DNA of 64,000 nt from an uncultured Gammaproteobacteria bacterium. GTDB taxonomy: Bacteria > Patescibacteriota > Patescibacteriia > SG8-24. Below, piece by piece: positions 1 to 64,000 of this stretch (positions are counted from its first letter, which is position 1; every line of letters starts with the position of its first letter). The stretch is from assembly GCA_964486995.1 (NCBI GenBank), contig CAZAOV010000002.1, forward strand, positions 26,559 to 90,558. The letters are read 5' to 3'. The position numbers and the translations under genes are program-made. Below the pieces are notes generated by a model that saw only the letters and a list, made by a program, of their open reading frames with translations, did no database searches and was not told where the DNA came from.

Positions 1-2
1 AG

Positions 3-407
3 AACGACCAGACTCGGCACAAGACCGAGGCGATATTCGAGGAAATGCGACGCCGTGATATGTTCGAGGAAATCAGCGTGGATCCGTTGAGCCGGGTACA
101 GATCGCCCGCATCATGAAAGCCATCATTCCGGACTCCGCCATGTCCAACGCCAGTCGTTGCTACGCGGTCAGGCTATATGCGAAGTTCACGGACGTTGAC
201 CCACTGGCGGTATTCGAGCAATCCATCTGTGCGGAACGGCTGACGGATTTCAGTGAGGCGTTCGTGGCCGTGGCCATGATGGAAGTGCTGACGCCGCGTG
301 CGCAAGGGGGTGATCAATCCGTCATCCGATTCATTAAACGCATTGAAGCCAACAACGGCTCGATGAAAATCATCGCGGATGCGGCTGCCGAAGCGCTCGG
401 CGAGTAA
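3..407 (+). CDS. hypothetical protein, 5' end truncated by the window edge
   Basis: The reading frame is open from the first bases of the window, so the ORF-track start at 45 is probably internal. No recognisable motif. Confidence 0.4.
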   Translation, partial: NDQTRHKTEAIFEEMRRRDMFEEISVDPLSRVQIARIMKAIIPDSAMSNASRCYAVRLYAKFTDVDPLAVFEQSICAERLTDFSEAFVAVAMMEVLTPRAQGGDQSVIRFIKRIEANNGSMKIIADAAAEALGE

Positions 408-569
408 TATTACCAACGGGCATTTCGCCCGTTTTTTTGTGATTAATACAAAGGTCAAAAACGCCCTGATAGATGCGGGGCGTTTAGTAATTAATCTGTT
501 GACGGCGAGGCGGCAGGCAATCTTTACAGCCAGCGATAAATGTGCTAATTTGATTAGCGGTTTAGCGGT

Positions 570-1055
570 TTGCGAAGAGAGATTGAGATGAGCGAAGACA
601 AAAAGAACCCCATTCCCGGTCAGCAGCTGCTCGTACCGAATCATGATCAGTTGATCGTGATTGCGGGGCGGAAAGATAATCCCTACGAGCCAGATGAGCA
701 AGGGAACGCGGGAAGCGAGAGAGAACGGCGAAACTCTGCCGGCAATCAGAGGACGCGAAACGCCGATAAGCGACGGCGAAGAAAGCGACGTGCATCCAAG
801 AAGCGAAATTCCGGACGCACTCGCCAGAATAAATCCCGCCAGCCCGCGCCGCTCACCAGGAAAGATGTCGAGAAGCTGCGGCGCAATCTGCAGCATGCGC
901 TCGCTGAAGTGGAGTACAGGCGCGGTCTGCATGAGCATGCGGTTACCCATGCCGACAAGATGCTCACGGAAATCGACCTGGATAAAGCCCAGGAAAAAGC
1001 GGGGCGACTGCGCTCCCGACTCGAATCGGCCATAAATCAAGACAACAATTCGTGA
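570..1055 (+). CDS. hypothetical highly basic protein with an Arg/Lys-rich central segment
   Basis: 161-aa ORF with a GAG-rich RBS upstream. It is followed immediately by a clean rho-independent terminator, which supports the + strand over the overlapping 303-aa minus ORF. Confidence 0.45.
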   Translation: MRREIEMSEDKKNPIPGQQLLVPNHDQLIVIAGRKDNPYEPDEQGNAGSERERRNSAGNQRTRNADKRRRRKRRASKKRNSGRTRQNKSRQPAPLTRKDVEKLRRNLQHALAEVEYRRGLHEHAVTHADKMLTEIDLDKAQEKAGRLRSRLESAINQDNNS

Positions 1056-1088
1056 CTTAGCGGCAGCATTGCGATGCCGGTTCAATCA

Positions 1089-1118
1089 GAAAACCACCGA
1101 CTTAACGGTGGTTTTTTA
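1089..1118. terminator. bidirectional rho-independent terminator hairpin (aaaccaccg...cggtggtttttt)
   Basis: Perfect 9-bp stem with a T-run. It lies between the convergent genes 570..1055 (+) and 1116..2270 (-). Confidence 0.6.
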
Positions 1119-2270
1119 TCTGACTTCGACATTGATGTGATCAGCGGTGTTCGGTAGCCGTCGTGCCCAGAACGGCTTTATCTTTACCGATGCGGATGAT
1201 ACGCCGTCTAGCGATTCTAAATATTGAACGGCGGCGTTAGTGGTTATTCCAACTAATTTTTCCGAATCCAGGCCCGAAGCCTCGGTCGATAGCACCGACT
1301 GCCCGCGAGCAGCGACACGCACATTGGCGCGCTTACCGATTAAGTCCACTTTCTCGGCGGTCATATCCGAGTCGTCTAGATTCAACTGCGTCAGCATGCG
1401 ATCAAACGGCAACTTGTCAGCGAGCATCTGACGTACGCGTTGCTCAAAACCTGCTTCGTCATAAAACACAGCTTGACCGTTAACTGCCACAGTAAGCGTG
1501 AATGCGACCGCCTCTTCGCCTGCGGCGACATCGCTGGTGGAGCGGGTAGTTTCATAAATAAACAGTTCACCCGACATCGGCGCATCGTCCTCCCTAGCCT
1601 TCTCACGCAACGCCTCGGCTATTTCATCTTCTAGGCGACTTAACAATAAATCCTCGGCTTTTGTAATATCGGTCGGCGTAACCATGCGCACTTCTTTTTT
1701 GCCGCCCGACATCTGACCGACTGACCTAACAGTAAAAAAGGCGCGCGTTGACTCGTTCAGGCCCGGAATTGTGAATTCAGTGCCCTCAGACAGCTCCCCC
1801 ACTTCACCCGCTTCATCAGAAAAAACCTGCGCCCGCACCCTGCCGAAGCCCGGCACAACTACAGTATCTTTGATGCGGAACAACAATCCGTCTTCGGTCA
1901 TTAGGCGCGTTGAGGCAATTAAAGTTTGGTCACGATACAAATCGCTCGAAATTTCCACTTCACCTTCAGCATTCATGTCGATAGTTACTATCGAAGATGA
2001 ATTGAAAGTTTGCGAAGTGGACTTCGAGAGTTGATACACACTGCCCAGAACCTCATCATCACTAGGCCGCGCTGAAACATCAACAATCAACTCAGCTTCG
2101 ACACCCTGCTGTTCACTCAACACTGTCACGTTGGCGCGCGAAAAAGCCATGTACACCGCAAACACGGCAATAAACACAGCAATGACGAAAAAAGCCACGG
2201 CAATTAGACGATAAACCTTGTTCGATTGATGTTGTTGTTCTGGCTCGCTGACTTCGATCATATCCCCCAA
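1116..2270 (-). CDS. membrane-anchored hypothetical protein (single N-terminal TM)
   Basis: 384-aa ORF with an N-terminal hydrophobic helix (LIAVAFFVIAVFIAVFAVYMAF). No catalytic motif seen. Confidence 0.55.
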   Translation of the reverse strand: MGDMIEVSEPEQQHQSNKVYRLIAVAFFVIAVFIAVFAVYMAFSRANVTVLSEQQGVEAELIVDVSARPSDDEVLGSVYQLSKSTSQTFNSSSIVTIDMNAEGEVEISSDLYRDQTLIASTRLMTEDGLLFRIKDTVVVPGFGRVRAQVFSDEAGEVGELSEGTEFTIPGLNESTRAFFTVRSVGQMSGGKKEVRMVTPTDITKAEDLLLSRLEDEIAEALREKAREDDAPMSGELFIYETTRSTSDVAAGEEAVAFTLTVAVNGQAVFYDEAGFEQRVRQMLADKLPFDRMLTQLNLDDSDMTAEKVDLIGKRANVRVAARGQSVLSTEASGLDSEKLVGITTNAAVQYLESLDGVSSASVKIKPFWARRLPNTADHINVEVR

Positions 2271-2364
2271 TATTTATTCGCCTTAAATATACCAGATTTA
2301 AAGCGGAGAAGAAACTGCGCAGCTTTAAAGACGGTCACTAGGACCGTCTTTAGTAAGTTGTTGC

Positions 2365-2808
2365 CTATACCAACGAAAGTGCGACTTCGAGCAACTCGTC
2401 GTCTATGGGCAGACCCTCGATGATGAGTCGCACAAAGTGACGGGCACGCTCACGATCACAAAACACGACACGCCACACCTCGGTGTCGAGCTGACGCAGG
2501 ACAGTTAGGATGCAGCTGACATGATCCGCACTGTAGCGCAGATCATTCTCTCCCCCACCGAAACCCTGACCCATGAGGCAGAGAATCAGTGCGAGGAACA
2601 TATCGTCGTCTTCGTACGTGTCCAAGCTGTCATCAAGACAAACCTGATTCACGGCCTCGACAACTGCTCCTTCCAGATAACACATGTTTCTCTCCTTTGT
2701 TTGGGCTCTCAATGCGGGAGACTCAAAAGAACATGTTATATTAGCATAAAATAGCCCCTTTGTCAAGGATAAAAACACAAGCCGCCGAACCGTTCGGATG
2801 TGCGGCAC
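2365..2808 (-). CDS. hypothetical protein
   Basis: 147-aa ORF, acidic, with no recognised motifs. Confidence 0.4.
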   Translation of the reverse strand: MPHIRTVRRLVFLSLTKGLFYANITCSFESPALRAQTKERNMCYLEGAVVEAVNQVCLDDSLDTYEDDDMFLALILCLMGQGFGGGENDLRYSADHVSCILTVLRQLDTEVWRVVFCDRERARHFVRLIIEGLPIDDELLEVALSLV

Positions 2809-3074
2809 CGGCAGGCTGGCCGAACATAAGGATTTTTATCTATTTCCCTCCCCCTTTCCACTAAGGGAGAAATTTGTGGTGGGTGTGACTGCTTCCCTCA
2901 AAACCCCCACAACAGAAGATGGGCCGGGGTGAAGGTGACGAGCGGCAAAAAACACCCGAAAAGGTGTTTTTTCCTGGCGATGCGTATTAGATGAAGCTCG
3001 AATATTTTGAGCAAAATCGCAGGTTTATCGAATGAATTACTTGTAGTTGCTGTTAACGTTGTCCGTAGCCCATG

Positions 3075-3488
3075 TTACTCAATCTTAGAAAAATCTCCGT
3101 TAAGAACAGTCGGCTTCACCGCTTCAATCTCTGACTTACAGTAAGGCATTTCGGGAATCGGGTTTAGCATAAACACTTTTTGATTTAGAACATGGGCAAA
3201 ACCGATTTCCATTAACGTATTCCCGCCAACATAATTTTTGATGCCGTTCTTATCATAGTTCAAAACAAGCACCGCATCAGCCTCCTGCATCATATTCCAA
3301 AATTCACGAATGGCATCCATGTTATATTTTTGGTGAAGCTTGATTTTTTCAATTTCTTCATCGGTTTTGCCAACCATCGCTTTATGTAAATCTGTAACAA
3401 AAGCATCATGACCCAATTTTCGAAGTTTTTCTTTAACTTCAAGCATTTTATCAGTAAATTGCATGGAGCCGATTATTCCAATTTTCAT
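3075..3488 (-). CDS. nucleoside 2-deoxyribosyltransferase-like / LOG-like Rossmann-fold protein
   Basis: MKIGIIGS N-terminus and an NTLMEIGFA...KVFMLNP motif typical of the deoxyribosyltransferase-like fold. The gene sits in a low-GC (about 38%) islet. Confidence 0.4.
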   Translation of the reverse strand: MKIGIIGSMQFTDKMLEVKEKLRKLGHDAFVTDLHKAMVGKTDEEIEKIKLHQKYNMDAIREFWNMMQEADAVLVLNYDKNGIKNYVGGNTLMEIGFAHVLNQKVFMLNPIPEMPYCKSEIEAVKPTVLNGDFSKIE

Positions 3489-3992
3489 GAAAATGAGTTT
3501 TTAAAGTAATTAATATCACCTAGCGTCAGTGGGTAATAGCCCTTGTTGTGCGCGGGTGAGCAAAACGTAGCGCAACGAAAGCGCTGTGCCCACTCGAGTT
3601 GAAGGTCAGCAAGTTACTTCTGTAGCAGAAGTAATCACCAGAAAAGACCGAAATCAAACCATCTGAAGAAATCATAGATGACTCAACGAAAAATTGACAC
3701 CGTTACGGCAAGTTGTCTGTTCCGATTGGGCCATAATTATCAATTGCTTCAGTCTCAAGAAATGTCTCTAAAAAATTCGAAAGTGCGCCCCGGTTCAAAG
3801 CCACCACGCACGAGAAGCATACGGAGCGTAATCGCTTCGCGATAAAATGGCTTGGATTTTGTCCTAAAGATACCGCCTCAAAAACACCCTTTCGGGTGTG
3901 TTTTCGTGGCGGTACGGAAAATCTTTCAATCGCCAGGCAATACGAGTGGCGAATCAACCCCGCCACCAAAAATCAGCCCGTCAGGCCGGCGG

Positions 3993-6900
3993 TCAGACCT
4001 TGACCGCTCCCCTGCCCACCAACTGCTCCACCGCCACAATCAAATCCGACGACACGGCCACGCTGTAATTGGTTTTAATGCGTTTTTCTTGGCCGCTGTC
4101 GTTCACGAGCAGGATTACTTTACGAGTGCCGGAATGCTGTTCAAATGCTTCTTTGAGTTTGTCCACGACCGATGGCGCCATCGCTACCGGCACTTCAATC
4201 GTGACGGTTTCGGATTTCACTTTTACGGACGGGTCTTTGACGCAGCCACCGCCGAGCGCCAGCATATCGCGCACTTCGGATACGTTTTCCGGCGATAGAG
4301 GGGTAATTTTCTCGCACAGCAGCTTGATTTCGCCGTCGCGTTCGTCCAGCTTAGCCTCGACCATCACTGGCGTGTCCTTAATCCACTTATGTTTGGACTC
4401 AGCGAACGTGCGCGGGAACACCACTACTTCAGCCTCGAATCCACTGCCATCGTCGAGTCGCACAAATGCCATTGGTTCTTGCTTCTTCTTGGTGAGAATC
4501 TCGCGGATATCGGCAATCATTCCGCCCACCCGAACCAAGCCAGTTTGACCGCGCTTTTCTTCGAGCTTGTTGAGCGGTTCCAGAGAGCCCTCGAAATATT
4601 TGGCGTATTCGGTGAACGGATGTTCAGACACGTATAAACCGAGCAGTTCGCGTTCCCAGGCGAGCTTTTCGCGCTTAGTGGCGGACGGAACTTCGCGGAG
4701 CTTAAGCTGTACTTCGCCGGCGAGCGCGGGCGCGTCCGCAAAAAGGTTGCTCTGGCCGGACGCCAAATCTTTCATGGTCTCGCGGTTGAACTTGGTAATC
4801 TGATCGATGCTGGCGAGCAGTTGATTGCGTTCGCCAAGACAATCCATGGCTCCTGCTTTCATCAACGCCTCCAACACGCGCTTATTGAAGAACTTGGTCT
4901 CCATGCGCGAGGCCATATCGACTATACTCTTATGCTTACCGCGTTCCTTGCGCTCGTCCACGATGGCCTGCGCCACGTCGGTGCCCACGTTTTTGATTGC
5001 CTGAAGGCCGAAGCGGATGGTCTTGTCATCGATGTAAGTGAAGTCCACCAACGATTCGTTGACCGACGGAGGCAGAACCTCGATGCCCATGCGATTGCAC
5101 TCGGCCACGATAATCGCCACCTCATCGAGGTCACGCGACTCACAAGTGAGCAGCGCGCTCATGTATTCGGACGGCCAATTAGCCTTCAAATACGCGGTCT
5201 GATACGCCACCATACCGTAACTGCAGGCATGCGCCTTATTGAATCCGTATTGTGCGAACGGCTCGATGAGCCTCCACAGTTCCCAGGCTTTCTCCTCGGT
5301 CAGTCCGCCGTGCTCCTGACAGCCGCCGATGAACTTGCCCTGCTGTCGGTCCATCTCTTCTTTGATTTTCTTACCCATGGCCTTCCTGAGCTTGTCCGCC
5401 TCGAGCCAGTCATAGCCGGCGAGCGTGATGGCGGTCAGCATGACGTCATCCTGATACACCAAGAGGCCGTAACTCGCCTTGAGAGCTTCTTCGAGCCGTG
5501 GGTCTGGGTATTCAATCAGCTTTGGATCCTTAGACCTGGCGATATACTCGGGAATAGTTTCCATCGGGCCCGGGCGATACAGTGCCACCATGGCCATGAT
5601 GTCGGTAATCTTCTTCGGCTCCAATGCCATCAGATTCTTGGTCATACCCGCACCGCCCAGCTGAAACAGGCCCTTGGTTTCGCCGCGCTTCAGAAGTTCG
5701 AAAGTCTTGGGGTCGTCGAGCGGTATGTCGCGAATGTCGATATCTAGCCCCTTGGTATTCTTGATGGTTTTTATGGCCAGACCGAGGATAGAAAGGTTGC
5801 GAATACCGAGAAAGTCCATTTTGACCGCACCTGCGTCTTCCACCTGATGCATATCGTACTGGGTGGTGAGCTTGTCGCCGCCGTGCGAGTCACGCTGTAG
5901 CGCGGTGAACTCGGTCAAGGGACGAGGCGTGATAACCACGCCAGCAGCGTGCACTGAGCAGTGGCGCGCGCAGCCTTCGACTTTTTGCGCCAGATTGAGC
6001 AGACGCTTGACCTGTGGGTCATTATCGTACATCTCTTTGAGTTCGGGTTCCATCTCTAGCCCTTGCTCGATGTTCTTGGCGGACACGGGAATGAGCTTGG
6101 AAATCTGGTCGCAAAAAACGTAGGGTAAATTGAGTGCGCGGCCCACGTCGCGCACCGCCCCGCGCGCGGCAAGGGTTCCGTAAGTGCCGATTTGCGCGAC
6201 CTTGTCTTTGCCGTACTTGTCGGTCGCGTACTGGATGACTTCATCTCGACGAGTATCTTCAAAGTCGCCGTCAATATCCGGCGCGGACGGACGGAGCGGA
6301 TTCAAAAAACGCTCGAACGGCAACTTGTAGGTCATCGGATTGACTGGAACGATGTCGATGGCATAGGAAACGAGCGAACCGGCGGCCGAGCCACGGGTCG
6401 TATTGGCAATTCCCTGCTCGTTGGCGAACTTCATATAGTCGGACACGATCAGGAAGTACGACGCATAGCCCTTGGTCTTGATGATGTCCAGTTCGTAGTC
6501 TATTCGCTTGTAGAATTCTTCCGGTACGCCCTCGGGCATTTTTTCTTTAATGCCCTTAAGCGTCTCCTCGCGAAGGACTTCGTCATAGGTCTTGCCTTCT
6601 GGAATTTTATAATCAGCAAAATACCATTTGCCGAGTTCCAGTTCTACGTTACAGCGCTCGGCGATCTTGGCGGTGTTTTCGATGGCTTCTGGGAAGTTGC
6701 GAAACGCCTGTTCCATATGATCGCCGGACACGAACGAGTAGTCGGCGCCCATCATGGTCTTACGACGGTCGTCCTGAACGACCTTGCCGGAGCCAACGCA
6801 CATCAGAACGTCATGCGCTTCGGCGTCGTCCGGATCCAGGTAATGCACGTCCTTGGTGGCGACCAGCTCAAGACCAGTTTTCTTGGCCAACTCGATGAGG

Positions 6901-7472
6901 TCTTTGTTGCGCGCCACCTGCTCGTCCAGCTCGGGATGGTCCTGCATCTCGAGGAAGAAATTATCTGCACCGAGAATGTCTTTGTATTCGTTGGCCACGC
7001 GTTCGGCTTTTTCGAGGTCGCCACTGCCGAGTGCCTTGCAGATTTCTCCGGACAGCCCGCCCGATAACCCAATGAGCCCAGCCGAGTGCTGGCGCAGAAC
7101 TTCCTTGTCGATACGCGGGCGATAGTAGAAACCTTCGACGTTGGCTATAGTCGCGAGCTTAAGGAGGTTCATGTACCCCTCGGTGGTTTCGGCGAGCAGG
7201 ACAAACTGATTGGTCCGGTCGTCGATACGCGGCCGCTTGTCGGTGAGTTTATCGAGCGCCATGTAAGCGCAAATGCCAATGATAGGTTTTATCTCGGCTT
7301 TATGACAGGCCTGATAGAACTCCACTCCCCCATGCAGTACGCCATAGTCAGTCATCGCCACCGCCGGCATCTCGAGCTCCTTAGCGCGCGAAACCAGCTC
7401 CTTGATTTTCGGGAGCGCACGGAGCATCGAATAGTGCGAATGCACGTGGAGATGGACGAATTTGCTTGGCAT
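3993..7472 (-). CDS. dnaE: DNA polymerase III alpha subunit
   Basis: 1159 aa. N-terminal PHP domain (HLHVHSHYSMLRA), polymerase core and a C-terminal OB fold. Confidence 0.95.
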   Translation of the reverse strand: MPSKFVHLHVHSHYSMLRALPKIKELVSRAKELEMPAVAMTDYGVLHGGVEFYQACHKAEIKPIIGICAYMALDKLTDKRPRIDDRTNQFVLLAETTEGYMNLLKLATIANVEGFYYRPRIDKEVLRQHSAGLIGLSGGLSGEICKALGSGDLEKAERVANEYKDILGADNFFLEMQDHPELDEQVARNKDLIELAKKTGLELVATKDVHYLDPDDAEAHDVLMCVGSGKVVQDDRRKTMMGADYSFVSGDHMEQAFRNFPEAIENTAKIAERCNVELELGKWYFADYKIPEGKTYDEVLREETLKGIKEKMPEGVPEEFYKRIDYELDIIKTKGYASYFLIVSDYMKFANEQGIANTTRGSAAGSLVSYAIDIVPVNPMTYKLPFERFLNPLRPSAPDIDGDFEDTRRDEVIQYATDKYGKDKVAQIGTYGTLAARGAVRDVGRALNLPYVFCDQISKLIPVSAKNIEQGLEMEPELKEMYDNDPQVKRLLNLAQKVEGCARHCSVHAAGVVITPRPLTEFTALQRDSHGGDKLTTQYDMHQVEDAGAVKMDFLGIRNLSILGLAIKTIKNTKGLDIDIRDIPLDDPKTFELLKRGETKGLFQLGGAGMTKNLMALEPKKITDIMAMVALYRPGPMETIPEYIARSKDPKLIEYPDPRLEEALKASYGLLVYQDDVMLTAITLAGYDWLEADKLRKAMGKKIKEEMDRQQGKFIGGCQEHGGLTEEKAWELWRLIEPFAQYGFNKAHACSYGMVAYQTAYLKANWPSEYMSALLTCESRDLDEVAIIVAECNRMGIEVLPPSVNESLVDFTYIDDKTIRFGLQAIKNVGTDVAQAIVDERKERGKHKSIVDMASRMETKFFNKRVLEALMKAGAMDCLGERNQLLASIDQITKFNRETMKDLASGQSNLFADAPALAGEVQLKLREVPSATKREKLAWERELLGLYVSEHPFTEYAKYFEGSLEPLNKLEEKRGQTGLVRVGGMIADIREILTKKKQEPMAFVRLDDGSGFEAEVVVFPRTFAESKHKWIKDTPVMVEAKLDERDGEIKLLCEKITPLSPENVSEVRDMLALGGGCVKDPSVKVKSETVTIEVPVAMAPSVVDKLKEAFEQHSGTRKVILLVNDSGQEKRIKTNYSVAVSSDLIVAVEQLVGRGAVKV

Positions 7473-7486
7473 GTTCTGTTAATCGT

Positions 7487-7557
7487 ATCGGCAGAGCTTG
7501 CCTCTGCCTATTCGCTATCTACTATAAATTATGGTGGGCAGAGGCAAGCTCTGCCGC
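7487..7557. repeat. family-B palindromic repeat element (ggcagagcttgcctctgcc ... ggcagaggcaagctctgcc), copy 1
   Basis: Two mutually reverse-complementary 19-bp arms, each itself a hairpin, separated by about 30 nt. Located 15 nt upstream of the dnaE start. Confidence 0.7.
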
Positions 7558-7650
7558 CACCCATCTACATCTACCTTATACTAATGCGAGCTTATATAAA
7601 AAGACGAGATGATTCAATCATGTCTTGACCCTAAATCGGGTGTAAGATTT

Positions 7651-8337
7651 TTAATCCTGGCTTTTCGGGGCCAACTCCTCAGCTTTGACGCCTATATTCA
7701 AACCTGGCCCCAGCCTCTTATCCATCTGCTGGAGAAAATACGGCCGGATTTCTTTCGTGAGGGTGCGAAGAATGCTCTGATCACGCCATCGTTTTTCCTG
7801 GATTCGCCGGACGAACTGGTCACGCCTGAATATCATCTCACCTAAATCAATTAAAATAACTTTACCTGCCGTGGTTATGCCGCAATTTTGAGCCGGCAAA
7901 AAGGACTGGGTCATAACTCCCTGTTGCAGCAACCCGAGTGTTAAATCAACATAGCGATCGATAATTTGCCGCTGTTCAGGCAGCTCGACGCGATATAACT
8001 CCTCACCGACCGTGGCCGCCACGCAATCCTGTTCGTAACAACAATTCGGTAAAAACACAGGATTTCCCAATAGGGCTCCATCCAATAAGTGCGCTCTTTC
8101 AGCTAAACCGGATAAAGACTCACGTATGTGACTCTCTACGATGCTTGAACGCTTAAACACTTGGTGCGGGGACAGGCGGCTTTCTTTAAGTACCCTCCAT
8201 AGTCGTTCCCGCCTCGACAGTGGCACCTTCAATACACGCCCCCCGCCAGCCGAAAAAACCGCGAACTGCCAACCTTGACCGATTCGCTCGCCGGCTGTCG
8301 TGATGCGTACCTTTGTCGTAATCATACTTTCTTTCAT
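7651..8337 (-). CDS. protein-kinase-like fold protein (RIO/Kdo-kinase-like motifs), hypothetical
   Basis: H-x-x-DGALLGN and KVILIDLGE resemble the HGDLHxGN and IDFG motifs of the RIO/KdkA/APH kinase superfamily. Confidence 0.35.
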   Translation of the reverse strand: MKESMITTKVRITTAGERIGQGWQFAVFSAGGGRVLKVPLSRRERLWRVLKESRLSPHQVFKRSSIVESHIRESLSGLAERAHLLDGALLGNPVFLPNCCYEQDCVAATVGEELYRVELPEQRQIIDRYVDLTLGLLQQGVMTQSFLPAQNCGITTAGKVILIDLGEMIFRRDQFVRRIQEKRWRDQSILRTLTKEIRPYFLQQMDKRLGPGLNIGVKAEELAPKSQD

Positions 8338-8395
8338 CTATGTCCGCCTTGCGCTGCATGGTCAAGTTTTGACCTTGTGGTAATCTAAATTAAAT

Positions 8396-9043
8396 ATGTC
8401 TTGGTGCGGCAAAATAATCAGCTTTGTACTTATATCGATAGCGATCCTCGCGTTGGTGTCGGTTGGCTTGTTGTGGCGCGTACAAAACAAATATGAGCCG
8501 TTGGTTGCCGCTGATGTCGAAGCCCTCTCCGCCACCAATGTGGTCATCGTATTCGGTGCCGGATTGACGGCGAACAGCACTCGACCGTCGGATATGCTGC
8601 ACGATCGCCTGCAGACTGCAGCTGAAGTCTACCACGCCGGCAAGGCGCGAATAATTTTAGTATCTGGCGACAATCGTTTCGAAAACTACAACGAACCGGA
8701 GGTGATGCGGGAAACTTTAATTGAAGAGTATGATGTGCCGAGAGAAGACATCTACGCCGACTACGCCGGTCGCCGCACCTACGACACTTGCGCCCGTGCG
8801 CACGAACTGTGGGGTGTGCGGCGCGCGATTCTGGTGACACAGAATTTTCATTTGCCGCGCGCACTCATGACATGTTCGACGCTCGGCATAGAAAGCCGGG
8901 GTGTTTCGGCCTCATTACGCCCATATATGTTAATGCAACGCAACAATCTGCGCGAAGCGCTGGCGCAACTTAAGGCGTACTTTGATTTATACATTTGGTC
9001 GCCCGACTATCTGGGCGGTCCGCAAGAAGCGCGGATAGATTAA
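8396..9043 (+). CDS. SanA/YdcF (DUF218) family membrane-anchored protein
   Basis: N-terminal TM and a DUF218-like core (VIVFGAGL...ILVSGDN...ILVTQNFH). A terminator hairpin follows at 9043-9066. Confidence 0.7.
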   Translation: MSWCGKIISFVLISIAILALVSVGLLWRVQNKYEPLVAADVEALSATNVVIVFGAGLTANSTRPSDMLHDRLQTAAEVYHAGKARIILVSGDNRFENYNEPEVMRETLIEEYDVPREDIYADYAGRRTYDTCARAHELWGVRRAILVTQNFHLPRALMTCSTLGIESRGVSASLRPYMLMQRNNLREALAQLKAYFDLYIWSPDYLGGPQEARID

Positions 9044-9070
9044 AAACCACCCAAGCGGGTGGTTTTAGGA

Positions 9071-9751
9071 TCAGTGTAGTAACTCAGAGGGAATCGGCGC
9101 CACTGGTGGCTGCCGCAACCGACGTTGAAACGCCGCACGCCGTCGGTCGATTTCGCTTACGGTTAGCCGCGCGTGCGGCTGATAGCTCCGATACGGCCCG
9201 CGCTCACCGTATGCCGGTCGATAAAGCGGCCGCACATCGAAAAACCAATGCAAGAACAGGTGATTGGCCAAGCTGGGTCGATATCGAACGGTCATATCGT
9301 AGTTGTACCGCGCATATCCGTCGACATTCAGGGCGAACATCGCCTCCAGCCGCACCTGCTGACTGCGTGAATCATGCCGAATGCTGACTGCGGCTATTGG
9401 CACCGTTGGCCGTCCGGGCGGTGAAGATGGATAGGCAACAAACGACACCGTCCGCAGCGAACCGGTGCGCCGCTCAACGCAACCGACGTAATCAACCAAG
9501 CCGTCGCGGTCCCAATCCACGTTGTTAATGCCGTTCGCCGGATCATTGATGAGGGTTTCGAGCGCGGTCATATCGCGCGCCGCACTGCGACCGGTCGAAG
9601 ACATTAGCTCCATCACGGTCTGCAAATTGAAATCTGAGACGGTGGCAACTGGTGCTGCTCTACACGTGTCCTGCTGAGCATACGCCTGTGCTCCGCACAA
9701 CAGAACGCCTCCGAGAACCGCCGCCACGAAAACCGCTCGAATCGACCGCAT
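9071..9751 (-). CDS. secreted hypothetical protein (signal peptide)
   Basis: N-terminal signal peptide with an AYA-QQ cleavage-like site. No further motif. Confidence 0.5.
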   Translation of the reverse strand: MRSIRAVFVAAVLGGVLLCGAQAYAQQDTCRAAPVATVSDFNLQTVMELMSSTGRSAARDMTALETLINDPANGINNVDWDRDGLVDYVGCVERRTGSLRTVSFVAYPSSPPGRPTVPIAAVSIRHDSRSQQVRLEAMFALNVDGYARYNYDMTVRYRPSLANHLFLHWFFDVRPLYRPAYGERGPYRSYQPHARLTVSEIDRRRAAFQRRLRQPPVAPIPSELLH

Positions 9752-9860
9752 GGTCAGCCTCCTTTCAAATGAATGTCGTTCGCATATTTACACGGCGGAA
9801 AAAAAGAGTCAAACACGGCCGTGCAAAAAAACGCGCATTTCTACACGTTTTTTAATTTTG

Positions 9861-9916
9861 CCTGTCTGTACTTTCTCAAGTACTATCTGTCTGTACTTTT
9901 CTGAGTACAGACAGGT
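9861..9916. repeat. direct plus inverted ctgtctgtac repeats forming a 10-bp-stem hairpin
   Basis: The ctgtctgtac unit occurs twice directly. The second copy forms a perfect hairpin (ctgtctgtac-ttttctga-gtacagacag) immediately downstream of the 664-aa gene. Confidence 0.5.
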
Positions 9917-9925
9917 AGCAAATTT

Positions 9926-11920
9926 TTACTTGCCTGGATTCTGGTACTTGTATGACTTCTTCATTGCCTTCCAGAATACGTCCTTATGCAGGCAGTGCTC
10001 TGGATTCGAACCGTCACAATCTTTGTTCTTGAGCAAGTTAGTGGGCTGTTCAAAAGTGTGATCATATGAATAGCGGTCAGGATCAGCGGTTAGGTTTTTA
10101 ACCACGGCCTTATGCGCCGCATCTACGTCACCACCGTGTCCGACCAGCTCTTCTTCCATCGCTTCGTTGTAAATTTTCACCAGTCCGCGGAACTCGGCTG
10201 ATTTAGCGTTACGCTTTACCTCATCGATGGCCTCGCCCAGAATCGCGGCAGTCGGACCAGCAGCTGAAGACTCAAACATGTCGCCGAACGTCTCCTCGAT
10301 AATTTTATTTTTTATCTCTTCGGAAATCTTGTCGCCCGCCTCACCCAAAACCTTATCAGTCACTTCCCAAAAATCTTGATCAGCCTTAGACAAACCCTGA
10401 TTAACCGCTTTTTGTCTCTCCAGCATCTTCTGGTAGAACCGCAGCTGCTGATCAAGCTTCTTTTCCTTGACGGTATCGTTCATACGCCAGAACTTCAGCT
10501 TGTCCACTAGCTCACCAGCTTGCTCGCCAATCCCCTTCTTCAAAATCTCCTTCGGTGTCATCTGCTCGATGTCGTACTCCGGGTTGTTGCGAATATTAAG
10601 CGCAGCTTTTATTTTCTCGTACTGTTCTTTGGTCATCTGCACCTCGCGCTCACGCAACTTGTTGTTGAGCTCGATTAGCTCTTTTTTGGTCTTGTCGTTA
10701 ATCTCGCCAGACACCCAATCGCCTATAATATCCTGATTCACCGGATCAGACAGCCGCTCATAACTTTCTTTATTGTATGGTGTCATCGTAGCAACCATAT
10801 CGTCGCGCATCTTTTCTAATCCGGACAGCTGCTTCTGTAGCCCCTCGTCAGCACCCTTCTCCAATTCTTTCTTGACCAGCTCAATCTGCTTATCGACATC
10901 CATTACTTTGGTCGGCGTAATCTTCGGACCGACTTTGTTGATGCACTGTTGCTTGGAAGTTCCGGTTAGCATCTGACACCCGGTTGCGTTCTCATTCTCC
11001 ACGGCAGTCGATAAAATGCATTCTTCTTTGCTGTAAGAACCAATACCCCCCTCGATGCGATCGCACGTCGACAGGTCACCGGTATTCTGCGCCACCATCA
11101 TGTAACACTTGTCACGCGGCGGATTGGAGCTAGTGTAACCCTCGGGCGGCTTGACCTTGTCGCACTTATCCGGATCACCCGATGCCACTGCCGCCTCTTG
11201 CGGGCAGTGCACCTCGTCCGTGCTGCCGATGCAGGCAAGCTCTTGTATCTGCGCCAATAGGCTACAGCCCGGCAAAAACACCAAGGCGGCCAGCAATACG
11301 GTCGCGAGCTTAGCTTCCTTCTTGTTGTTCCGCACCAACCGAATCAATGACGGCAACAGGAGCAGCACCACAACCAGCAATAAAGCAAACACCGACGCCA
11401 CCAACAACGGCCGACCAACAAACATAATCACGCCGATGGCAATGGCTGAATATCTATTCTCGAAATAAATCAATTCGACCGCAAACGCCAACCACACGCC
11501 ATAAACCAACAGCATCGCAATCGCATGAGTCCAAGCGATCTTCGCCACCTTTATCGCTTTGAGCAAGCCGAACAAAATCATCGAAACAACAAAAGACAGC
11601 AACCCCACAGCAAGCCCGGCCAACGCACCCCAGGATTCAGATATATTCATCATCCGGTCGATGGCATTTGAGCCAAAGTAGCGCAAGCTGGGCACTTCAT
11701 TGGTGGCTTGCAGATAATCAACCTGCAAATCCAACCGATACAAATAAAAATACGCTACGTACGCCGCGACGAAACCCAGAAAAACGACTAAATATTTTAG
11801 GAAATTTTTGACTTTCATAATATATAGATAAGCGATACTGACTGGAAGTATAGCATGAATTAAGGCAATCAAGGGCGACGTTACCCTAATCACGACAACA
11901 TGATTGACCGTCCCAATCAC
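9926..11920 (-). CDS. large polytopic membrane protein with a Cys-rich, coiled-coil extracytoplasmic domain, hypothetical
   Basis: About seven N-terminal TM helices, then a Cys-rich segment and a long charged coiled-coil region. Confidence 0.6.
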   Translation of the reverse strand: MIGTVNHVVVIRVTSPLIALIHAILPVSIAYLYIMKVKNFLKYLVVFLGFVAAYVAYFYLYRLDLQVDYLQATNEVPSLRYFGSNAIDRMMNISESWGALAGLAVGLLSFVVSMILFGLLKAIKVAKIAWTHAIAMLLVYGVWLAFAVELIYFENRYSAIAIGVIMFVGRPLLVASVFALLLVVVLLLLPSLIRLVRNNKKEAKLATVLLAALVFLPGCSLLAQIQELACIGSTDEVHCPQEAAVASGDPDKCDKVKPPEGYTSSNPPRDKCYMMVAQNTGDLSTCDRIEGGIGSYSKEECILSTAVENENATGCQMLTGTSKQQCINKVGPKITPTKVMDVDKQIELVKKELEKGADEGLQKQLSGLEKMRDDMVATMTPYNKESYERLSDPVNQDIIGDWVSGEINDKTKKELIELNNKLREREVQMTKEQYEKIKAALNIRNNPEYDIEQMTPKEILKKGIGEQAGELVDKLKFWRMNDTVKEKKLDQQLRFYQKMLERQKAVNQGLSKADQDFWEVTDKVLGEAGDKISEEIKNKIIEETFGDMFESSAAGPTAAILGEAIDEVKRNAKSAEFRGLVKIYNEAMEEELVGHGGDVDAAHKAVVKNLTADPDRYSYDHTFEQPTNLLKNKDCDGSNPEHCLHKDVFWKAMKKSYKYQNPGK

Positions 11921-11956
11921 AAAAAAAGCTGCACCAAATTTGGCGCAGCGTTAAAT

Positions 11957-12310
11957 TTAGCCGCTGGCGATAGTCCAGCTCCCCAGAATCACTCCGGCCA
12001 GCATGATGCCACAGCCAATATAGACCGATGCGGCCCAGGTCAAGCCGAGCAAAACAGCAACCGGCGCAGTGAGCGTAGCCACAACCGCGACCACTGCCAC
12101 GATAAACATGGCGATGATGCCGCTGTCGTTGCCGTTGGTGTTATCGATGAGGTGTCCGAGCAAGAACCAGAACAGTCCGGTCAAAACGCAGATTCCGCCC
12201 ATCACCAAAAACGCAGAATCAGCCCCGCTCGGAATCCAACCCTGATTAACGCACATGCCGGCAAGCATAACCAACATGCCAATCACCAAACCAGCGAAAA
12301 ACTTACCCAT
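11957..12310 (-). CDS. small multi-TM membrane protein (about 117 aa), hypothetical
   Basis: The internal start MGKFFAGL is preceded by the RBS aaggagggtgca. The ORF-track start at 12478 lacks an RBS. Confidence 0.5.
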   Translation of the reverse strand: MGKFFAGLVIGMLVMLAGMCVNQGWIPSGADSAFLVMGGICVLTGLFWFLLGHLIDNTNGNDSGIIAMFIVAVVAVVATLTAPVAVLLGLTWAASVYIGCGIMLAGVILGSWTIASG

Positions 12311-12471
12311 TGCACCCTCCTTTAGATAAACACGGACTAAATACGGCATGCGGCACTTAACGAGCCGGCAACATAAGGGTGAGGCAGCCGAAAGATTATT
12401 ATCTGGTTTGACTCCGAACAAATTCCACCATAAAGTTAACGAGTTCTTTAATTGAAAAAACGGAGGCAAAA

Positions 12472-12987
12472 ATGTCATCGTTCGGCCAGCAATTGTTTGA
12501 CGGTTACCTTCAGCGCAACAGCACCGTAAAAATACCGGAACATATCATGGATGCGATGCACGATTTTCTGGTGTATGTCGCCGGCCCCATGCTCGAAGAG
12601 TTCATCAGCGAGCCAGCCAAGCCGTACGCCTATGCTCGCAGCATGATTCGCTACATGGAAGAGATGTGTTCGGATGAAGGCTTGATTGACGTTTGCAACG
12701 AAGAAACGGGCCATGACTTTGACGCCGATGAAATGCGCGCATCTAGCGAGCTGCTGCACAACACGCTCCTGCAAGGCATGGAAATTCTGACTAGCCGGTG
12801 CGACGCGTCCGATGTGACCGACGAGTTGGACCTGCTGGGCATGTCCATCGGCGAGCTTATGGCTAACTGTAGAAAAATTCTGATTGTATCTAAAAGCGTC
12901 GTGGATTTGGCGCGACTGGAACAAGGATCGAATATCACTTTACGTGAAATCTGGCTGAATTACGACCCACCAATTACCCTAACCTGA
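12472..12987 (+). CDS. hypothetical acidic protein
   Basis: RBS ggagg upstream. A terminator follows at 12987-13017 (aaccccgcacttgcggggcttt). Confidence 0.5.
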   Translation: MSSFGQQLFDGYLQRNSTVKIPEHIMDAMHDFLVYVAGPMLEEFISEPAKPYAYARSMIRYMEEMCSDEGLIDVCNEETGHDFDADEMRASSELLHNTLLQGMEILTSRCDASDVTDELDLLGMSIGELMANCRKILIVSKSVVDLARLEQGSNITLREIWLNYDPPITLT

Positions 12988-13000
12988 AAAAACCCCGCAC

Positions 13001-15172
13001 TTGCGGGGCTTTATTTATCCCCTAATTATTGCTAATTCGCATATTAAAAATCATCTATCGCGGTTGCCAGAACAAATTACCGTTATACAATTAAACGAAC
13101 AACTTAACCATCCACATATGACCGTTGAACGACGCGACACCATCCCCCCACCCCTACCGGAAAGCTCTCGTAACAAGCTGCCGCACAATGAAGATGAAAC
13201 TGAGGAACTCTCCGATGAGGACATGTTGTCTGTTGAGGACCAGGATAACGCAACCAGAGTATTATCTGAAAAAGACATGATGCCCCTTGAGGAACAAACT
13301 CTTGAGGCTGACGTGAAATCGCCTGGAACGAAACGTTTTTCTCAGGCAGAACTCCTGGGTGTCGAAGAAACTGGCGAGGCTTTAAATGCGCACGCAGAAG
13401 AATTACATCGCGCCAAAACCAAATTATTGCCTAGAGATGAGGAAAATATTGAAATTGATGTAGATGCCGGGGACGAAAAAACTCCAATCATATCTCGCGA
13501 CAAGTTGGTTAAAGTTGGTTCAAAAGTATACGTCTTACCCAAAGAGCCGCACACCGTAATCGCGTCAGAAAAAGAGCACGGCGGAGAATCAAGCGTTGGG
13601 CTAAAAATAGAAGTTATAGCTACCCGCTTTGGCCACCTAAAAGCGGACAGACTATCCGACAACGAGAAATTTAATGACGAAATCAAGGATCTGACCGATT
13701 TTGTTGAGAGCAGCCAAGAAGCGGAAGACCAGATTAAAAAAATCATAGAGATTCAGTCCACTAACAGGGAGGGTGCGCCACTGCTCAGAACCGAGGCCGG
13801 CAAAATCGCCTTCGCACGCTTGGGTATTCAGCTTTTTGAGCGCGCCCCGCGCGGGTTCGCGGAAAAATTTGGCGTCGGACATCAAATGTTCACTCCGCGT
13901 CTGGAGAGAATTCAAATCGTGAAAGACCTGGCGCAAAAATCAGAAAAAGGTGAGGCGGAAGAAATCGAGGACCTGCTGGTGAACGGCATAATTCTACCCG
14001 ATGAGGTAATGGGTGTATTGCATGAATTAGACGAGGAAAACTCGGGTGAACTAGAGAAGAAGATTATGGACGCAGAAGTCGGTCCACTCGCCGAAGTTAA
14101 AGAACGAATCGAATTCATAAAAGGGTATGAACGCATTCGAGAACGGCTGTCCGAGGCTGTAGCAGAGGAAATGCCGGAGTTGGCGGGATTCGAGGCAGAC
14201 CGGAAAGAAAACGAGCGACTGCTGAACCAAAAAACAATCAAGACCACAGCCATCGGCACCGGCATATCCGCACCGCAGTATTTGCGCACTTACGGTTTGA
14301 ACAGTGTCTATAAGCCGGCGTTGCATGAACCAGGCAACGAGAACGGCGATGGTACCGGCGGCATCCATTTTAGACTCAGCCTGCGGCGGGATGAATCCCT
14401 AGGTAGCGAAGTGATGGCCGGAATTGTCGGCATGCTGTCCGGCATGAAGCGCGTGCCAGAGACAATCCTGGCTAACGGACCTGGAGGTGTCGGTATTAGG
14501 CAGAAATGGGTGAGCGGAAAGCCAGCATCGCGAATGTTCCCCCACTGGGCCGAGCCGGATGGAATTCGTGACAATTTCCGAGACGACATGGAAGACGTAG
14601 TCGCACTGGATATTCAAATCAATAACTCTGATCGGCACCTAAACAACTTGAATGTGGATATCGAAAAGCAACAGGTCCTGCCGTTTGATCACGCGCTGTC
14701 GCAAGTCGACCAGAACATGAACCCTAAAGATGCGCTGGCTGACTTTTGCGCGGAAAATAACCGTACTGTCGATACCCTAACCGAAGAAGAACGAAAAAAA
14801 TATTTGAGCGCTATCCGCAACCGACTCAGAAATGACGATGTAATGTGTGTCCCGCAATACCTCATCGAAGGCGACGAAATCAATCCAGACCTAGCCAAAA
14901 GACTGGCGCGAGTCAAAGAGGTTATCGAAAGCAACGGAAAGGTGTCGGCGGCCGTACGCGATATGTACCGCCACTTCTACAAAGAAAAGGGTAAAGGCGA
15001 CCGGCTGATGGAAAATTGGCAACAGCGGCTTGGGGATCTAGTGCAGAACGGTAAATTCCCCGGCGTTTCACCTATATTTAAAGTCACTCGTGAAGCGGCA
15101 ATAGTGAGAAGAATCGCCAAGCTGAAAGGAATGCGGGAACAAGGTGCCACGATTGACAAACCTGTTAATTAA
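13001..15172 (+). CDS. large hypothetical protein with a C-terminal PI3/PI4-kinase/HipA-like kinase-fold motif
   Basis: Acidic, proline-rich, probably disordered N-terminal half. The C-terminal region carries ALDIQINNSDRHLNNLNV (D-x-H-x-x-N catalytic-loop-like) followed by LPFDHA (DFG-like). Confidence 0.5.
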   Translation: MRGFIYPLIIANSHIKNHLSRLPEQITVIQLNEQLNHPHMTVERRDTIPPPLPESSRNKLPHNEDETEELSDEDMLSVEDQDNATRVLSEKDMMPLEEQTLEADVKSPGTKRFSQAELLGVEETGEALNAHAEELHRAKTKLLPRDEENIEIDVDAGDEKTPIISRDKLVKVGSKVYVLPKEPHTVIASEKEHGGESSVGLKIEVIATRFGHLKADRLSDNEKFNDEIKDLTDFVESSQEAEDQIKKIIEIQSTNREGAPLLRTEAGKIAFARLGIQLFERAPRGFAEKFGVGHQMFTPRLERIQIVKDLAQKSEKGEAEEIEDLLVNGIILPDEVMGVLHELDEENSGELEKKIMDAEVGPLAEVKERIEFIKGYERIRERLSEAVAEEMPELAGFEADRKENERLLNQKTIKTTAIGTGISAPQYLRTYGLNSVYKPALHEPGNENGDGTGGIHFRLSLRRDESLGSEVMAGIVGMLSGMKRVPETILANGPGGVGIRQKWVSGKPASRMFPHWAEPDGIRDNFRDDMEDVVALDIQINNSDRHLNNLNVDIEKQQVLPFDHALSQVDQNMNPKDALADFCAENNRTVDTLTEEERKKYLSAIRNRLRNDDVMCVPQYLIEGDEINPDLAKRLARVKEVIESNGKVSAAVRDMYRHFYKEKGKGDRLMENWQQRLGDLVQNGKFPGVSPIFKVTREAAIVRRIAKLKGMREQGATIDKPVN

Positions 15173-15218
15173 TGATATGATGCCCTGTTCATTTCTTGGG
15201 GCTCAAAAGGATAAACCT

Positions 15219-15464
15219 ATGAAATACGTTGAAATCACGGAGTTCAATCCAGAGACGGAAAAAAATGAACCGTACGCGAAAGCGGTTCTGAACGAGGATG
15301 GTACAATCGCTTTCGAAGGCGAACCCGATATCTTCCCGGATGAAATCGTTGTTCCCGGTCGGGAACAACCGGTCACCACCGCTGATGGCGTCGAGTATCT
15401 GAACGCCCTAGAGCACGAATTCAATTCACCGGGGGCAATGGCTACCGGCATCATCGAAGGCTAA
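15219..15464 (+). CDS. hypothetical small protein
   Basis: An internal start MKYVEITEF with the aaagga RBS is preferred over the ORF-track start at 15144. A terminator follows at 15478-15512. Confidence 0.4.
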   Translation: MKYVEITEFNPETEKNEPYAKAVLNEDGTIAFEGEPDIFPDEIVVPGREQPVTTADGVEYLNALEHEFNSPGAMATGIIEG

Positions 15465-15730
15465 CGTGCGGAAATAAAAAACGAGCTGCCTGTTGGGTAG
15501 CTCTTCTTTTTTCGACCAAGCTGCTTTTGCGAATTTTTTGTGCCTGTCCTCGGTGACTGGTCGATTTTCAGATAGCCCGGTCCGCGATTGACGAAAATTT
15601 CGGCAATGATGTCCAACCAGCTTCCATCAGTGAATTCGACTCGGCTTCCCCTGATGCCGCTCAATTCCTTGTCGGAATATACCTCCCGCCCCAACAACGT
15701 CAGCACACCATTTACAAGCTCGGCTGTCAT
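15461..15730 (-). CDS. hypothetical small protein
   Basis: Strong RBS ggaggaggaata before the ATG. The 3' end reads through the convergent terminator hairpin. Confidence 0.45.
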   Translation of the reverse strand: MTAELVNGVLTLLGREVYSDKELSGIRGSRVEFTDGSWLDIIAEIFVNRGPGYLKIDQSPRTGTKNSQKQLGRKKKSYPTGSSFFISAR

Positions 15731-15933
15731 TATTCCTCCTCCGCCAAAGTCAATTGACCGGTGACCTTAACTCAATTAGTTTTGAGTATTAATAACGCGA
15801 TGGCGATTTTTTTAAATTAGACAATGATCAGCGAATATGCGAATAGGCAGAGGCAAACCCCCGACATAAGACTGGGGCAGGATCTACAGCTACTTAACAA
15901 AAAAACGCGCCCGATAAAAAGCGCGTTAACTGC

Positions 15934-16605
15934 TCATTCGCTGCAATCGCAACAACAATCATAGATGAGGCAAAAAGCGTCCAGGTCCGCATCAGTTAGA
16001 TATTCAACGCCCTGATAGATATTCGGCCCAACGGAATTCATCACCGCCGGTCTATGATTAATGTGCAGCAGTCCGACCATATGCCCCAGCTCGTGCAGCG
16101 TCGTGTTATGAACCATGCCGTAATTCATATTATCGACATACCAATCAACATGAAACGCTTCGATTTCCCCCTCGGCAATCTGTCGGCTATATTCTTCGCG
16201 TAAATTCGCGAAGTGATCATCCAACTTATACATCACCAGGAAGGCGTCGCCCAATGGGCTGTAGCCGCCGACACCGCCGCTGTCGGAGTACAAATCCTGA
16301 AGATACTGCTCGTCCGGAACCGGCTCGCTGATGCGATAGATGCTATGACGGCCGTCTTCGTAGTCGTGCTCGTTGAATGTGTCGTCGTGTGTGCCAACGA
16401 TAACGAAAATCTCGTTGCCGTAGGCGTAACGCGCACCAGCCCAAAGATTCCAGTGAGCGACCACATCCGCAATCGCCTCCTGCTCCAATTCGCTGAAATC
16501 TTCATCGACGTAAAGCTCGACGGGCAAATCTTGATAATCAGTACAGCCCGAGACTGCTGGCGTCAACAGCGCTACAGCTAGAACGAATAACCAACACCGA
16601 CCCAT
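15934..16605 (-). CDS. secreted metzincin-type zinc metalloprotease lipoprotein
   Basis: Lipobox VSGC after the signal peptide. HELGHMVGLLH matches the HExxHxxGxxH metzincin motif. Cys-rich C-terminal tail CCCDCSE. Confidence 0.7.
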   Translation of the reverse strand: MGRCWLFVLAVALLTPAVSGCTDYQDLPVELYVDEDFSELEQEAIADVVAHWNLWAGARYAYGNEIFVIVGTHDDTFNEHDYEDGRHSIYRISEPVPDEQYLQDLYSDSGGVGGYSPLGDAFLVMYKLDDHFANLREEYSRQIAEGEIEAFHVDWYVDNMNYGMVHNTTLHELGHMVGLLHINHRPAVMNSVGPNIYQGVEYLTDADLDAFCLIYDCCCDCSE

Positions 16606-17135
16606 GTCTGCACTCCTGCTGCTGCGTTCGCATAGATTCGCCGGGCAAAATCACCGTACCAACCGATGGTTTTAGTCGGTTCTGGCAGGAACATTCGGCA
16701 ATCCACAGTGAGCCACCATCGGTCAGCGAATTGCCACTCCACGCCCAAGCCAAAGGTAATGTCCACCGCGCGTTCCACATCAGGTCGCACGATACGCAAC
16801 TCTTGATCCCAAGAGTAAAACACCCCGGGGTCGAGCAGGTGCACTCGAACGCGATCACTGCGATACACGTCCAAAAGCAAATTGGCACCGACGCCCCAAG
16901 GAGCATAGAAACCGAATTCCAATCCGAGCGGAGTTTCCGGAATACGACGCAAGCGCGCCACCATCAACAGACCGCCACGATTGGGGTATCCCCCACCGAC
17001 CGCACCGACCAACAGCAGATCAATCGCTTCTGCTTCTGGCGTATCGCCCTCGGCCTGAGCGAAAGAGTCATCGGGCACCGACAGAATCAGGGCAGCTAGA
17101 ACCGCGGCGACTGCCATATCGAGCCGTTTAGTCAC
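16578..17135 (-). CDS. secreted protein with alternating-hydrophobic beta-strand pattern and a C-terminal aromatic residue (possible small outer-membrane beta-barrel)
   Basis: Signal peptide ending AQA. Amphipathic strands run to a terminal ...VGVGYSF. Overlaps the start of the metalloprotease gene by 28 nt. Confidence 0.4.
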   Translation of the reverse strand: MTKRLDMAVAAVLAALILSVPDDSFAQAEGDTPEAEAIDLLLVGAVGGGYPNRGGLLMVARLRRIPETPLGLEFGFYAPWGVGANLLLDVYRSDRVRVHLLDPGVFYSWDQELRIVRPDVERAVDITFGLGVEWQFADRWWLTVDCRMFLPEPTKTIGWYGDFARRIYANAAAGVQTWVGVGYSF

Positions 17136-17355
17136 TTGAACCCCTCTCTATTTAAAGGCCTATTCGCACCTCAGCAATATTAGGCTTAATTGTCAATAAG
17201 CGGATAGTCTCCGGCGCAAGCTAATTTTTGAGAATCGTTTTCAGAAAGTTGAGTTGCATGTTGAGGGTTGCAAAAAATATATATTCACGAGCGGTTTGCA
17301 GCTGGAGGCATGGAATTCTTGACACTCCGCCACGACAACCTAAGATGAAAAACAG

Positions 17356-17895
17356 GTGACCAAAATGAATCGCTCAATTAAAAAAGCCGTATGGCAAGCC
17401 GTTCTTCGCGAAAAAATTGGCGAGTGCATGCGCCCGGAAATCAAACGAACTTTCGCTCGCTTCATCCTGAAGCTTTATCTGCCAGCCGTAGAACCAATGT
17501 GGAATGAACCGGCCACTTTCGGCTACATCATCAAGGCCACGCATCTGTATCATCGTCTGATGCGCGACAGCGGCGTGCTGCAAGAGTTCACTAACAAGTA
17601 CACCGGCTCACCGATCGGCGAGACCAAGAAAACGCACTTGGAATGCCTGGCTAGAATTGCCGACGACAACGTGCGGATTTTGGAGCTGGCGCTGGATGAC
17701 CCGGCCGGCTACCTAACCTCTCGCAACATGAGCGAACGTGATGCCCTGGAAGAATTTCGTGTGGTCGGCCAGGATGCGGACGATGCGCTGTCCGGCAACC
17801 TCACCATCGGCAAAATGCTCATGACCAGACCACAAATTATCTTGACTACTTTCTGGTCATTCTTCACCTTCGGTTCGCGTATGAAACCGTTTTAA
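17356..17895 (+). CDS. hypothetical protein
   Basis: 179-aa ORF followed by a terminator hairpin at 17896-17934. Confidence 0.5.
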   Translation: MTKMNRSIKKAVWQAVLREKIGECMRPEIKRTFARFILKLYLPAVEPMWNEPATFGYIIKATHLYHRLMRDSGVLQEFTNKYTGSPIGETKKTHLECLARIADDNVRILELALDDPAGYLTSRNMSERDALEEFRVVGQDADDALSGNLTIGKMLMTRPQIILTTFWSFFTFGSRMKPF

Positions 17896-17913
17896 AAAAC
17901 ACCGCTCGGATAA

Positions 17914-18099
17914 TTATACCGAGCGGTTTTTGCTACTCAAGAAGGGGCTTGAGCGCTTTGACCAGGACGGCTGCGGCTGTACCAGAAACCTAGTCGGCAC
18001 CCCAATTACATCGGCATCCAAGTCGAGGCGACGACAAGCCTCTTGCACCGCATCGAGCTTCAATTCGCTCATGCTGCCGACGGCGATTTGTAGAGTCAT
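17914..18099 (-). pseudogene. possible N-terminal remnant of a Maf/Ham1/YjjX-like NTP pyrophosphatase
   Basis: MTLQIAVGSMSELKLDAVQEA...VIGVP resembles the N-terminus of YjjX-type ITPase/XTPase. The ORF stops after 61 aa and cannot extend without overlapping the neighbouring gene. Confidence 0.2.
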
Positions 18100-18221
18100 G
18101 ACCTCTCCTTATCCATCAAATAACGATAAAATATAACGTTTTCTGCTGCCCGTGTCAAGCTTGAAGATGTGACCATAACTTAAAAATACGGTAAAATACA
18201 GGGACAATAAACAACAGTTCT

Positions 18222-19295
18222 ATGCCCACACACATTTTACTCGGTGCGGCGGTGGCGGCTGCGGCCCTGGCCATGATCACCACGGCGGTTGCACTAATTG
18301 TTACCAAGAAAAAACCCGGACAGGCTCCACCGACCATGGCGTTCTTCCCGTTGGTGGCGGCAATATTGGGTATAGTTTTCATTTTGGCTCTACTGCTCAA
18401 CATGAACGAATTCTGCCGAATGCCCAAACAGTCAACCGTTACCGATTCTGCCCAATCGGCATCACCACAACCCAGAATTATACTGCCAGACAAGCGCCCA
18501 CCGGCGCAGGTTTGCGATAAACGCGAGACTTCGAAAGTTGATAGCGGGCGCTACATTATCAGTAAAGACATCTGCATTACCGGATTCAAAAAAGTTGATG
18601 AACAAATTGTCGCGGAAATCGAACGTCAGGAAGAACGGTTTCGGCGAGACATTCAGGCGCCGGAACTCATGCCGCTCAGCAATAAGTTCGTACTGAACCT
18701 GAGCACCGATGAATCAACCTTTGGCCGAATACCTGAGATACAAAGCGTCAAACTTAACATTGACCGTAGCGTCAATGGTGCCCATCCCAGTCTTGAACTG
18801 CGCAGCTGGACCTTCGACCGATTGGCTGATCGCGTGTTAGATTTTGACTTGATGTTCCAGCCGAAAAGCAACCCTAAGTCGAAATTATTCTCATTCGCGA
18901 AAAAACAACTAACCGATACCGAATTTGCGGAAAACAACAGCTGGGATTTTGACAACTTTATGTTTGACGGCAATGAACTGATTTTCTATTTTGCGCCGGG
19001 CGAACTGGCACCGCATGCAGCTGGCATTCAGACCATTGTAATTCCGCTTACCGAAATACAATCGATTTTACGTCCGCCGTTTCTGAATCTTGAGCCAGAC
19101 CCGAAATCAAACGTTTCCGCTCCCTGCGAGGCGGAGGGCGGAAATTGGCTGGCTGAATACGAGGAGTGCGAATATATCGGACGCGACTGGTGCGAACAGC
19201 AGGGCGGAAAATTTCTAGAATGCGAATCGGCCTGTCGGCACGATCCGAATGTCGCGGTTTGCACTATGCAGTGTGTACCCGTTTGTCAGCTGTAG
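18222..19295 (+). CDS. membrane protein with a Cys-rich C-terminal domain, hypothetical
   Basis: Two N-terminal TM helices. The C-terminus carries 10 Cys in 55 aa (CEAEGGNWLAEYEECEY...CVPVCQL). A terminator follows at 19311-19340. Confidence 0.55.
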   Translation: MPTHILLGAAVAAAALAMITTAVALIVTKKKPGQAPPTMAFFPLVAAILGIVFILALLLNMNEFCRMPKQSTVTDSAQSASPQPRIILPDKRPPAQVCDKRETSKVDSGRYIISKDICITGFKKVDEQIVAEIERQEERFRRDIQAPELMPLSNKFVLNLSTDESTFGRIPEIQSVKLNIDRSVNGAHPSLELRSWTFDRLADRVLDFDLMFQPKSNPKSKLFSFAKKQLTDTEFAENNSWDFDNFMFDGNELIFYFAPGELAPHAAGIQTIVIPLTEIQSILRPPFLNLEPDPKSNVSAPCEAEGGNWLAEYEECEYIGRDWCEQQGGKFLECESACRHDPNVAVCTMQCVPVCQL

Positions 19296-19545
19296 CCATT
19301 TAGACCTCCATCCCACCCCCGCTACATGGGGGTGTTTTTATATGTAATGCAAAAATAATGTCGCATCGCCTGCAGGGATTTTGGGGAACCGGAAATATGG
19401 AAACTCTTATCGTCTCTCTCCCCCTGTAGGGGTGCGGGTCTTGGCTCCGAGCGCCTGCTGAAAATTACCAAGAAAGAGGCACTCGATGACAGGCCACCCT
19501 CAACGAGCACAAAAAAACGACCACAAAAAGCGGTCGTTAAATAAC

Positions 19546-20085
19546 CTATCGCACAGGCCGGCAGTGACCACCCTCTCTTAGCGCCAGCGCATCAGCGAAC
19601 GCCTGAATCCCGTCATAATCCGGCCAATTCACATACACATACGCCGGCTCGTCGGTGTCGTCCATATATGAACGATAATCCGTTTCGGAATCATACGCCT
19701 CGTTTGGCCTACCCGTGTAGCCAAGCCGACAAACCACCGGCAATTCACGGTCCAACATATGATATGTAAGACCCCACTGCACCGAACCGTCATCATCCCA
19801 CACGGTAATAAAAGCCGAGTCACTCATCGAGCGAAAGGCGATATAGTTATGTTGAATCTGGGTCACACGCCAACCCGGTGAAACGCGAAATCGCACATAC
19901 AATCCATCAGTTGGCAAACGCTCAAAAAGTTCGTTTGCCTCAAGCGTGTGTGATGCGCAACCGCCGCCAGCTTGAAGCGGTTCCGCGGCGACGGTGCGGC
20001 AAGACTGTTCGCGTTGAGCTGACTGATTCGTAATCGCACAGCTAGACAGCATGAGCACGGCGACCACAAAGATAAAAGAACGCAT
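19546..20085 (-). CDS. lipoprotein, hypothetical
   Basis: Strong RBS aggagg. Signal peptide with lipobox LSSC. Confidence 0.55.
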   Translation of the reverse strand: MRSFIFVVAVLMLSSCAITNQSAQREQSCRTVAAEPLQAGGGCASHTLEANELFERLPTDGLYVRFRVSPGWRVTQIQHNYIAFRSMSDSAFITVWDDDGSVQWGLTYHMLDRELPVVCRLGYTGRPNEAYDSETDYRSYMDDTDEPAYVYVNWPDYDGIQAFADALALREGGHCRPVR

Positions 20086-20259
20086 TTTTACCTCCTAGGA
20101 GTACTACCCTACTCCAACCACGTTCGGTTTACAAGGTGGGTGTATACTACTATATTTAGCGGCTCATTATGGCGAAAGGAACAGTTGATGAATGGTCAGA
20201 TAATACTCGCTGCCGTAATGCGTAACCCGATATTCAGGGTCACGGCCAATGCTGCGTAG

Positions 20260-20475
20260 CTATCCATCGCGAGAGAAGCAGAGCTTCACAGTAACCAGCT
20301 GCTCGCAGAGCCACTCGATGAGTACAACGAAAAATTCGACTGCTTCTGCCACGCGCTCGGGCTGAACGAAGAAAACCAGACTCTCGTTTTCGAGGGTGCG
20401 CTCACCATCGAGCAGCTTCTGCTGTCACAGCCCAGCGTCATCATCGGCTTCGGCAACACCGCACCACACGAATGA
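20260..20475 (+). pseudogene. start-less C-terminal fragment of the family-X paralog group (see 23377..23886 and 24861..25349)
   Basis: 71 codons open with no start codon. The fragment ...TLVFEGALTIEQLLLSQPSVIIGFGN aligns with the C-terminus ...LTIGELVVDCPQVILGFGS of the intact paralogs. Confidence 0.5.
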
Positions 20476-20513
20476 CGAATTAAAAAACCCGCCACTTAGT
20501 AGCGGGTATTTTT

Positions 20514-20550
20514 ATCCCCAGAATAGGTCCCTGGCACCTATTCTGGGGAT
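20514..20550. repeat. 37-bp palindromic element (atccccagaatagg-tccctggca-cctattctggggat), copy 1
   Basis: 14-bp stem and 9-nt loop, flanked by T/A runs. Sits at the 3' end of the ABC exporter gene. Confidence 0.7.
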
Positions 20551-20580
20551 ATTTTTTAGCATGAAGCTAGGCGGAGCACA

Positions 20581-22443
20581 TCAGAGCTGAATCCCCTGGT
20601 CGGTGGCGAGACGACGGAAGGTCGGAGAAACCTGGTGTAGTTTTTCGAACGAATCAGCGACAGCTTCGACTTGCTGTTCGCCGGGCGGTGTGTTTTCGAA
20701 CGAACGCAACACCACGAACTTGGAACATAGTTCGCGCACCGTCGAAAGTCGATGTGTCACGATGAGTGCGGAAACTTCAGGACCCAACAGTTTCTGCAGA
20801 CCATCCTGCACCGCACGTTCGGTAGTGGAGTCGAGCGAGGACGTGGCCTCGTCGATTACCATGAACTTCGGGTGCTTCAGCACCGCCGCGCCGACCATCA
20901 GACGCTGAGCCTGACCGCCGGACAGCTTGATTCCGCGCCGGCCGACTACGGTGTTAAGACCGTCTGTTAACCGTTCGCCGAAATCAATCTTCAACAATCG
21001 CATCACTCGCCAGAGATCCTCGTCGGTAACTTTGTCGCGCTCGTCTTCCGGCAGACCGTACAGCAGGTTATAGCGAATCGTACCGTCGAGTACCTGCGCC
21101 TGCTGAGCGATGTAGCCGATGCGCGATATCCACGAACTCACAGAGACTTCACGCAAATCGTAGCCGCCCACCAAAATCGAACCGCTGGTCGGATCACAAA
21201 AACGCTGCACCAACCGCATCAATGTAGTCTTGCCGGCGCCGGAGTCACCGAGCAGTGCGACCTTCTCGCCCGGCTCGATATCGAACGAAATGTTATCAAG
21301 CACCTTAATGACTTCGTGACCGCGGTCTCTGTAGGCGTAAGTAACACCATCTAGCACCACGTTCACCGACTCTTCCGACGACAACAGTACGGGCTGGTCC
21401 GAATCAACGATATCCGGCTCAACATTCATTGCGCGCCGCAACGACATCACCGACGGCATGCAATGATTCATATGCTCCTCGAGCTTAGACACACGCCACA
21501 TATTGTCACAAATGCGCCGTACCCAAATGTACATCGGCAACATTGCGGCTACGGTCCATTCACCGGACCAAATTCCCCACGACACCAGACACAACATGCC
21601 GAGTGAAATCAAATTAATGACGCTTCCGCGAATGCTGATCATCTGAATGAACCAATGCCAGAAACGCCGGTCTTTGACGATCAGATTGTCGTAATCCTCA
21701 TGCAGTCGATTTGTTTCCTCGTGTTCCTTGCCACATGTCTTCACGCGCTCGATGTTGTCCCAACGCTCCACGCGAAAGCGATTGATGCGACGAAACTCGG
21801 CATCGAGCGGTGTGCACACCTTAAGAATCGACCGATTCAAAAACAGTGAAGAAAACATGTGCAGGAATAATGCGCTAGTCATGACTGCGCCAGCGACTGG
21901 GAATACAATCCACAAAATCGCAAATGAAATGAGCAGTTCGGCGATGCGCACACCACCTTCTAGCAGCATCATCTCCTGCATCTGCAGCAATCGCGCTCTC
22001 CCTTTCTCCATGTTGGCGGCGGACAGGTCATCGCTATCACACATATGCTGACCGAGAGACTTCTCCATGAACATCTCAGTCAGACGCGTATCCAACCGAG
22101 TTATGTTGTATCCCAGGCAGTACTCACGAAAATGCATGAATGCGGTGAAGAACCAATGTGCCAGCAGAAACAACCCGCCAACTGTTCCAAGCGACCGGAC
22201 CAAGGCAGTCCAGTCCCGGGCGATGAGCGCCTCGATGGCCCACTTGATAGCGAGAGGCTCCAGCATGCTGAACACGCTGGCCAGCAACAGACTGATGAGC
22301 GCAGGTACAGCCCAGCGCCGACTTTCCGACGGTACGAACTCGCGCCACGCCCAGCGGAACACCCGAATCGACTCTAACGAATCGGACAGGTACTCGCGCA
22401 CCGTAACATTGGTGTTGCGACTCTCTTCCGGGTCTTTGTACAT
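20581..22443 (-). CDS. ABC transporter, fused permease/ATPase (type I exporter, MsbA-like half-transporter)
   Basis: Six-TM region followed by an NBD with Walker A GDSGAGKTT, signature LSGGQAQRL and Walker B MVIDEATS. RBS ggaggg. Confidence 0.9.
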   Translation of the reverse strand: MYKDPEESRNTNVTVREYLSDSLESIRVFRWAWREFVPSESRRWAVPALISLLLASVFSMLEPLAIKWAIEALIARDWTALVRSLGTVGGLFLLAHWFFTAFMHFREYCLGYNITRLDTRLTEMFMEKSLGQHMCDSDDLSAANMEKGRARLLQMQEMMLLEGGVRIAELLISFAILWIVFPVAGAVMTSALFLHMFSSLFLNRSILKVCTPLDAEFRRINRFRVERWDNIERVKTCGKEHEETNRLHEDYDNLIVKDRRFWHWFIQMISIRGSVINLISLGMLCLVSWGIWSGEWTVAAMLPMYIWVRRICDNMWRVSKLEEHMNHCMPSVMSLRRAMNVEPDIVDSDQPVLLSSEESVNVVLDGVTYAYRDRGHEVIKVLDNISFDIEPGEKVALLGDSGAGKTTLMRLVQRFCDPTSGSILVGGYDLREVSVSSWISRIGYIAQQAQVLDGTIRYNLLYGLPEDERDKVTDEDLWRVMRLLKIDFGERLTDGLNTVVGRRGIKLSGGQAQRLMVGAAVLKHPKFMVIDEATSSLDSTTERAVQDGLQKLLGPEVSALIVTHRLSTVRELCSKFVVLRSFENTPPGEQQVEAVADSFEKLHQVSPTFRRLATDQGIQL

Positions 22444-22463
22444 CTTTCCCTCCGACCAGCACT

Positions 22464-22502
22464 TATCCCCAGAATAGGTGCCAGGGACCTATTCTGGGGA
22501 TA
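22464..22502. repeat. 37-39-bp palindromic element, copy 2, inverted relative to copy 1 (loop tgccaggga)
   Basis: Same stem as 20514-20550 but with the loop reverse-complemented. Lies in the 5' leader of the ABC exporter gene. Confidence 0.7.
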
Positions 22503-22584
22503 AAGCACCTTTTGTATAAGAACAAAACGACCGTGCTCTTCTTCCGAACACGGTCTAGGGAATTCTCTAAATTAAGCTAAAAAC

Positions 22585-22740
22585 TCAACATGAATTCACT
22601 GGAACGTGACCGGAAGCGGTCGGCACCACAAGCGCAATAACACCCAGAGGAGCTACGCTAGTTGGCGCACCAAAAACCAGGCCGCGGGTCGCGGCGTCGG
22701 CATTGCCGCACATCCAGTTTTTGTTAGTCCAGTTATTCAT
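22585..22740 (-). CDS. possible 51-aa small ORF (MNNWTNKNWMCGNADAATRGLVFGAPTSVAPLGVIALVVPTASGHVPVNSC)
   Basis: Open frame in the 430-bp leader upstream of the ABC exporter. No Shine-Dalgarno site, so it may be non-coding. Confidence 0.15.
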   Translation of the reverse strand: MNNWTNKNWMCGNADAATRGLVFGAPTSVAPLGVIALVVPTASGHVPVNSC

Positions 22741-22926
22741 ATTGGATATTTGTCCGACTTTTTTTGCCGGAGCCTATGGAGGTTAGCAGAGGTTATGCAG
22801 GGTGTCAAGAATTAGGGTACAGGGTGCAGGTTGCACAGGTTATTCTTTTTTATAAGTAATTTACCTTTCCTCACACCCTGTTACCTGCACCTCATAAAAA
22901 ACCGCCCACCAGGGACGGTTTCTTGA

Positions 22927-23283
22927 TCAGTACCCCCCAAGCACGATCGACAGTACAGGTGCCAAACGTCCTCGCTCACTGCACAGGTAGGTGATGCGCA
23001 ATGGCAATCGATCGGTCTGGCCCGAATCATCGGTCAGAGTGAACTCGAGCGGCTCGCATTTGATGGGCGGTTCGTACATATCAACTTCCACAGCGTGCAA
23101 TCGAAATAAATAAGAGCTGATATCATGCACGAACCGACGGAAATCTTCTTCACTCGAGTCGATGAGACGAAATTCGATTCGCCCATCACCTAGTGGTGAA
23201 AAATGACCGTGCAGACCGCTATTGGTCAGCGCCCGTGAAAAAGCGTCAACACATTGTGGCATCAAATCCAACCTGGTTCTCAT
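22927..23283 (-). CDS. hypothetical protein
   Basis: RBS aggag. 118 aa, divergent from the first family-X gene. Confidence 0.45.
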   Translation of the reverse strand: MRTRLDLMPQCVDAFSRALTNSGLHGHFSPLGDGRIEFRLIDSSEEDFRRFVHDISSYLFRLHAVEVDMYEPPIKCEPLEFTLTDDSGQTDRLPLRITYLCSERGRLAPVLSIVLGGY

Positions 23284-23376
23284 TCGAAACTCCTAGGTTG
23301 ACCATACTGAATGTATCATTTAATTTCAATCCTGCATCAGATAAGCTATGAACAGCCCTTTCGCGAAGGAGTTGTA

Positions 23377-23886
23377 ATGAAAACCAAGAAAATCTCCGGC
23401 TCAAAGCTTTGGCAGGCGGTGCAGCAAGACCCGCTCATAATGAACAGCCTGCCCACCCCGGAACACCAGGCGGCGTATGGGCATTATGTGAAGTTTGACC
23501 TGCTCATGGCTTTGTTCACGCTACTAAATAAGCCCGCATCGCTCGAGACCATTCTGCGAGCCCAGCTCGAGCACGCTAAGTCAGCAATGACCACCGGCCT
23601 AACCAAACAGCTGGCAGCAATTGATTTAGGTGAGCCAGTCGATCAGATGCCGGCCATGGTGGACATGGCGGTTCAGGGCATGGTGCAAACCATTGTGTCT
23701 GTCATGCAATCAATCGCCGATGATATCGACGGCTACCTTGAGCAGCACAATACCACCGAACGCGAGCAGCTCGAGGCTACCCAACTGACGCCGGATAATA
23801 CCGAGAAAATCCTACGGCGTGAACTAAGCATCGGTGACCTGCTGCTGCTGCAGCCGTGCGTAATTTTGCAACCGCAGGCTGAGTAA
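23377..23886 (+). CDS. family-X cytoplasmic protein (paralog 1), hypothetical
   Basis: The start MKTKKISGS is preceded by the RBS aaggag. Homologous along its full length to 24861..25349. Confidence 0.55.
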   Translation: MKTKKISGSKLWQAVQQDPLIMNSLPTPEHQAAYGHYVKFDLLMALFTLLNKPASLETILRAQLEHAKSAMTTGLTKQLAAIDLGEPVDQMPAMVDMAVQGMVQTIVSVMQSIADDIDGYLEQHNTTEREQLEATQLTPDNTEKILRRELSIGDLLLLQPCVILQPQAE

Positions 23887-24101
23887 ACATCTTCCGCTCG
23901 TAAGGGCGGTTTTTTGTTAAAAAAGCCGCGGGAAACGGCATGACGCAGAAACAAATCACTAAGACGGATTTGTCGCCCTCTTAAAATAAGTCTGACTGTT
24001 TTGAGTCGAATTGCTGACCTTGTGCGACGACCATTTCCCTCGTTAATAAAAAAAGACGCTGAAATAAATCCAGCGTCATAGCTCCAGAACGTGACGGGAG
24101 A

Positions 24102-24680
24102 TTAACCCTTATCCTCAATCACCTCCCAAACATCGACCAATTCGATGACCGATTCCTCGTTCAGCGGAGCGAAACCGCACCGAGAGAAATGAGCTAGAAA
24201 CGCTTCCTCGTCATCCTCATAGAGCAGGACGAAATCGGTTTCGGTCATGTCGTGAATCAACTTAATCCGCTCATGCACGTCATCACCGGCAAACAATTTC
24301 TGTCGCAACTCGTCGAGCGGCCTCTCCATTTCAGGTACGGAACTAGGAACCGACACGAGATAGCGCCCGCCTTCCGTATACGCCAACTCTGACAGACCGG
24401 CCGAAAATGCAATCGGCCCATGCTTCAGAAGTGTCTCGCGAGTGGCGCTGTTCGTGACGAAAGAAACGAGTTCCTGCCCGTAATCGGCAGTCGGAACCGC
24501 CAATCTAATCAAACTCACCTCTCCCAATGCTCCTGCCAACGGCTTGAGCGTCAGTGGATCAAGGACTCCATACAAAGAATCCTTGGACGACATGACCGGC
24601 TCCTGACCCTTCATCATATACCACATAACCAGAGCCAGCAGGCCCAGCACGACCATCACAACCATAATCACCTGCAGCAT
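24102..24680 (-). CDS. N-terminally membrane-anchored hypothetical protein
   Basis: Strong RBS ggaggagg. N-terminal TM helix MVVMVVLGLLALVMWYMM. Confidence 0.5.
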   Translation of the reverse strand: MLQVIMVVMVVLGLLALVMWYMMKGQEPVMSSKDSLYGVLDPLTLKPLAGALGEVSLIRLAVPTADYGQELVSFVTNSATRETLLKHGPIAFSAGLSELAYTEGGRYLVSVPSSVPEMERPLDELRQKLFAGDDVHERIKLIHDMTETDFVLLYEDDEEAFLAHFSRCGFAPLNEESVIELVDVWEVIEDKG

Positions 24681-24860
24681 CCTTTCCTCCTCCGCTTAGA
24701 GTAGAATTGCCCTCTTAGGCCTGTTCTTTCGAACACCGCACGTTACCATATTTGTGCTTATTTGTCAATACTTATACCCAACTCGACTTTGACGACCGAG
24801 CTTATCAGAGTTAAAAAGAATAACGCCGACCCGCAGTAGGGCGGGCAAAAAGGAGGTCCT

Positions 24861-25349
24861 GTGACTGTTACTGGCAAACATATTCTTCAGGCGGTCATCG
24901 ATGACGGCGGATTCGACCCGAGCATGCCCCCGGCTGCACGCCAAATCCTGGAACAATTCCTTGAGAATGATGTTCCTACCGCGCTTGCTGCCCTGCTCAA
25001 CCAGCCAGCGACCGCCAAGCTCATTACAGAGGCACAACTCGCCTATAACGAGTGCTATCTGAATCAGGATATGCCTCGAAAGCTAATCACGGCCGGACTG
25101 CCGAACGACCCGCGCGCTTCGCAGGTTATTGCGGCGTTCGAGGGTAAAATTAGTCAGGTCGTGCAGATGCTGCGAGTGGTTGTGAACAACTTCGATGACA
25201 TGCTGAAGCAAAACGGCTGGAACGAGCGGGACTACCTGCTCACTCTCAATCTGCCGACCGGTATGACGCAGACAATACTGAATCACCAGCTCACTATCGG
25301 CGAGCTTGTCGTGGATTGCCCCCAGGTCATTCTCGGTTTCGGGAGCTGA
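24861..25349 (+). CDS. family-X cytoplasmic protein (paralog 2), hypothetical
   Basis: GTG start with the RBS aaaggagg. C-terminal LTIGELVVDCPQVILGFGS is shared with paralog 1 and with the fragment at 20260. Confidence 0.55.
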   Translation: MTVTGKHILQAVIDDGGFDPSMPPAARQILEQFLENDVPTALAALLNQPATAKLITEAQLAYNECYLNQDMPRKLITAGLPNDPRASQVIAAFEGKISQVVQMLRVVVNNFDDMLKQNGWNERDYLLTLNLPTGMTQTILNHQLTIGELVVDCPQVILGFGS

Positions 25350-25464
25350 TATAAATCCCGGCACTTTGTTGCCGGGTTTTTTGAAATTTCATTTCGCAGT
25401 ATCAAAAGACCCCGCCGCAGGAAGCGTTGGGGTTTTTGTGTATGGTGGGGTCTGGTGACTTTTT

Positions 25465-25989
25465 CTATTCGCCGCCAGAGCAAGACGCTGATAGGACGTG
25501 ATTGATCTCTGAATGAACCGGCGGCGGGACAGAGATGATCACTTTGCCTTCTGGGGCGATGACGTTAACGGTGAACAGCTCACCTTCTCTGACGCGCCAC
25601 TCGCCCGTCGAAACGCCGCAACCCACGATGTGCCAGTACAGTGCGCTCGGCACTACGCGAATCCGGAGCGAACGCCCGTCTTCGAGCGTCACCACAGAAT
25701 CGCGACCGTCTCGCTCCAACGTCGCACCGTAGAAGGTGCTGTGCCGATTCGGGACGAAACTGGTTGCCGGGCCGAGCTCGATGCTGGTCTCGACACACTC
25801 CTCTGATGGAACCGTGGGGGTCTCACTCTCCTGCTCCTGCTCGGTCTCGACATCGGTGTCGAGGGCGGTCTGGGGAACAAGCTGCTCGTTCTGGGCAGCG
25901 CAACCACACATCTGACATGCCAGCACGATGATGCCGGCGATGACGGCCTCGACGACGATTACGTTACGCAGTCCGATGAAAGCATTCAT
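25465..25989 (-). CDS. lipoprotein, hypothetical
   Basis: Start MNAFIGL with the RBS aaagaggag. Lipobox VLAC. Acidic linker followed by a beta-rich domain. Confidence 0.5.
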   Translation of the reverse strand: MNAFIGLRNVIVVEAVIAGIIVLACQMCGCAAQNEQLVPQTALDTDVETEQEQESETPTVPSEECVETSIELGPATSFVPNRHSTFYGATLERDGRDSVVTLEDGRSLRIRVVPSALYWHIVGCGVSTGEWRVREGELFTVNVIAPEGKVIISVPPPVHSEINHVLSASCSGGE

Positions 25990-26274
25990 TATCTTCTCCT
26001 CTTTCTGGGTCAGCGTCCTTGCCAACCCTCTCCTCGGTGCACATCCGAGCCACTTTGAATCCTAGACAAGCATCGGACAACAGTTCGAAACGCACGCCGA
26101 GGGTAGGGTTGGTTAATTGAAAGAACGATATAATATAACATATTTTACTGGTTTTGTCAAGAGTTTCTGGAGATATAAATTGTCTTATTTAAGGTAAAAA
26201 TTAGGATTTTTAAACCCAAGTCAAAAGAAACATTACAAATATGAAAAAACCGAGCTTAATGCTCGGATTTAGGC

Positions 26275-26889
26275 TTATTCTTGCTCCGCTTCTTCCGCTT
26301 CGGCGGCAATCCGAGCTCGGTCGACTTCGATGCCGGACTGTAGCCAAAACGCCAGCTGTTCTGGACTGCGCAGGGCATTCTCATCGGCGAACGGCCAGTT
26401 GAGCGACACCGTATACGGCACATCACACTCTTCGAGCGTAACACAACCCTCGGGTTCCATTACGACAGCTCGCGGATTGTCGGCTCGTTCGGAAAGATCA
26501 GCACTGCCCGTTCGTGTACGCTGATAAATCAGGCCCTCAGCGTTCCGCACATAGTAGATAAGCGACCATATCACTTGACGACGATTCGGAGTCAAGCGCA
26601 CCCACAGTACCGCACCAGCCGGACCAAACGCGCGAATCTCTGGACCGGTGGTATGCCCGACCTGCCAACCAATCGGCAAGGTCATACCAAACCAGCGCTC
26701 AGGCTCTGGCGAAGCGTCTTCCTCAACCTCGTCGATATAGGGGTTCGCGGCGATAGTTGTCGGTTCCTCGGCCTGCGCCTGCTCGGCATGAGCCACACCA
26801 GGGCAGCCGCACAGGTAAATCGAGCAGATGAAAATGATAAGCAGCATCGTGCCCAAAAAGGTTAGCGGGAAAATGAACTCTTTTCTCAT
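26275..26889 (-). CDS. secreted/lipoprotein hypothetical protein
   Basis: RBS aggagg. Signal peptide with a Cys-containing end (LCGCPGVAHA). A terminator follows at 26238-26268. Confidence 0.5.
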   Translation of the reverse strand: MRKEFIFPLTFLGTMLLIIFICSIYLCGCPGVAHAEQAQAEEPTTIAANPYIDEVEEDASPEPERWFGMTLPIGWQVGHTTGPEIRAFGPAGAVLWVRLTPNRRQVIWSLIYYVRNAEGLIYQRTRTGSADLSERADNPRAVVMEPEGCVTLEECDVPYTVSLNWPFADENALRSPEQLAFWLQSGIEVDRARIAAEAEEAEQE

Positions 26890-27162
26890 CGGTTCCTCCT
26901 AAATTCGATGACTGTTTAATCTAGCAGAGGACGAGTGCAACGTCAAGAATATATATGCGAAAGTAAAATTATAGGTCGGTTAAATCACCGTTAAATGTGT
27001 CGCCGCAAAGCTTGTCTCTGCCCATACAGGCACGTACCCGCCGAATTAGGCAGAATCAAGCTCTACAGCTACCGTAAATAAAAAAGACCCCATCAAATTG
27101 AAGGGTCTCGTATAGGCACCGCCCTAGAAGTCGCCGCAGTCCCTGCCGTTGACGCAGGAAAG

Positions 27163-27843
27163 TCATTTACCGTCCTGAAACCAGGTGTCCTCGAGTGAAG
27201 ACGGCTTGACCGCTGCGGTGGCCGCATGACGCTCGGAAGCGAGCAGATGCTCAACGTCATCAATGAAAATGTCAGCGAAGGCCGACTCGACAGTCTCGTC
27301 TAGTTCGGTCACTAGATCATTGTCAAGCGGTGGAAGCTCTTCAACCACCTCGATACAGTCCTCGACATCGGCATCCGCGAGGTAATAATTCATCTCCCAC
27401 GCATGCTGCAAAGTGTCGAACACCCGGTCGAAATCGGGCTCCGCGCCATTGCCCACCACCCCGAACATGAAGTGATGGAGCGAAACGAGATCGATCAGTT
27501 CCAGATCGATGTCACCCGCGTAGTAGCAGTAACTTCCGCGACAACCGGCGAGATCATCGAGGTTCTGCCGGAAAGGCGTCAAGCCGAGCTTGCGATAAAG
27601 TACAGCAGTTCGAGGATTGACTCGCACACTAATCGTACCTTTAGAGTTGATGATGGTAATCTCCTCGCCGTTGTCCTTGTTGAGGGGCTCGTTGGCGAGC
27701 GGATCCATTACCTGCACAGGCACGGAAAGACGGCTGTCTTCCTCCGCATGCCGTGCATGTCCACGACTATGAGTGACTATCTCGTAAATGACCAAGGCTC
27801 CAATGATGGCCACGGCAACCACGACAGCAATCGTGAATTCCAT
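27163..27843 (-). CDS. membrane-anchored hypothetical protein
   Basis: Internal start MEFTIAVVVAVAIIGALVIY with the RBS ggaggaaag. The ORF-track start at 27999 lacks an RBS. Confidence 0.5.
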   Translation of the reverse strand: MEFTIAVVVAVAIIGALVIYEIVTHSRGHARHAEEDSRLSVPVQVMDPLANEPLNKDNGEEITIINSKGTISVRVNPRTAVLYRKLGLTPFRQNLDDLAGCRGSYCYYAGDIDLELIDLVSLHHFMFGVVGNGAEPDFDRVFDTLQHAWEMNYYLADADVEDCIEVVEELPPLDNDLVTELDETVESAFADIFIDDVEHLLASERHAATAAVKPSSLEDTWFQDGK

Positions 27844-28121
27844 TCTTTCCTCCTCTGGGCTCGCGCCCTCTGGTCCGTCTATCGAACCGAGAAATATAGC
27901 AGGATTTAGCTTGGTTGTCAAGCGTTGTGCGTTGCGGGCGACATTCCAGCCTAGTTGCATTACCCATCTGGATTCACAGCCAAGCGGTGACTGACCCACC
28001 TAACAACGCTGTCATTGCGACCCCGGCCCCGAGCCGGAGTCGCAATGACAGGCCGATAGACTTTAGATGCCTGCTACCTGTCCCCCAACAAAAAAACCGC
28101 CCAATAAGGGCGGCATGAGGT

Positions 28122-29999
28122 CTAAATAACAACCCCCTGATCCTCGGCTAAGCGTCGAAATGTCGGCGAAATTTGAGCAATTTCTTCGAAAGAACCGCCG
28201 ATGACCTCGATTTGATTCTCACCAGCTGGTGTGTTTTGAAGTTCGCGCAACACCACAAACTTGGAACACAGCTCGCGCACGGTAGAAAGCCGATGAGCCA
28301 CGATAAGCGCTGAAACGTCCTCACCAAGAATCTTACGCAGCCCGTCTTGTACCGCCTTCTCGGTAGTGGAATCGAGCGAGGACGTGGCCTCGTCGATGAC
28401 CATGAACCGCGGACATTTCAGTACCGCCGCACCGACCATCAACCGCTGAGCCTGCCCGCCGGATAGCTTAATCCCCCGCCGGCCGACCACGGTGTCGAGC
28501 CCATCCACAAGACGCTCACCGAAGTCGATTTTCAACAGTTCTACCACGCGTTGCAGTTCTTCGTCCGTAACTTTATTACGTTCCTCGGCCGGCAAACCGT
28601 ACAGCAAATTGTATTTGATAGTGCCATCTAGAACCTGCGGCTGCTGCGGAATGTATCCAATTAGGCGCTGCCAATCGCGTAACCGTACCGCGCGCAAGTC
28701 ATGACCGTCAATCAATATACGTCCGGCGGTCGGATCCATAAACCGCTGAACCAACCGCATCACCGTAGTCTTGCCTGCACCGGACGGACCGACCAAAGCG
28801 ACCTTTTCACCTAGGCTGATACTGAAATCCACACCGGAAAGAACCGGCGGATTGTCCTTGTTGGTGTCCTCACCGTCGCCGCGCGGATAAGTGAAGCAGA
28901 CATCATCCAACTCCACCGCGACCGGCAAATCATTAGACAATCGATGCGCGTTCGGTGTGTCGGTCACTTCGCAGGGCATCATCAACGCTTCACGCATGGA
29001 CCGTACGGACGGCATGTTCTTGTTCATGCGGTGCTCAACCTGCCCGATGCGCCACACATCATCAGAGATGCGCCGCACCCAGGTAATGAACGGAAACAGG
29101 GTACCGATTGTGAAAGCACTCTGCCACACCATCCAGGCCGCATAGCAAATCAGCGGTCCAATAATCAGAATGTCATAGATCAAGTGTCGGATGTTGAATG
29201 TGCGGATGAACCACAGCCAAAACTTACGGTCCCGTGCGATGATGTCCATGTACCACGTACGCAAGTGCCGAACCTCTTCCTCTTCCTTGCCGTTGGTCTT
29301 GACCCGCTCTGGATATTCCCAACGCTCCCGCATGTAGCGATTGATGGCGCGGAAATCCGCATCGAGCGGAGTGGTCTCGGCGATGGTTCGGCGGTTTACG
29401 TAGGTTGCCCAAAAGAAGTAAGACACCAGCAGACCGAACATGACCAAACCAGCGAACCACGACAGCACGAGCAAGAAGATAAACGAGATTAGCACGTTAA
29501 ATACGGTCATCACCCCGTCGAACAGCACCACGTACTCGACCTCCATCACGCGATGGCGGCCCTTCTCCACGTTGGCGGCCGACAGCACCCCCGAATCCTG
29601 TAGGTGCTGACCGAGCGACTTGGCCAGAAACAGTTCGGTCGAACGCACGTTCAGCTGAACTTCGTCCTCTCCGATGGCATACTCGCGCAGGCTGAAAAAA
29701 ATCCAACTGCAGATTCGGCTCAACGTGAAAAGGGTCACGATAGAACCGAGCGACCACACCACCATGTCGTAATTGCGTATGACTAAGCCGTCCACCAAAT
29801 ATTTTAGCGCGAACGGGAACAGCATACCGAACACCGTGGCGAACAATTGTGCGACGAGCGCACCAAGCTGCCACCGACGACTCAATCGGTTGACAAATTC
29901 ATCAATAACCCAACGAAACACACGGACTGCTTCCAGAGCGTCCGCTAGATATTCTCGTAACGAACCGGCAATACGCCGAGATTCCCTGGGGTCGTCCAT
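28122..29999 (-). CDS. ABC transporter, fused permease/ATPase (paralog of 20581..22443)
   Basis: The C-terminal NBD is near-identical to the first exporter. The start MDDPRESRR with the RBS ggaggagca aligns with MYKDPEESR of the paralog. A terminator follows at 28086-28112. Confidence 0.9.
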   Translation of the reverse strand: MDDPRESRRIAGSLREYLADALEAVRVFRWVIDEFVNRLSRRWQLGALVAQLFATVFGMLFPFALKYLVDGLVIRNYDMVVWSLGSIVTLFTLSRICSWIFFSLREYAIGEDEVQLNVRSTELFLAKSLGQHLQDSGVLSAANVEKGRHRVMEVEYVVLFDGVMTVFNVLISFIFLLVLSWFAGLVMFGLLVSYFFWATYVNRRTIAETTPLDADFRAINRYMRERWEYPERVKTNGKEEEEVRHLRTWYMDIIARDRKFWLWFIRTFNIRHLIYDILIIGPLICYAAWMVWQSAFTIGTLFPFITWVRRISDDVWRIGQVEHRMNKNMPSVRSMREALMMPCEVTDTPNAHRLSNDLPVAVELDDVCFTYPRGDGEDTNKDNPPVLSGVDFSISLGEKVALVGPSGAGKTTVMRLVQRFMDPTAGRILIDGHDLRAVRLRDWQRLIGYIPQQPQVLDGTIKYNLLYGLPAEERNKVTDEELQRVVELLKIDFGERLVDGLDTVVGRRGIKLSGGQAQRLMVGAAVLKCPRFMVIDEATSSLDSTTEKAVQDGLRKILGEDVSALIVAHRLSTVRELCSKFVVLRELQNTPAGENQIEVIGGSFEEIAQISPTFRRLAEDQGVVI

Positions 30000-30334
30000 T
30001 GCTCCTCCAACTGTCAAAGAAACGGGCATTTTGCCCGATTAGAGAGGTTATCAATCGGACGAGGGTTTGGTCAAGGGGCAAAGTGCCGTGCGACATCCTA
30101 GACTGGTTGAACCACACAAGCCATCTGTGGTAATCGCACATAACGACGTGGCGGCAGCCTGCTTACTGGCAGGCAGCGGTATGCCTAAGCTTCATTCATC
30201 CGAGCACACCACAGCAACCCTTCTTTATCGCTACTGATAGGAATGAAAACCTCATGCCCGAATTCAACTGAGGTTCCACCCGGGATTTCCTGGGGCACAA
30301 AAAAAAGCCGCCGGAGTTTTCGGCGGCTTTTACA

Positions 30335-30880
30335 TTATTTTTTTTCGAGCACGAATGCGTAAGGCAACGCGTCGGCAATGGTTGTCACGCAAACCGTGCC
30401 ATCGGCGAGATACGACAGCAACCAGGTTTGGCGATCTAGCCGGGCGTTTTCAGAGATGCACTGCAGGCAATGCCCGCATGGCGCAGTTTTCTGCCACTCC
30501 TTAGGCAATCCGTTGGCAGTCTTGACAGTGCCGGGCGTGGGAATTTCGGCGTCAGCCGGCGCGGCGACGATTGCAACCGCGCTAATCCTGACATCATTTC
30601 CCTCTTCGGCCACCAGCGAGTCGGCGGCGTTCTGTTCGGCATGCGATGTCTGCGTGTAGCTACACCGCTCGACATTACAGCCGCCGTAGATACGACCGGT
30701 CTCATCGCTAGCCACAGCCGCACCAACGAGATAGCCAGAATACGGAGCCTGTGCGTTTTGACGCACCACGAACGCCAATCGAATTAACTCCTGCCCGACC
30801 GAATCGAGCTGATGAAAGAATACGCGATAAGACATGATGCGTCGCATCTCATGACCAAGCCGACCCCGAACCGGAATCAT
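30335..30880 (-). CDS. cdd: cytidine deaminase
   Basis: The SHAEQNA (H-A-E) and PCGHCLQ (PCxxC) zinc-binding motifs align with B. subtilis Cdd. The true start is probably the internal MSYRVF at about 30835. Confidence 0.75.
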   Translation of the reverse strand: MIPVRGRLGHEMRRIMSYRVFFHQLDSVGQELIRLAFVVRQNAQAPYSGYLVGAAVASDETGRIYGGCNVERCSYTQTSHAEQNAADSLVAEEGNDVRISAVAIVAAPADAEIPTPGTVKTANGLPKEWQKTAPCGHCLQCISENARLDRQTWLLSYLADGTVCVTTIADALPYAFVLEKK

Positions 30881-31043
30881 GGACTACTCCTATTAATGAA
30901 CTCTGCTAACATCTAACCAAATATCCCCATCCAAAAACAAATTCAAGTTGTGGATAGTTATCAATTCCTTCACCAACGACCAGCTCGATACTTGACGTTA
31001 TTGCTTTAAAGATGCATAATATGACTTCGGTGAGGAGTAAATA

Positions 31044-31190
31044 ATGAACGACAGGCGATGCAAGGTCATTTGGGGCCTGTTCGCAGCATTGGCCGCGACC
31101 GTGTTCTTCGCGCTGTTCATGGCGGCCGCGGACTGTGACAATACGGACGACGAAGAAGAAGAACAACGCACTGAACAAAAGGAGGGCTGA
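31044..31190 (+). CDS. small membrane peptide 1 (48 aa: one TM plus an acidic tail)
   Basis: RBS gaggagtaaata before the ATG. Preferred over the overlapping 127-aa minus ORF. Confidence 0.4.
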   Translation: MNDRRCKVIWGLFAALAATVFFALFMAAADCDNTDDEEEEQRTEQKEG

Positions 31191-31191
31191 C

Positions 31192-31293
31192 ATGTTACGA
31201 CGACTCATCGCCATCGCACTAATCACGCTCGGCGCGTTCCTGCTCGGCCTGCTCATGATATGGGTGGGGAGCGGTTGCGGAAGCTGCATCTAA
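31192..31293 (+). CDS. small membrane peptide 2 (33 aa: one TM, C-terminal GSGCGSCI)
   Basis: RBS aaggaggg overlaps the upstream stop, so the two peptides are translationally coupled. A hairpin follows at 31318-31338. Confidence 0.4.
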   Translation: MLRRLIAIALITLGAFLLGLLMIWVGSGCGSCI

Positions 31294-31449
31294 CGTTCTG
31301 AAATCTTTTTTCTTGGCACCCCTGGTGGGTGCTTTTTGTTGGGCGTATGAGAACATGAGAGGAAGAAGGTGCGGCGGGACGGTGGAGTTCGCGGATGTAT
31401 GTGCATGTCCGCCGCCCTTCTGTTCTTTCACCCTTCTACCTGACCAAAT

Positions 31450-31486
31450 AAAAAGACCCAGCACCTAGGCCGGGTCTTATTTTTAA
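31450..31486. terminator. bidirectional terminator (aaaaagacccagcacctaggccgggtcttattttt)
   Basis: Hairpin with A/T runs on both sides, between convergent genes. Confidence 0.6.
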
Positions 31487-32209
31487 CTATGCCCTCCAAA
31501 GACCGAGCCGATACAGAACACAATACTTCAGAAACCCCAACCCATACCGACTGGATGCCCAAAAACCAATCATCGACGCATCCTCGAAATAGCGAGTCAT
31601 AATCGGCACCTCGGCCATTTTCATCTTGCGGTCGGCGACCTGGATGATGATTTGCGTATCGAACACGAAGTTGTCCGAGTTCTGTTCGATGTCGAACTCA
31701 TCGAATACGCTCATGTCGTAAGCGCGCAAACCGGAATGAAACTCGGTCAATCCAGTTCCTAACGATATGTTACCAAACCAGGTCAGTCCCTTATTGGCGA
31801 TGAACTTCCACCACGGCATGCCACCGGCGCGCGCATTCTCCGGGTGAATCATGCGCGAACCAAATACTGCCTGTGCACCGTCATCCACCACCAGCTTGAC
31901 CATCTCCGGAATGTATTCCGGACTGTACTGATGATCTGGATGAATCATCACCGCAACATCTGCGCCACGATTGCGAGCCAGGCGATAGCACGACTTCTGG
32001 TTGCCGCCATAGCCGCGGTTCTGCGGATGAACGTGCACATGAATCGGCAGCGAATGCGCCACTTCGACCGTATTGTCCGGACTGGCGTCATCAACCAAAA
32101 TTACGTCGTCGTACCAGCCATCAGGCAAGGCCTCATAGCATTCGACTAGAGTTTTGGCCGCTCTGTACGCCGGCATGACCACGGCGATTCTTTTTCCTTT
32201 ATAGGGCAT
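31487..32209 (-). CDS. family-2 glycosyltransferase (polyprenol-phosphate sugar synthase-like, DPM1/GtrB type)
   Basis: GT-A N-terminus (IAVVMPAYRAAKTL...VILVDDASPDNT) with a DxD-type motif. Confidence 0.8.
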   Translation of the reverse strand: MPYKGKRIAVVMPAYRAAKTLVECYEALPDGWYDDVILVDDASPDNTVEVAHSLPIHVHVHPQNRGYGGNQKSCYRLARNRGADVAVMIHPDHQYSPEYIPEMVKLVVDDGAQAVFGSRMIHPENARAGGMPWWKFIANKGLTWFGNISLGTGLTEFHSGLRAYDMSVFDEFDIEQNSDNFVFDTQIIIQVADRKMKMAEVPIMTRYFEDASMIGFWASSRYGLGFLKYCVLYRLGLWRA

Positions 32210-32218
32210 GGGTATCTC

Positions 32219-33835
32219 CTATCTTTTTGAATACATGTCTAGGGTAAAAATATTATCCAAGTTTTCATAGACTTTTCGCCAATCGCGTCGCATGAACCAA
32301 TCTTGTACAGCGAAGTCATTATAACTAAACATGAACAGCCAAACTCGATCGTATTTACCGTCATCCAACAAGTTATCAAGTTTTCTTTGTACCGCCCAAC
32401 CTGGCTCAGCTTCTATTCTGACCTGCATCTCGTTCTCCACTATTCCGAGTCGATGCCGACTGCTGAGATGGTCTTTGCCATAGTAGTTCGTTGGCAGCAT
32501 TGTGGCAATCGGTATGTCTGGCGGCAGGTAGTGGGCCAGATCTGATCTGATACTGACGAAATATACAATGACCAGGTCGCCTGCGCGGTACTGATCTTCT
32601 ATGAACTCGGCCATCTCGCGCAACCGAAAATCGTAATCCCAAAGCGCATCGTTTCCGGCCACACGCGCTATCGACGGAACCAGAGTCACCACCAGCAAGA
32701 CAACCATCAGGGCGGCTTTTTTTCGCGGCAAACCAACGGCTATGCGGGCTATAAGCATAACCATCGGAATAGACAGATACATCACGTGCCGGAAGAACAG
32801 TTTAGAATAATTCATGGATTGCGGCGACACGGCAAACATGGCTAGCCCGAACAGCACGAGCCACAAGAGATAGGTTATCGTTTTTCCGTCGGTAAATCGA
32901 CGCGTCGGCGCAGCTGCTTTGATGAACACAACTACCAGCCACAGAAACGTGAACTTGAAAATATAAATCGACAGCAATTCGATTCGATAGACGGTTTTTT
33001 CCTTGGTGAGCCATACTAAATTACTGAGCACGCCCTCAATAAAATACGAGGCTCGATCCGGTACGCTGCGGCGCGGAATTCCGTATATATCGAATGATGA
33101 TAAACATATCTTGTACAGGAAAGGTACCAACCACGGCAAAAAGCCGATGAACATCACTGCATGTGCCACTAGCCAATAGACAAACTCACGCGAACGGGTG
33201 GTTTTAGGATTTCTTAACGACTCAATTAGCCACCAAATCGCCAGAGCAACCGAAAGAAAGGCAAACGAATAGTGCAAGTAGATGCCGATGAGCGAGCTTA
33301 AAATGTAGCCAACCGCCAACATCGGGCAATTCCGACGCAGCAGGTGTTCCCATAGAAGCCAAATGGCCAACGCCGCAAAAAAGCACATGATGGCATAAGG
33401 TCGCGCCTCCTGGCCGAACTCAATCTGCACCGGCAGAACGGCCAACAGCAATGCGGTCAACAGTCCGCCTGCCCGCGTTTTGAACATGCGCAACGTGGCG
33501 AAATAGACTACAACGATAGTGCCGAGGCTAAACAAGACCGAAAGGGAGCGTAGAGCCAGTTCGCTAACGCCAATAAATTTTGTCCAGAGCGCCAAAATTA
33601 AATAAAACAGTGGCGGATGAAATTCAACCAACGCCAGATACCGCAACATCTCCCCTATTCCGGCGGACTTAGTGGCGATATCGAGCGATAAAATTTCATC
33701 AGCCCAGAACGGTTCGGCGCTAATATTTATGAGCCGCAAACCGAGCGCAAGCAACAAAATGCCGCCCAAGCACCATGGCCAGTGGCGGTCATAAAACGAT
33801 TGCCTGTTTTTTCGCTTGAAAAATTTTCTGAGCAT
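32219..33835 (-). CDS. GT-C membrane glycosyltransferase (PMT/ArnT-like, GT39/GT83 type), paralog A
   Basis: Polytopic N-terminal half with a DEILSLD motif in the first periplasmic loop and a soluble C-terminal domain. The start MLRKFF overlaps the upstream stop by 4 nt. Confidence 0.65.
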   Translation of the reverse strand: MLRKFFKRKNRQSFYDRHWPWCLGGILLLALGLRLINISAEPFWADEILSLDIATKSAGIGEMLRYLALVEFHPPLFYLILALWTKFIGVSELALRSLSVLFSLGTIVVVYFATLRMFKTRAGGLLTALLLAVLPVQIEFGQEARPYAIMCFFAALAIWLLWEHLLRRNCPMLAVGYILSSLIGIYLHYSFAFLSVALAIWWLIESLRNPKTTRSREFVYWLVAHAVMFIGFLPWLVPFLYKICLSSFDIYGIPRRSVPDRASYFIEGVLSNLVWLTKEKTVYRIELLSIYIFKFTFLWLVVVFIKAAAPTRRFTDGKTITYLLWLVLFGLAMFAVSPQSMNYSKLFFRHVMYLSIPMVMLIARIAVGLPRKKAALMVVLLVVTLVPSIARVAGNDALWDYDFRLREMAEFIEDQYRAGDLVIVYFVSIRSDLAHYLPPDIPIATMLPTNYYGKDHLSSRHRLGIVENEMQVRIEAEPGWAVQRKLDNLLDDGKYDRVWLFMFSYNDFAVQDWFMRRDWRKVYENLDNIFTLDMYSKR

Positions 33836-33837
33836 AT

Positions 33838-35448
33838 TCAGCGGCGGTCGTACATATCGAGCAAAAATAATCCGGAAATGGACTGGAAGGCGTGGCGCCA
33901 TTGTTCGGAATCAAACCAAGTGTGCACCAACAGGTCGTCCGTTCGCATTCCGTAGAGCCAAAAACGCTCGGGCCGATTTTGCAGCTGATCGATTCGGTCA
34001 AGCTGGAGATGTGCTTGGGCCTTAGTAGTCTTGGGCACCCGGAACTGAGATTCGTTTTCAATTAAACCCAGCCTCGTTCGGGCACGCATGAAATCATGCC
34101 CAAAATATCCGGCTGGCACCAGGGTTTCCACCGGAATTTCCGGCCGTAGGTAGTGCGATATGTTCGAGCGCGCAAAATTATATGAAACGACCACCACGTC
34201 TCCGGGACGATAATTATCATTGATGTACTGCGCCACCTCGGAAACACGATGTTTGTAGTTCCAGGTGGCATCATTCTGCATGACAAACGCCAGATACGGC
34301 ATCAGCGTCACCACAAATAACGCCAACAACAGCTTGCCCCAGCGACCGGACAGGCGATTCGCTACCATGGCGACGAAAATCATCAGCGGAACGGTAATCG
34401 GCAGCATGTGACGGAAAATGCGGTCGGTGTAGGCCAACGACGCAGGCGATGCGATAAAAAATATTATCGGCACCACGGACAGAAAAGCCAAGAACAGCCA
34501 GCGCTGTCGGTCACGGGATATTTTCCTGGTCGTACGTCCGGCGATCGGCGCCAGCACGATTAGCGTCGCGAACACTAACGCAATCTTAAAAATAGCGGCG
34601 GCTAAAATCTGAATCCGCGGGACGTACTCGGTCCACGACAGCCACACAATCCGATCCAGCGACATATCGAGCACGCCCGGCTCACGAAGCGTGGAATCGT
34701 TGCGGGCCAGACCGAAGATGTCCCAATTGCCTAACATCAGTTTATGCAGAAAGGGATTGAGCCATGGGGCGAACACCAAGAAAATCACGGCGTGCGTCAA
34801 AAACCATTGCATCAAGTATTTGGAGCATTTTTTGTTCGTCCGCAAATCGTTCAATAGCCACCACAAAGAAACGGCGGCGATAGTGAACATAAAAGAGTAG
34901 TGCAGATACAACCCGGCCGCAGCGGACAAAATATAGAGAGCCAACCAGCCCTTGTTCCGCGAAGACATGAACTCCCAGACCGCCCACATGACTAGAACGG
35001 CAAATAATGTGTACATGGCGTACGGGCGGGCCTCTTGTCCGTATTCGACCTGAATCGGCAGGATTGCCACCAAAAACGCGGTGATTAAGCCGACCTTGGT
35101 GCTCTTACTCACGCTGCGCCCAAAATAGAACGCCGTTACCACAATCGCCAAACTGAAAATCAGCGACAACGAGCGAGTGGCCGCTTCGCTAGAACCAAAC
35201 CAGGCCGCCCACGGCTTCACTAATATATAGTAGTGCGGCGGGTGAATTTCGATGGCGGCGATGTACTGAACCATCTCCCCCAATCCGGCGAATCCGGTAT
35301 AGATATCGAGGCTCAAAATCTCGTCACCCCAGTACGGTTCCGTGCCAATATTTGCGAGACGCAAAATCGCCGCCAGCAAAACGATGCCGGCCAGAATCCA
35401 TGCTGGTGATATTTTTTCTCTCTTGTGTCTAAATAATCGTTTAAGCAT
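33838..35448 (-). CDS. GT-C membrane glycosyltransferase (PMT/ArnT-like), paralog B
   Basis: Homologous to paralog A along its full length (DEILSLD, YLHYSF). The start MLKRLF was chosen by alignment with paralog A. Confidence 0.65.
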   Translation of the reverse strand: MLKRLFRHKREKISPAWILAGIVLLAAILRLANIGTEPYWGDEILSLDIYTGFAGLGEMVQYIAAIEIHPPHYYILVKPWAAWFGSSEAATRSLSLIFSLAIVVTAFYFGRSVSKSTKVGLITAFLVAILPIQVEYGQEARPYAMYTLFAVLVMWAVWEFMSSRNKGWLALYILSAAAGLYLHYSFMFTIAAVSLWWLLNDLRTNKKCSKYLMQWFLTHAVIFLVFAPWLNPFLHKLMLGNWDIFGLARNDSTLREPGVLDMSLDRIVWLSWTEYVPRIQILAAAIFKIALVFATLIVLAPIAGRTTRKISRDRQRWLFLAFLSVVPIIFFIASPASLAYTDRIFRHMLPITVPLMIFVAMVANRLSGRWGKLLLALFVVTLMPYLAFVMQNDATWNYKHRVSEVAQYINDNYRPGDVVVVSYNFARSNISHYLRPEIPVETLVPAGYFGHDFMRARTRLGLIENESQFRVPKTTKAQAHLQLDRIDQLQNRPERFWLYGMRTDDLLVHTWFDSEQWRHAFQSISGLFLLDMYDRR

Positions 35449-35573
35449 ATTGACACTATATAACAAAGTGCGGATGTACGGGAGTTCGGGGGTGTGGAAC
35501 AACACTTAGGTGCTGAGATTCCGCGGGGCATGATTTGGAAGAAAAAATCCATCCGCTAGGATGGATCGGTTTT

Positions 35574-36002
35574 TTACATTGTGAGGTAATTGATGGCAGC
35601 GGTAATGACTGCATTGCGGTTACTGCCGACACCAACTACGCCGAGCATATCGAGCACATCCTGCATATTCAGGCACTCGAACGAACTGAACTCATCGAAG
35701 TCGATTTCGCAATTGCGCGGCAGAAGGCTGTCGTCGAGGTCAGGCAGCAAAACCCCGCCGGCGGCACAGCGATATGGCTCCAGCATACCCAACCAGAATT
35801 GAACCAAGAACCCAGTATCCGTAATGGCCGCTTTCTCTAGTTCGTCCTCCGAGTACTCGGGATGCTTAATACCAATCACACCCAAAACAAACGGCTGAAA
35901 AAAGTCAGCGATATCGGCCATCGCCGTAAGATGGCCCATCATGCGATCTTCTTGGCGCCGCTGCGGGACGAGCGTACCGCATCTATGCTCCGAAGCAGAC
36001 AT
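35574..36002 (-). CDS. hypothetical protein
   Basis: 142-aa ORF with no recognised motifs. Confidence 0.4.
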   Translation of the reverse strand: MSASEHRCGTLVPQRRQEDRMMGHLTAMADIADFFQPFVLGVIGIKHPEYSEDELEKAAITDTGFLVQFWLGMLEPYRCAAGGVLLPDLDDSLLPRNCEIDFDEFSSFECLNMQDVLDMLGVVGVGSNRNAVITAAINYLTM

Positions 36003-36153
36003 GATTATCTCCTTTCTGTAAGGTACTTAAAAGATTATTCTAGCTTAATCAACCGATCTGGTCAATATCGGATTTAGGGTTTAAGATTCCGGGCCTTTCA
36101 CGGCGTCTTAAACTCTAACCAAAAAAGAGGCGTTGGCCTCTTTTGTTGAATGG

Positions 36154-36480
36154 CTATTTCTTGGTGGTTTTCTTTTTAGCGGTCGTTTTGCGCGTGCGGG
36201 TGGTCTTTTTTATGCGTTCCTGAATTCCCCAAGTGATGAGTTCTTTAAGCGCCTGCGACACCAACGTAAACGACGCGGCTGAGCGTTCCATTTTCTCGTG
36301 CGCCGACTGCGCCACATCCTCGATTTTTTCTACTGCTCCGCGCACCTGTCGCACCAATGCCTCGGCATCGCGCACGATGGATATGATGTAATACAATAAC
36401 CACGAAATAAAAATGGTGATCCATAAAATGCTGAACGCCAGGACCACAAAAAGCAGGTCTTTACTTGATTCAATTAGCAT
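36154..36480 (-). CDS. small membrane protein with a lysine-rich C-terminal tail, hypothetical
   Basis: One N-terminal TM helix, a coiled segment, and a terminal KKTTRTRKTTAKKKTTKK tail. Confidence 0.5.
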   Translation of the reverse strand: MLIESSKDLLFVVLAFSILWITIFISWLLYYIISIVRDAEALVRQVRGAVEKIEDVAQSAHEKMERSAASFTLVSQALKELITWGIQERIKKTTRTRKTTAKKKTTKK

Positions 36481-36678
36481 AGAAAATAAAGGTCTATTAT
36501 TATGTGGTTAATTATAGCATACATTTTATAACAAGTCTGACGGTTTTTAAGGCAAGAGGGTTCGTTTTGGGGGCAATACTAAACAACTAGGAAGATAAAC
36601 GACCCAAAAAAATCCGTAACCCCAATTCACCAATTCAAAAAACGCCCAACCATTTAGTTGGACGTTTTTAATCGTTGT

Positions 36679-39102
36679 CTAGGTGCGAAGCTTCGCGTCC
36701 GCCTCTTTCTCCAATGCCTGCAAAATATTCCCAATCTCTGCCTCAACCTCCTCGGCAGTCAAAGTCTTCTCCGGATGCAAAAACGACAAGTGCATCGCAA
36801 AACTCTTCATTGAATCACCCAATTTAGAATCTCGATACACATCAAACAACTCTACTCCACTCAGTAAATCGGAAGCCGCCAATATCGCCTGCTCAACCTT
36901 CGCATACTCCACCGACTTCCCAACCACTACCGCCAAATCCCGCCGAACTGGCGGAAACTGCGGAATCGGCTCATAGCCACCGCCCACCTCGTCGGACTCC
37001 ACCAACACAGCCAGATCAAACTCAGCAATACATACCCGCCCATCAATACCAAACGCTTCCAGAACCAGCGGATGTATCTCGCCCATGGTTCCAATCGCGG
37101 TATCGCCGATATACAAGTCAACAGTGCGTCCGGGATGCCACAGCTGAGATTTCGGATCGATGCGGCCAGTAGAAACCTTGCGATTTAATTTATTAAAGAG
37201 ACCCTGCGCCGCACCTTTCACCTGACGGAACAAAGTGTCGTCTTTATGCGAACCATAGGCCGCTATCAAAACCGTCGATCGTTCCTCTGGCAAATTCGCT
37301 CCATCGTTCTTGATGTAAATATTACTCACCTCGAACAGGCCATTCTCCGGAAACAGACCTTCGTTATGAGCGATGGTGTCCAATGTATCAGGCACCAAAG
37401 ACGGTCGCATGTATTCAAACTCTTCGGACAGAGGATTAGCGATGCGCATTAAATTTTTAGCTTCGAAACCAGCTTTCTCCATAATGTCCCGCGAACCAAA
37501 CGAGTAATTCACCACCTGAGTGAAGCCGGACGAAGAAAGGTAGACTTTGGCCGTATCCTCGGCCGCCAATACCGAATCGACCGGTGCCACCGGCAACTCA
37601 CCGGTCGGAATCTCGGACGGTAAATTCGCGTAACCATACACGCGAGCAATCTCCTCGGCAAAATCCCGCTCCCCTTCTATGTCGCGCGCCCGCCAATACG
37701 GTACCTCCACGTCATACACCGGCTTACCTTTTTTGATGGTCGAACGCCTGCTCATGCTGAAACCCAAGGCTTTCAAAATCTTTACCATCTTGGCGGCTGG
37801 AATCTTCACGCCAATCAAACGCTCGGCATGTTCGGGTCGGAACTGATATTTCACCCTGCGATGCGAATCAGACCGGACATCAAATACTTTGCTCGCCACC
37901 GTACCGCAGGCAACACGCTGACAAAGTTCCACTGCACGCGCGAGCGCGGCCTGAGTTTGCTCTTCCGGCAACCCCTTCTCAAAACGCAATGAGGAATCAG
38001 ACCGCACATCTAGCGCACGACCGGTACGACGTATAGAGACTGGATCAAACGTCGCAGCCTCGAACACGATAGTGGTTGTACCCTCGGTTACGCCTGTGTT
38101 TTCACCGCCCATCACACCGGCTACCGCCACCGGCTTCTCGGCATCCGCAATCACCAGCTGATCCGCAGTCAGTTCCTTGGTCTCGCCGTCGAGCAATAAA
38201 ATCTTCTCACCTTTCTTGGCTTTGCGAATACGAATCTTTCCACCGGCTAACCTTTCATAGTCAAACGCGTGCATGGGCTGACCCAACTCCAGCATTACGT
38301 AATTGGTAATGTCCACGATGTTATTAATCGGCCTAAAACCCGACATCAGCAATCGATTCTTCAGCCACCATGGCGACGGACCCACCTCAATGTTCTCCAT
38401 CACGACAGCCTGATACCGCGAACAGAGTTCCTTATCCTGATTATCGACCTCGAACGGTACGGCTTTGGTACCTTTAGGCATGGACGGTGCTATGGCTTCC
38501 TTCCAAGTGAGCGGCTCTTCTAAAATTGCTGAAGTCTCACGCGCGAGACCGACCATACTGAACGCATCCGGCCGATTCGTGGTGATTTCGATATCGAAAA
38601 CCGTATCCTCCAAATCCAATGCCTTGGCCAGGGCGGTACCGGGTTTAGCCTTGCACCAGCTCATGTCCATAATCTCCTTGTCTGCATGCGGGAAACCATC
38701 TTCTAGACCGATTTCAGACGCGGCACAAATCATGCCCGCACTTTTTACCCCTCGAATCTCGGCCGGCTCCAGCTTTATCGGCTCCCCTTCTCCGTGCCAG
38801 CGCACTTCGGCACCCGGCAGCGCAACCGCGACTTTCATGCCCTCCCCCAAGTTACTGCCACCACAAACGATGTCGGCCTTTTCCTTGCCCAAATCAGTCA
38901 CGGCGATACGCAACTTGTCGGCGTTCGGATGATGCTTAATCTCCAAAATCTTGCCGACCACCATATTGTCGAACCGTGGAGCTTGTGGAAACAACCGCTC
39001 CACCCCCGGTCCGGACAACGAAACACGGCGCGCAAAATCTTCGGCCGTTGCTTTCACGCCGACGAACTCTTTGATCCAGTTATACGATGCGAGTATATTC
39101 AT
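36679..39102 (-). CDS. pheT: phenylalanine--tRNA ligase beta subunit
   Basis: 807 aa. Typical PheT N-terminus (MNILASYNWIKEF) with the B3/4, B5 and FDX-ACB domains in canonical order. Confidence 0.95.
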   Translation of the reverse strand: MNILASYNWIKEFVGVKATAEDFARRVSLSGPGVERLFPQAPRFDNMVVGKILEIKHHPNADKLRIAVTDLGKEKADIVCGGSNLGEGMKVAVALPGAEVRWHGEGEPIKLEPAEIRGVKSAGMICAASEIGLEDGFPHADKEIMDMSWCKAKPGTALAKALDLEDTVFDIEITTNRPDAFSMVGLARETSAILEEPLTWKEAIAPSMPKGTKAVPFEVDNQDKELCSRYQAVVMENIEVGPSPWWLKNRLLMSGFRPINNIVDITNYVMLELGQPMHAFDYERLAGGKIRIRKAKKGEKILLLDGETKELTADQLVIADAEKPVAVAGVMGGENTGVTEGTTTIVFEAATFDPVSIRRTGRALDVRSDSSLRFEKGLPEEQTQAALARAVELCQRVACGTVASKVFDVRSDSHRRVKYQFRPEHAERLIGVKIPAAKMVKILKALGFSMSRRSTIKKGKPVYDVEVPYWRARDIEGERDFAEEIARVYGYANLPSEIPTGELPVAPVDSVLAAEDTAKVYLSSSGFTQVVNYSFGSRDIMEKAGFEAKNLMRIANPLSEEFEYMRPSLVPDTLDTIAHNEGLFPENGLFEVSNIYIKNDGANLPEERSTVLIAAYGSHKDDTLFRQVKGAAQGLFNKLNRKVSTGRIDPKSQLWHPGRTVDLYIGDTAIGTMGEIHPLVLEAFGIDGRVCIAEFDLAVLVESDEVGGGYEPIPQFPPVRRDLAVVVGKSVEYAKVEQAILAASDLLSGVELFDVYRDSKLGDSMKSFAMHLSFLHPEKTLTAEEVEAEIGNILQALEKEADAKLRT

Positions 39103-39110
39103 AGGATTTC

Positions 39111-39236
39111 AGTGTAGAAGTATAGATGTATAGAAGTATAGATGTGTAGAAGTTTAGGAGACCCACCCATTTCATCAGACGTCTTGCGTAAGTGCGCGGG
39201 TCTGCTACACCCCTACACTACTACACATCTACACTG
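39111..39236. repeat. family-A palindromic repeat element, copy 1 (GTRTAGRRG heptamer arrays flanking a conserved core)
   Basis: Left arm of tandem gtgtagaag/gtatagatg units. Core ...gacgtcttgcgtaagtgcgcgggtctgctacac. Right arm of inverted ctacac units. Confidence 0.7.
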
Positions 39237-39244
39237 TTTGATGA

Positions 39245-40306
39245 CTAGAACTGATTTAAGAACCTAAAATCGCTCTTGTAGAGCACTCGAATATCATCAA
39301 TCATAATCCCCGACCGCATCATCATTGTTCGCTCCACGCCCCAGCCGAACGCTAGCGCGCTGTACTCTTCTGGATCAACGCCGCCCGCGGTCAGAACGTT
39401 CGGATGCAGTATGCCCGCACCGCCGAGCTCCAGCCAACCTTCTTTGCAGAGTCGGCACTTGCCGCCATGTTCGTTCTTGCCCGAGCCATTGCAGATACCA
39501 CAGCTGATGTCGATTTCAAAACTGGGTTCAGTAAAGCGGAAATGAAACGGTCGCAGTCGCGTGTGGCGACCTTCGCCAAAATATTCGCGCGCAAAATGAT
39601 CCAAAATTCCTTTCAGGTGGGTCACAGATACGTTGCGGTCCACGAGCAAACCCTCGAACTGGTGAAACATCGGCGTGTGAGACACGTCAATCTGCCGCCG
39701 GAAAGTCTTAGAGATGTTCATCATGCGAATCGGCAATTTGCCCTTCTTCAATTCGCGTGCGCTACCCGAAGTGGTGTGCGGCGTCAGCACCATCTTGCCG
39801 AATTTGCCACTCACCGGCGCATCAATAAAAAACGTTTCCCATTCGTCGCGCGCCGGATGGTCGGGCGGCATGTTCAAAGACTCAAACGCATACCAATCCC
39901 ACTCGACTTCCGGATGGCGCACGCGCGTGAAACCGATGCGACTAAAAATATCCACGATGTCGCGCATGGCCTGGGTGACCGGATGCATGTGACCTTCCTC
40001 CGGTGCGATGCCGGGCACGGTCACGTCGATGCTGTCGGTCTCAACGAGCGACGCATATTCAGCTTGGCGCAACTCTCGACGGCGCCTCTCTACGGCCGCG
40101 CGAATTTCTTCTTTGTGCTGATTCGCCAACTGCCCGACTTCTTTACGTTCCTCAGCAGACAACGAGCCCAGTTTCTTCATGGCCTGACTAAACTCGCTCT
40201 TACGACCCAGATGGACAGTTTCGACCTCGTCTAAAGTACGGCTGTCCGTTGCTTCGGACACCGCTTTTAGGATTCGGTCTCGGATTTCATTCAGTTCTTG
40301 TTTCAT
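39245..40306 (-). CDS. pheS: phenylalanine--tRNA ligase alpha subunit
   Basis: Class II core with the FRRQ...HTPMFHQFEGL motifs. Confidence 0.95.
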   Translation of the reverse strand: MKQELNEIRDRILKAVSEATDSRTLDEVETVHLGRKSEFSQAMKKLGSLSAEERKEVGQLANQHKEEIRAAVERRRRELRQAEYASLVETDSIDVTVPGIAPEEGHMHPVTQAMRDIVDIFSRIGFTRVRHPEVEWDWYAFESLNMPPDHPARDEWETFFIDAPVSGKFGKMVLTPHTTSGSARELKKGKLPIRMMNISKTFRRQIDVSHTPMFHQFEGLLVDRNVSVTHLKGILDHFAREYFGEGRHTRLRPFHFRFTEPSFEIDISCGICNGSGKNEHGGKCRLCKEGWLELGGAGILHPNVLTAGGVDPEEYSALAFGWGVERTMMMRSGIMIDDIRVLYKSDFRFLNQF

Positions 40307-40317
40307 AGTCTAGTATC

Positions 40318-40399
40318 GTATCGGCAGAGCTTGTCTCTAGCCATCGTTAATATCTTTTTACTAAATTTCGGTTGGGCAGGGGCGAGCTCTGCCGCTACC
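40318..40399. repeat. family-B palindromic repeat element, copy 2
   Basis: Arms ggcagagcttgtctctagcc and gggcaggggcgagctctgcc. Located 12 nt upstream of the pheS start and 5 nt after the rseP stop. Confidence 0.65.
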
Positions 40400-40403
40400 G
40401 TTT

Positions 40404-41525
40404 CTAGCCAGTGAAAACATTGGTTATCGACTGCATAATACGGTCTCCAAACCGCACCACATCGCCGTAAGTCACTACTAACACGAGCAGCATCAGCAAC
40501 GCAAAGCCAACATTATGGATCATGGCCTCAATCTGACGGCTCACCGCGCGACCCCGAATCTTCTCTATAATAAGGAAGAGCAGGCGGCCACCGTCGAGCG
40601 CCGGGAACGGCAAAATATTTAGAATCCCCAAGTTGATTGATAGCAAAGCTATGAACTGCAGCAAGTGCCGCCAACCGTGCTGAGCCACTTCGCCGGCTAC
40701 GACCGCAATGCCGACCGGTCCGGAAATGTCGGCCGGAGCACCTCCACCGGTGAACAAATCACCGAGAATCGTACCGAAAGCTATCAAAATCTGATACGTG
40801 AACGAGCCGGTCATCCATAGACCTTGAATCGGCGCCATATATACCGGATACGCCACCATGCCAGTCTTCATCAGGCTCACGCCGATTCCGGGTTTACCGG
40901 TTATTTCCAAAATCGCCGGCGCAACCGAAACCTCTACCTGCTCCCCCTCCCTTTCCAGCACCAAATCCATCGGCACGTTACCGCGACTGCCGGTGAGCAA
41001 GGCAAATCCTTCGATATTGGTCATGCGTTCGTCTTCGGCTAGCCAGATGACATCACCTATCTCGATCCCTGCTGCGGCAGCCGGAGTGCCCTCAAGCACG
41101 TTCACCACATGCAACTTCTCTTGGCTCACTGTCGCGTAAGACGGAACCGGCGATTCGTCATCGACAATCTGCGGTAGGCCAAACATATAGCCAATCGAAA
41201 ACAGCACCCAGGCCAAAATAAAATTCATCACCACACCAGCTACGATAACTTGCATGCGCTGCCAGCCGCTCTTAGCGCTGAAACTATCCGAATCTTTGGC
41301 GTTTTCCCCTCCTTCACCTTTGAGGCGTACGAAACCGCCGATTGGAATGGCGTTAATCGACCAAATCATGTCGTTATGTTTTTTGCCCCAGAGCCGAGGC
41401 GGGAAACCAAAGCCGAACTCCTCGACTTTGATACCTGCGCGACGAGCCATAAAAAAATGCCCGCATTCATGCGCGAACACGATTACTGAGAGGACGATAA
41501 CGAAGGTTAAGATGGTGGTGAACAT
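40404..41525 (-). CDS. rseP: RIP metalloprotease RseP-like (M50 site-2 protease)
   Basis: HECGHFFMARRAG (HExxH) in TM1, a PDZ-like middle region, and polytopic topology. Confidence 0.85.
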   Translation of the reverse strand: MFTTILTFVIVLSVIVFAHECGHFFMARRAGIKVEEFGFGFPPRLWGKKHNDMIWSINAIPIGGFVRLKGEGGENAKDSDSFSAKSGWQRMQVIVAGVVMNFILAWVLFSIGYMFGLPQIVDDESPVPSYATVSQEKLHVVNVLEGTPAAAAGIEIGDVIWLAEDERMTNIEGFALLTGSRGNVPMDLVLEREGEQVEVSVAPAILEITGKPGIGVSLMKTGMVAYPVYMAPIQGLWMTGSFTYQILIAFGTILGDLFTGGGAPADISGPVGIAVVAGEVAQHGWRHLLQFIALLSINLGILNILPFPALDGGRLLFLIIEKIRGRAVSRQIEAMIHNVGFALLMLLVLVVTYGDVVRFGDRIMQSITNVFTG

Positions 41526-41572
41526 AGGTTGGGGTGGGAATTATTTATGGTGTGGGGGATATAGGGTTGTCG

Positions 41573-41680
41573 GGGTGTAGAGGTATAGAGGTGTAGAGGT
41601 GTAGGAGATCCGCACACTCACGAAAAACGCCTAGTGCAAATGAGGGGGTCTCCTACGCCTCTGCTTCTACACTTCTATAC
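41573..41680. repeat. family-A palindromic repeat element, copy 2
   Basis: Left arm gtgtagaggtatagaggtgtagaggtgtaggagatcc, a core containing ctagtgcaaatga, then inverted units. Confidence 0.7.
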
Positions 41681-41683
41681 TTT

Positions 41684-42520
41684 TTACCCGACCGCAGCAG
41701 CGCGCACGTTTACTTCGCTGCCGAGCCATTCCTGGGCGAGCGCGACGAATTGTTCTGTGCGGTCGCTGACATAGAACTGATGTTGGCCACGGGTACGCAA
41801 CGAAGCGTCTAGTTCTGGATGCTGCTGAAGATACGCGGCGAGTTCAGCCACTGCATCATGCGCCGGGTCAACCAGGGTGACGCTCTCCCCCATCGCCTGA
41901 CCGATAACGGTACGCAGGAACGGATAGTGCGTACAGCCCAGAATAAGCGTATCTATACGTGATAGTTGTAGCGGGCGCAAGTATTCTCTGGCAATCGACG
42001 CGGTTTCTTTGCGGGCGGCCCAACCTTCCTCAACGAGTGGTACAAACAATGGACAGGGCGTCGAAAAAACTTTGGTCCGCGGAGCGAGTCGTTTCATCTT
42101 GCGTTCATAGATGCCGGAACCGACCGTGCCACGAGTGCCGACCACACCAACATGCCCTTTGGTGACCGCAGCCGCGCGCTTTACCGCTGGCATTACTACC
42201 TCGAACACCGGCACGTCAACGTTGCGACGCAAGGTCTCGACGCCGTGCGCGGACACGGTGTTGCAGGCGACCATGATAACTTTTGCGCCTTTGTCGAGCA
42301 AAAACTCCGCATTCTCCAGCGCATATTTTTGAATCAGCTCGCGGCTCTTGATGCCATAGGGAGTGCGTGCAGTATCGCCAAAATAAACCACCCGGCGACC
42401 GGGTAGTTGTCTTAGCACTTCCTTAGCGACGGTCAGGCCTCCGAGACCTGAGTCAAATATACCTATCATATTGCGCTGAAATTGCCCTTCAATAATGGCA
42501 GTTTGGGAGCTAAGAATCAA
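41684..42520 (-). CDS. murI: glutamate racemase
   Basis: IGIFDSGLGGLTV and GCTHYP motifs. Confidence 0.9.
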   Translation of the reverse strand: MILSSQTAIIEGQFQRNMIGIFDSGLGGLTVAKEVLRQLPGRRVVYFGDTARTPYGIKSRELIQKYALENAEFLLDKGAKVIMVACNTVSAHGVETLRRNVDVPVFEVVMPAVKRAAAVTKGHVGVVGTRGTVGSGIYERKMKRLAPRTKVFSTPCPLFVPLVEEGWAARKETASIAREYLRPLQLSRIDTLILGCTHYPFLRTVIGQAMGESVTLVDPAHDAVAELAAYLQQHPELDASLRTRGQHQFYVSDRTEQFVALAQEWLGSEVNVRAAAVG

Positions 42521-42545
42521 GGGTTAAGAGTTGGGGTGTTTTAAG

Positions 42546-42643
42546 AGTATAGAAGTATAGGAGTGTAGGGGTGTAGGATACTCGCTCATTTGCACTAGAC
42601 GTCATGCGTAAGCGGGTCTACTACACTTCCATGCTTCTACGAG
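42546..42643. repeat. family-A palindromic repeat element, copy 3 (inverted relative to copy 2)
   Basis: Its core tcatttgcactag is the reverse complement of ctagtgcaaatga in copy 2. The two copies bracket murI. Confidence 0.7.
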
Positions 42644-42689
42644 GTATCGGACATTTCGTGTGGGTAAATAGTCTCTTTTTCTTCTAGTT

Positions 42690-43750
42690 CTAGCGCGTTT
42701 CTGGAACATTTATGGTCATATGACCATAAATGGAAGCAAAAAGAGGTGCGACAAGTGCGGCAAACCCATGCAGCGATGGGGTCAAACCAAGACCGGAAAG
42801 CAGCGCTGGAAATGCAGACCCTGTTCCAAGACCGGCACGAGAGTCAGGCACGATGTGACCGCCGGACATAGGCAACGCCTGTTTCTGAACTGGGTGCGCA
42901 GCAAGGAGTCCGTGGCCGACACGGCAAGGAAGGCAGGTGTGACCGCACGAACCGCGCACCGCTGGTTCGCCCCGTTCTGGAAAGCCCCGCCGCGGACCTG
43001 CAGCCGAATCGCTGCACGCATCCTCGTTGTCGACGCGGTGTCGGTCGTGAAGCACGAGGCGGTGGCGCTGCTCGCCGGCGACCCCGGACCTCCGGAACCG
43101 GTCGGCTGGGAGTTCGCCGCGCGCGAGTGCCACGAGTCCTGGCGGTCGTTCTTCCTCGGCCTTCGCAGCCGCGGGGCGGACCCCGGGTTCGTGGTCTGCG
43201 ACGGCCAGAAGGGCCTGCTCAAGGCGGCCCGGGAAGTCTTTCCACATGCGGCGGTCCAGCGTTGCGTTGTCCACGTGCACCGCCTGGCCATGGCCTGGCT
43301 GATGCGAAAACCGAAAACCGCGGCGGGCCGCGAGCTGCGGCCAATCGTCTCCGCGCTGCTCCTGGTGCGCACGCCGGAAGATCAGGACACATGGCTGGAG
43401 TCACTGCGCTCGCGGGAAATCAGGCACGCCGAGTTCCTGAAGGAGAGGACGTACGGCGAGAACGGATGGTGGTACACGCACCGGAAGCTGAGGGCGGTCA
43501 GGTCGCTGCTGCGCAACGCCGCACCCGACCTGTTCCGCTACGTCGACGACCCTCCGGTGCCGAGGACCTCGAACCACGTCGAGGGAGGGCTGAACAGCCG
43601 AATCAAGGAGCTGCTGCGCTCGCATCGGGGGATATCAAAAAGCCAGCGCATGGCGCTGGTGTGCTGGTACCTGGAGTCGAGACGGGAGGAGAAAAAACCC
43701 CACACGAAATGTCCGATAGCTCGTTTTGCCATACGCTTCTTATGATGCAC
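42690..43750 (+). mobile_element. IS1-family insertion sequence (limits approximate), anomalously GC-rich
   Basis: Segment of about 68-70% GC inside roughly 52% GC DNA. Encodes a fused zinc-ribbon/HTH/DDE transposase. Terminal inverted repeats could not be defined by eye. Confidence 0.55.
42720..43745 (+). CDS. IS1-family transposase (fused InsAB-like single ORF)
   Basis: N-terminal CxxC...CxxC zinc ribbon and HTH. FVVCDGQKGL matches the IS1 MTDGWPLY region. SNHVEGGLNSRIKELLRSHRGISKS matches the IS1 [24 protein letters not shown] region. Confidence 0.7.
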   Translation: MTINGSKKRCDKCGKPMQRWGQTKTGKQRWKCRPCSKTGTRVRHDVTAGHRQRLFLNWVRSKESVADTARKAGVTARTAHRWFAPFWKAPPRTCSRIAARILVVDAVSVVKHEAVALLAGDPGPPEPVGWEFAARECHESWRSFFLGLRSRGADPGFVVCDGQKGLLKAAREVFPHAAVQRCVVHVHRLAMAWLMRKPKTAAGRELRPIVSALLLVRTPEDQDTWLESLRSREIRHAEFLKERTYGENGWWYTHRKLRAVRSLLRNAAPDLFRYVDDPPVPRTSNHVEGGLNSRIKELLRSHRGISKSQRMALVCWYLESRREEKKPHTKCPIARFAIRFL

Positions 43751-43912
43751 TCTCCATGGGAAGCGTGTCTAGTATATGGGGTACAGTCCAATACCATTTT
43801 TTCACGTCATTGACAACGCAGTATACATATTATCCACAATTCAAACCTGTTTTGATTTGTGGATAAAAAAACCCGCTAATCACGGATATTTATTGTCTCG
43901 ACCACCTAAATT

Positions 43913-44140
43913 CTATCGAAAATATGCATCTACCGGTACACGGGAAAAGAAAGTATAAGCCACCACCCCTAGTACCACCAGAACGTGCAAAACCCTTTTC
44001 CCGGTTTTCACCATGCTAATCTTTGGCTTTTTGCTGGCGGACGCGGCCACATGACGGGCGGCTTCACAGCAGTTTTGTTTTCGCATTTTGTTTCCTTCTA
44101 GATGTCTATTTTCATTATACCAAGTTATCCACATATCCAC
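43913..44140 (-). CDS. doubtful small ORF inside the DnaA-box region
   Basis: 75-aa ORF with one hydrophobic segment. No RBS, and it overlaps the DnaA boxes. Confidence 0.15.
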   Translation of the reverse strand: MDMWITWYNENRHLEGNKMRKQNCCEAARHVAASASKKPKISMVKTGKRVLHVLVVLGVVAYTFFSRVPVDAYFR

Positions 44141-44220
44141 AAGTATCTAACCTATGATGATATTTTATAAAAAAGGTCAATACCCCTAGTAAATAATTGA
44201 TTATTGCTCTGTAGATAAAC

Positions 44221-44251
44221 AAAAACTCCGCTTTTTAAAGACGGAGTTTTT
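44221..44251. terminator. rho-independent terminator hairpin (aaaaactccg-ctttttaaaga-cggagttttt)
   Basis: Perfect 10-bp stem with flanking A/T runs, downstream of the mutase gene. Confidence 0.6.
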
Positions 44252-44278
44252 GATCCAATTTAGTAGTTATCCACAACC

Positions 44279-45652
44279 TTATCCACGAATGATTTTTAGC
44301 AGTTCATCGCGATGTATTTTCATATTTTCCTCATCCTTGGCTTCCAGATTCAGTCGGATTTTAGGTTCCGTATTCGATGCCCGAACACTGAACCACCAGT
44401 CCCCTTCCGGCTGTTCTGGATTCATGAATTCCATGCGTACACCGTCGATTCTAATCACGTTTGAGGCCTCACCTGCATACTTTTCCTCGAGCGCCTTAAA
44501 TACTGCTTCTTTATCTGCGACTTCGGAGTTAATCTCACCAGAATGAAAATACCGTAGAAGGGGCGCCACGAGTTCAGATAACGGCTTCCCGGTCTCGGAA
44601 ATAAGCTGCATAAACAACAACATCACATAATCAGAGGATTCCGCACCACAAAACTCACGGAAATAAAAATGATTAGACAGCTCACCAGCAAAAACAGCGT
44701 TAACTTCGCGCATATGAGGCTTAATCAAGCCATGTCCAACGCGAGTCATAACCGGCTTTCCTCCAGCCGCCTCAATCTCCTCAACCGTGGCCATGCTCTC
44801 GCGAACATCATACAAAACAGCTTCACCCTGATTATCACGCAACACTTCGCTAGCAATCAAAGCCGTAATAAAATCGCCGCGCACGGTCTTGCCTTTCTCA
44901 TCGACCAATCCGATTCGATCTCCGTCACCATCAAAAGCCACGCCCAAATCCGCACCAGAATCAACCACTTTCAGCTTTAGTGCATCTAACGTCTTCTCCT
45001 TGAGCGGATTTGCCTCGTGGTTCGGAAACGTGCCGTCCAGCTCCCGGTAAAGCACCTCGTATTCACAGCCGGCAATCTTTGACAGCACGTCATCGATAAT
45101 AATTCCCTCCATGCCATTTCCGGTATCTACCACCACTTTCATCGGTTTTATTTTGCTCACGTCAGCGTCGGAAAACAGCTTCTTTAAATAATCATCTCGG
45201 ATATTTTTTTCGCTCAATGAGCCATTATTTTCAACCGGCTCATATGGACCGGCCAACGCCAAATCGCGTATGTCATCCATGCCATTTGAACCACCAATCG
45301 GCAACGCATCACCGAGACAAATCTTTACGCCATTATATTCGCTCGGGTTGTGCGAGGCTGTCACCATCACCCCGGCTTCGTGCTCCGCATACTGGCAAGC
45401 CGCAAAATAAATCATCGGCGTGGTAACCATGCCAACATCAACCACATCGCTTCCCTGCGACATGATTCCTTTGGCGAGTGCTTCGAACAGCTCCGGCGTA
45501 GTCGAGCGCATGTCTTTTCCGACCGCAATCACCTTGGCATCGGTGAATTTAACGATTGCTTGGCCAATGCGATAAGCACCATCAGTATCAAGCTGCTCGG
45601 GAGATAAACCTCGGATATCGTAGGCTTTAAAGATAGAACCGTCTAAAGGCAT
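44279..45652 (-). CDS. phosphomannomutase/phosphoglucomutase (alpha-D-phosphohexomutase family)
   Basis: Active-site loop TASHNPSEYNGVK, metal-binding DGDGDR, and sugar-binding loop. Confidence 0.9.
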   Translation of the reverse strand: MPLDGSIFKAYDIRGLSPEQLDTDGAYRIGQAIVKFTDAKVIAVGKDMRSTTPELFEALAKGIMSQGSDVVDVGMVTTPMIYFAACQYAEHEAGVMVTASHNPSEYNGVKICLGDALPIGGSNGMDDIRDLALAGPYEPVENNGSLSEKNIRDDYLKKLFSDADVSKIKPMKVVVDTGNGMEGIIIDDVLSKIAGCEYEVLYRELDGTFPNHEANPLKEKTLDALKLKVVDSGADLGVAFDGDGDRIGLVDEKGKTVRGDFITALIASEVLRDNQGEAVLYDVRESMATVEEIEAAGGKPVMTRVGHGLIKPHMREVNAVFAGELSNHFYFREFCGAESSDYVMLLFMQLISETGKPLSELVAPLLRYFHSGEINSEVADKEAVFKALEEKYAGEASNVIRIDGVRMEFMNPEQPEGDWWFSVRASNTEPKIRLNLEAKDEENMKIHRDELLKIIRG

Positions 45653-45979
45653 ATACGTTGGTGGTTAATTGCGATTTTTCTAATTTAACTGGTTGGAGGG
45701 ATGGAGGCGCAAAAAAAATATAAAGCATATAAGGACAGTAGAGCTGGCGGATAAATGAAGACGCTCTGCCGCCCTTCTGCTCCCAGACACTTGTAAACTA
45801 TACACCCCTCACCACCAGACTGAATCTCTGGGGGTAACTAGACTTGACGCAAAATCCAAAATTCGCCTAAATTATCCCCATTTTTCGTTGACTTTAGCCT
45901 TATTTTTACCTATAATGAAGGTAGGTATAAGTGTAATCACTAAACTGCGGCTAGGCAAATTTTCGTTTATTGAGCGAAG

Positions 45980-46570
45980 TTGCGCCGCATCATGAAATTA
46001 TATATGACCGGACTAACAATAGCTGCCGCGGTCGTTCTCGGCCTCATCCTAATCTTGGCAGTGTGGATAATAGCTGTTTACAACAGTTTAATCACACTAC
46101 GTAACCGCACGGACGAAGCCTGGTCCGATATCGACGTTCAGCTCAAACGCCGTTATGACCTGATTCCAAATCTGGTTGAGACCGTTAAGGGTTACGCCTC
46201 ACACGAACGCGAAACCCTGGAGAAAGTCACCCAAGCTCGCAATATGGCGATGAGTGCGGAAGGCAAACACGATAAGGCCGAAGCTGAAAATATGCTTTCC
46301 CAAACTCTGAAATCTTTGTTCGCGGTAGCTGAGAACTACCCGGACCTGAAGGCGTCACAGAACTTCCTCCAACTGCAGGATGACCTGAAAGATACCGAGG
46401 ATAAAATACAAGCTGCGCGCCGTTTCTATAACGCAAACGTCCGGGACTTCAACACAAAGATACAGATTTTCCCAAATAACGTTATCGCCGGTCAGCTAAA
46501 TTTCGAAAAATACGAGTTCTTCGAAATTGAGAACGAAAAGGAGCGCGAGAATGTACAAGTAAAGTTCTAG
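45980..46570 (+). CDS. lemA: LemA family protein
   Basis: N-terminal TM plus a LemA core ([31 protein letters not shown]...YNANVRDFN). Confidence 0.85.
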
Positions 46571-46576
46571 ATTTCA

Positions 46577-46656
46577 TGTAGCGGCAGGGCTTGCTCCTGC
46601 TTATTGAGCCGAGTTCGCGCTTGCAACCGAAAGCAGGGGCAAGCCCTGCCGCTACG
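46577..46656. repeat. family-B palindromic repeat element, copy 3
   Basis: Arms gcggcagggcttgctcctgc and gcaggggcaagccctgccgc. Located 10 nt upstream of the htpX start. Confidence 0.65.
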
Positions 46657-46665
46657 AATCTGACT

Positions 46666-47556
46666 ATGACAACTTACGACTTCATATCATCGAACAAGCA
46701 GAAGTCGGTCCTGCTAATAATCGTATTCACGGTATTGGTCGTTGCAGTTGGTGCGCTAGTTGATCGTATGTACGGCGGCGGCGGATTTATTCTAGCGATT
46801 GCGATTGGTTACTCGCTGTTCAGTTCGCTGATTGGATTCTACTCGGGAGACAAAGTCGCACTGGCAGTGTCTGGCGCAAAAGAAATCAGCGAAGCCGACA
46901 ACCCGTACTTGTATCGAATGGTTCAAAATCTTTGCATCAGCGTCGGCATGCCGATGCCTAAGCTGCACGTGATGGATGATCCGGCGATAAACGCTTTTGC
47001 CACTGGACGCGACCCGGAGCACTCGTCGATTGCGGTGACGACCGGGGCGCTACAGCACCTGGAAAACGAAGAACTGGAGGGTGTGCTGGCACATGAGCTG
47101 TCGCATATAAAAAACTACGACATTCGAGTGATGACTCTGGTGATGGTATTGGCGGGAACGATTGCGATTATTGCTGACTTGGCGTTGCGCTCGTTCATCT
47201 GGGGTGGTGGTCGCCGCAAACGCGAAGGCGGCGGAGCGCTCCTGATAGTTGGGCTGATCCTGATGATAATCGCGCCGATTGTGGCGCAACTCATAAAACT
47301 GGCCGTTTCCAGAAAGCGCGAGTATCTAGCCGACGCATCAGGGGCACTAATGACCAGGTTTCCAGAAGGGCTGGCGCGAGCGCTAGAAAAAATCAGCGCG
47401 CAAAATCAACCGATGAAAAAAGCTTCCGGGGCAACGGCACATCTGTTCATAGCGAATCCGTTCCGCGGAAAATCGATGGCTTCGTTCTTCGGAACGCATC
47501 CACCGGTAGAAAAACGCATTCAAGCCCTGCGAAAAATGGCGGGGACAGGAATATAA
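46666..47556 (+). CDS. htpX: protease HtpX (M48 family zinc metalloprotease)
   Basis: HELSHIKNYD (HExxH), N-terminal TM helices, and lemA-htpX synteny. The start MTTYDF was chosen because the repeat occupies the upstream part of the ORF-track call. Confidence 0.9.
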   Translation: MTTYDFISSNKQKSVLLIIVFTVLVVAVGALVDRMYGGGGFILAIAIGYSLFSSLIGFYSGDKVALAVSGAKEISEADNPYLYRMVQNLCISVGMPMPKLHVMDDPAINAFATGRDPEHSSIAVTTGALQHLENEELEGVLAHELSHIKNYDIRVMTLVMVLAGTIAIIADLALRSFIWGGGRRKREGGGALLIVGLILMIIAPIVAQLIKLAVSRKREYLADASGALMTRFPEGLARALEKISAQNQPMKKASGATAHLFIANPFRGKSMASFFGTHPPVEKRIQALRKMAGTGI

Positions 47557-47573
47557 CTAAAACGTATAGAAGT

Positions 47574-47673
47574 GTAGGAGTGTAGGGGTGTAGAAGACCA
47601 GCCCACTTACGAATGACGCCCAACGTAAGCGAGCGGGTCTTCTACACTTCTACACCTCTAAACTTCTACACTC
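47574..47673. repeat. family-A palindromic repeat element, copy 4
   Basis: gtatagaagtgtaggagtgtaggggtgtagaagacc ... core acgtaagcgagcgggtcttctacac ... inverted units. Confidence 0.7.
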
Positions 47674-47707
47674 AAAAACAAAAAATAAAAATAAGGGGTC
47701 AAACTAT

Positions 47708-50329
47708 ATGCATACCGATATCCTCGATAAATTCACCGCACACCTCAAGAATGCGCTGGCGAAATCATATTCTTTAGCGGCAGAACTGTCCTCTACCGGT
47801 ATCCATCCGGAACACCTGCTATTGTCGCTCCTTATGCAGCGAGGAAGCATGGGTGGCGAATTGCTCCGTCAGTCCAATTTAAGCGCCGAAGAGCTGCGTC
47901 AGATGCTCATCGCGGTGAATCAGTTCACCCCGGGCGACGGTAAGGAAGGTGCCCCCAAACTATCGGCAGAATCAAAGCGAGCCATCGAGAAGGCGGTTTT
48001 AGTCGCCAATACGCACGAGCATCGCTACGTCGGTACCGAACATTTATTGTTCGGTATTTTAGAAATCGGCTCGCCGGTCGTTGATGCAATCCTAACTGAC
48101 CAAGAAGTGGATATCGTCTGGCTCCGTGATCAAATTATCAATACTTTAAACAGCACTTCCAAGTTCCCGGAAATCACCGAAACGTTCGAGTCTGGTGTGG
48201 TGCCTGGACAGGACATCAGCACGGAAGATCAGGCGATTGCGCTCGAAGCGAGCGAAGCCACGCAAGTCGGCAGCAAAACCCCAGCATTGGATTTCTTTGC
48301 CGTGGACCTAACCGACCCCAAGGTCCAAGAGGATATAGATCCGGTTATCGGCCGGAGCACGGAAATCAATCGGCTGGTTCAGGTACTGTCCCGACGCACC
48401 AAGAACAATCCCGTATTGCTCGGTGAACCAGGCGTTGGCAAGACGGCCATCGTGGAAGGTCTGGCCAAAAAGATCGTGCAGGGTGATGTGCCGGAAGTGC
48501 TGGCTGACAAACGTATCCTGGCGCTGGATCTCGGAATGATGATCGCCGGAACAATTTATCGCGGTGAATTTGAAGGTCGCATCAAACAGATTACCGATGA
48601 GGTAAAGGCTAATCCGAACGTGATTGTTTTCATTGACGAAATGCACAACATCATGGGTGCCGGTTCGACCAACGGCTCTATGGATGCGGCAAACCTCCTG
48701 AAACCTGCGCTGGCTCGAGGCTACATGCACTGCATAGGTGCGACTACTATTTCTGAATTTAAAAAACACATTGAGTCCGACGGAGCGCTGGAGCGTCGAT
48801 TTCAATCCATAATGGTCGACCAGCCCAGCCTCGAAGCCACGGTAGAAATTCTAAAAGGCTTACGAGACGGCTATGAAAAACATCACGAGGTTACCATTGC
48901 TGATGACGCAATTCATGCCGCAGTCGAACTTTCTGACCGCTATCTCACCGAGCGTTTCCTTCCGGATAAGGCGATTGATCTTATTGACGAGGCGTCCGCG
49001 CGTGCGCGCGTTTCCCGCGGTGATGACTCCAAGGTCAAGCAGTTATCTCGTCTGGAATCGGAAATCGAAAAAGTACGCGCCCGCAAACAAGGTGCGGTAC
49101 ACGGCGAGAACTTCATCGAGGCATTGGAACTTAAAGGTGAAGAAGGCCGCCTAGTTAAACAACTATCCAAGACCAAAGAGGGTAACCGCAACCGAAAGCG
49201 AAGCAGAGCCTCCACAATCACACGCAATCATATCGCAGAAATTATCGCGCAGGCCACCGGAATTCCAATGAATGAACTCGTGTCAGAAGAGAGGGTCCGA
49301 CTGCTAAATCTGGAAACACATCTTGGCGCCAAAATTCATGGCCAAGACGAGGCCATCAATCAAGTAGCCGAAATGGTACGTCGTGCCAAAGCCGGCATGG
49401 CGCATCCGCAACGTCCGTTGGCATCGTTCATGTTCCTTGGTCCGTCTGGTGTAGGAAAGACCGAGCTGGCCAAGGTGCTCGGCGCGGAAATCTTCCATGA
49501 TCCAGAAGCTGTGGTTCGTATCGACATGTCCGAATTCTCTGAAGGATTCAATATGTCCAAGCTGGTTGGTGCTCCGGCAGGCTATGTCGGCTACCGCGAA
49601 GAGACCAAGCTGACCGACTTGGTGAAACGCAAACCTCACTCGTTGGTGCTATTTGACGAAATAGAAAAGGCCCATCCGGATGTGCATAATTTGCTTCTGC
49701 AGATTTTGGAAGATGGCCACATCACCGATGCCACAGGAAGAAAAATCAACTTCAAAAATACTATCGTAATAATGACTTCCAACGTCGGTGCCGCGCAGCT
49801 TCAAGCCTCTGGAATCGGCTTCTCGGCCGACGGCCATGACGCCAATCTACACATGGAAGACATTAGCTCAACCATCAATAGCGAGTTGCAGACCTCATTC
49901 CGGCCGGAATTCCTAAACCGTATCGACAAGGTGGTGGTGTTCCGCTCGCTCAACAAGAAAGATTTGGAGTCTATCGCCGGCCTGCACTTCAGTCAGTTGG
50001 CTGACCGCCTGGCCACCGACCACAGCATCATCCTAGAGGCCGACGACAGCGCCATTAAATTCCTAGCCGATAAAAGCTGGGATCCGTCATTCGGCGCGCG
50101 CACAATACGACGTCAACTGCAAGAGCATGTTGAGAGCCCGCTAGCTAAGTCATTACTCGCCGAAGACCACGGCCCCGGCGACAAAATAAAGATTACGGTC
50201 AAGAAGGGCAAGATTGATTTCAGCAAGAGCAAGAAAACCGCGAGTAAGACCGCCAGGAAGACTACGTCATCGGGCAAAGAGCCAAATGCCTCGAAATCAA
50301 AGAAGAAAGCAAATGCCAATGCCAAGTAG
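47708..50329 (+). CDS. clpC: ATP-dependent Clp protease ATP-binding subunit, ClpC-like (two AAA+ modules)
   Basis: Two Clp_N repeats at the N-terminus. Walker A sites [15 protein letters not shown] and [15 protein letters not shown]. Short inter-domain linker, so ClpC/ClpA-type rather than ClpB. Confidence 0.85.
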
Positions 50330-51020
50330 CAATTCAGTACAGCCGGAGAGCGACTGGGGGCGGCAACTTGAGCAGGAACGCCTCAAGAATTTAGTGCACC
50401 AAAAAAATATAGGAGCGCCAGTAAAGACGGTAGATTCCGTGACGGATTTTGGCTCAGCCGAATCGATAGATAACTCGCGAAACTGGGCGCAGGAACTAGA
50501 GCGAAAGCGGATGAAATTCGCCCTAAACAGCGGCATGGCGCTACCGGGACCCGGAGCGGCCGCCGGCACTGCATCAAAGAGTGCATCTTCCGGCGGAACG
50601 GGTCTCCCCGCATCGATCAATCCGCAACAGATGATGCAACAGCATGGTTTTTTGGGAGGTCTTATCAAGCTCTTCGGTGCCATGAGCGAACAGGCCACAA
50701 AACCAGTACTAAAGCAGCTAATTGCTTGGCACTGGGGATTGCTTCCGACAATAAAAGGAACGTTAATCTCATTACTCCTTTCCGGCCCGGCACTTAACGC
50801 TTGGCTGTTCTACGCACATATCTGGCGTAAACCCGGCCTCTGCAAATTCGACCCCTTTGATTTACTCGCCGTGCTAGTCTACGACTTAATAGTTTTACTG
50901 CTGGTTGGCGTAATATTGGTGGCGATTGTTCTACTCAGCGTAACCGCCATATGTTTTGCCACCCCGTCAGAATGTCCGTCTTTCGTGGTTGAGGCAGCCA
51001 GCGGAGTCATTAATTTCTAA
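50313..51020 (+). CDS. hypothetical membrane protein (two C-terminal TM helices)
   Basis: The start MPMPSS was chosen to avoid overlap with clpC. Gly/Ala/Ser-rich middle region and hydrophobic C-terminus. Confidence 0.4.
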   Translation: MPMPSSNSVQPESDWGRQLEQERLKNLVHQKNIGAPVKTVDSVTDFGSAESIDNSRNWAQELERKRMKFALNSGMALPGPGAAAGTASKSASSGGTGLPASINPQQMMQQHGFLGGLIKLFGAMSEQATKPVLKQLIAWHWGLLPTIKGTLISLLLSGPALNAWLFYAHIWRKPGLCKFDPFDLLAVLVYDLIVLLLVGVILVAIVLLSVTAICFATPSECPSFVVEAASGVINF

Positions 51021-51042
51021 TCTGGCAATTTAAATTCGTCCT

Positions 51043-52260
51043 ATGTTTAAAAGAATCGGTCTTATAGTTCTGTTTATCGCGGTAACCTTCGCCATCGGTT
51101 TAGGACTGTACTTTATGATCTTTGGGTTGCCCGAAGCAGAGCCAGAAATTCCGCCGGAGGAAATCGTTAACGTTCCACCAACCGGTTTGGAACCGTCGGA
51201 ACCAGCCAAACCGACTGTTCCGCCCGAGGAGCAGGAGGTGGGCCTGCCCCAGCCGCCGGCAGTTTCGCCGATTGCTGATGGTGGCATCACACAAGTTACG
51301 CCAGTTACGCCCGCTTCGACCAGAAGCGCCATGCTAAACGATTCCGGAGAGTTGAGCTACTACAACCGTAACGACGGAAAGTTCTATCGCGTTAAAGACG
51401 ACGGAACGATTATGTCGCTGTCGGATGAAGTTTTCTATAACGTGAACGAAGCCACTTTCAATCCAAGCGGCGATAGCGCTATCCTGGAATATCCAGACGG
51501 CTCTAACATCTACTACGATTTCACCACCGATACCCAAGTCACCCTGCCCCAGCATTGGGAAGATTTCGATTTCAGCCCACAAGGCAATCAAATTGCCGCC
51601 AAGAGTGTGGGCTTGGACCCGTCGAACAGGTTCGTTATCGTATCTAATCCAGACGGCTCGGGTGCAAAGCCAGTCCAAGAGATGGGCCAGAACCAAGATG
51701 AAGTTATCGTTGACTGGTCACCAAACAATCAGATAGTAGCCACGGCCACCACCGGACGAAAGCTGGGCGTCGATCGGCACGAAGTGTATTTCATCGGTCA
51801 GCACCACGAAAACTTCCGCTCCCTGATTGTAGAGGGTTTGAATTTCCAGCCGAAATGGTCACCGTCTGGAGAGCAGCTCCTGTACTCGTCAGCAAGCAGC
51901 ACCTCGGATTGGAAACCGCAGCTTTGGATTGTTGACGGGTCTGGTGATGACATCGGTCTGAACCGTCGTTCCATCAGTGTGGAAACCTGGGCCGAAAAAT
52001 GTACGTTCGCTGACCAAGAAACTCTGTACTGCGCCGTACCGCGCGAACTACCGCGCGGCGCCGGTCTGCAACCACGTATTGCAGACAACACTCCGGACGA
52101 TATCGTGAAAATTGATATGGTGACTGGTCTGCAGACTTCCGTGGCAATTCCAGAAGGCTCACATACCATCGACTCCATCATGCTGACTCCGGACGGAAAA
52201 AATCTCTATTTCACCGACAAGGGCACCGGTCAGCTCAATCAGATAAAATTAAGACCGTAA
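51043..52260 (+). CDS. membrane-anchored TolB-like beta-propeller protein
   Basis: Signal anchor, Pro-rich linker (PEAEPEIPPEE...), then repeated WSP/DGS blade-like segments typical of TolB/PD40 propellers. Confidence 0.55.
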   Translation: MFKRIGLIVLFIAVTFAIGLGLYFMIFGLPEAEPEIPPEEIVNVPPTGLEPSEPAKPTVPPEEQEVGLPQPPAVSPIADGGITQVTPVTPASTRSAMLNDSGELSYYNRNDGKFYRVKDDGTIMSLSDEVFYNVNEATFNPSGDSAILEYPDGSNIYYDFTTDTQVTLPQHWEDFDFSPQGNQIAAKSVGLDPSNRFVIVSNPDGSGAKPVQEMGQNQDEVIVDWSPNNQIVATATTGRKLGVDRHEVYFIGQHHENFRSLIVEGLNFQPKWSPSGEQLLYSSASSTSDWKPQLWIVDGSGDDIGLNRRSISVETWAEKCTFADQETLYCAVPRELPRGAGLQPRIADNTPDDIVKIDMVTGLQTSVAIPEGSHTIDSIMLTPDGKNLYFTDKGTGQLNQIKLRP

Positions 52261-52268
52261 CTTTTTCG

Positions 52269-52339
52269 GTAGCTGCACAGCTTGTCTGCGCCCGTCAATA
52301 ATCTTAAAGTGCTGGGCGGAGACAAGCTCCGCAGCTACG
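52269..52339. repeat. family-B palindromic repeat element, copy 4
   Basis: Arms ggtagctgcacagcttgtctgcgccc and gggcggagacaagctccgcagctac. Located 9 nt upstream of the DsbA-like start. Confidence 0.6.
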
Positions 52340-52347
52340 ACGATACT

Positions 52348-53010
52348 ATGAAGCGTTCCCCCCTGTTCCTTGGCATCCTAACGCTGGCAGCAATCCTGCT
52401 GCTCATGGTGTATGGCATTTCAGCCATCGCACCGCTGTTTGAGGTAAAAGAAGAGGAGCCGAAAGCAGAACAGCCGCAAATAGCGACACCCACTATTGAT
52501 TTCGGCAACCCGAGCTTCGGCCCAAGTAACGCTGACCTGACCATTGTGGTATATGGCGACTATCAGTGCCCGTCGTGTGCCGGTTTTGATGCCACACTGG
52601 TGAAAGTGTTATCTGACTTCCCAAACGTCAGGCTGGTCTGGAAGGATATTCCAAACACCAGTCGTTACGCCGAATCCAGGGACGCGGCCATCGCCGGACG
52701 CTGCGCCAAAGAACAGGGCGCTTTCTGGGAGTATCATGATATTTTAATGGCTAATCGAGATTCGCTAACCGAAACCAACTATCCGATATTCGCGATGCAA
52801 CTTGGATTAGATTCAGAACAGTTCCTCTCTTGCCTGCAAGACCGCACACCAGACGCACTGATTCAACGAGACATCGATGAAGCTATCGCTATCGGCGTCA
52901 ACGCCTCACCTTATGTGTTTATTGGCAATCAACCCTACGCCGGCAGTATGCCCGAAGAACGTCTGCGAACAATAATCGAGTCCGAACTGGATCGTCTCGG
53001 AACTCCATAA
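52348..53010 (+). CDS. DsbA-like thiol:disulfide oxidoreductase (thioredoxin fold), membrane-anchored
   Basis: CPSC active-site motif after a signal anchor, with a thioredoxin-like core. Confidence 0.7.
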   Translation: MKRSPLFLGILTLAAILLLMVYGISAIAPLFEVKEEEPKAEQPQIATPTIDFGNPSFGPSNADLTIVVYGDYQCPSCAGFDATLVKVLSDFPNVRLVWKDIPNTSRYAESRDAAIAGRCAKEQGAFWEYHDILMANRDSLTETNYPIFAMQLGLDSEQFLSCLQDRTPDALIQRDIDEAIAIGVNASPYVFIGNQPYAGSMPEERLRTIIESELDRLGTP

Positions 53011-53026
53011 AAAACAAGCCGACCAC

Positions 53027-53800
53027 ATGCCGGACAAGAAAAACAAAACGAAAAAATGGACCGGCGCTGGAGCGACCGCTTTGGTGGCTTTTTATTTACT
53101 TATGCCTCTCTCCGCAAACGCGTTTTGTTTGATAACCGAAGGCACCAGCTGCGGCCCTGAATGTGAAGAAGCGGAAGATTGCGGGTTCTTTGAAGACAGT
53201 GCGACAGGACGTTGTGAAATGACCGTTGATGCGGAAACTGAAACATCGGATCTGTTCTGTCGCGACGCCGCAGAGTTGGTGGAAGACGCCGCGGTGGCGG
53301 AGGCGGCCGCCGAGGCAACCGACCAAGCAATACAAGAAAGACGAGAGCGAGAGGCACGAATCGCTGGTCAGGACGCCCTGCCAGACCTTTCGGTGAGCAT
53401 TCCGGGCGTTCAGTTTTCTGAAATCAGGAAGACAAAGTCCGATGATGGGATGTACTACATCATAGAAATACCCTGGATGGCTGACTATATTATCGGCGTA
53501 TATCGCTATTCGGTTTTCATCGGCAGTATTCTGTCCGTAGTAATGATAATGATCGGCGGAATTCAATGGCTTACAGCCGGCGGCGACGCCAGCCGAGTGA
53601 CTAACGCCAAAAACCGAATCAACAATGCCGTAGTTGGGCTAGTGCTCATATTGGGATCGTTCTTGGTACTAAATACCATTAACCCGAGGCTGACCATGCT
53701 AAATCCACTACAGGTAAAAGTGGTAAACGAGGAACGCTACAACGTTCGTGAGGTACTGCAGACGACCACCGAAGACACCGGCAACCCGCTAGAGCTATAA
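53027..53800 (+). CDS. secreted Cys-rich protein with a VirB2/TrbC-like (T4SS-pilin-like) double-TM hairpin domain (split form, part 1)
   Basis: Signal peptide, a 9-Cys N-terminal module, then the conserved IPWMADYIIGVYRYSVFIGS...GGIQWLTAGGDASRV...VGLVLILGSFLVLNTINP two-helix domain shared with the next two fused paralogs. Confidence 0.55.
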   Translation: MPDKKNKTKKWTGAGATALVAFYLLMPLSANAFCLITEGTSCGPECEEAEDCGFFEDSATGRCEMTVDAETETSDLFCRDAAELVEDAAVAEAAAEATDQAIQERREREARIAGQDALPDLSVSIPGVQFSEIRKTKSDDGMYYIIEIPWMADYIIGVYRYSVFIGSILSVVMIMIGGIQWLTAGGDASRVTNAKNRINNAVVGLVLILGSFLVLNTINPRLTMLNPLQVKVVNEERYNVREVLQTTTEDTGNPLEL

Positions 53801-53805
53801 ATAAT

Positions 53806-54768
53806 ATGCAGTTTATAAAGAAAAATCTCTACGCCATAGCAGTCGCGATTATCGTAGGCGTGTTTACTATCGTAATCTCGCTGTTGCCGCTAGTTCCCAC
53901 TTCCAACCCAACCCAATTTGACGTAGCCGAAGCCGAAGCCAGGTTAGCGACGCTGGTTTCTGACGTTGGTTCAGAAAACTATAATTGCCCTTTCGAGTCT
54001 GTAAATAACATCACTGTTGGGGTAAGGCATCCGCCACGCGTTAGCGGCCAGCGCACGCAGATTTTCGTTCGTGAAGTGCTGAATATAATTCCAGCGGACT
54101 CCGACGTCCGTGAAAAGATCCTTCTGGTTGCTGACCTGGCGATTCGCTGTAAAGTATTTTTTGGCAGCTGCGGACGCTCGGCCGGCGCCGTTTATGCCTT
54201 AGCCGGCATCGGGGATGATGATGACCCGCCACCCACACCAAGAGAATCCAATTGTATGTTCTCAGAAGATGGCTGCAATCTAGATATCAGAAAAAAGAGA
54301 GTGCCTGAAACGGAAGAGGGTATGTATCTACGCGGCAATCTTTCGCGGATAATTATCGGGCAAAACTGCAACTCTCCAAGTGACTCCCGACGAAGAAATT
54401 GCTTCGATTCCGGACCGCAAGCCAAAAGACACGTTAGCGAGCAAATCAGTCGGTCTTTACAGAATTATCCAAACCGTTGGTCCGACCACCTAGAACCCGG
54501 TGACTGGCTGTATATCTATAACGGCAATTCAACACCCATCGGTTCACATAGCGTCATATTCCTGGGTTGGGAAAACGAGGCGCAGGGCTGGGCTTATATA
54601 TATGAAGGCAACCCGCGCTCATGGCTTGGCCGAGACCATACACCGGTAAACGAACGGCTTCAGGAAACTAGGGTTAGACTGAATCGAGCCTGCCTGAAAA
54701 GCGAGTGCGGCAATTGGTACCCGATTGTTCTGGTATATGACCCGGAATCAGCTGAAATGATTAATTAA
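53806..54768 (+). CDS. membrane-anchored NlpC/P60-CHAP superfamily cysteine-peptidase-like protein (split form, part 2)
   Basis: FFGSCGRSAGAVYALAGI (catalytic-Cys helix), then LEPGDWLYIYNGNSTPIGSHSVIFLGW, which resembles the PGDLVFF...HVGIY pattern. Confidence 0.5.
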   Translation: MQFIKKNLYAIAVAIIVGVFTIVISLLPLVPTSNPTQFDVAEAEARLATLVSDVGSENYNCPFESVNNITVGVRHPPRVSGQRTQIFVREVLNIIPADSDVREKILLVADLAIRCKVFFGSCGRSAGAVYALAGIGDDDDPPPTPRESNCMFSEDGCNLDIRKKRVPETEEGMYLRGNLSRIIIGQNCNSPSDSRRRNCFDSGPQAKRHVSEQISRSLQNYPNRWSDHLEPGDWLYIYNGNSTPIGSHSVIFLGWENEAQGWAYIYEGNPRSWLGRDHTPVNERLQETRVRLNRACLKSECGNWYPIVLVYDPESAEMIN

Positions 54769-54771
54769 CAT

Positions 54772-56226
54772 ATGAATTCATCGCGCACGCGAAAAAATAA
54801 TAATATTCGCCGAATACAAGTTTTTGGTGTCTTGCTTTTGGCCGTGGTAGCGCTCTGGCCAGGCGCCATGCTGGCGGCAGACTGTAGTATCGGTGAAAAC
54901 GACATATTTTGTGCGAGCTGCGAAGTGGGTGACCGTTGTGTCACCGACGGAACCGAACGTGGAACCTGCCAGGTTGTACCCGAAGGAACCGAAGACAGCA
55001 CCGTCTCCGAAGGCGTAGTGATTCGGGCCGGCAATAAAATCTGTACCAACAACGGCACTACGCCGGCCATGTTGCCCTCTTCCGGAGATGGCGATGGGGG
55101 TGGCAGCGGAAATGCTCCCAGCACACCAATCGGCCCGACGTTTGCCGTGAATATCCCCACGGTGCAGATTACGGGAACACAAACATCACAGACCGAAGAC
55201 GGGGAATATTATCAAGTAGACATCCCGTGGATTGCCGATTATATCACCGGCGTTTATCGCTATGCGGTGTTTTTTGGGAGCGTTTTAGCGGCCGTGCTAT
55301 TCATGCTTGCTGGCCTGCAATGGTTAACCGCGGGCGGCAACGCCAGCCGAGTAGGTGCGGCAAAAAAACGTATGGTGGATACCACCATCGGATTGGTGCT
55401 GATTCTCGGTACATTTCTAATTCTAAACACGGTCAATCCTGAATTAACTTCGCTGAGGCCGTTACGCGTAAAAACTGTTCCGCTAGATCCTCTAGAGGTG
55501 GAGATGCACTCGACTACTGTGGCCACAAGCGTTCCCGGCGACAGCACTTATGACGTTCGAAGCGACAGCGGGACGTACGTGGCGCAATATTTTAACGATT
55601 GCCCGTTCGACTTACCGGAATCGCTTAACACTCCGCCTAATTGCGAGGGTCGAAACACGTTTGCTCACCCCACTTGCCGTGAGCGGGTATTTTTCGAGCG
55701 AATTTACCCGATGCTTGAAGGTGACACCAGTCAAAAATACGTCATGGCCATGGAAGCAGCCTGGAAATGCCGAGTAAAGCTTGGTTCCTGCGGTCGTACC
55801 CTTTCAGATCTGGCAGAGTTAGCTCTTTCTGGCCCCAATGCTGAATGTCTACAGCAGGAAAACCGAGGACGTTTCCCGATTGGATGTATGGACACCTACC
55901 GAAGCCGCGCTCAAAACACCACTGTCCGCGGCTGGAATGAGCGCGAGGGAAAAACGAGCGCGGAAATCCTGGACATTCTTCGAACGGAAAATCCGGGATA
56001 TCCAGATAACCTAAACATCGGACCGGGTGCCATCGTCACGTACTACAACGGGAACCCTTCTGCTGGCGGAAGTCACCGTGTTTTTGTCGCCGGCTTCAAC
56101 GAGGAGACGGGCATGGCGCAGTTATTGGAAGGACAGGTCGGCTCACCGCCAACCAGTCGCGATGTATGCATGTCTAGCGTGTGCCGTAGGTATCCGCCAA
56201 TCGGTATTGTTTCATATTTGCGCTAA
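54772..56226 (+). CDS. fused Cys-rich / T4SS-pilin-like double-TM / NlpC-P60-CHAP-like protein (paralog 2)
   Basis: All three modules in one ORF: IPWIADYITGVYRYAVFFGS...LQWLTAGGNASRV, then KLGSCGRT and IVTYYNGNPSAGGSHRVFVAGF. Confidence 0.55.
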   Translation: MNSSRTRKNNNIRRIQVFGVLLLAVVALWPGAMLAADCSIGENDIFCASCEVGDRCVTDGTERGTCQVVPEGTEDSTVSEGVVIRAGNKICTNNGTTPAMLPSSGDGDGGGSGNAPSTPIGPTFAVNIPTVQITGTQTSQTEDGEYYQVDIPWIADYITGVYRYAVFFGSVLAAVLFMLAGLQWLTAGGNASRVGAAKKRMVDTTIGLVLILGTFLILNTVNPELTSLRPLRVKTVPLDPLEVEMHSTTVATSVPGDSTYDVRSDSGTYVAQYFNDCPFDLPESLNTPPNCEGRNTFAHPTCRERVFFERIYPMLEGDTSQKYVMAMEAAWKCRVKLGSCGRTLSDLAELALSGPNAECLQQENRGRFPIGCMDTYRSRAQNTTVRGWNEREGKTSAEILDILRTENPGYPDNLNIGPGAIVTYYNGNPSAGGSHRVFVAGFNEETGMAQLLEGQVGSPPTSRDVCMSSVCRRYPPIGIVSYLR

Positions 56227-57803
56227 TGACGATTCGACGAAATACAATTAGACGCACCCTGTCACTGTCGCTACTTTCGACAATGATTTTCGTGTTTGGA
56301 TCAGTTTTTCCGGTCCGGGCGGACGAGGAATTCATTCTTTCTACCGACGGTAAATGCTGCCCGAATCCGACGTATGACTGTTGCGAAGAGGAGAACCGCT
56401 GCTCGGGCACCGATTGTGGGCCCGAAGAGGTGTCTCCAGCTCCGGGCAGATGCTCCATCACCCGAGACGACAGAGATGCCGAAGTGGTGGGTGAACACAG
56501 CTCTTCATGTCTGACGGTCCAAGGCGAAGAGGTAGAAGGAGAGGAAACGACGCAAGACGCAATTCCGGAAAGCACCGCCCCCGGACCGCCGATAGAACCC
56601 GAGTTGGCTATCAATATACCGACAGTGACTTTCTCCGATGTTCAAGTAACCGCCGGCGAGGGCTATAACTATATCGACATTCCTTGGCTAGCGGACTATA
56701 CGGCCGGAATCTACCGCTATGCGGTGTTTATTGGCAGTGTTTTTGCGGCAGTAATGTTTATGGTTGGCGGCCTACAGTGGCTGACAGCCGGCGGCAACAC
56801 TTCACGAGTCAGCGCAGCGAAGACTAGGATACGCGATTCAATCGTCGGTCTGGTGCTGATACTCGGTTCTTATCTTCTGCTCAACACCATTAACCCCGGA
56901 CTCACTTCCATGCAGCCCTTGCGGGTGAAGGTGGTGCAAAAAGACCCCCTGCGAGTCAGCATGATGACCACTACGGCTAACACTTCTGACCCGGACTCAT
57001 CTAGTGGCGGCGGTGACCGCAGCTTTGGCGGGCGCATGGAGCCGCTCTCCGGCTCATATACGCGAGGAGTTACCGATTGTCCGCTTGACCTGGAAGCGGA
57101 ACCGGCCACGGTTTTACCCAACAGACCCGGAAGATCCAGGGAATTCGCCCAACAAATTGGTGATGTTTATGCCGGCAGTAATGTGCGAGATAAAGTTCTG
57201 CGGATTGCGGAGGCAACGGTTGCTTGCGAAATATATTTTGGTAGTTGCGGCCGTACTGGAGGTACTATTTATGCGCTAGCTGGCGTTTCGGTCGGTGCCG
57301 ACAATACGGGCGATGATCCTTCATGCATTTGGGCCGACAGTGACGCTTGTGGTGGCACTTGGGGTGCGATTGGCGGGCAAGCTAACGTGAACTGGCCTCA
57401 GCTGCGGACTTACCGTACCTGTACCGGCTCCGGCGACAGTCGTAGCTGCAACCGAACCGCTTCCGAGGCAACTGAAGTAGCTCGGGACGATATTACCGGC
57501 GCAGAAGACTACCCTGATTCGCTGGCCAATATCTTGGAGCCGGGTGACATAATGATTATTTATAACGGCAATAGTAGTCCAGCCGGTTCGCACACCATGA
57601 TTTTTATGGGTTGGGATACCGGTGGTTGGGCTCATGTTATAGACGGTTCAGCTCAGCGCTTGGCCGGCTACAGCCGCTATTGCATCAAGGAATCCTGCGG
57701 AAATCAACGTAAACCTCTGCTCTGGGTGCACAAACCGGTCTGCGACAACTTAGGCCGCGGACATCGCTGCGAAGACGACTACGGAAATACCCCAACGGAA
57801 TAA
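56226..57803 (+). CDS. fused Cys-rich / T4SS-pilin-like double-TM / NlpC-P60-CHAP-like protein (paralog 3)
   Basis: IPWLADYTAGIYRYAVFIGS...LQWLTAGGNTSRV, then YFGSCGRTGGTIYALAGV and PGDIMIIYNGNSSPAGSHTMIFMGW. The start overlaps the previous stop. Confidence 0.55.
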   Translation: MTIRRNTIRRTLSLSLLSTMIFVFGSVFPVRADEEFILSTDGKCCPNPTYDCCEEENRCSGTDCGPEEVSPAPGRCSITRDDRDAEVVGEHSSSCLTVQGEEVEGEETTQDAIPESTAPGPPIEPELAINIPTVTFSDVQVTAGEGYNYIDIPWLADYTAGIYRYAVFIGSVFAAVMFMVGGLQWLTAGGNTSRVSAAKTRIRDSIVGLVLILGSYLLLNTINPGLTSMQPLRVKVVQKDPLRVSMMTTTANTSDPDSSSGGGDRSFGGRMEPLSGSYTRGVTDCPLDLEAEPATVLPNRPGRSREFAQQIGDVYAGSNVRDKVLRIAEATVACEIYFGSCGRTGGTIYALAGVSVGADNTGDDPSCIWADSDACGGTWGAIGGQANVNWPQLRTYRTCTGSGDSRSCNRTASEATEVARDDITGAEDYPDSLANILEPGDIMIIYNGNSSPAGSHTMIFMGWDTGGWAHVIDGSAQRLAGYSRYCIKESCGNQRKPLLWVHKPVCDNLGRGHRCEDDYGNTPTE

Positions 57804-58075
57804 TCTCCGGACGAGAAAGAAGGCTAACTGCAAAACCGTCAGACTTGTTTTAAGGCGGCGGCGTATTCGCTCGTTTAGAACAAGTCTGACGGTTTTTTCG
57901 CAGGTGCGTCATTAATAATCCCTTGCCAAAAAACGGCGAGGGGTTTTAGGTATGGTAGGATAGAAGATATTGAGGTGTTTGGAGATGGTGGTATGTTGAG
58001 CGCTTACCCGGCACAAACCCAACATCTCTGAATACCCGTGAACATCTAAACATCGTTCAGCTAAAATACACCTAT

Positions 58076-59443
58076 ATGAGAACCGCTACTCAGATATTCG
58101 TTTGTTCTAAGTGTGATGCGCAGTCGCCGAAATGGACTGGGCAGTGTTTGGAGTGCGGGGGTTGGGGGACGGTAGCGGCAGCGGCACAACAGGCGAGGGG
58201 CGATGAGTCAGGAGCAGAGAGAGGAGCAATTCAGGCTGCCCCCGCAAAAGTTGAGGCGTTCAGCTCCATCAAGACAGAAACCACTCAACGTTCAGAGATT
58301 GGCATTGATGAAATTGATCGGGTGTTTGGCGGTGGAGTTGTGCCGGGGTCGGTGACGCTGATTGGTGGTGAGCCGGGTATTGGTAAGTCGACGATTTGCC
58401 TGCAGATCGCGGGGCGAGTGGCCATTCAGGGCAAGGTGGTTTACGCGTCGGGTGAAGAATCCGGTTCGCAGGTGAAGGGGCGCGCGCAGCGCATTGGCGC
58501 ACCCGCAGACAACCTGCTGTTTCTCGGTAAGACCGAAGTGGAAACAATTATTGCTACTTTGCATCGCGAAAAACCGCTGCTAGCGGTGATTGATTCGGTG
58601 CAGATGCTGCGCTCAGCCGAGATTCCGGCCGAGACCGGTGCAGTGAGTACTATCCGCGGTGCCACAGCCAAGCTCGTGGCTTATGCCAAGTCGTCAGACA
58701 CCCCCCTGCTGCTGGTCGGACACGTGACCAAAGACGGTAATGTGGCCGGACCAAAAACCTTAGAACACCTGGTTGACGCCGTGTTATCTTTCGAAGGGGA
58801 GCGAACCGGACAGCTGAGATTGCTGCGCGTGCTCAAGAACCGCTACGGCTCCACCGACGAGACCGGACTGTTTGAGATGACCGGTGAAGGGCTCAAAGAA
58901 ATCAAAAATCCTTCTGCTTATATGCTGGATGAGCGCGGCGACGCGGCATCTGGGAATGTTGTTTCGTGCATTTTGGAAGGGACGCGTCCTGTACTGGTCG
59001 ACATTCAGGCTCTAGTCACGAAAACTGCGTTCGGCTATCCGACGCGGCGCGCCTCGGGCATGGATCAATCGCGGTTAGAGATGCTAATCGCAGTGCTGGC
59101 CGCGCGCGGCGGAATCGACCTTAGTCAGCACGATGTTTACGTGAACATCGTCGGCGGATTAAAACTAAAAGATCCGTCAATAGATTTAGCGGTTTTGATG
59201 GCGCTTACTTCAGCTCGCAAAGATGAACCGTTCCGCGACATCGCTGTCTGGGGCGAGGTCGGCTTGGGCGGAGAGGTGCGGCCGGTACCGTCAACCGACC
59301 GCCGTATCACTGAAGCCACCAAACTAGGAATCAAAAAAGCGGTCGCCTCTCTGCCAAGAAAGAAAACCGCCATCAAACTTAGTGATGATATTGAGGTCAA
59401 AGATGTTAGGAATGTTAGAGATGCGTTGGGATTGTTGAAGTAG
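58076..59443 (+). CDS. radA: DNA repair protein RadA/Sms
   Basis: N-terminal C4 zinc finger (CSKCDAQSPKWTGQCLECGGWGT), Walker A GGEPGIGKST, KNRYG motif, and a Lon-like C-terminal domain. Confidence 0.9.
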   Translation: MRTATQIFVCSKCDAQSPKWTGQCLECGGWGTVAAAAQQARGDESGAERGAIQAAPAKVEAFSSIKTETTQRSEIGIDEIDRVFGGGVVPGSVTLIGGEPGIGKSTICLQIAGRVAIQGKVVYASGEESGSQVKGRAQRIGAPADNLLFLGKTEVETIIATLHREKPLLAVIDSVQMLRSAEIPAETGAVSTIRGATAKLVAYAKSSDTPLLLVGHVTKDGNVAGPKTLEHLVDAVLSFEGERTGQLRLLRVLKNRYGSTDETGLFEMTGEGLKEIKNPSAYMLDERGDAASGNVVSCILEGTRPVLVDIQALVTKTAFGYPTRRASGMDQSRLEMLIAVLAARGGIDLSQHDVYVNIVGGLKLKDPSIDLAVLMALTSARKDEPFRDIAVWGEVGLGGEVRPVPSTDRRITEATKLGIKKAVASLPRKKTAIKLSDDIEVKDVRNVRDALGLLK

Positions 59444-59453
59444 TTAATAGCAT

Positions 59454-59541
59454 GGAAGTATAGAAGTATAGCGGGTCGCTCTCAGCTGTTTGAGCGCGCG
59501 AACTTCTGAATATTTCCTGCTAAACCTCTACACATCTACAC
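59454..59541. repeat. family-A palindromic repeat element, copy 5 (divergent core)
   Basis: ggaagtatagaagtatagcgggtcgc ... ctctacacatctacac, between the convergent radA and recG. Confidence 0.55.
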
Positions 59542-59552
59542 AACCAACCCAC

Positions 59553-61646
59553 CTACTCCAAATGCGCTACCTCAATCGAAGACCCCACAAACGCCCGCAA
59601 CGCCGGGCGTTTAGTTAATTCTGGATCGTCAGCAAGCATCTCGGCCGCTACATTCCGCGCATCACGCACTAGTTCCATGTTTACAGCAGATGCCAATTTC
59701 AAATCAGTGACGTGACCTGATTGCTGACTGCCGAGTATGTCACCCGGTCCGCGCATGGCCAAGTCTTTTTCCGCCAACTTGAAACCATCGTTGGTTTCTT
59801 CCATTGCCCTCAGTCGTTCGCGCACCGTCACACCGTAAGTCGACGGAAATAAATAGCAATAAGACTGATGGTCGCTACGCCCGACCCGACCACGAAACTG
59901 GTGAAGCTGTGCCAAACCAAATCTGTCCGCTCCCTCAACGCACATGGCAGTTGCATTGGGCACATCTACCCCCACCTCAATAACCGATGTCGAAACCAAA
60001 ACTTTTATTTCGTCATCTTTAAACCGAGCCATAATTTCTTCCTTTTCAGCCGCGGCTAATCGACCGTGCAACATACCCACTTCGATATTCGGAAATACTT
60101 CTTTCTTCAGTCGCTCATACTCTTCGGCAACCGAAGTGACGCCCAGCATATCGGACGGATCGATGAGCGGACACACTACAAATACCTGTCTCCCCTGCTC
60201 AATCTGTTCGCGAATCGCTTTGTATGCATCCTGACGACCGCGCGGAGACACCACTTTAGTGACAATCGGTTTGCGGCCGCCGGGCTTTTCCTTCAGCAGC
60301 GACAAATCCAAATCGCCGTACATTGCCAGTTCGAGCGAACGCGGAATCGGCGTGGCGGTCATTGATAACAGATGGGGTTCCATTCCGCCGCCTGCACCCT
60401 TACCGCGCAACGACTGCCGCGTACGCACACCAAAACGATGCTGTTCATCAACCACCGCCAAACCCAGAGCGGCAAATTTCACCCCCTTCTCAACTAGCGC
60501 ATGCGTGCCGATCACCACATCCGCCTGTCCAGCTTCGACCATGTTTCCAAGCTGTTCGCGCTTGGCCTTACCTTTATGTTCCTCATCTCTGCCACCAATA
60601 AACGCACGACGATAGGCATTGGTCCACAATACCAACGAGGGCCCTTTCGGTCCGATTAGCTTACATAACGTTCGGTAATGCTGTAGTGCCAATATTTCGG
60701 TCGGCGCCATTATCGCGGTCTGGTAATCAGAGGCCGCTAGATTAACTGCCAACACCGCCGCCACTGCGGTTTTACCGCTACCCACGTCACCGTTCAATAA
60801 ACGATTCATGGGCACGCCACGCTCCATGTCCCGAATTGCCTCCCATGAAGTTCGCCGCTGGTCGTCGGTCAATTTAAACGGCAATGATTCGATAAATGAA
60901 GTTACGGCCGCTCTATCGAATTTAATCGTCGAAGCTTTGGCCTGCCGGCGATACAGCTTAGTGCGCCCCATGGCAATTTGCACACGCAATAATTCATCAA
61001 ATACCAACCGTCGACGGGCCTCTTCAGCCTCCTCTACCGTCTCGGGAAAGTGAATCGACTGTAGGGCCTGTGGCAATGACATCAAGCCCAAATTATCCAA
61101 AATATCGGTATCTAAATGATCAGGTACGGATTCCAACGACTGCAACAATTTACTTATGAATTTTCGTAAAGAAAACTGCGTCACCCCAGCGGACAAAGGA
61201 TACACCGGCATCATATCGCGCACATTATTCTCGGCACCGCTCGCCATATCGTAAATCGGATTTGAAAGCCGCAGGCCATACTTGCTTCGTGTCACTTTGC
61301 CTGCGAACTTGTATGTCTCCCCCACCTTGAGGTAACGCGATAGGTACGGCTGATTGAACCAAATCGCCGTAATCGTTCCATGACCATCGGTGATTTCAGC
61401 TTCAGAAATGGTCATCCGCCGCCGCCGAAACGCCCGCCGACTCTTGATGCTCTGCACCTGAGCTACCACACTCACATCCATCCCCGCATCCAACGACATG
61501 ATGGAAGAGCTCTCAGCAAAATTCTCATACCGAAACGGCCAATGATAAACCAGGTCACGAATCGTGACGATATCCATGGCGGCGAGCGCTTCTTTCTGTT
61601 TTTTAGTAATACCCGGCAGGGCGCTAATTGGCTGTTCTGGCTGCAT
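59553..61646 (-). CDS. recG: ATP-dependent DNA helicase RecG
   Basis: Wedge domain followed by helicase motifs (GDVGSGKTAVA, DEQHRFG, TATPIPRS). Confidence 0.9.
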   Translation of the reverse strand: MQPEQPISALPGITKKQKEALAAMDIVTIRDLVYHWPFRYENFAESSSIMSLDAGMDVSVVAQVQSIKSRRAFRRRRMTISEAEITDGHGTITAIWFNQPYLSRYLKVGETYKFAGKVTRSKYGLRLSNPIYDMASGAENNVRDMMPVYPLSAGVTQFSLRKFISKLLQSLESVPDHLDTDILDNLGLMSLPQALQSIHFPETVEEAEEARRRLVFDELLRVQIAMGRTKLYRRQAKASTIKFDRAAVTSFIESLPFKLTDDQRRTSWEAIRDMERGVPMNRLLNGDVGSGKTAVAAVLAVNLAASDYQTAIMAPTEILALQHYRTLCKLIGPKGPSLVLWTNAYRRAFIGGRDEEHKGKAKREQLGNMVEAGQADVVIGTHALVEKGVKFAALGLAVVDEQHRFGVRTRQSLRGKGAGGGMEPHLLSMTATPIPRSLELAMYGDLDLSLLKEKPGGRKPIVTKVVSPRGRQDAYKAIREQIEQGRQVFVVCPLIDPSDMLGVTSVAEEYERLKKEVFPNIEVGMLHGRLAAAEKEEIMARFKDDEIKVLVSTSVIEVGVDVPNATAMCVEGADRFGLAQLHQFRGRVGRSDHQSYCYLFPSTYGVTVRERLRAMEETNDGFKLAEKDLAMRGPGDILGSQQSGHVTDLKLASAVNMELVRDARNVAAEMLADDPELTKRPALRAFVGSSIEVAHLE

Positions 61647-61802
61647 ACAGGGTTACAATAGATAAAAAGATGGCGAGATGCAAAGCTCGCAAAGAGGCGA
61701 CACCGGTAATGTGCCGGCATTTCATGGCTGTGACACGTGAATCCCGGCGGCCGTGCTTCCTGAGCCTCGTAAGGTTCGCTCACTCGGCATCGCTCACCAT
61801 GT

Positions 61803-61838
61803 CGCCACGTAAAAATCCCAGACGAGCTGGGATTTTTA
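61803..61838. terminator. perfect palindromic terminator hairpin (cgccacgtaaaaatccca-gacgagc-tgggatttttacgtggcg)
   Basis: 18-bp perfect stem immediately 3' of the tRNA-Arg on the minus strand. Confidence 0.55.
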
Positions 61839-61840
61839 CG

Positions 61841-61916
61841 TGGCGTACCCGGGACGATTTGAACGTCCGACCTCTTCCTCCGCAGGGAAGCGCTCTATCC
61901 ACTGAGCTACGGGTAC
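61841..61916 (-). tRNA. tRNA-Arg (anticodon GCG)
   Basis: 76-nt cloverleaf folded by hand: 7-bp acceptor stem, D arm GCTC/GAGC with A20, anticodon stem CTTCC/GGAAG with loop CTGCGGA, T arm GGACG-TTCAAAT-CGTCC, and an encoded CCA. Confidence 0.75.
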
Positions 61917-62106
61917 AGGGTGGTATTTTATTTTAAAAACGGTAGCTCGGATACATATTTTGTTGGCTAACCGCCCTGCAAAATGAATGTCCTCGCCTGG
62001 GTTATGTATTGGTGCGACTGCCGAACTCCGATCTTCAGAGGGACGATTATCTATAAAGGCAGAGCTGGGCTCTGCCAATACGACTCACAATATTAGCAGA
62101 TTCTTT

Positions 62107-62601
62107 CTAAAGTTTCAAGATGCGCCCGAGAAAATCCATAAAGGGCTCTTCATTCTCCTCAAAATCCTCCGGTAAGTACTGCCCCAACACCCGACGAATT
62201 TGGTTCGGATTCTGATCCATGAGCGGTAACGACAGCAAAGGTCGCGAAACCGCCTTAAAATCAAGATACATATTCTTGACCTCCGGCGGATCATACACGA
62301 ACCAATAGCGCTTAACGTCCCGATAGGGATAAAACTGCTCTCCCACCTTGATGCCGTCCTGCGAAATTTCCACCTGCTGATTCTCTGGCCCCTTGAGAGA
62401 AGTCAGATAAATAACCAGCGCAAACATCAGTATCAGCAGTGCGAATAAAAAGTTAGCAGAAGCCACAGCATAAATCAAGAGACTTATGCCAATCAAAATC
62501 ATAATCGCATACCAAGCCCGCCCACGACGATAGCGGTCGCTTTCATCAATCTCCCAAGTAATCACGATATCCGACTCGTTGGAGCTTTGATTGTCCAGCA
62601 T
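62107..62601 (-). CDS. hypothetical membrane protein (two TM helices)
   Basis: Hydrophobic pair AWYAIMILIGISLLIYAVASANFLFALLILMFALVIYL with soluble flanks. Confidence 0.5.
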   Translation of the reverse strand: MLDNQSSNESDIVITWEIDESDRYRRGRAWYAIMILIGISLLIYAVASANFLFALLILMFALVIYLTSLKGPENQQVEISQDGIKVGEQFYPYRDVKRYWFVYDPPEVKNMYLDFKAVSRPLLSLPLMDQNPNQIRRVLGQYLPEDFEENEEPFMDFLGRILKL

Positions 62602-62714
62602 AAAAATTGGGATTATTTGTTATTCATATTTTAGCGTAAAATGGCCTGTTAAGCCAGCAAAACCTGAAGTTCGACGTTCGGTTGCGTCATTCGTGTGAGA
62701 CGAACCGTTCATTT

Positions 62715-62795
62715 ATCGGGCATCTGCAGGACTTGCCCCTGCCCTGCGGCAGAAACACGCCGCTCGATTCTATGGGCAGAGGCAAGCCCTGTAGC
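62715..62795. repeat. family-B palindromic repeat element, copy 5
   Basis: Arms ctgcaggacttgcccctgccc and gggcagaggcaagccctgtag, in a divergent promoter region. Confidence 0.6.
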
Positions 62796-62903
62796 CACAC
62801 TTTCTGCGGTCATGCCCCACCAACCCAGAGTGTCGCCGCACCTAAAAAACTTTGACAGAAGCTCTAACTAGGCGTAATTAGAAAATATAGAAAAGAAGGT
62901 GCC

Positions 62904-63557
62904 ATGTCTATTGACCGAGCTAAGGTGAATCATGTCCTTTTAAGCGAATCCAGACCGGAAATTGCCGAACGGGTGATGTCGGTATTGGAACCGTTTTTGA
63001 CTAAAGCCGAGACCGACGTGTTTCGACTAGACGGTCGGCATGCCGTGACCGACGCGGAAATCGGGGGAGCGGTGGTTGCGGCCACAGGTCAGACAGTTAG
63101 ACATGTGGCTCGCATCTCCCTGTCCGAAGGCCCGTTCTCCAAGCCGCGCTTCATGACCCTGGATTTCTATCGCAAGTGCTTGCATGCGTTTCTGCAGGAA
63201 AACGTGGACCTACGCCTTCAGACCGCCCTGCATAATATGCACAACAAATATCTAAAGGAGATGGGTCTGCTGTTTGTGACCGAGCAGGCCGTGCATGAAT
63301 TGTTCGGAGAACGCATTCGGATTGGTCTAAAGAGGGCAATGCGCGCATCAGAACTGCACGAAAAGCAGTGGGAAGATTCCTGGAAGGAAGCTTACCGCGC
63401 AATTCGATCGGTGCTGGTGTGCTATATCGCCTATGCACGAATGAACGATACCGAACACATGGATGAATTGGAGCCGCTGACGAGCATCATTCATCGTGTC
63501 GTGCCTTACGCCTGCAAGAAATTCGAATACGAAACGCGCATCGTATTCGTGGCTTAA
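62904..63557 (+). CDS. hypothetical protein
   Basis: 217-aa ORF. A hairpin terminator at 63621-63655 is shared with the tRNA-Ser. Confidence 0.5.
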   Translation: MSIDRAKVNHVLLSESRPEIAERVMSVLEPFLTKAETDVFRLDGRHAVTDAEIGGAVVAATGQTVRHVARISLSEGPFSKPRFMTLDFYRKCLHAFLQENVDLRLQTALHNMHNKYLKEMGLLFVTEQAVHELFGERIRIGLKRAMRASELHEKQWEDSWKEAYRAIRSVLVCYIAYARMNDTEHMDELEPLTSIIHRVVPYACKKFEYETRIVFVA

Positions 63558-63661
63558 TTCTAATTCCTCGCATACGCGAGGAATTTTTTGTTGTACTGAT
63601 TTATTCTAGGTGGCTAGCTTGGCTATTATTCAAAAAACATGCCTGAAGGCATGTTTTCTGC

Positions 63662-63750
63662 TGGCGGAGGGTGTGGGAGTCGAACCCACAAGACCATTTT
63701 CACGGTCACAGTTTAGCAAACTGGTGCCTTACCATTCGGCGCAACCCTCC
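63662..63750 (-). tRNA. tRNA-Ser (anticodon GCU)
   Basis: 89-nt class II tRNA: acceptor GGAGGGT/ACCCTCC, anticodon loop TTGCTAA, long variable arm GACC-GTGAAAAT-GGTC, T arm GTGGG-TTCGACT-CCCAC, and an encoded CCA. Confidence 0.75.
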
Positions 63751-63845
63751 ACGCACGGTGATATATTAGCTGAAAGTAGATGATTTGTGAAGGGCTTGAC
63801 TAAACACCATGTCCATGGTCAAATTGACCGTACAATGGAGGTATA

Positions 63846-64000
63846 ATGGGACACTCATGGCGCGAAATGGATCCACAGGGTGCGCTCCGGCACGATGAAC
63901 TTTACGAACGGCGGACAAAAATTCTGCGACGACTTGAGGGCGTATCACTGTCCGCGTTCCAGGCGACTGATTTGCCGGCGCTGCTGCTCATCGTGCCGGG
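63846..64000 (+). CDS. hypothetical protein, 3' end truncated by the window edge
   Basis: The ORF starting MGHSWREMDPQ runs off the end of the window. Confidence 0.3.
   Translation, partial: MGHSWREMDPQGALRHDELYERRTKILRRLEGVSLSAFQATDLPALLLIVP

Follow-up and report, generated by a model that had tools for sequence, protein, structure and literature searches.

A probable DnaA operator outside the origin at a lineage-specific small gene in a Patescibacteria genome

Genes and DnaA boxes at the locus

The window, by which we mean the whole 64-kb stretch of DNA that was analyzed, came from a Patescibacteria (Uhrbacteria-like) genome and contained a dense group of DnaA boxes between two larger features. 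The right flank was the 3' end of a phosphomannomutase/phosphoglucomutase gene (44279-45652, minus strand; hereafter the mutase gene), and the left flank was an IS1249/IS256-like insertion sequence (IS; 42639-43724, plus strand), recognized by its inverted repeats, transposase families, and GC content. The inverted repeats were 26 nt long (42639-42664 and 43699-43724) and 96% complementary, and the transposase ORF had a GC content of 64.5%, compared with ca. 52% for the window. Both the repeats and the transposase agreed with an earlier reading, made from the sequence only, that had placed an IS beside the cluster; it ended 105 bp from the outermost box.

Scored by the high-affinity DnaA consensus TTATCCACA, from which the host DnaA's own preference may differ, seven boxes were found within 43830-44287 (458 bp), four of them perfect and three with one mismatch. 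The sequence-only reading had counted six; its four perfect boxes, one of them inverted, were recovered, but the one-mismatch boxes numbered three instead of two. Perfect boxes were expected at 0.25 per 64 kb, and the window's total of five was reached in none of 100 shuffles. At no more than one mismatch, the remaining 63.5 kb held 15 boxes, compared with the seven in the 458-bp cluster, giving a Poisson estimate of P ~1e-10. Elsewhere in the window a perfect box occurred just once, inside lemA as had been claimed, at 46062-46070 (minus strand) rather than at 46063.

At the left end of the cluster, a perfect box 3' of a small gene (43830-43838, plus strand) and a second perfect box (43858-43866, minus strand) formed the arms of a 16-nt palindrome (inverted repeat I5). 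A third perfect box (44125-44133, plus strand) was joined by the one-mismatch box ATATCCACA (44133-44141, plus strand), followed by an AT-rich spacer (44142-44209) that separated the small-gene promoter from the mutase terminator, and then by the one-mismatch box TTATCTACA (44210-44218, minus strand). A hairpin with a T-run (44220-44252, minus strand; inverted repeat I6, 16-nt arms) probably serves the mutase gene as its intrinsic terminator; relatives also had a hairpin at this position, but of another sequence. The fourth perfect box (44267-44275, plus strand) was directly 3' of the mutase stop codon, and the last one-mismatch box, TTATCCACG (44279-44287, plus strand), overlapped the stop codon and the final two codons.

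Because an IS adjoins the cluster, the 9-mer might not be used by DnaA at all, being instead the site of another regulator, a mobile-element remnant, or the origin of an integrated replicon. We consider this highly improbable. The motif was the exact high-affinity DnaA consensus, present in four copies, and it was kept in relatives with no IS at the site. The IS is not part of the DnaA element, and in relatives its position was taken by a giant gene or by the racemase promoter. The integrated replicon had been one of the alternatives raised earlier, and it found no support, as no rep, partition, or integrase gene lay nearby and a plasmid similarity search with the cluster and the IS returned no match. 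A scan of 42400-46100 against Rfam gave no family at threshold, and a search for a dif-like site found none.

The small gene and its predicted promoter

The small gene encoded a 57-aa protein (43913-44086, minus strand; MRKQNCC...GKRVLHVLVVLGVVAYTFF...PVDAYFR). It was preceded by a ribosome-binding site, GAAGGA (44098-44093, minus strand), and followed by a terminator-like hairpin with a T-run (43860-43887, minus strand), the T-run merging into the next box. Differences from orthologues fell mostly at third codon positions (for example, 3, 9, and 21 at positions 1, 2, and 3 in one comparison and 6, 12, and 27 in another). These third-position differences, together with the ribosome-binding site and the gene's own terminator, identified the small ORF as a genuine gene. 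Its protein had homologues in only seven sequence clusters among 5.8 billion and matched no Pfam or NCBIfam family. The product looks like a tail-anchored membrane protein, as judged from an amino acid sequence that is basic and contains Cys at the N-terminus and has one hydrophobic helix at the C-terminus.

An extended -10 element, TGgTATAAT (44114-44122, minus strand), was read from the sequence and was invariant in the alignment. The predicted promoter took the form TTGTGG-17-TATAAT with an extended TG, and DnaA boxes lay in both the -35 and the spacer: the perfect box at 44125-44133 was inside the 17-nt spacer, and the minus-strand reading of the adjoining one-mismatch box gave the -35-like TTGTGG (44142-44137). 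With matches at just three of six positions in its -35, this promoter went unlisted in a simple consensus scan.

Conservation of the boxes among related loci

Loci with the small gene were found by protein search and not by their boxes, and in all seven lineages a DnaA box lay within the predicted core promoter. Its position was the spacer in the window, L001, L013, L016, and L002, and the -35 in L014 and L015, where the box was perfect. The 20-mer TGTGGATAACTTGGTATAAT was identical in the first five of these, and a 30-nt promoter block, TTGTGGATATGTGGATAACTTGGTATAATG, was identical in the window, L001, L013, and L016. Third codon positions of the adjacent ORFs differed by 37-52% between the window and L001, L013, or L016. 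That the 30-nt block was unchanged while the third positions of these ORFs diverged indicated that the boxes are under selection.

Conservation was also found outside the promoter, as the boxes after the mutase stop codon and after the small-gene terminator formed conserved islands in a diverged spacer. The box at 43830 had the form GTTTGAATTGTGGATAA in L001 and was also kept in L014, L015, and L013, the last of which kept the box at 43858 as well. The box at 44267 was at the same place in L001, had one mismatch in L016 and L014, and was degenerate (TGTTAATAA) in L013. Of the one-mismatch boxes, the one at 44210 was found in the window lineage only, and the one at 44279 was not kept in L001. 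A TTGAC motif within the AT-rich spacer (44180-44176, minus strand) was kept in five of six aligned lineages. The gene following the small gene on its downstream side in L013 likewise had TGTGGATAA-a-TGgTATAAT.

Scans with TGTGGATAACTTGGTATAAT returned only the known L002 and L004 contigs, a Vogelbacteria methyltransferase-like gene (L005), and L021, the last two being unrelated contexts. No conclusion is drawn from these two, since a 20-mer should match by chance approximately once per scan. The mutase protein, used as a query against genome contigs and metagenome contigs, retrieved no relatives.

Assessment of the cluster as a chromosomal origin

The sequence-only reading had put the region forward as a candidate chromosomal origin. 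Such an oriC would lie apart from dnaA, with DnaA oligomers opening the AT-rich spacer (44142-44209) and the small gene sitting inside a bipartite origin. The seven boxes in 458 bp were consistent with this, as was the AT-rich tract 3' of the tandem TTATCCACA pair; the tract has the same orientation relative to the boxes in the R1-DUE of E. coli. A permissive BUS pattern (box, 11-nt spacer, TAT GAT GAT) was present, and the window's largest divergent gene-strand switch was 1.4 kb away, at a point where the raw cumulative GC skew flattened. In L002, the same spacer held a small tandem repeat array, a kind of feature described as typical for the origins of curated metagenome genomes (PMC7111523).

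Base composition argued against an origin at this position. It was compared at fourfold-degenerate sites of 53 genes in the 64 kb, with eight contrary-strand genes to the left of the cluster and four to the right. An excess of G+T is typical of the leading strand. For minus-strand genes this excess was +0.107 on the left and +0.213 on the right, and for plus-strand genes it was +0.011 and -0.005, respectively, so that composition at fourfold sites tracked the strand of the gene, not the side of the cluster, and showed no reversal at 44-46 kb. Left-side minus-strand genes and right-side plus-strand genes, the supposed "leading" genes, would be equal with an origin here but differed significantly (P = 0.011 for keto excess and 2e-4 for AT skew); an origin at the cluster was therefore not supported. 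A model with the origin at 44 kb gave an R2 of 0.003-0.006 at fourfold sites, compared with 0.22-0.31 for a single replichore. These sites yielded a GC skew that, taken alone, was too noisy per gene (P = 0.45), and the signal was carried by AT skew and keto excess. In a per-gene regression of raw skew, the effect of side was -0.012 +/- 0.012 and the constant was -0.049 +/- 0.010. A possible minimum of the raw cumulative GC skew near 46 kb was gone once gene strand was taken into account; over a short contig, raw GC skew is dominated by gene strand. The same asymmetry between divergent gene blocks was found in four relatives (L002, L007, L009, and L011), and it was small in the more distant L017 and L019.

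Synteny pointed in the same direction. No perfect box was found within +/-10 kb in the syntenic relatives L007, L009, L011, and L017, and in L019 the single perfect box, at 8249 between htpX and clpB, was not accompanied by a cluster. The spacer between mutase and racemase genes was just 31 bp in L009, and the spot proved to be an insertion hotspot, occupied by the IS, by giant genes, or by NYN and radical-SAM genes. ORFs in this spacer in L007 (167 aa) and L011 (152 aa) were considered and rejected as homologues of the small protein. Where syntenic relatives were without the small gene, the cluster was absent.

A search for DnaA-trio arrays with at least four of five consensus trios found none, and the permissive pattern of at least three NAN trios within 16 bp of a box occurred at 44133 and also beside most boxes, including intragenic ones. 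The AT-rich segment previously suggested as an unwinding element was present (77% A+T at 44144-44203), but it was not unique, as the window had four segments of 60 bp, and 9-12 of 30-40 bp, that were equally or more AT-rich. The expectation that dnaA was not nearby held: the best tblastn match in the window had E = 0.5 and fell in ClpB. The query was B. subtilis DnaA, confirmed as a genuine DnaA by scores of 270 bits against Pfam Bac_DnaA and 108 bits against Bac_DnaA_C. Pfam scans of the window's large ORFs identified neither DnaA nor DnaN, and no other origin-neighbor gene was found nearby. The reading as a chromosomal oriC is disfavored by the strand composition, the synteny, and the lack of origin-neighbor genes, and we regard it as quite unlikely.

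DnaA boxes at lemA

A DnaA-box-like site, TTATCCCCA (45872-45880, plus strand), lay 7 nt upstream of the -35 of the predicted lemA-htpX-clpB promoter (TTGACT at 45888-45893 and TATAAT at 45911-45916; 11 of 12 matches in the promoter scan). The corresponding site was TATCCACA in L001 and L002 and TGTCCACA in L007, and it was degenerate in L009 and L011. The conserved box upstream of the -35 suggests that the lemA-htpX-clpB operon also responds to DnaA. The perfect box inside lemA (46062-46070, minus strand) covered approximately codons 28-31, was perfect in L001 and L002, and had the form TTATCCATA in L009; constraint on the coding sequence, rather than DnaA binding, may account for its retention.

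Repression, titration, and a candidate effector

Clustered intergenic consensus boxes, boxes at a neighboring gene's predicted promoter, and constraint on those boxes characterize DnaA-box clusters outside the origin, and all three were found here. We conclude that the cluster is probably a non-origin operator for the lineage-specific small gene. The sequence-only reading had listed a DnaA-titration or DnaA-regulated promoter site among its alternatives, and it is this alternative that the conserved boxes in the predicted promoter favor.

Repression is predicted because the boxes sit in the -35 and the spacer. When DnaA is abundant, the promoter boxes would be occupied and RNA polymerase would be blocked. 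The outlying boxes, ca. 140 bp upstream beside the mutase terminator and ca. 260-300 bp downstream past the small-gene terminator, could stabilize this repression through cooperative binding or looping. Once free DnaA drops or is redistributed, the small protein would be made.

The same boxes could instead serve mainly as a DnaA sink or modulator of the datA, DARS, or DBC type that times initiation, with any effect on the small gene being incidental. Several high-affinity boxes in both orientations, including the palindromic pair, would suit such a role, and box number has grown in the window and L001 lineages (seven each, counting neighboring boxes) compared with L002 (one or two). In B. subtilis, clusters of such boxes restrain initiation (PMC3245932). 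The element common to all lineages, however, was the promoter box and not the number or spacing of boxes, and L002, with a single box, would be ineffective as a sink because one box is too few. For titration sites, distance from the origin is of importance as well. We judge a role mainly in titration to be unlikely. With its four to seven strong sites, the proposed operator probably sequesters part of the DnaA as well, in the manner of B. subtilis DBCs and E. coli datA.

We guess that the small protein acts as an effector in the cell cycle or at the envelope, and that it is tied to the status of replication. More specifically, it is possible, though we put this forward only tentatively, that the 57-aa protein is a DnaA-controlled cell-cycle effector of these ultra-small bacteria, a functional analogue of Sda, of a small division inhibitor, or of a type-I-toxin-like peptide, coupling replication status to the envelope or to division. 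If this were true, the cluster would be the first defined member of a Patescibacteria DnaA regulon. We know of no experimental work on replication or cell-cycle control in Candidate Phyla Radiation bacteria, and a lineage-specific gene for a small membrane protein with a strongly conserved DnaA operator would provide a testable entry point comprising a promoter, an operator, and a candidate effector. The locus also calls for caution when origins are predicted automatically in metagenome-assembled genomes, as dense perfect boxes together with an AT-rich tract and an orientation switch can mark a regulatory site instead of oriC.

Comparison with known systems

At promoters repressed by DnaA, including autorepressed dnaA promoters, a box overlaps core promoter elements. 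The small-gene promoter resembled these in having boxes over its core elements, where the initiator would act as a classical repressor. It differed from autorepressed dnaA promoters in that the regulated gene is neither dnaA nor a replication gene and in having an abutting pair of boxes across the -35 and the spacer. The datA locus of E. coli consists of about five high-affinity boxes outside oriC and lowers DnaA availability, and the present cluster is similar in number of boxes and, probably, in lying outside the origin; datA, however, works through IHF-dependent hydrolysis of DnaA-ATP and is no promoter operator. Bacterial oriC and BUS regions share with the cluster multiple DnaA boxes, a tandem pair, and an AT-rich tract alongside, but the strand-composition switch, syntenic conservation, consensus DnaA-trio array, and nearby dnaA or dnaN of such regions were not found here (PMC8287927; PMC4285127).

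The closest likeness was to the DBCs of B. subtilis, in which six clusters of DnaA boxes outside oriC allow DnaA to regulate neighboring genes, with sda regulated upward and ywlC, yydA, and dnaA downward (PMC3245932). In particular, yqeG-sda is likewise an intergenic cluster of consensus boxes away from the origin's unwinding site (PMC3245932; PMC4447404) and is directly at the promoter of a small gene. The Bacillus clusters lie near the origin. There are differences: the present cluster belongs to the phylum Patescibacteria, and its 57-aa, apparently tail-anchored protein is unrelated to Sda and of no known family. DnaA activates sda, whereas the box positions here predict repression, as for the B. 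subtilis clusters that repress their neighbors (ywlC, yydA, and dnaA). As in B. subtilis, a dual role in which the cluster controls transcription and restrains initiation is plausible.

DnaA boxes and their surroundings

Exact matches to the DnaA box TTATCCACA were found at five positions in the 64-kb window, where 0.25 would be expected, and none of 100 shuffled sequences reached five. Four lay together at 43830 (+), 43858 (-), 44125 (+) and 44267 (+), and the only one outside this group was inside lemA at 46062 (-), in agreement with the sequence-only reading, which had placed the latter at 46063. That reading had counted six boxes in the cluster (43830-44287); the clustering held, but we found seven boxes within 458 bp, as there were three one-mismatch boxes (44133, 44210 and 44279) rather than two. 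The AT-rich segment it had pointed to was also present (44144-44203, 77% A+T), but other such stretches exist in the window. A variant, TTATCCCCA, was present at 22463 (+) and, 32 bp away in inverse orientation, at 22495 (-) (region 22463-22503), as well as at 20512; in the related locus L007 it occurred as an inverted pair (9168 and 9241) directly past the mutase gene; these variants may be weak DnaA sites or sites of another protein.

The cluster adjoins a phosphomannomutase/phosphoglucomutase gene (44279-45652, -), the closest relatives of which were from Patescibacteria (Candidatus Uhrbacteria, Parcubacteria). To its left were dnaE (3993-7472), pheT (36679-39102), pheS (39245-40306), an M50 protease gene (40404-41525) and a glutamate racemase gene (41684-42520), all on the minus strand; to its right, beyond the mutase gene, were lemA (45980-46570), htpX (46591-47556), clpB (47708-50329) and radA (58076-59443) on the plus strand and recG (59553-61646) on the minus strand. 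A tblastn search with a B. subtilis DnaA query, verified as genuine DnaA, returned only a weak AAA+ match in ClpB, so the earlier observation that no dnaA gene is nearby holds throughout the window.

The insertion sequence (IS) beside the cluster (42639-43724, +) is a compact, 1086-bp IS1249/IS256-like element carrying 26-nt inverted repeats; it encodes a Zn-binding transposase, the ORF of which extends 21 nt beyond the right inverted repeat. With a GC content of 64.5% in a genome of ~52%, the IS is probably a recent arrival from a GC-rich donor; we saw no target duplication, and no plasmid similarity was found. Arrays with an 8-bp period (TAGRRGTR; e.g., AGTATAGA, GGTGTAGA, GAGTATAG and TAGGAGTG) occupied intergenic positions 39111-39235, 41574-41604, 42545-42639 and 47567-47677, were often paired with an inverse copy ~50 bp away, and look like a family of palindromic intergenic repeats (REP/MITE-like elements or structured RNA). 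The end of one such element adjoins the IS at its left inverted repeat (42639), and the IS may therefore target them.

Gene order in relatives and the origin reading

Contigs of relatives were obtained via mutase homologues, except for L013 to L016, which were obtained via matches to a small protein encoded in the cluster. Those reached via the mutase shared a conserved block with recG ... clpB-htpX-lemA on one strand and the mutase gene, a variable spacer and racemase-M50-pheS-pheT ... dnaE on the other, an order kept down to 54% mutase identity (L017, the most distant, on a 744.5-kb contig). The mutase-racemase spacer is a hotspot: it measured 31 bp in L009, 656 bp in L002, 1.4 kb in L007 and 1.8 kb in L011, contained additional genes in L017 and L019, and holds the IS in the window. 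In L001 (mutase 81% identical), seven boxes, four perfect and three with one mismatch, followed the layout of the window, and L002 (72%) had one perfect box within the spacer. No perfect box was found within ~20 kb in each of L007, L009, L011 and L017, and L019 had one (8249, between htpX and clpB) and no cluster. In L002 (7690-7790), a ~32-nt unit (CTACCTGTCGAGGGTGACAGGCACTATATTTA), each copy with a short inverted repeat, was repeated three times in tandem directly upstream of the DnaA-box promoter.

The sequence-only reading had proposed the cluster as a candidate chromosomal oriC. On its face, this was consistent with a raw GC skew that declines to ~46 kb and flattens beyond, and with the switch in gene orientation at 45.7-46.0 kb, but the skew is confounded with gene strand. 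A per-gene regression (top-strand skew = 0.077 (+/-0.012) x strand - 0.012 (+/-0.012) x side - 0.049 (+/-0.010)) showed that the skew depends on strand and carries a constant, replication-like offset, with no shift across 44 kb. At fourfold sites, the coding-strand G+T excess of minus-strand genes was +0.107 left of the cluster and +0.213 right of it, and that of plus-strand genes was +0.011 and -0.005, respectively. If replication started at 44-46 kb, minus-strand genes on the left and plus-strand genes on the right would all be leading-strand and should be alike, yet they differed in keto excess (P = 0.011) and in AT skew (P = 2e-4). The origin model explained 0.3-0.6% of the variance, compared with 22-31% for a model in which minus-strand genes lead everywhere, and the window thus looks like one replichore replicated from right to left, on a test that spans 64 kb and includes few contrary-strand genes. 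The mutase-side and clpB-side blocks contrasted in this way also in L002, L007, L009 and L011, where synonymous sites evolved independently, and did so weakly in the distant L017 and L019. The cluster was not conserved in syntenic relatives, and the window contained neither origin-neighbor genes nor a consensus DnaA-trio array. Two of the defining oriC features tested were lacking. Taken with the strand composition, the missing conservation, neighbor genes and trio array make an origin at the cluster improbable.

The best-fitting switch point at fourfold sites was terminus-like, at ~8-11 kb (residual 86.6 versus ~103 without a switch; window 1-11000). This signal was weak, as it depended on two genes, one of them dnaE, and the search for a dif-like site was negative.

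A small gene with DnaA boxes in its predicted promoter

The alternative that the cluster is a DnaA-titration site or a DnaA-regulated promoter was favored, as conserved boxes lie inside the predicted promoter of a small gene. Along the minus strand, one box (44287-44279) overlaps the mutase stop codon and is followed by a perfect box (44275-44267), a terminator hairpin (44252-44220), a further box (44218-44210) and an AT-rich spacer. The -35-like hexamer TTGTGG (44142-44137) is part of box 44141-44133, the 17-nt promoter spacer contains perfect box 44133-44125, and the extended -10 element TGgTATAAT (44122-44114) precedes a ribosome-binding site (GAAGGA) and a 57-codon ORF (ATG at 44086, end 43913). 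A terminator-like hairpin lies 3' of the gene, and beyond it two perfect boxes (43866-43858 and 43838-43830) form a palindrome. The product, MRKQNCCEAARHVAASASKKPKISMVKTGKRVLHVLVVLGVVAYTFFSRVPVDAYFR, has by inspection a basic, Cys-bearing N-terminus and one hydrophobic C-terminal helix; it matched no Pfam or NCBIfam family, and a profile search recovered only seven sequence clusters among 5.8 billion.

The arrangement was common to all four loci L013 to L016, and every small-gene locus had a DnaA box within the predicted core promoter, either in the spacer (window, L001, L013, L016 and L002) or in the -35 hexamer (L014 and L015). Between the window and L001, L013 or L016, 21-29 of 56-57 third codon positions had changed, and the bias of changes toward this position (e.g., 3/9/21 and 6/12/27 at positions 1/2/3) shows the ORF to be a real gene under purifying selection. 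The 30-nt block TTGTGGATATGTGGATAACTTGGTATAATG did not differ among these four; constraint on the operator-promoter therefore exceeds that on the gene's synonymous sites. The boxes past the mutase stop and past the small-gene terminator were likewise conserved islands amid diverged DNA. In L013, the next gene, encoding a giant protein, is also preceded by TGTGGATAA-a-TGgTATAAT.

A giant gene without a Pfam match lay 3' of the small gene in four relatives (L001 3691-9228, L013 1682-7894, L014 582-7118 and L015 624-7157; 1845-2178 aa or more). The window retains only "tcccATG" and a 5-codon stub (~43770-43750, -) beside the IS, which suggests that the giant gene was lost, possibly via the IS.

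The predicted lemA promoter (TTGACT-17-TATAAT) matched the consensus at 11/12 positions, and its -35 is preceded, at a distance of 7 nt, by a box-like site. At the aligned position, L001 and L002 have TATCCACA, L007 has TGTCCACA, and L009 and L011 have degenerate versions. The ~20-mer TTGTGGATAACTTGGTATAAT, in which a DnaA box directly adjoins an extended -10, recurred in a Vogelbacteria metagenome-assembled genome (MAG; L005 4865-4884), where it precedes a methyltransferase-like gene close to gyrA, and on an unrelated short metagenome contig (L021 1127-1146). These matches were at about chance level for a 20-mer in collections this large, but might point to a DnaA-operated promoter design that recurs in the Candidate Phyla Radiation (CPR).

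Proposed role and comparison with known systems

The sequences show the small gene, where the boxes lie and that they are conserved. In the mechanism proposed on this basis, DnaA occupying the boxes in the -35 and the spacer would shut out RNA polymerase and repress the small gene, and the boxes on either side (142 bp upstream, ~260-300 bp downstream) would steady this binding by looping or cooperativity. Some DnaA may in addition be withheld from the origin by the cluster, and the lemA-htpX-clpB promoter may be DnaA-responsive as well. We found no DnaA-regulated genes described in the literature for Patescibacteria, and the proposed target is a new small protein of very narrow distribution. 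The cluster offers a way to study the control of the cell cycle in CPR bacteria by experiment, and it is a warning for origin prediction in MAGs.

In B. subtilis, DnaA-box clusters outside oriC (DBCs) regulate their neighbors sda, ywlC, yydA and dnaA and restrain initiation (PMC3245932). The neighbor regulation and DnaA holding proposed here would match that behavior (PMC3245932), and the cluster, which has the sequence features of this class, probably works like a DBC or DnaA-operated promoter.

Follow-up and report, generated by a model that had tools for sequence, protein, structure and literature searches.

What might a tandem array of pilin-like membrane hairpins joined to putative cell wall enzymes do in an ultrasmall bacterium? 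This question is raised by positions 51043-57803 of the window, i.e., the whole 64-kb stretch of DNA analysed here, and the fusion bears on the role of the "pilin arrays" of Patescibacteria. Our preferred answer, to which we assign a probability of about 60%, is a chromosomal operon, passed on vertically in a Patescibacteria (CPR) bacterium, that encodes surface-exposed, membrane-tethered wall hydrolases on a VirB2-like hairpin.

Organization of the Operon

According to the ORF list and the re-read coordinates, 51043-57803 is a tightly packed plus-strand operon with intergenic gaps of -1 to 22 nt; the ORF positions given in the original prediction all proved exact. A PD40-type propeller-like protein is followed by a DsbA-like protein with a CPSC motif and by three paralogous units, which share a plan of signal peptide, Cys-rich head, two-helix hairpin, and C-terminal Cys-His domain (C-domain). 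Unit 1 is composed of two genes, 1a for head and hairpin and 1b for the enzyme, while units 2 and 3 are single genes. The features are as follows:

50313..51020, + strand: conserved syntenic membrane protein (start inferred at ATG 50313; the mechanical ORF begins at TTG 50214)
51043..52260, + strand: PD40-type propeller-like protein, membrane-anchored, 405 aa
52282..53010, + strand: DsbA/MdbA/BdbD-type oxidoreductase, membrane-anchored, 242 aa (true start probably ATG 52348)
53027..53800, + strand: unit 1a, signal peptide (residues ~1-32), 6-Cys head, and hairpin; 257 aa, PF18895
53806..54768, + strand: unit 1b, signal-anchor helix (residues 8-26) and stand-alone NlpC/P60-CHAP-like C-domain; 320 aa
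54772..56226, + strand: unit 2, signal peptide, 6-Cys head, hairpin, and C-domain; 484 aa
56226..57803, + strand: unit 3, signal peptide, 8-Cys head, hairpin, and C-domain; 525 aa, PF18895

Hairpins and Cys-Rich Heads

The hairpin modules map to:

53381..53746, + strand: unit 1a, residues ~119-240
55132..55491, + strand: unit 2, residues ~121-240
56601..56960, + strand: unit 3, residues ~126-245

Their predicted resemblance to pilins was confirmed. Against PF18895 (T4SS_pilin, VirB2-like; gathering cutoff 26.6 bits), unit 1 scores 32.7 bits and unit 3 28.9 bits, with unit 2 below the cutoff at 19.2-22.9 bits. All 20 family hairpins tested match PF18895, and three of them also match TrbC/VirB2.

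The heads contain 6, 6, and 8 Cys in units 1, 2, and 3, respectively, and not 9-12 as originally counted; totals of 9-19 take in the C-domains. Described at first as different, the heads are indeed divergent, but those of units 1 and 2 are not unrelated, since one 6-Cys scaffold, C-x7-8-C-x2-3-C-x5-C-x9-10-C-...-C, is common to both.

Sec would export each unit via a cleavable signal peptide, thus placing the Cys-rich head outside. The hairpin itself is shown by HMM, hydropathy, and model; in it, helix 1 would run inward, the short basic loop QWLTAGG..SRV..AKKR would be cytoplasmic, and helix 2 would lead back out, with the C-domain also outside at the membrane surface. Unit 1 would reach the same arrangement with two polypeptides, its enzyme sitting on a signal-anchor helix of its own.

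In solved VirB2-type pili both termini face the exterior, in good agreement with this topology. The hairpins might belong to a decorated T4SS pilus, polymerised by a T4SS encoded elsewhere and displaying heads and hydrolases on its surface or tip. We consider such a pilus unlikely, and the same holds for its reading as a contact-dependent lytic or feeding pilus, in which the heads would recognise the host and the hydrolases breach its wall. Besides the bona fide PF18895 hairpins and the TrbC/VirB2 matches of some relatives, the conservation pattern speaks for it. In alignments of the three units, the hairpins (55-62% mutual identity) are far better conserved than the C-domains (24-31%), and the heads diverge fastest (20-31% among paralogues, 30-55% among orthologues). 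The hairpin of unit 2 is slightly nearer to that of unit 3 (62-63%) than to its own orthologue (58%), as expected if hairpins co-assemble. Pilin arrays are, moreover, essential for epibiotic growth of S. epibionticum (PMC10633639; PMC12857230). However, a domain of 200-260 residues plus a head on each subunit is hard to fit into tight VirB2 packing, characterised array pilins of Patescibacteria are small (about 125-190 aa), and unit 1b is held by a plain signal anchor without a hairpin. Conservation of the hairpins (55-62% among paralogues) exceeds the need of a mere anchor and, together with the ordered extracellular beta "collar" that they retain, hints at assembly or partner binding, a point that counts against our preferred answer.

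The DsbA-Like Oxidoreductase

The gene upstream of unit 1 encodes a DsbA-like oxidoreductase, as predicted. It matches Thioredoxin_4 (76 bits, E 5e-21) and DSBA (45 bits, E 1e-11), carries CPSC at codons 96-99 (52567-52578), and directly precedes the hairpin genes at each of the 11 related loci. Among solved structures, it is closest to actinobacterial DsbA (4pwo/7unn) and B. subtilis BdbD (3eu3). It shares the Thioredoxin_4/DSBA fold, the CxxC motif, and the N-terminal membrane anchor with MdbA/BdbD-type membrane DsbA of monoderms; unlike these, it is tied by its conserved position to a single substrate operon, and the general scan of the window identified no DsbB/VKOR partner. The constant gene neighbourhood and the distribution of Cys suggest that it would introduce disulfides into the heads (6-8 Cys) and the C-domains. 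The latter contain 9, 9, and 11 Cys, odd totals that would fit one free catalytic Cys each.

The C-Terminal Domain

Predicted catalytic residues of the C-domains are:

54169-54171 and 54547-54549, + strand: unit 1b, nucleophile Cys122 and His248, with Glu267
55789-55791 and 56074-56076, + strand: unit 2, Cys340 and His435
57246-57248 and 57591-57593, + strand: unit 3, Cys341 and His456

The motifs GSCGR[ST] and PGD..YNGN..GSH, pointed out in the original prediction, are present in the alignment of the C-domains. Over 141 representatives at 50% identity, the Cys122 position is kept in 139 and the His248 position in all; the "GD" motif is likewise nearly constant (Gly232 in 141, Asp233 in 137), and the third residue is Q/E/N/D in 120, mostly Gln. 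Four Cys other than the nucleophile are conserved across the family.

Assignment of this domain as NlpC/P60-CHAP-like held for the predicted fold, the GD motif, and the conserved Cys and His, but significant matches in Pfam, PDB profile, and Foldseek searches were absent. Pfam gave no support for 31 members (one CHAP match, E 0.1), the family profile had 0 matches at E<=10 among all PDB sequences, and peptidoglycan hydrolases make up nearly all of the top-ranked structural neighbours, with nothing below E 0.1 in Foldseek against the PDB. In hhalign against E. coli MepS (probability 2%), a single stretch, of no significance on its own, aligns GD and His of the family with GD of MepS and with His145, which we take to be its catalytic His.

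The C-domain resembles NlpC/P60 (PF00877), CHAP (PF05257), and DUF1460 amidases in predicted fold, in the placement of Cys (N-terminus of a helix), His (beginning of a strand), and a polar third residue (following strand), in the GD motif characteristic of the NlpC/P60-CHAP-amidase cluster (PMC10318531), and in the existence of natural circular permutants (P0066, P0075), which are recurrent in the papain-like superfamily (PMC10318531). It differs from them in escaping detection by all HMMs applied, in ~100 residues of Cys-rich insertions between Cys helix and His strand, in the four conserved structural Cys, and in the mostly Gln third residue.

Papain-like folds are also found in proteases, transglutaminases, acyltransferases, and deamidases. 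That the C-domain is no wall hydrolase at all and acts on protein or lipid appears quite improbable to us, whether as a pilin-maturing or self-cleaving peptidase, as a transglutaminase- or sortase-like wall cross-linker, or as an LRAT-like phospholipase/acyltransferase harvesting host lipids. The conserved TTxxxT linker, shortly past which unit 1a stops, sits exactly at the split of unit 1 and could therefore mark a processing site. De novo fatty-acid synthesis is missing from Patescibacteria (PMC10633639; PMC11665869), and permuted NlpC/P60 members are tied to lipid binding (reference 29 in PMC10318531). Against these points stand the hydrolases among the structural neighbours, the typical GD motif, and the Cys-before-His order, which is canonical (the two permutants excepted) and unlike that of LRAT-type enzymes. 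Furthermore, where this hairpin is fused to another partner, in L003 (VanY 44 bits vs. cutoff 25) and P0015, the partner is a VanY/M15 peptidoglycan peptidase.

We return to the wall hydrolase: the C-domain would be a highly diverged enzyme of the NlpC/P60-CHAP-amidase cluster that uses a Cys-His-(Gln/Glu/Asn/Asp) triad and cuts either the stem peptides of peptidoglycan or the amide bond between MurNAc and L-Ala. A peptidoglycan substrate is suggested by the fold neighbours and by the relatives carrying VanY/M15 on the same hairpin.

Distribution and Synteny

The units have separate orthologues: P0002-P0005 for the 320-aa protein, P0011 (61%) for the 484-aa protein, and P0008 (71-75%) for the 525-aa protein. 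L016 contains a whole syntenic copy of the three-unit array, and at the DNA level repeats among the units do not exceed 28 nt. Thus, the triplication is old and real, which contradicts the duplication or assembly artefact considered in the original prediction. Pseudogene remnants without function have, like an assembly duplication, a negligible probability: the two-ORF unit 1 could look like a frameshifted fusion, but the split form recurs in L001, L005, and L016, its enzyme genes there and in P0002-P0007 have an N-terminal TM helix of their own, and catalytic and structural Cys and His are invariant.

Fusion of hairpin and C-domain occurs in at least 147 clusters at 50% identity (147 among the best 150 representatives); scores under 1e-30 were obtained for 383 clusters. 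A common gene order, ClpB - X - propeller - DsbA - long hairpin gene(s) - RadA - RecG, is found in L001-L006, L010, L014, and L016-L018; the proposed check of neighbourhood conservation thus placed long hairpin genes between the DsbA-like gene and RadA in 11 of 11 related loci. This housekeeping synteny speaks against the T4SS pilus. So does the search for VirB4, VirB6, and VirD4, none of which was found in the 64-kb window or within ~4-10 kb of the 11 related loci; among the 27 largest ORFs of the window, a Pfam scan found no T4SS ATPase.

Relation to Known Systems

The original prediction knew of no described system of this kind. This holds for the fusion of a pilin hairpin to a wall enzyme, of which no description was found in the searchable literature, but tandem arrays of VirB2-like pilins have been published for Patescibacteria (PMC12102498, PMC10633639). 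PF18895 arrays include SEML1_0014-0019 of S. epibionticum and number 441 in 383 assemblies (PMC12102498; PMC10633639; PMC12857230). In S. epibionticum, small PF18895 pilins, a lysozyme plus cysteine-proteinase protein, and an M15B-like peptidase share one essential cluster (PMC10633639).

Our locus agrees with these arrays in phylum, in Pfam family (signal peptide plus two-helix hairpin), in tandem paralogues of low mutual identity, and, for S. epibionticum, in the functional link of peptidoglycan hydrolases to pilins. Unlike in the published arrays (~125-190 aa), the hairpin forms the middle third of 257-525-aa proteins with disulfide-rich head and enzyme, the genes are flanked by DsbA and RadA in a housekeeping context instead of belonging to a T4SS cluster, and no VirB4 was found near the locus.

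VirB1-type hydrolases of Gram-positive conjugation systems, which are thought to open the wall locally, were represented by TraG of pIP501 (SLT + CHAP), PrgK, and Tn916 Orf14-like NlpC/P60 (PDB 4hpe, 9ubf). They, too, are membrane-anchored with an extracytoplasmic NlpC/P60 or CHAP fold. In contrast to them, the C-domains show no detectable sequence similarity, have a VirB2-like hairpin as anchor where the known enzymes have a single TM helix (unit 1b excepted), are predicted to contain extra structural disulfides, and are encoded away from any conjugation or T4SS module.

Proposed Function

Functionally, the units would amount to a VirB2-like module fused to VirB1-like wall-opening enzymes. 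A VirB1-like role for a T4SS has no neighbourhood support, as no T4SS ATPase was seen among the 27 largest ORFs of the window or in the related flanks. In favour of the wall-hydrolase reading, a Rosetta-stone argument connects the split unit 1, here and in L001, L005, and L016, with the S. epibionticum pilins that are clustered with separate wall enzymes.

Judged from the sequences, the most likely role would be local peptidoglycan cutting at the cell surface. We favour the cell's own wall as target (growth, division, room for envelope machines) because the synteny is of the housekeeping type; the host wall is nearly as plausible. Wall remodelling and contact-dependent lysis would both be compatible with the evidence.

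Genes at the 5' End

The protein of 51043..52260 has a TM segment at residues 8-26 by hydropathy, followed by a Pro-rich linker. Its earlier description as TolB-like is retained for a weak PD40 signal (one repeat, 23.1 bits vs. cutoff 20.9), but not for TolB itself (equivalog TIGR02800, 20.9 bits vs. cutoff 343). Orthologues of 403-419 aa lie directly 5' of the DsbA-like gene in L001-L005, L010, L016, and L018. The protein of 50313..51020, which has no Pfam match, starts with an N-terminal part bearing a "WGRQLE" motif, is disordered in the middle, and has TM helices near the C-terminus, followed by a CxxxxxxC tail. A counterpart fills the slot between ClpB and propeller in L001-L005, its length ranging from 217 to 918 aa.

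Gene Order and Paralogy of the Array

Between 50.3 and 57.8 kb, seven genes are tightly packed on the plus strand, with intergenic gaps of -1 to 22 nt. These genes and their direct neighbors are arranged as follows.

47708-50329: ClpB-like gene, 5' of the seven-gene operon
about 50313-51020 (+): membrane protein without family assignment, between ClpB and the propeller gene
51043-52260 (+): propeller-like protein of 405 aa, N-terminal TM helix, weak PD40 signal
52282/52348-53010 (+): DsbA-like protein, N-terminal TM helix, CPSC motif
53027-53800 (+): unit 1a, 257 aa
53806-54768 (+): unit 1b, 320 aa
54772-56226 (+): unit 2, 484 aa
56226-57803 (+): unit 3, 525 aa
58076-59443: RadA, 3' of the operon after a gap of 272 nt

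Units 1a, 2, and 3 are built alike: an N-terminus resembling a signal peptide is followed by a Cys-rich head, by two hydrophobic helices within a module of about 120 residues (the hairpin), and by a conserved TTxxxT linker. The hairpin modules are 55-62% identical between the units, and hairpins of paralogues within one genome remain at 52-63%. A second domain, referred to as the C-domain, occurs in the 320-aa protein and in the C-terminal half of both the 484-aa and the 525-aa protein; it is 24-31% identical and reveals the shared motifs CP, F, C..FGSCGR, PGD....YNGN.....GSH, G.A...EG, and C....C. Since the 257-aa protein comprises head and hairpin and the 320-aa protein the C-domain, unit 1 represents the same architecture split over two genes, whereby the split enzyme gene (unit 1b) has acquired an N-terminal TM helix of its own. 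Shared domain order, hairpin identity, and C-domain motifs thus confirm the array of three paralogous units that had been proposed from the sequence. The 9-12 Cys originally ascribed to each head were too many: the heads contain 6 (unit 1), 6 (unit 2), and 8 (unit 3), and 9-12 fits the whole proteins. A duplication introduced by the assembly is excluded, as no DNA repeats longer than 28 nt occur among the units, separate orthologues exist for each unit, and the entire array recurs, with its gene order unchanged, on a metagenome contig (L016).

The hairpins (53381-53746, 55132-55491, and 56601-56960) were also compared with those of orthologues. The hairpin of unit 2 shows 62-63% identity to unit 3 and its orthologue P0008, but only 58% to P0011, the orthologue of unit 2 itself, the enzyme domain of which is 71% identical to that of unit 2. 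Judged from these identities, the conservation of the hairpins as opposed to the divergence of the enzymes, along with the closeness of units 2 and 3, weakly hints at hairpin co-evolution; hairpin similarity within the genome may reflect such co-evolution or gene conversion.

The Hairpin Module

The hairpin had been described as pilin-like and of the VirB2 type, which is borne out by PF18895 (T4SS_pilin, VirB2-like pilins; gathering cutoff 26.6 bits), by the signal peptide, and by the two helices. Unit 1a (32.7 bits) and unit 3 (28.9 bits) score above the cutoff; unit 2 remains below it, both as a whole (19.2 bits) and for the hairpin alone (22.9 bits). In the wider family, all 20 sampled hairpins match PF18895 (best E 1e-10), and three of them weakly match TrbC/VirB2 (PF04956, best E 2.6e-4). 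The HMM of the latter family matches none of the three window hairpins. One orthologue bears the plain NCBI name "pilin".

Hydropathy reveals an N-terminal segment and two further hydrophobic segments in every unit. In the AF2 model of the 484-aa protein (alignment of 82 sequences, mean pLDDT 80.8), the helices span residues 153-185 and 191-221 with pLDDT above 94, and short strands (137-140, 147-151, and 231-234) frame them on the outer side.

Predicted Fold and Catalytic Residues of the C-Domain

For the C-domains of the window proteins, no match was found in Pfam and NCBIfam. A Pfam scan of 31 C-domains of the family gave a single match, to CHAP (E 0.1), a 31-sequence C-domain profile had no match at E≤10 among all PDB sequences, and a Foldseek search against the PDB gave no significant match. 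Alignment by hhalign to MepS, an NlpC/P60 enzyme of E. coli, was not significant either (probability 2%); its sole aligned stretch pairs the GD of the family with that of MepS and the invariant His with His145 of MepS, which we take to be the catalytic His.

The predicted structure is more informative. The model of the 320-aa protein (pLDDT 82, pTM 0.80) suggests for the C-domain a papain-like alpha+beta fold resembling solved members of the NlpC/P60-CHAP-amidase group. Listed with this predicted fold are Acd24020, CwlO, MepS, LytE, SagA, and RipB, the CHAP endolysins LysGH15, PlyC, and Ly7917, and the conjugative wall hydrolases of the Tn916 type 4hpe and 9ubf. An LRAT-type lipid enzyme was dismissed as the leading reading, given the canonical domain order and structural neighbors that are peptidoglycan hydrolases.

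Conservation was counted across 141 representatives of clusters at 50% identity, with residues numbered according to unit 1b and the secondary structure taken from models. Cys122, the predicted nucleophile at the start of helix 122-132, is present in 139 representatives, and His248, at the start of strand 248-257, is invariant (141/141). The strand that follows ends with Gln, Glu, Asn, or Asp in 120 cases (Glu267 in unit 1b). The equivalents of Cys122 and His248 are Cys340 and His435 in unit 2 and Cys341 and His456 in unit 3. Directly before the first core strand (234-237) lies a GD pair, Gly232 (141/141) and Asp233 (137/141); a "GD" motif on strand beta1 is characteristic of the NlpC/P60-CHAP-amidase cluster (PMC10318531). 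Moreover, P0066 and P0075 are natural circular permutants in which the His half (HMM positions 119-230) precedes the Cys half (3-95), with the C-domain still downstream of hairpin and Cys-rich head. Such permutation is typical behavior of the NlpC/P60-CHAP superfamily.

Four further Cys (Cys61, Cys115, Cys296, and Cys301) are near-invariant; the predicted disulfides are Cys61-Cys115, Cys296-Cys301, and CxnC pairs. The C-domains contain 9, 9, and 11 Cys in total, odd numbers that would fit disulfides plus one free nucleophile Cys. Of the NlpC/P60-CHAP likeness claimed in the original prediction, the fold, as predicted, and the conserved Cys, His, and GD hold up, whereas the searches of Pfam and PDB sequences gave no significant profile match to the family. 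Taken together, models and residue conservation support a cryptic NlpC/P60-CHAP-type fold with catalytic-type residues.

Distribution and Synteny of the Fusion Family

Word-indexed homologue searches yielded no more than 7-10 relatives apiece, without even the paralogues from the window itself, and an exhaustive HMMER profile search was used instead. As the profile included the hairpin, its 38,747 matches at E≤1e-3 are mostly PF18895 hairpins and not fusions; 383 clusters lie below 1e-30. Among the best 150 representatives, 147 are fusions of hairpin and C-domain, which makes 147 or more clusters (50% identity) with this architecture. Roughly one half of these proteins begin with a Cys-rich head (6-30 Cys); the others have just a short N-terminus. 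Stand-alone C-domains are found in nine proteins among the collected family members.

Eleven related loci were collected by exact protein look-up (L001-L005), by searching GTDB genomes with a DNA pattern (L006, L010, and L014), and by a metagenome scan (L016-L018). The degenerate pattern, which encodes L-x-PGD-x4-YNGNS, hit nine stretches, three of them real; a single-protein scan of genome contigs for related loci found nothing. In all eleven loci, one or more long hairpin genes are located directly 3' of a DsbA-like gene and 5' of RadA, such that the gene neighborhood is indeed conserved in relatives. Where the flanks are long enough, ClpB, a variable membrane protein, and a propeller-like gene come before and RecG after. 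The slot between DsbA and RadA holds one to four hairpin genes per locus.

Four such genes are found in L003 (GCA_035495855.1, DATJFD010000076.1, 7692-13280), where the hairpin is fused, in gene order, to a VanY/M15 domain (VanY 44 bits), a domain of about 240 aa, an NlpC/P60-like domain, and a domain of about 450 aa. The 240-aa and 450-aa domains match nothing in Pfam or among PDB sequences, nor do the C-terminal domains from L017, L018, L024, and L037 match anything. P0015 is a further fusion of hairpin and VanY.

The DsbA-like protein of the window, predicted as an oxidoreductase with a CPSC motif, is confirmed by Thioredoxin_4 (76 bits, cutoff 23.2) and DSBA (45.4 bits, cutoff 25.6), with CPSC at residues 96-99 and relatives in the PDB (DsbA, MdbA, and BdbD) down to E 2e-16. 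Its mechanical ORF start is TTG 52282; homologues start at the equivalent of ATG 52348 (MK.SP.F...), giving about 220 aa. Linkage to DsbA is kept in L002 and L004 despite the lack of a Cys-rich head, and thus the conserved Cys of the C-domain suffice to explain it.

The label "TolB-like" for the 405-aa protein had to be downgraded. The match to the TolB equivalog TIGR02800 reaches just 20.9 of the 343.15 bits required by its cutoff, a single PD40 repeat passes its cutoff, and no tol or pal genes lie near the gene. A true TolB is thereby rejected, and PD40-type propeller-like protein is the proper name.

Counterparts of the membrane protein between ClpB and the propeller gene are encoded in L001 (6546-7322), L002 (7266-7919), L003 (3775-5508), and L004 (4735-7491). 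They share an N-terminal W[GK]R.LE and C-terminal TM helices with a final C-x5-6-C tail; the low-complexity stretch in between differs in length, from some 100 to some 800 residues. This protein may belong to the same system as the hairpin proteins.

Close relatives bear Patescibacteria labels, e.g., MBU1028768.1, "pilin [Patescibacteria group bacterium]", and one Candidatus Uhrbacteria contig. L006 (CAYOXC010000002.1) is labeled "uncultured Gammaproteobacteria bacterium", and the contig of P0013/L003 is labeled "Candidatus Binatia bacterium". Considering their Patescibacteria-type synteny of DsbA, hairpin fusion, RadA, and RecG, the bins or their taxonomy are probably mislabeled.

Relation to Published Pilin Arrays

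In 383 Patescibacteria assemblies, VirB2-like pilin genes (PF04956/PF18895) have been reported to form tandem arrays of 2-11 members, and most of these genomes have no recognizable VirB1; in S. epibionticum, an array of six such genes is essential, and the pilin-bearing T4SSs of Patescibacteria are the only ones in monoderms (PMC10633639, PMC12102498, PMC12857230). Reviews call the role of the T4SS in Patescibacteria "completely unknown" and speculate on a pilus in monoderms (PMC11665869, PMC12857230). The array pilins of S. epibionticum are small, with genes of about 380-420 bp, and their cluster starts with a lysozyme-lysozyme-cysteine-proteinase protein and an M15B-like peptidase (PMC10633639). 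PF18895 hairpin, papain-fold hydrolase, and M15 peptidase (the latter in the window's relatives) are common to both systems, but the parts are fused in the window and lie at a separate, housekeeping-linked place. The original claim that no such system is described has to be tempered, as pilin arrays of this phylum had already been published; no mention of pilin-hydrolase fusions was found in the searchable literature.

The 27 largest ORFs in the 64-kb window include no T4SS family (VirB4, VirB6), and in the eleven related loci none of the genes called up to about 4-10 kb away belongs to a T4SS. Arrays of up to 11 small PF18895 genes (112-330 aa) were observed in L022, L026 (a 963-kb contig), L032, and L035, and more small-gene arrays in L019-L021, L023, L025, L027-L031, L033, and L034. 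In four loci, the array comes after a gene for an ABC-type extracellular solute-binding protein (SBP_bac_1), and in two it is itself followed by a DUF2079 membrane protein. A scan of large ORFs in the flanks detected no VirB4-like ATPase; thus, PF18895 arrays are not always located beside T4SS genes.

Functional Interpretation

Our results support the domain-level interpretation of the original prediction, as far as homology and models reach. They point to a large branch of VirB2-like hairpin proteins, so far unannotated, in which the hairpin is joined to a predicted NlpC/P60-CHAP-type domain and the genes lie in a DsbA-linked core locus. We infer that heads and enzymes reside outside the cell, that the array proteins depend on DsbA for folding, and that peptidoglycan is the substrate of the C-domain. 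Housekeeping synteny and a near-universal single-to-few copy number favor the cell's own wall as the target, while variable heads and the epibiotic lifestyle favor the wall of a host.

As a far-reaching and rather improbable reading (roughly 15%), the VirB2-like hairpin in Patescibacteria would be a general assembly scaffold and not simply a pilin. Hairpins with various wall-degrading enzymes (NlpC/P60-like, M15/VanY, and further domains without assignment) and variable Cys-rich recognition heads would co-assemble via co-evolving hairpins to a hetero-oligomeric lytic filament or membrane platform, with or without a T4SS, that opens the peptidoglycan of the host or of the cell itself. If true, this would account for the essential role of "pilin arrays" in the epibiotic lifestyle.

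Irrespective of this reading, a sizeable branch of PF18895 is physically fused to predicted peptidoglycan-cutting enzymes and located in a conserved housekeeping locus, not in a T4SS cluster, while the same enzyme types are encoded by separate genes next to the small pilins of S. epibionticum. This combination provides a concrete connection, open to testing, of the "pilin" hairpin with cleavage of the cell wall, and, by way of predicted structures and synteny, a handle on "pilin" function in Patescibacteria. It cautions that a match to PF18895 need not mean a pilus subunit. The C-domains would also define a disulfide-rich NlpC/P60-CHAP branch that is unannotated and missed by current HMM libraries.

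Further Features of the Window

The remaining window is ordinary chromosome with DnaE, PheST, an RseP-like M50 protease, PGM, LemA, HtpX, RecG, and two tRNAs. A Mutator/IS256-type transposase ORF (PF00872, E 1e-16; 42720-43745, plus strand) lies between an Asp/Glu racemase (41684-42520) and a phosphoglucomutase (44279-45652); as the latter two genes are adjacent in the syntenic loci L001 and L005, it looks like a recent IS insertion. A 664-aa ORF (9926-11920, minus strand) has no family match. A 723-aa protein (13001-15172, plus strand) shows a PI3/PI4-kinase-like match of 26.6 bits, just below the cutoff of 27.1, which is unusual in a reduced-genome bacterium. Two adjoining genes (32219-35505, minus strand) encode PMT_2-type (dolichyl-phosphate-mannose-like) glycosyltransferases, which may be relevant to envelope glycosylation.
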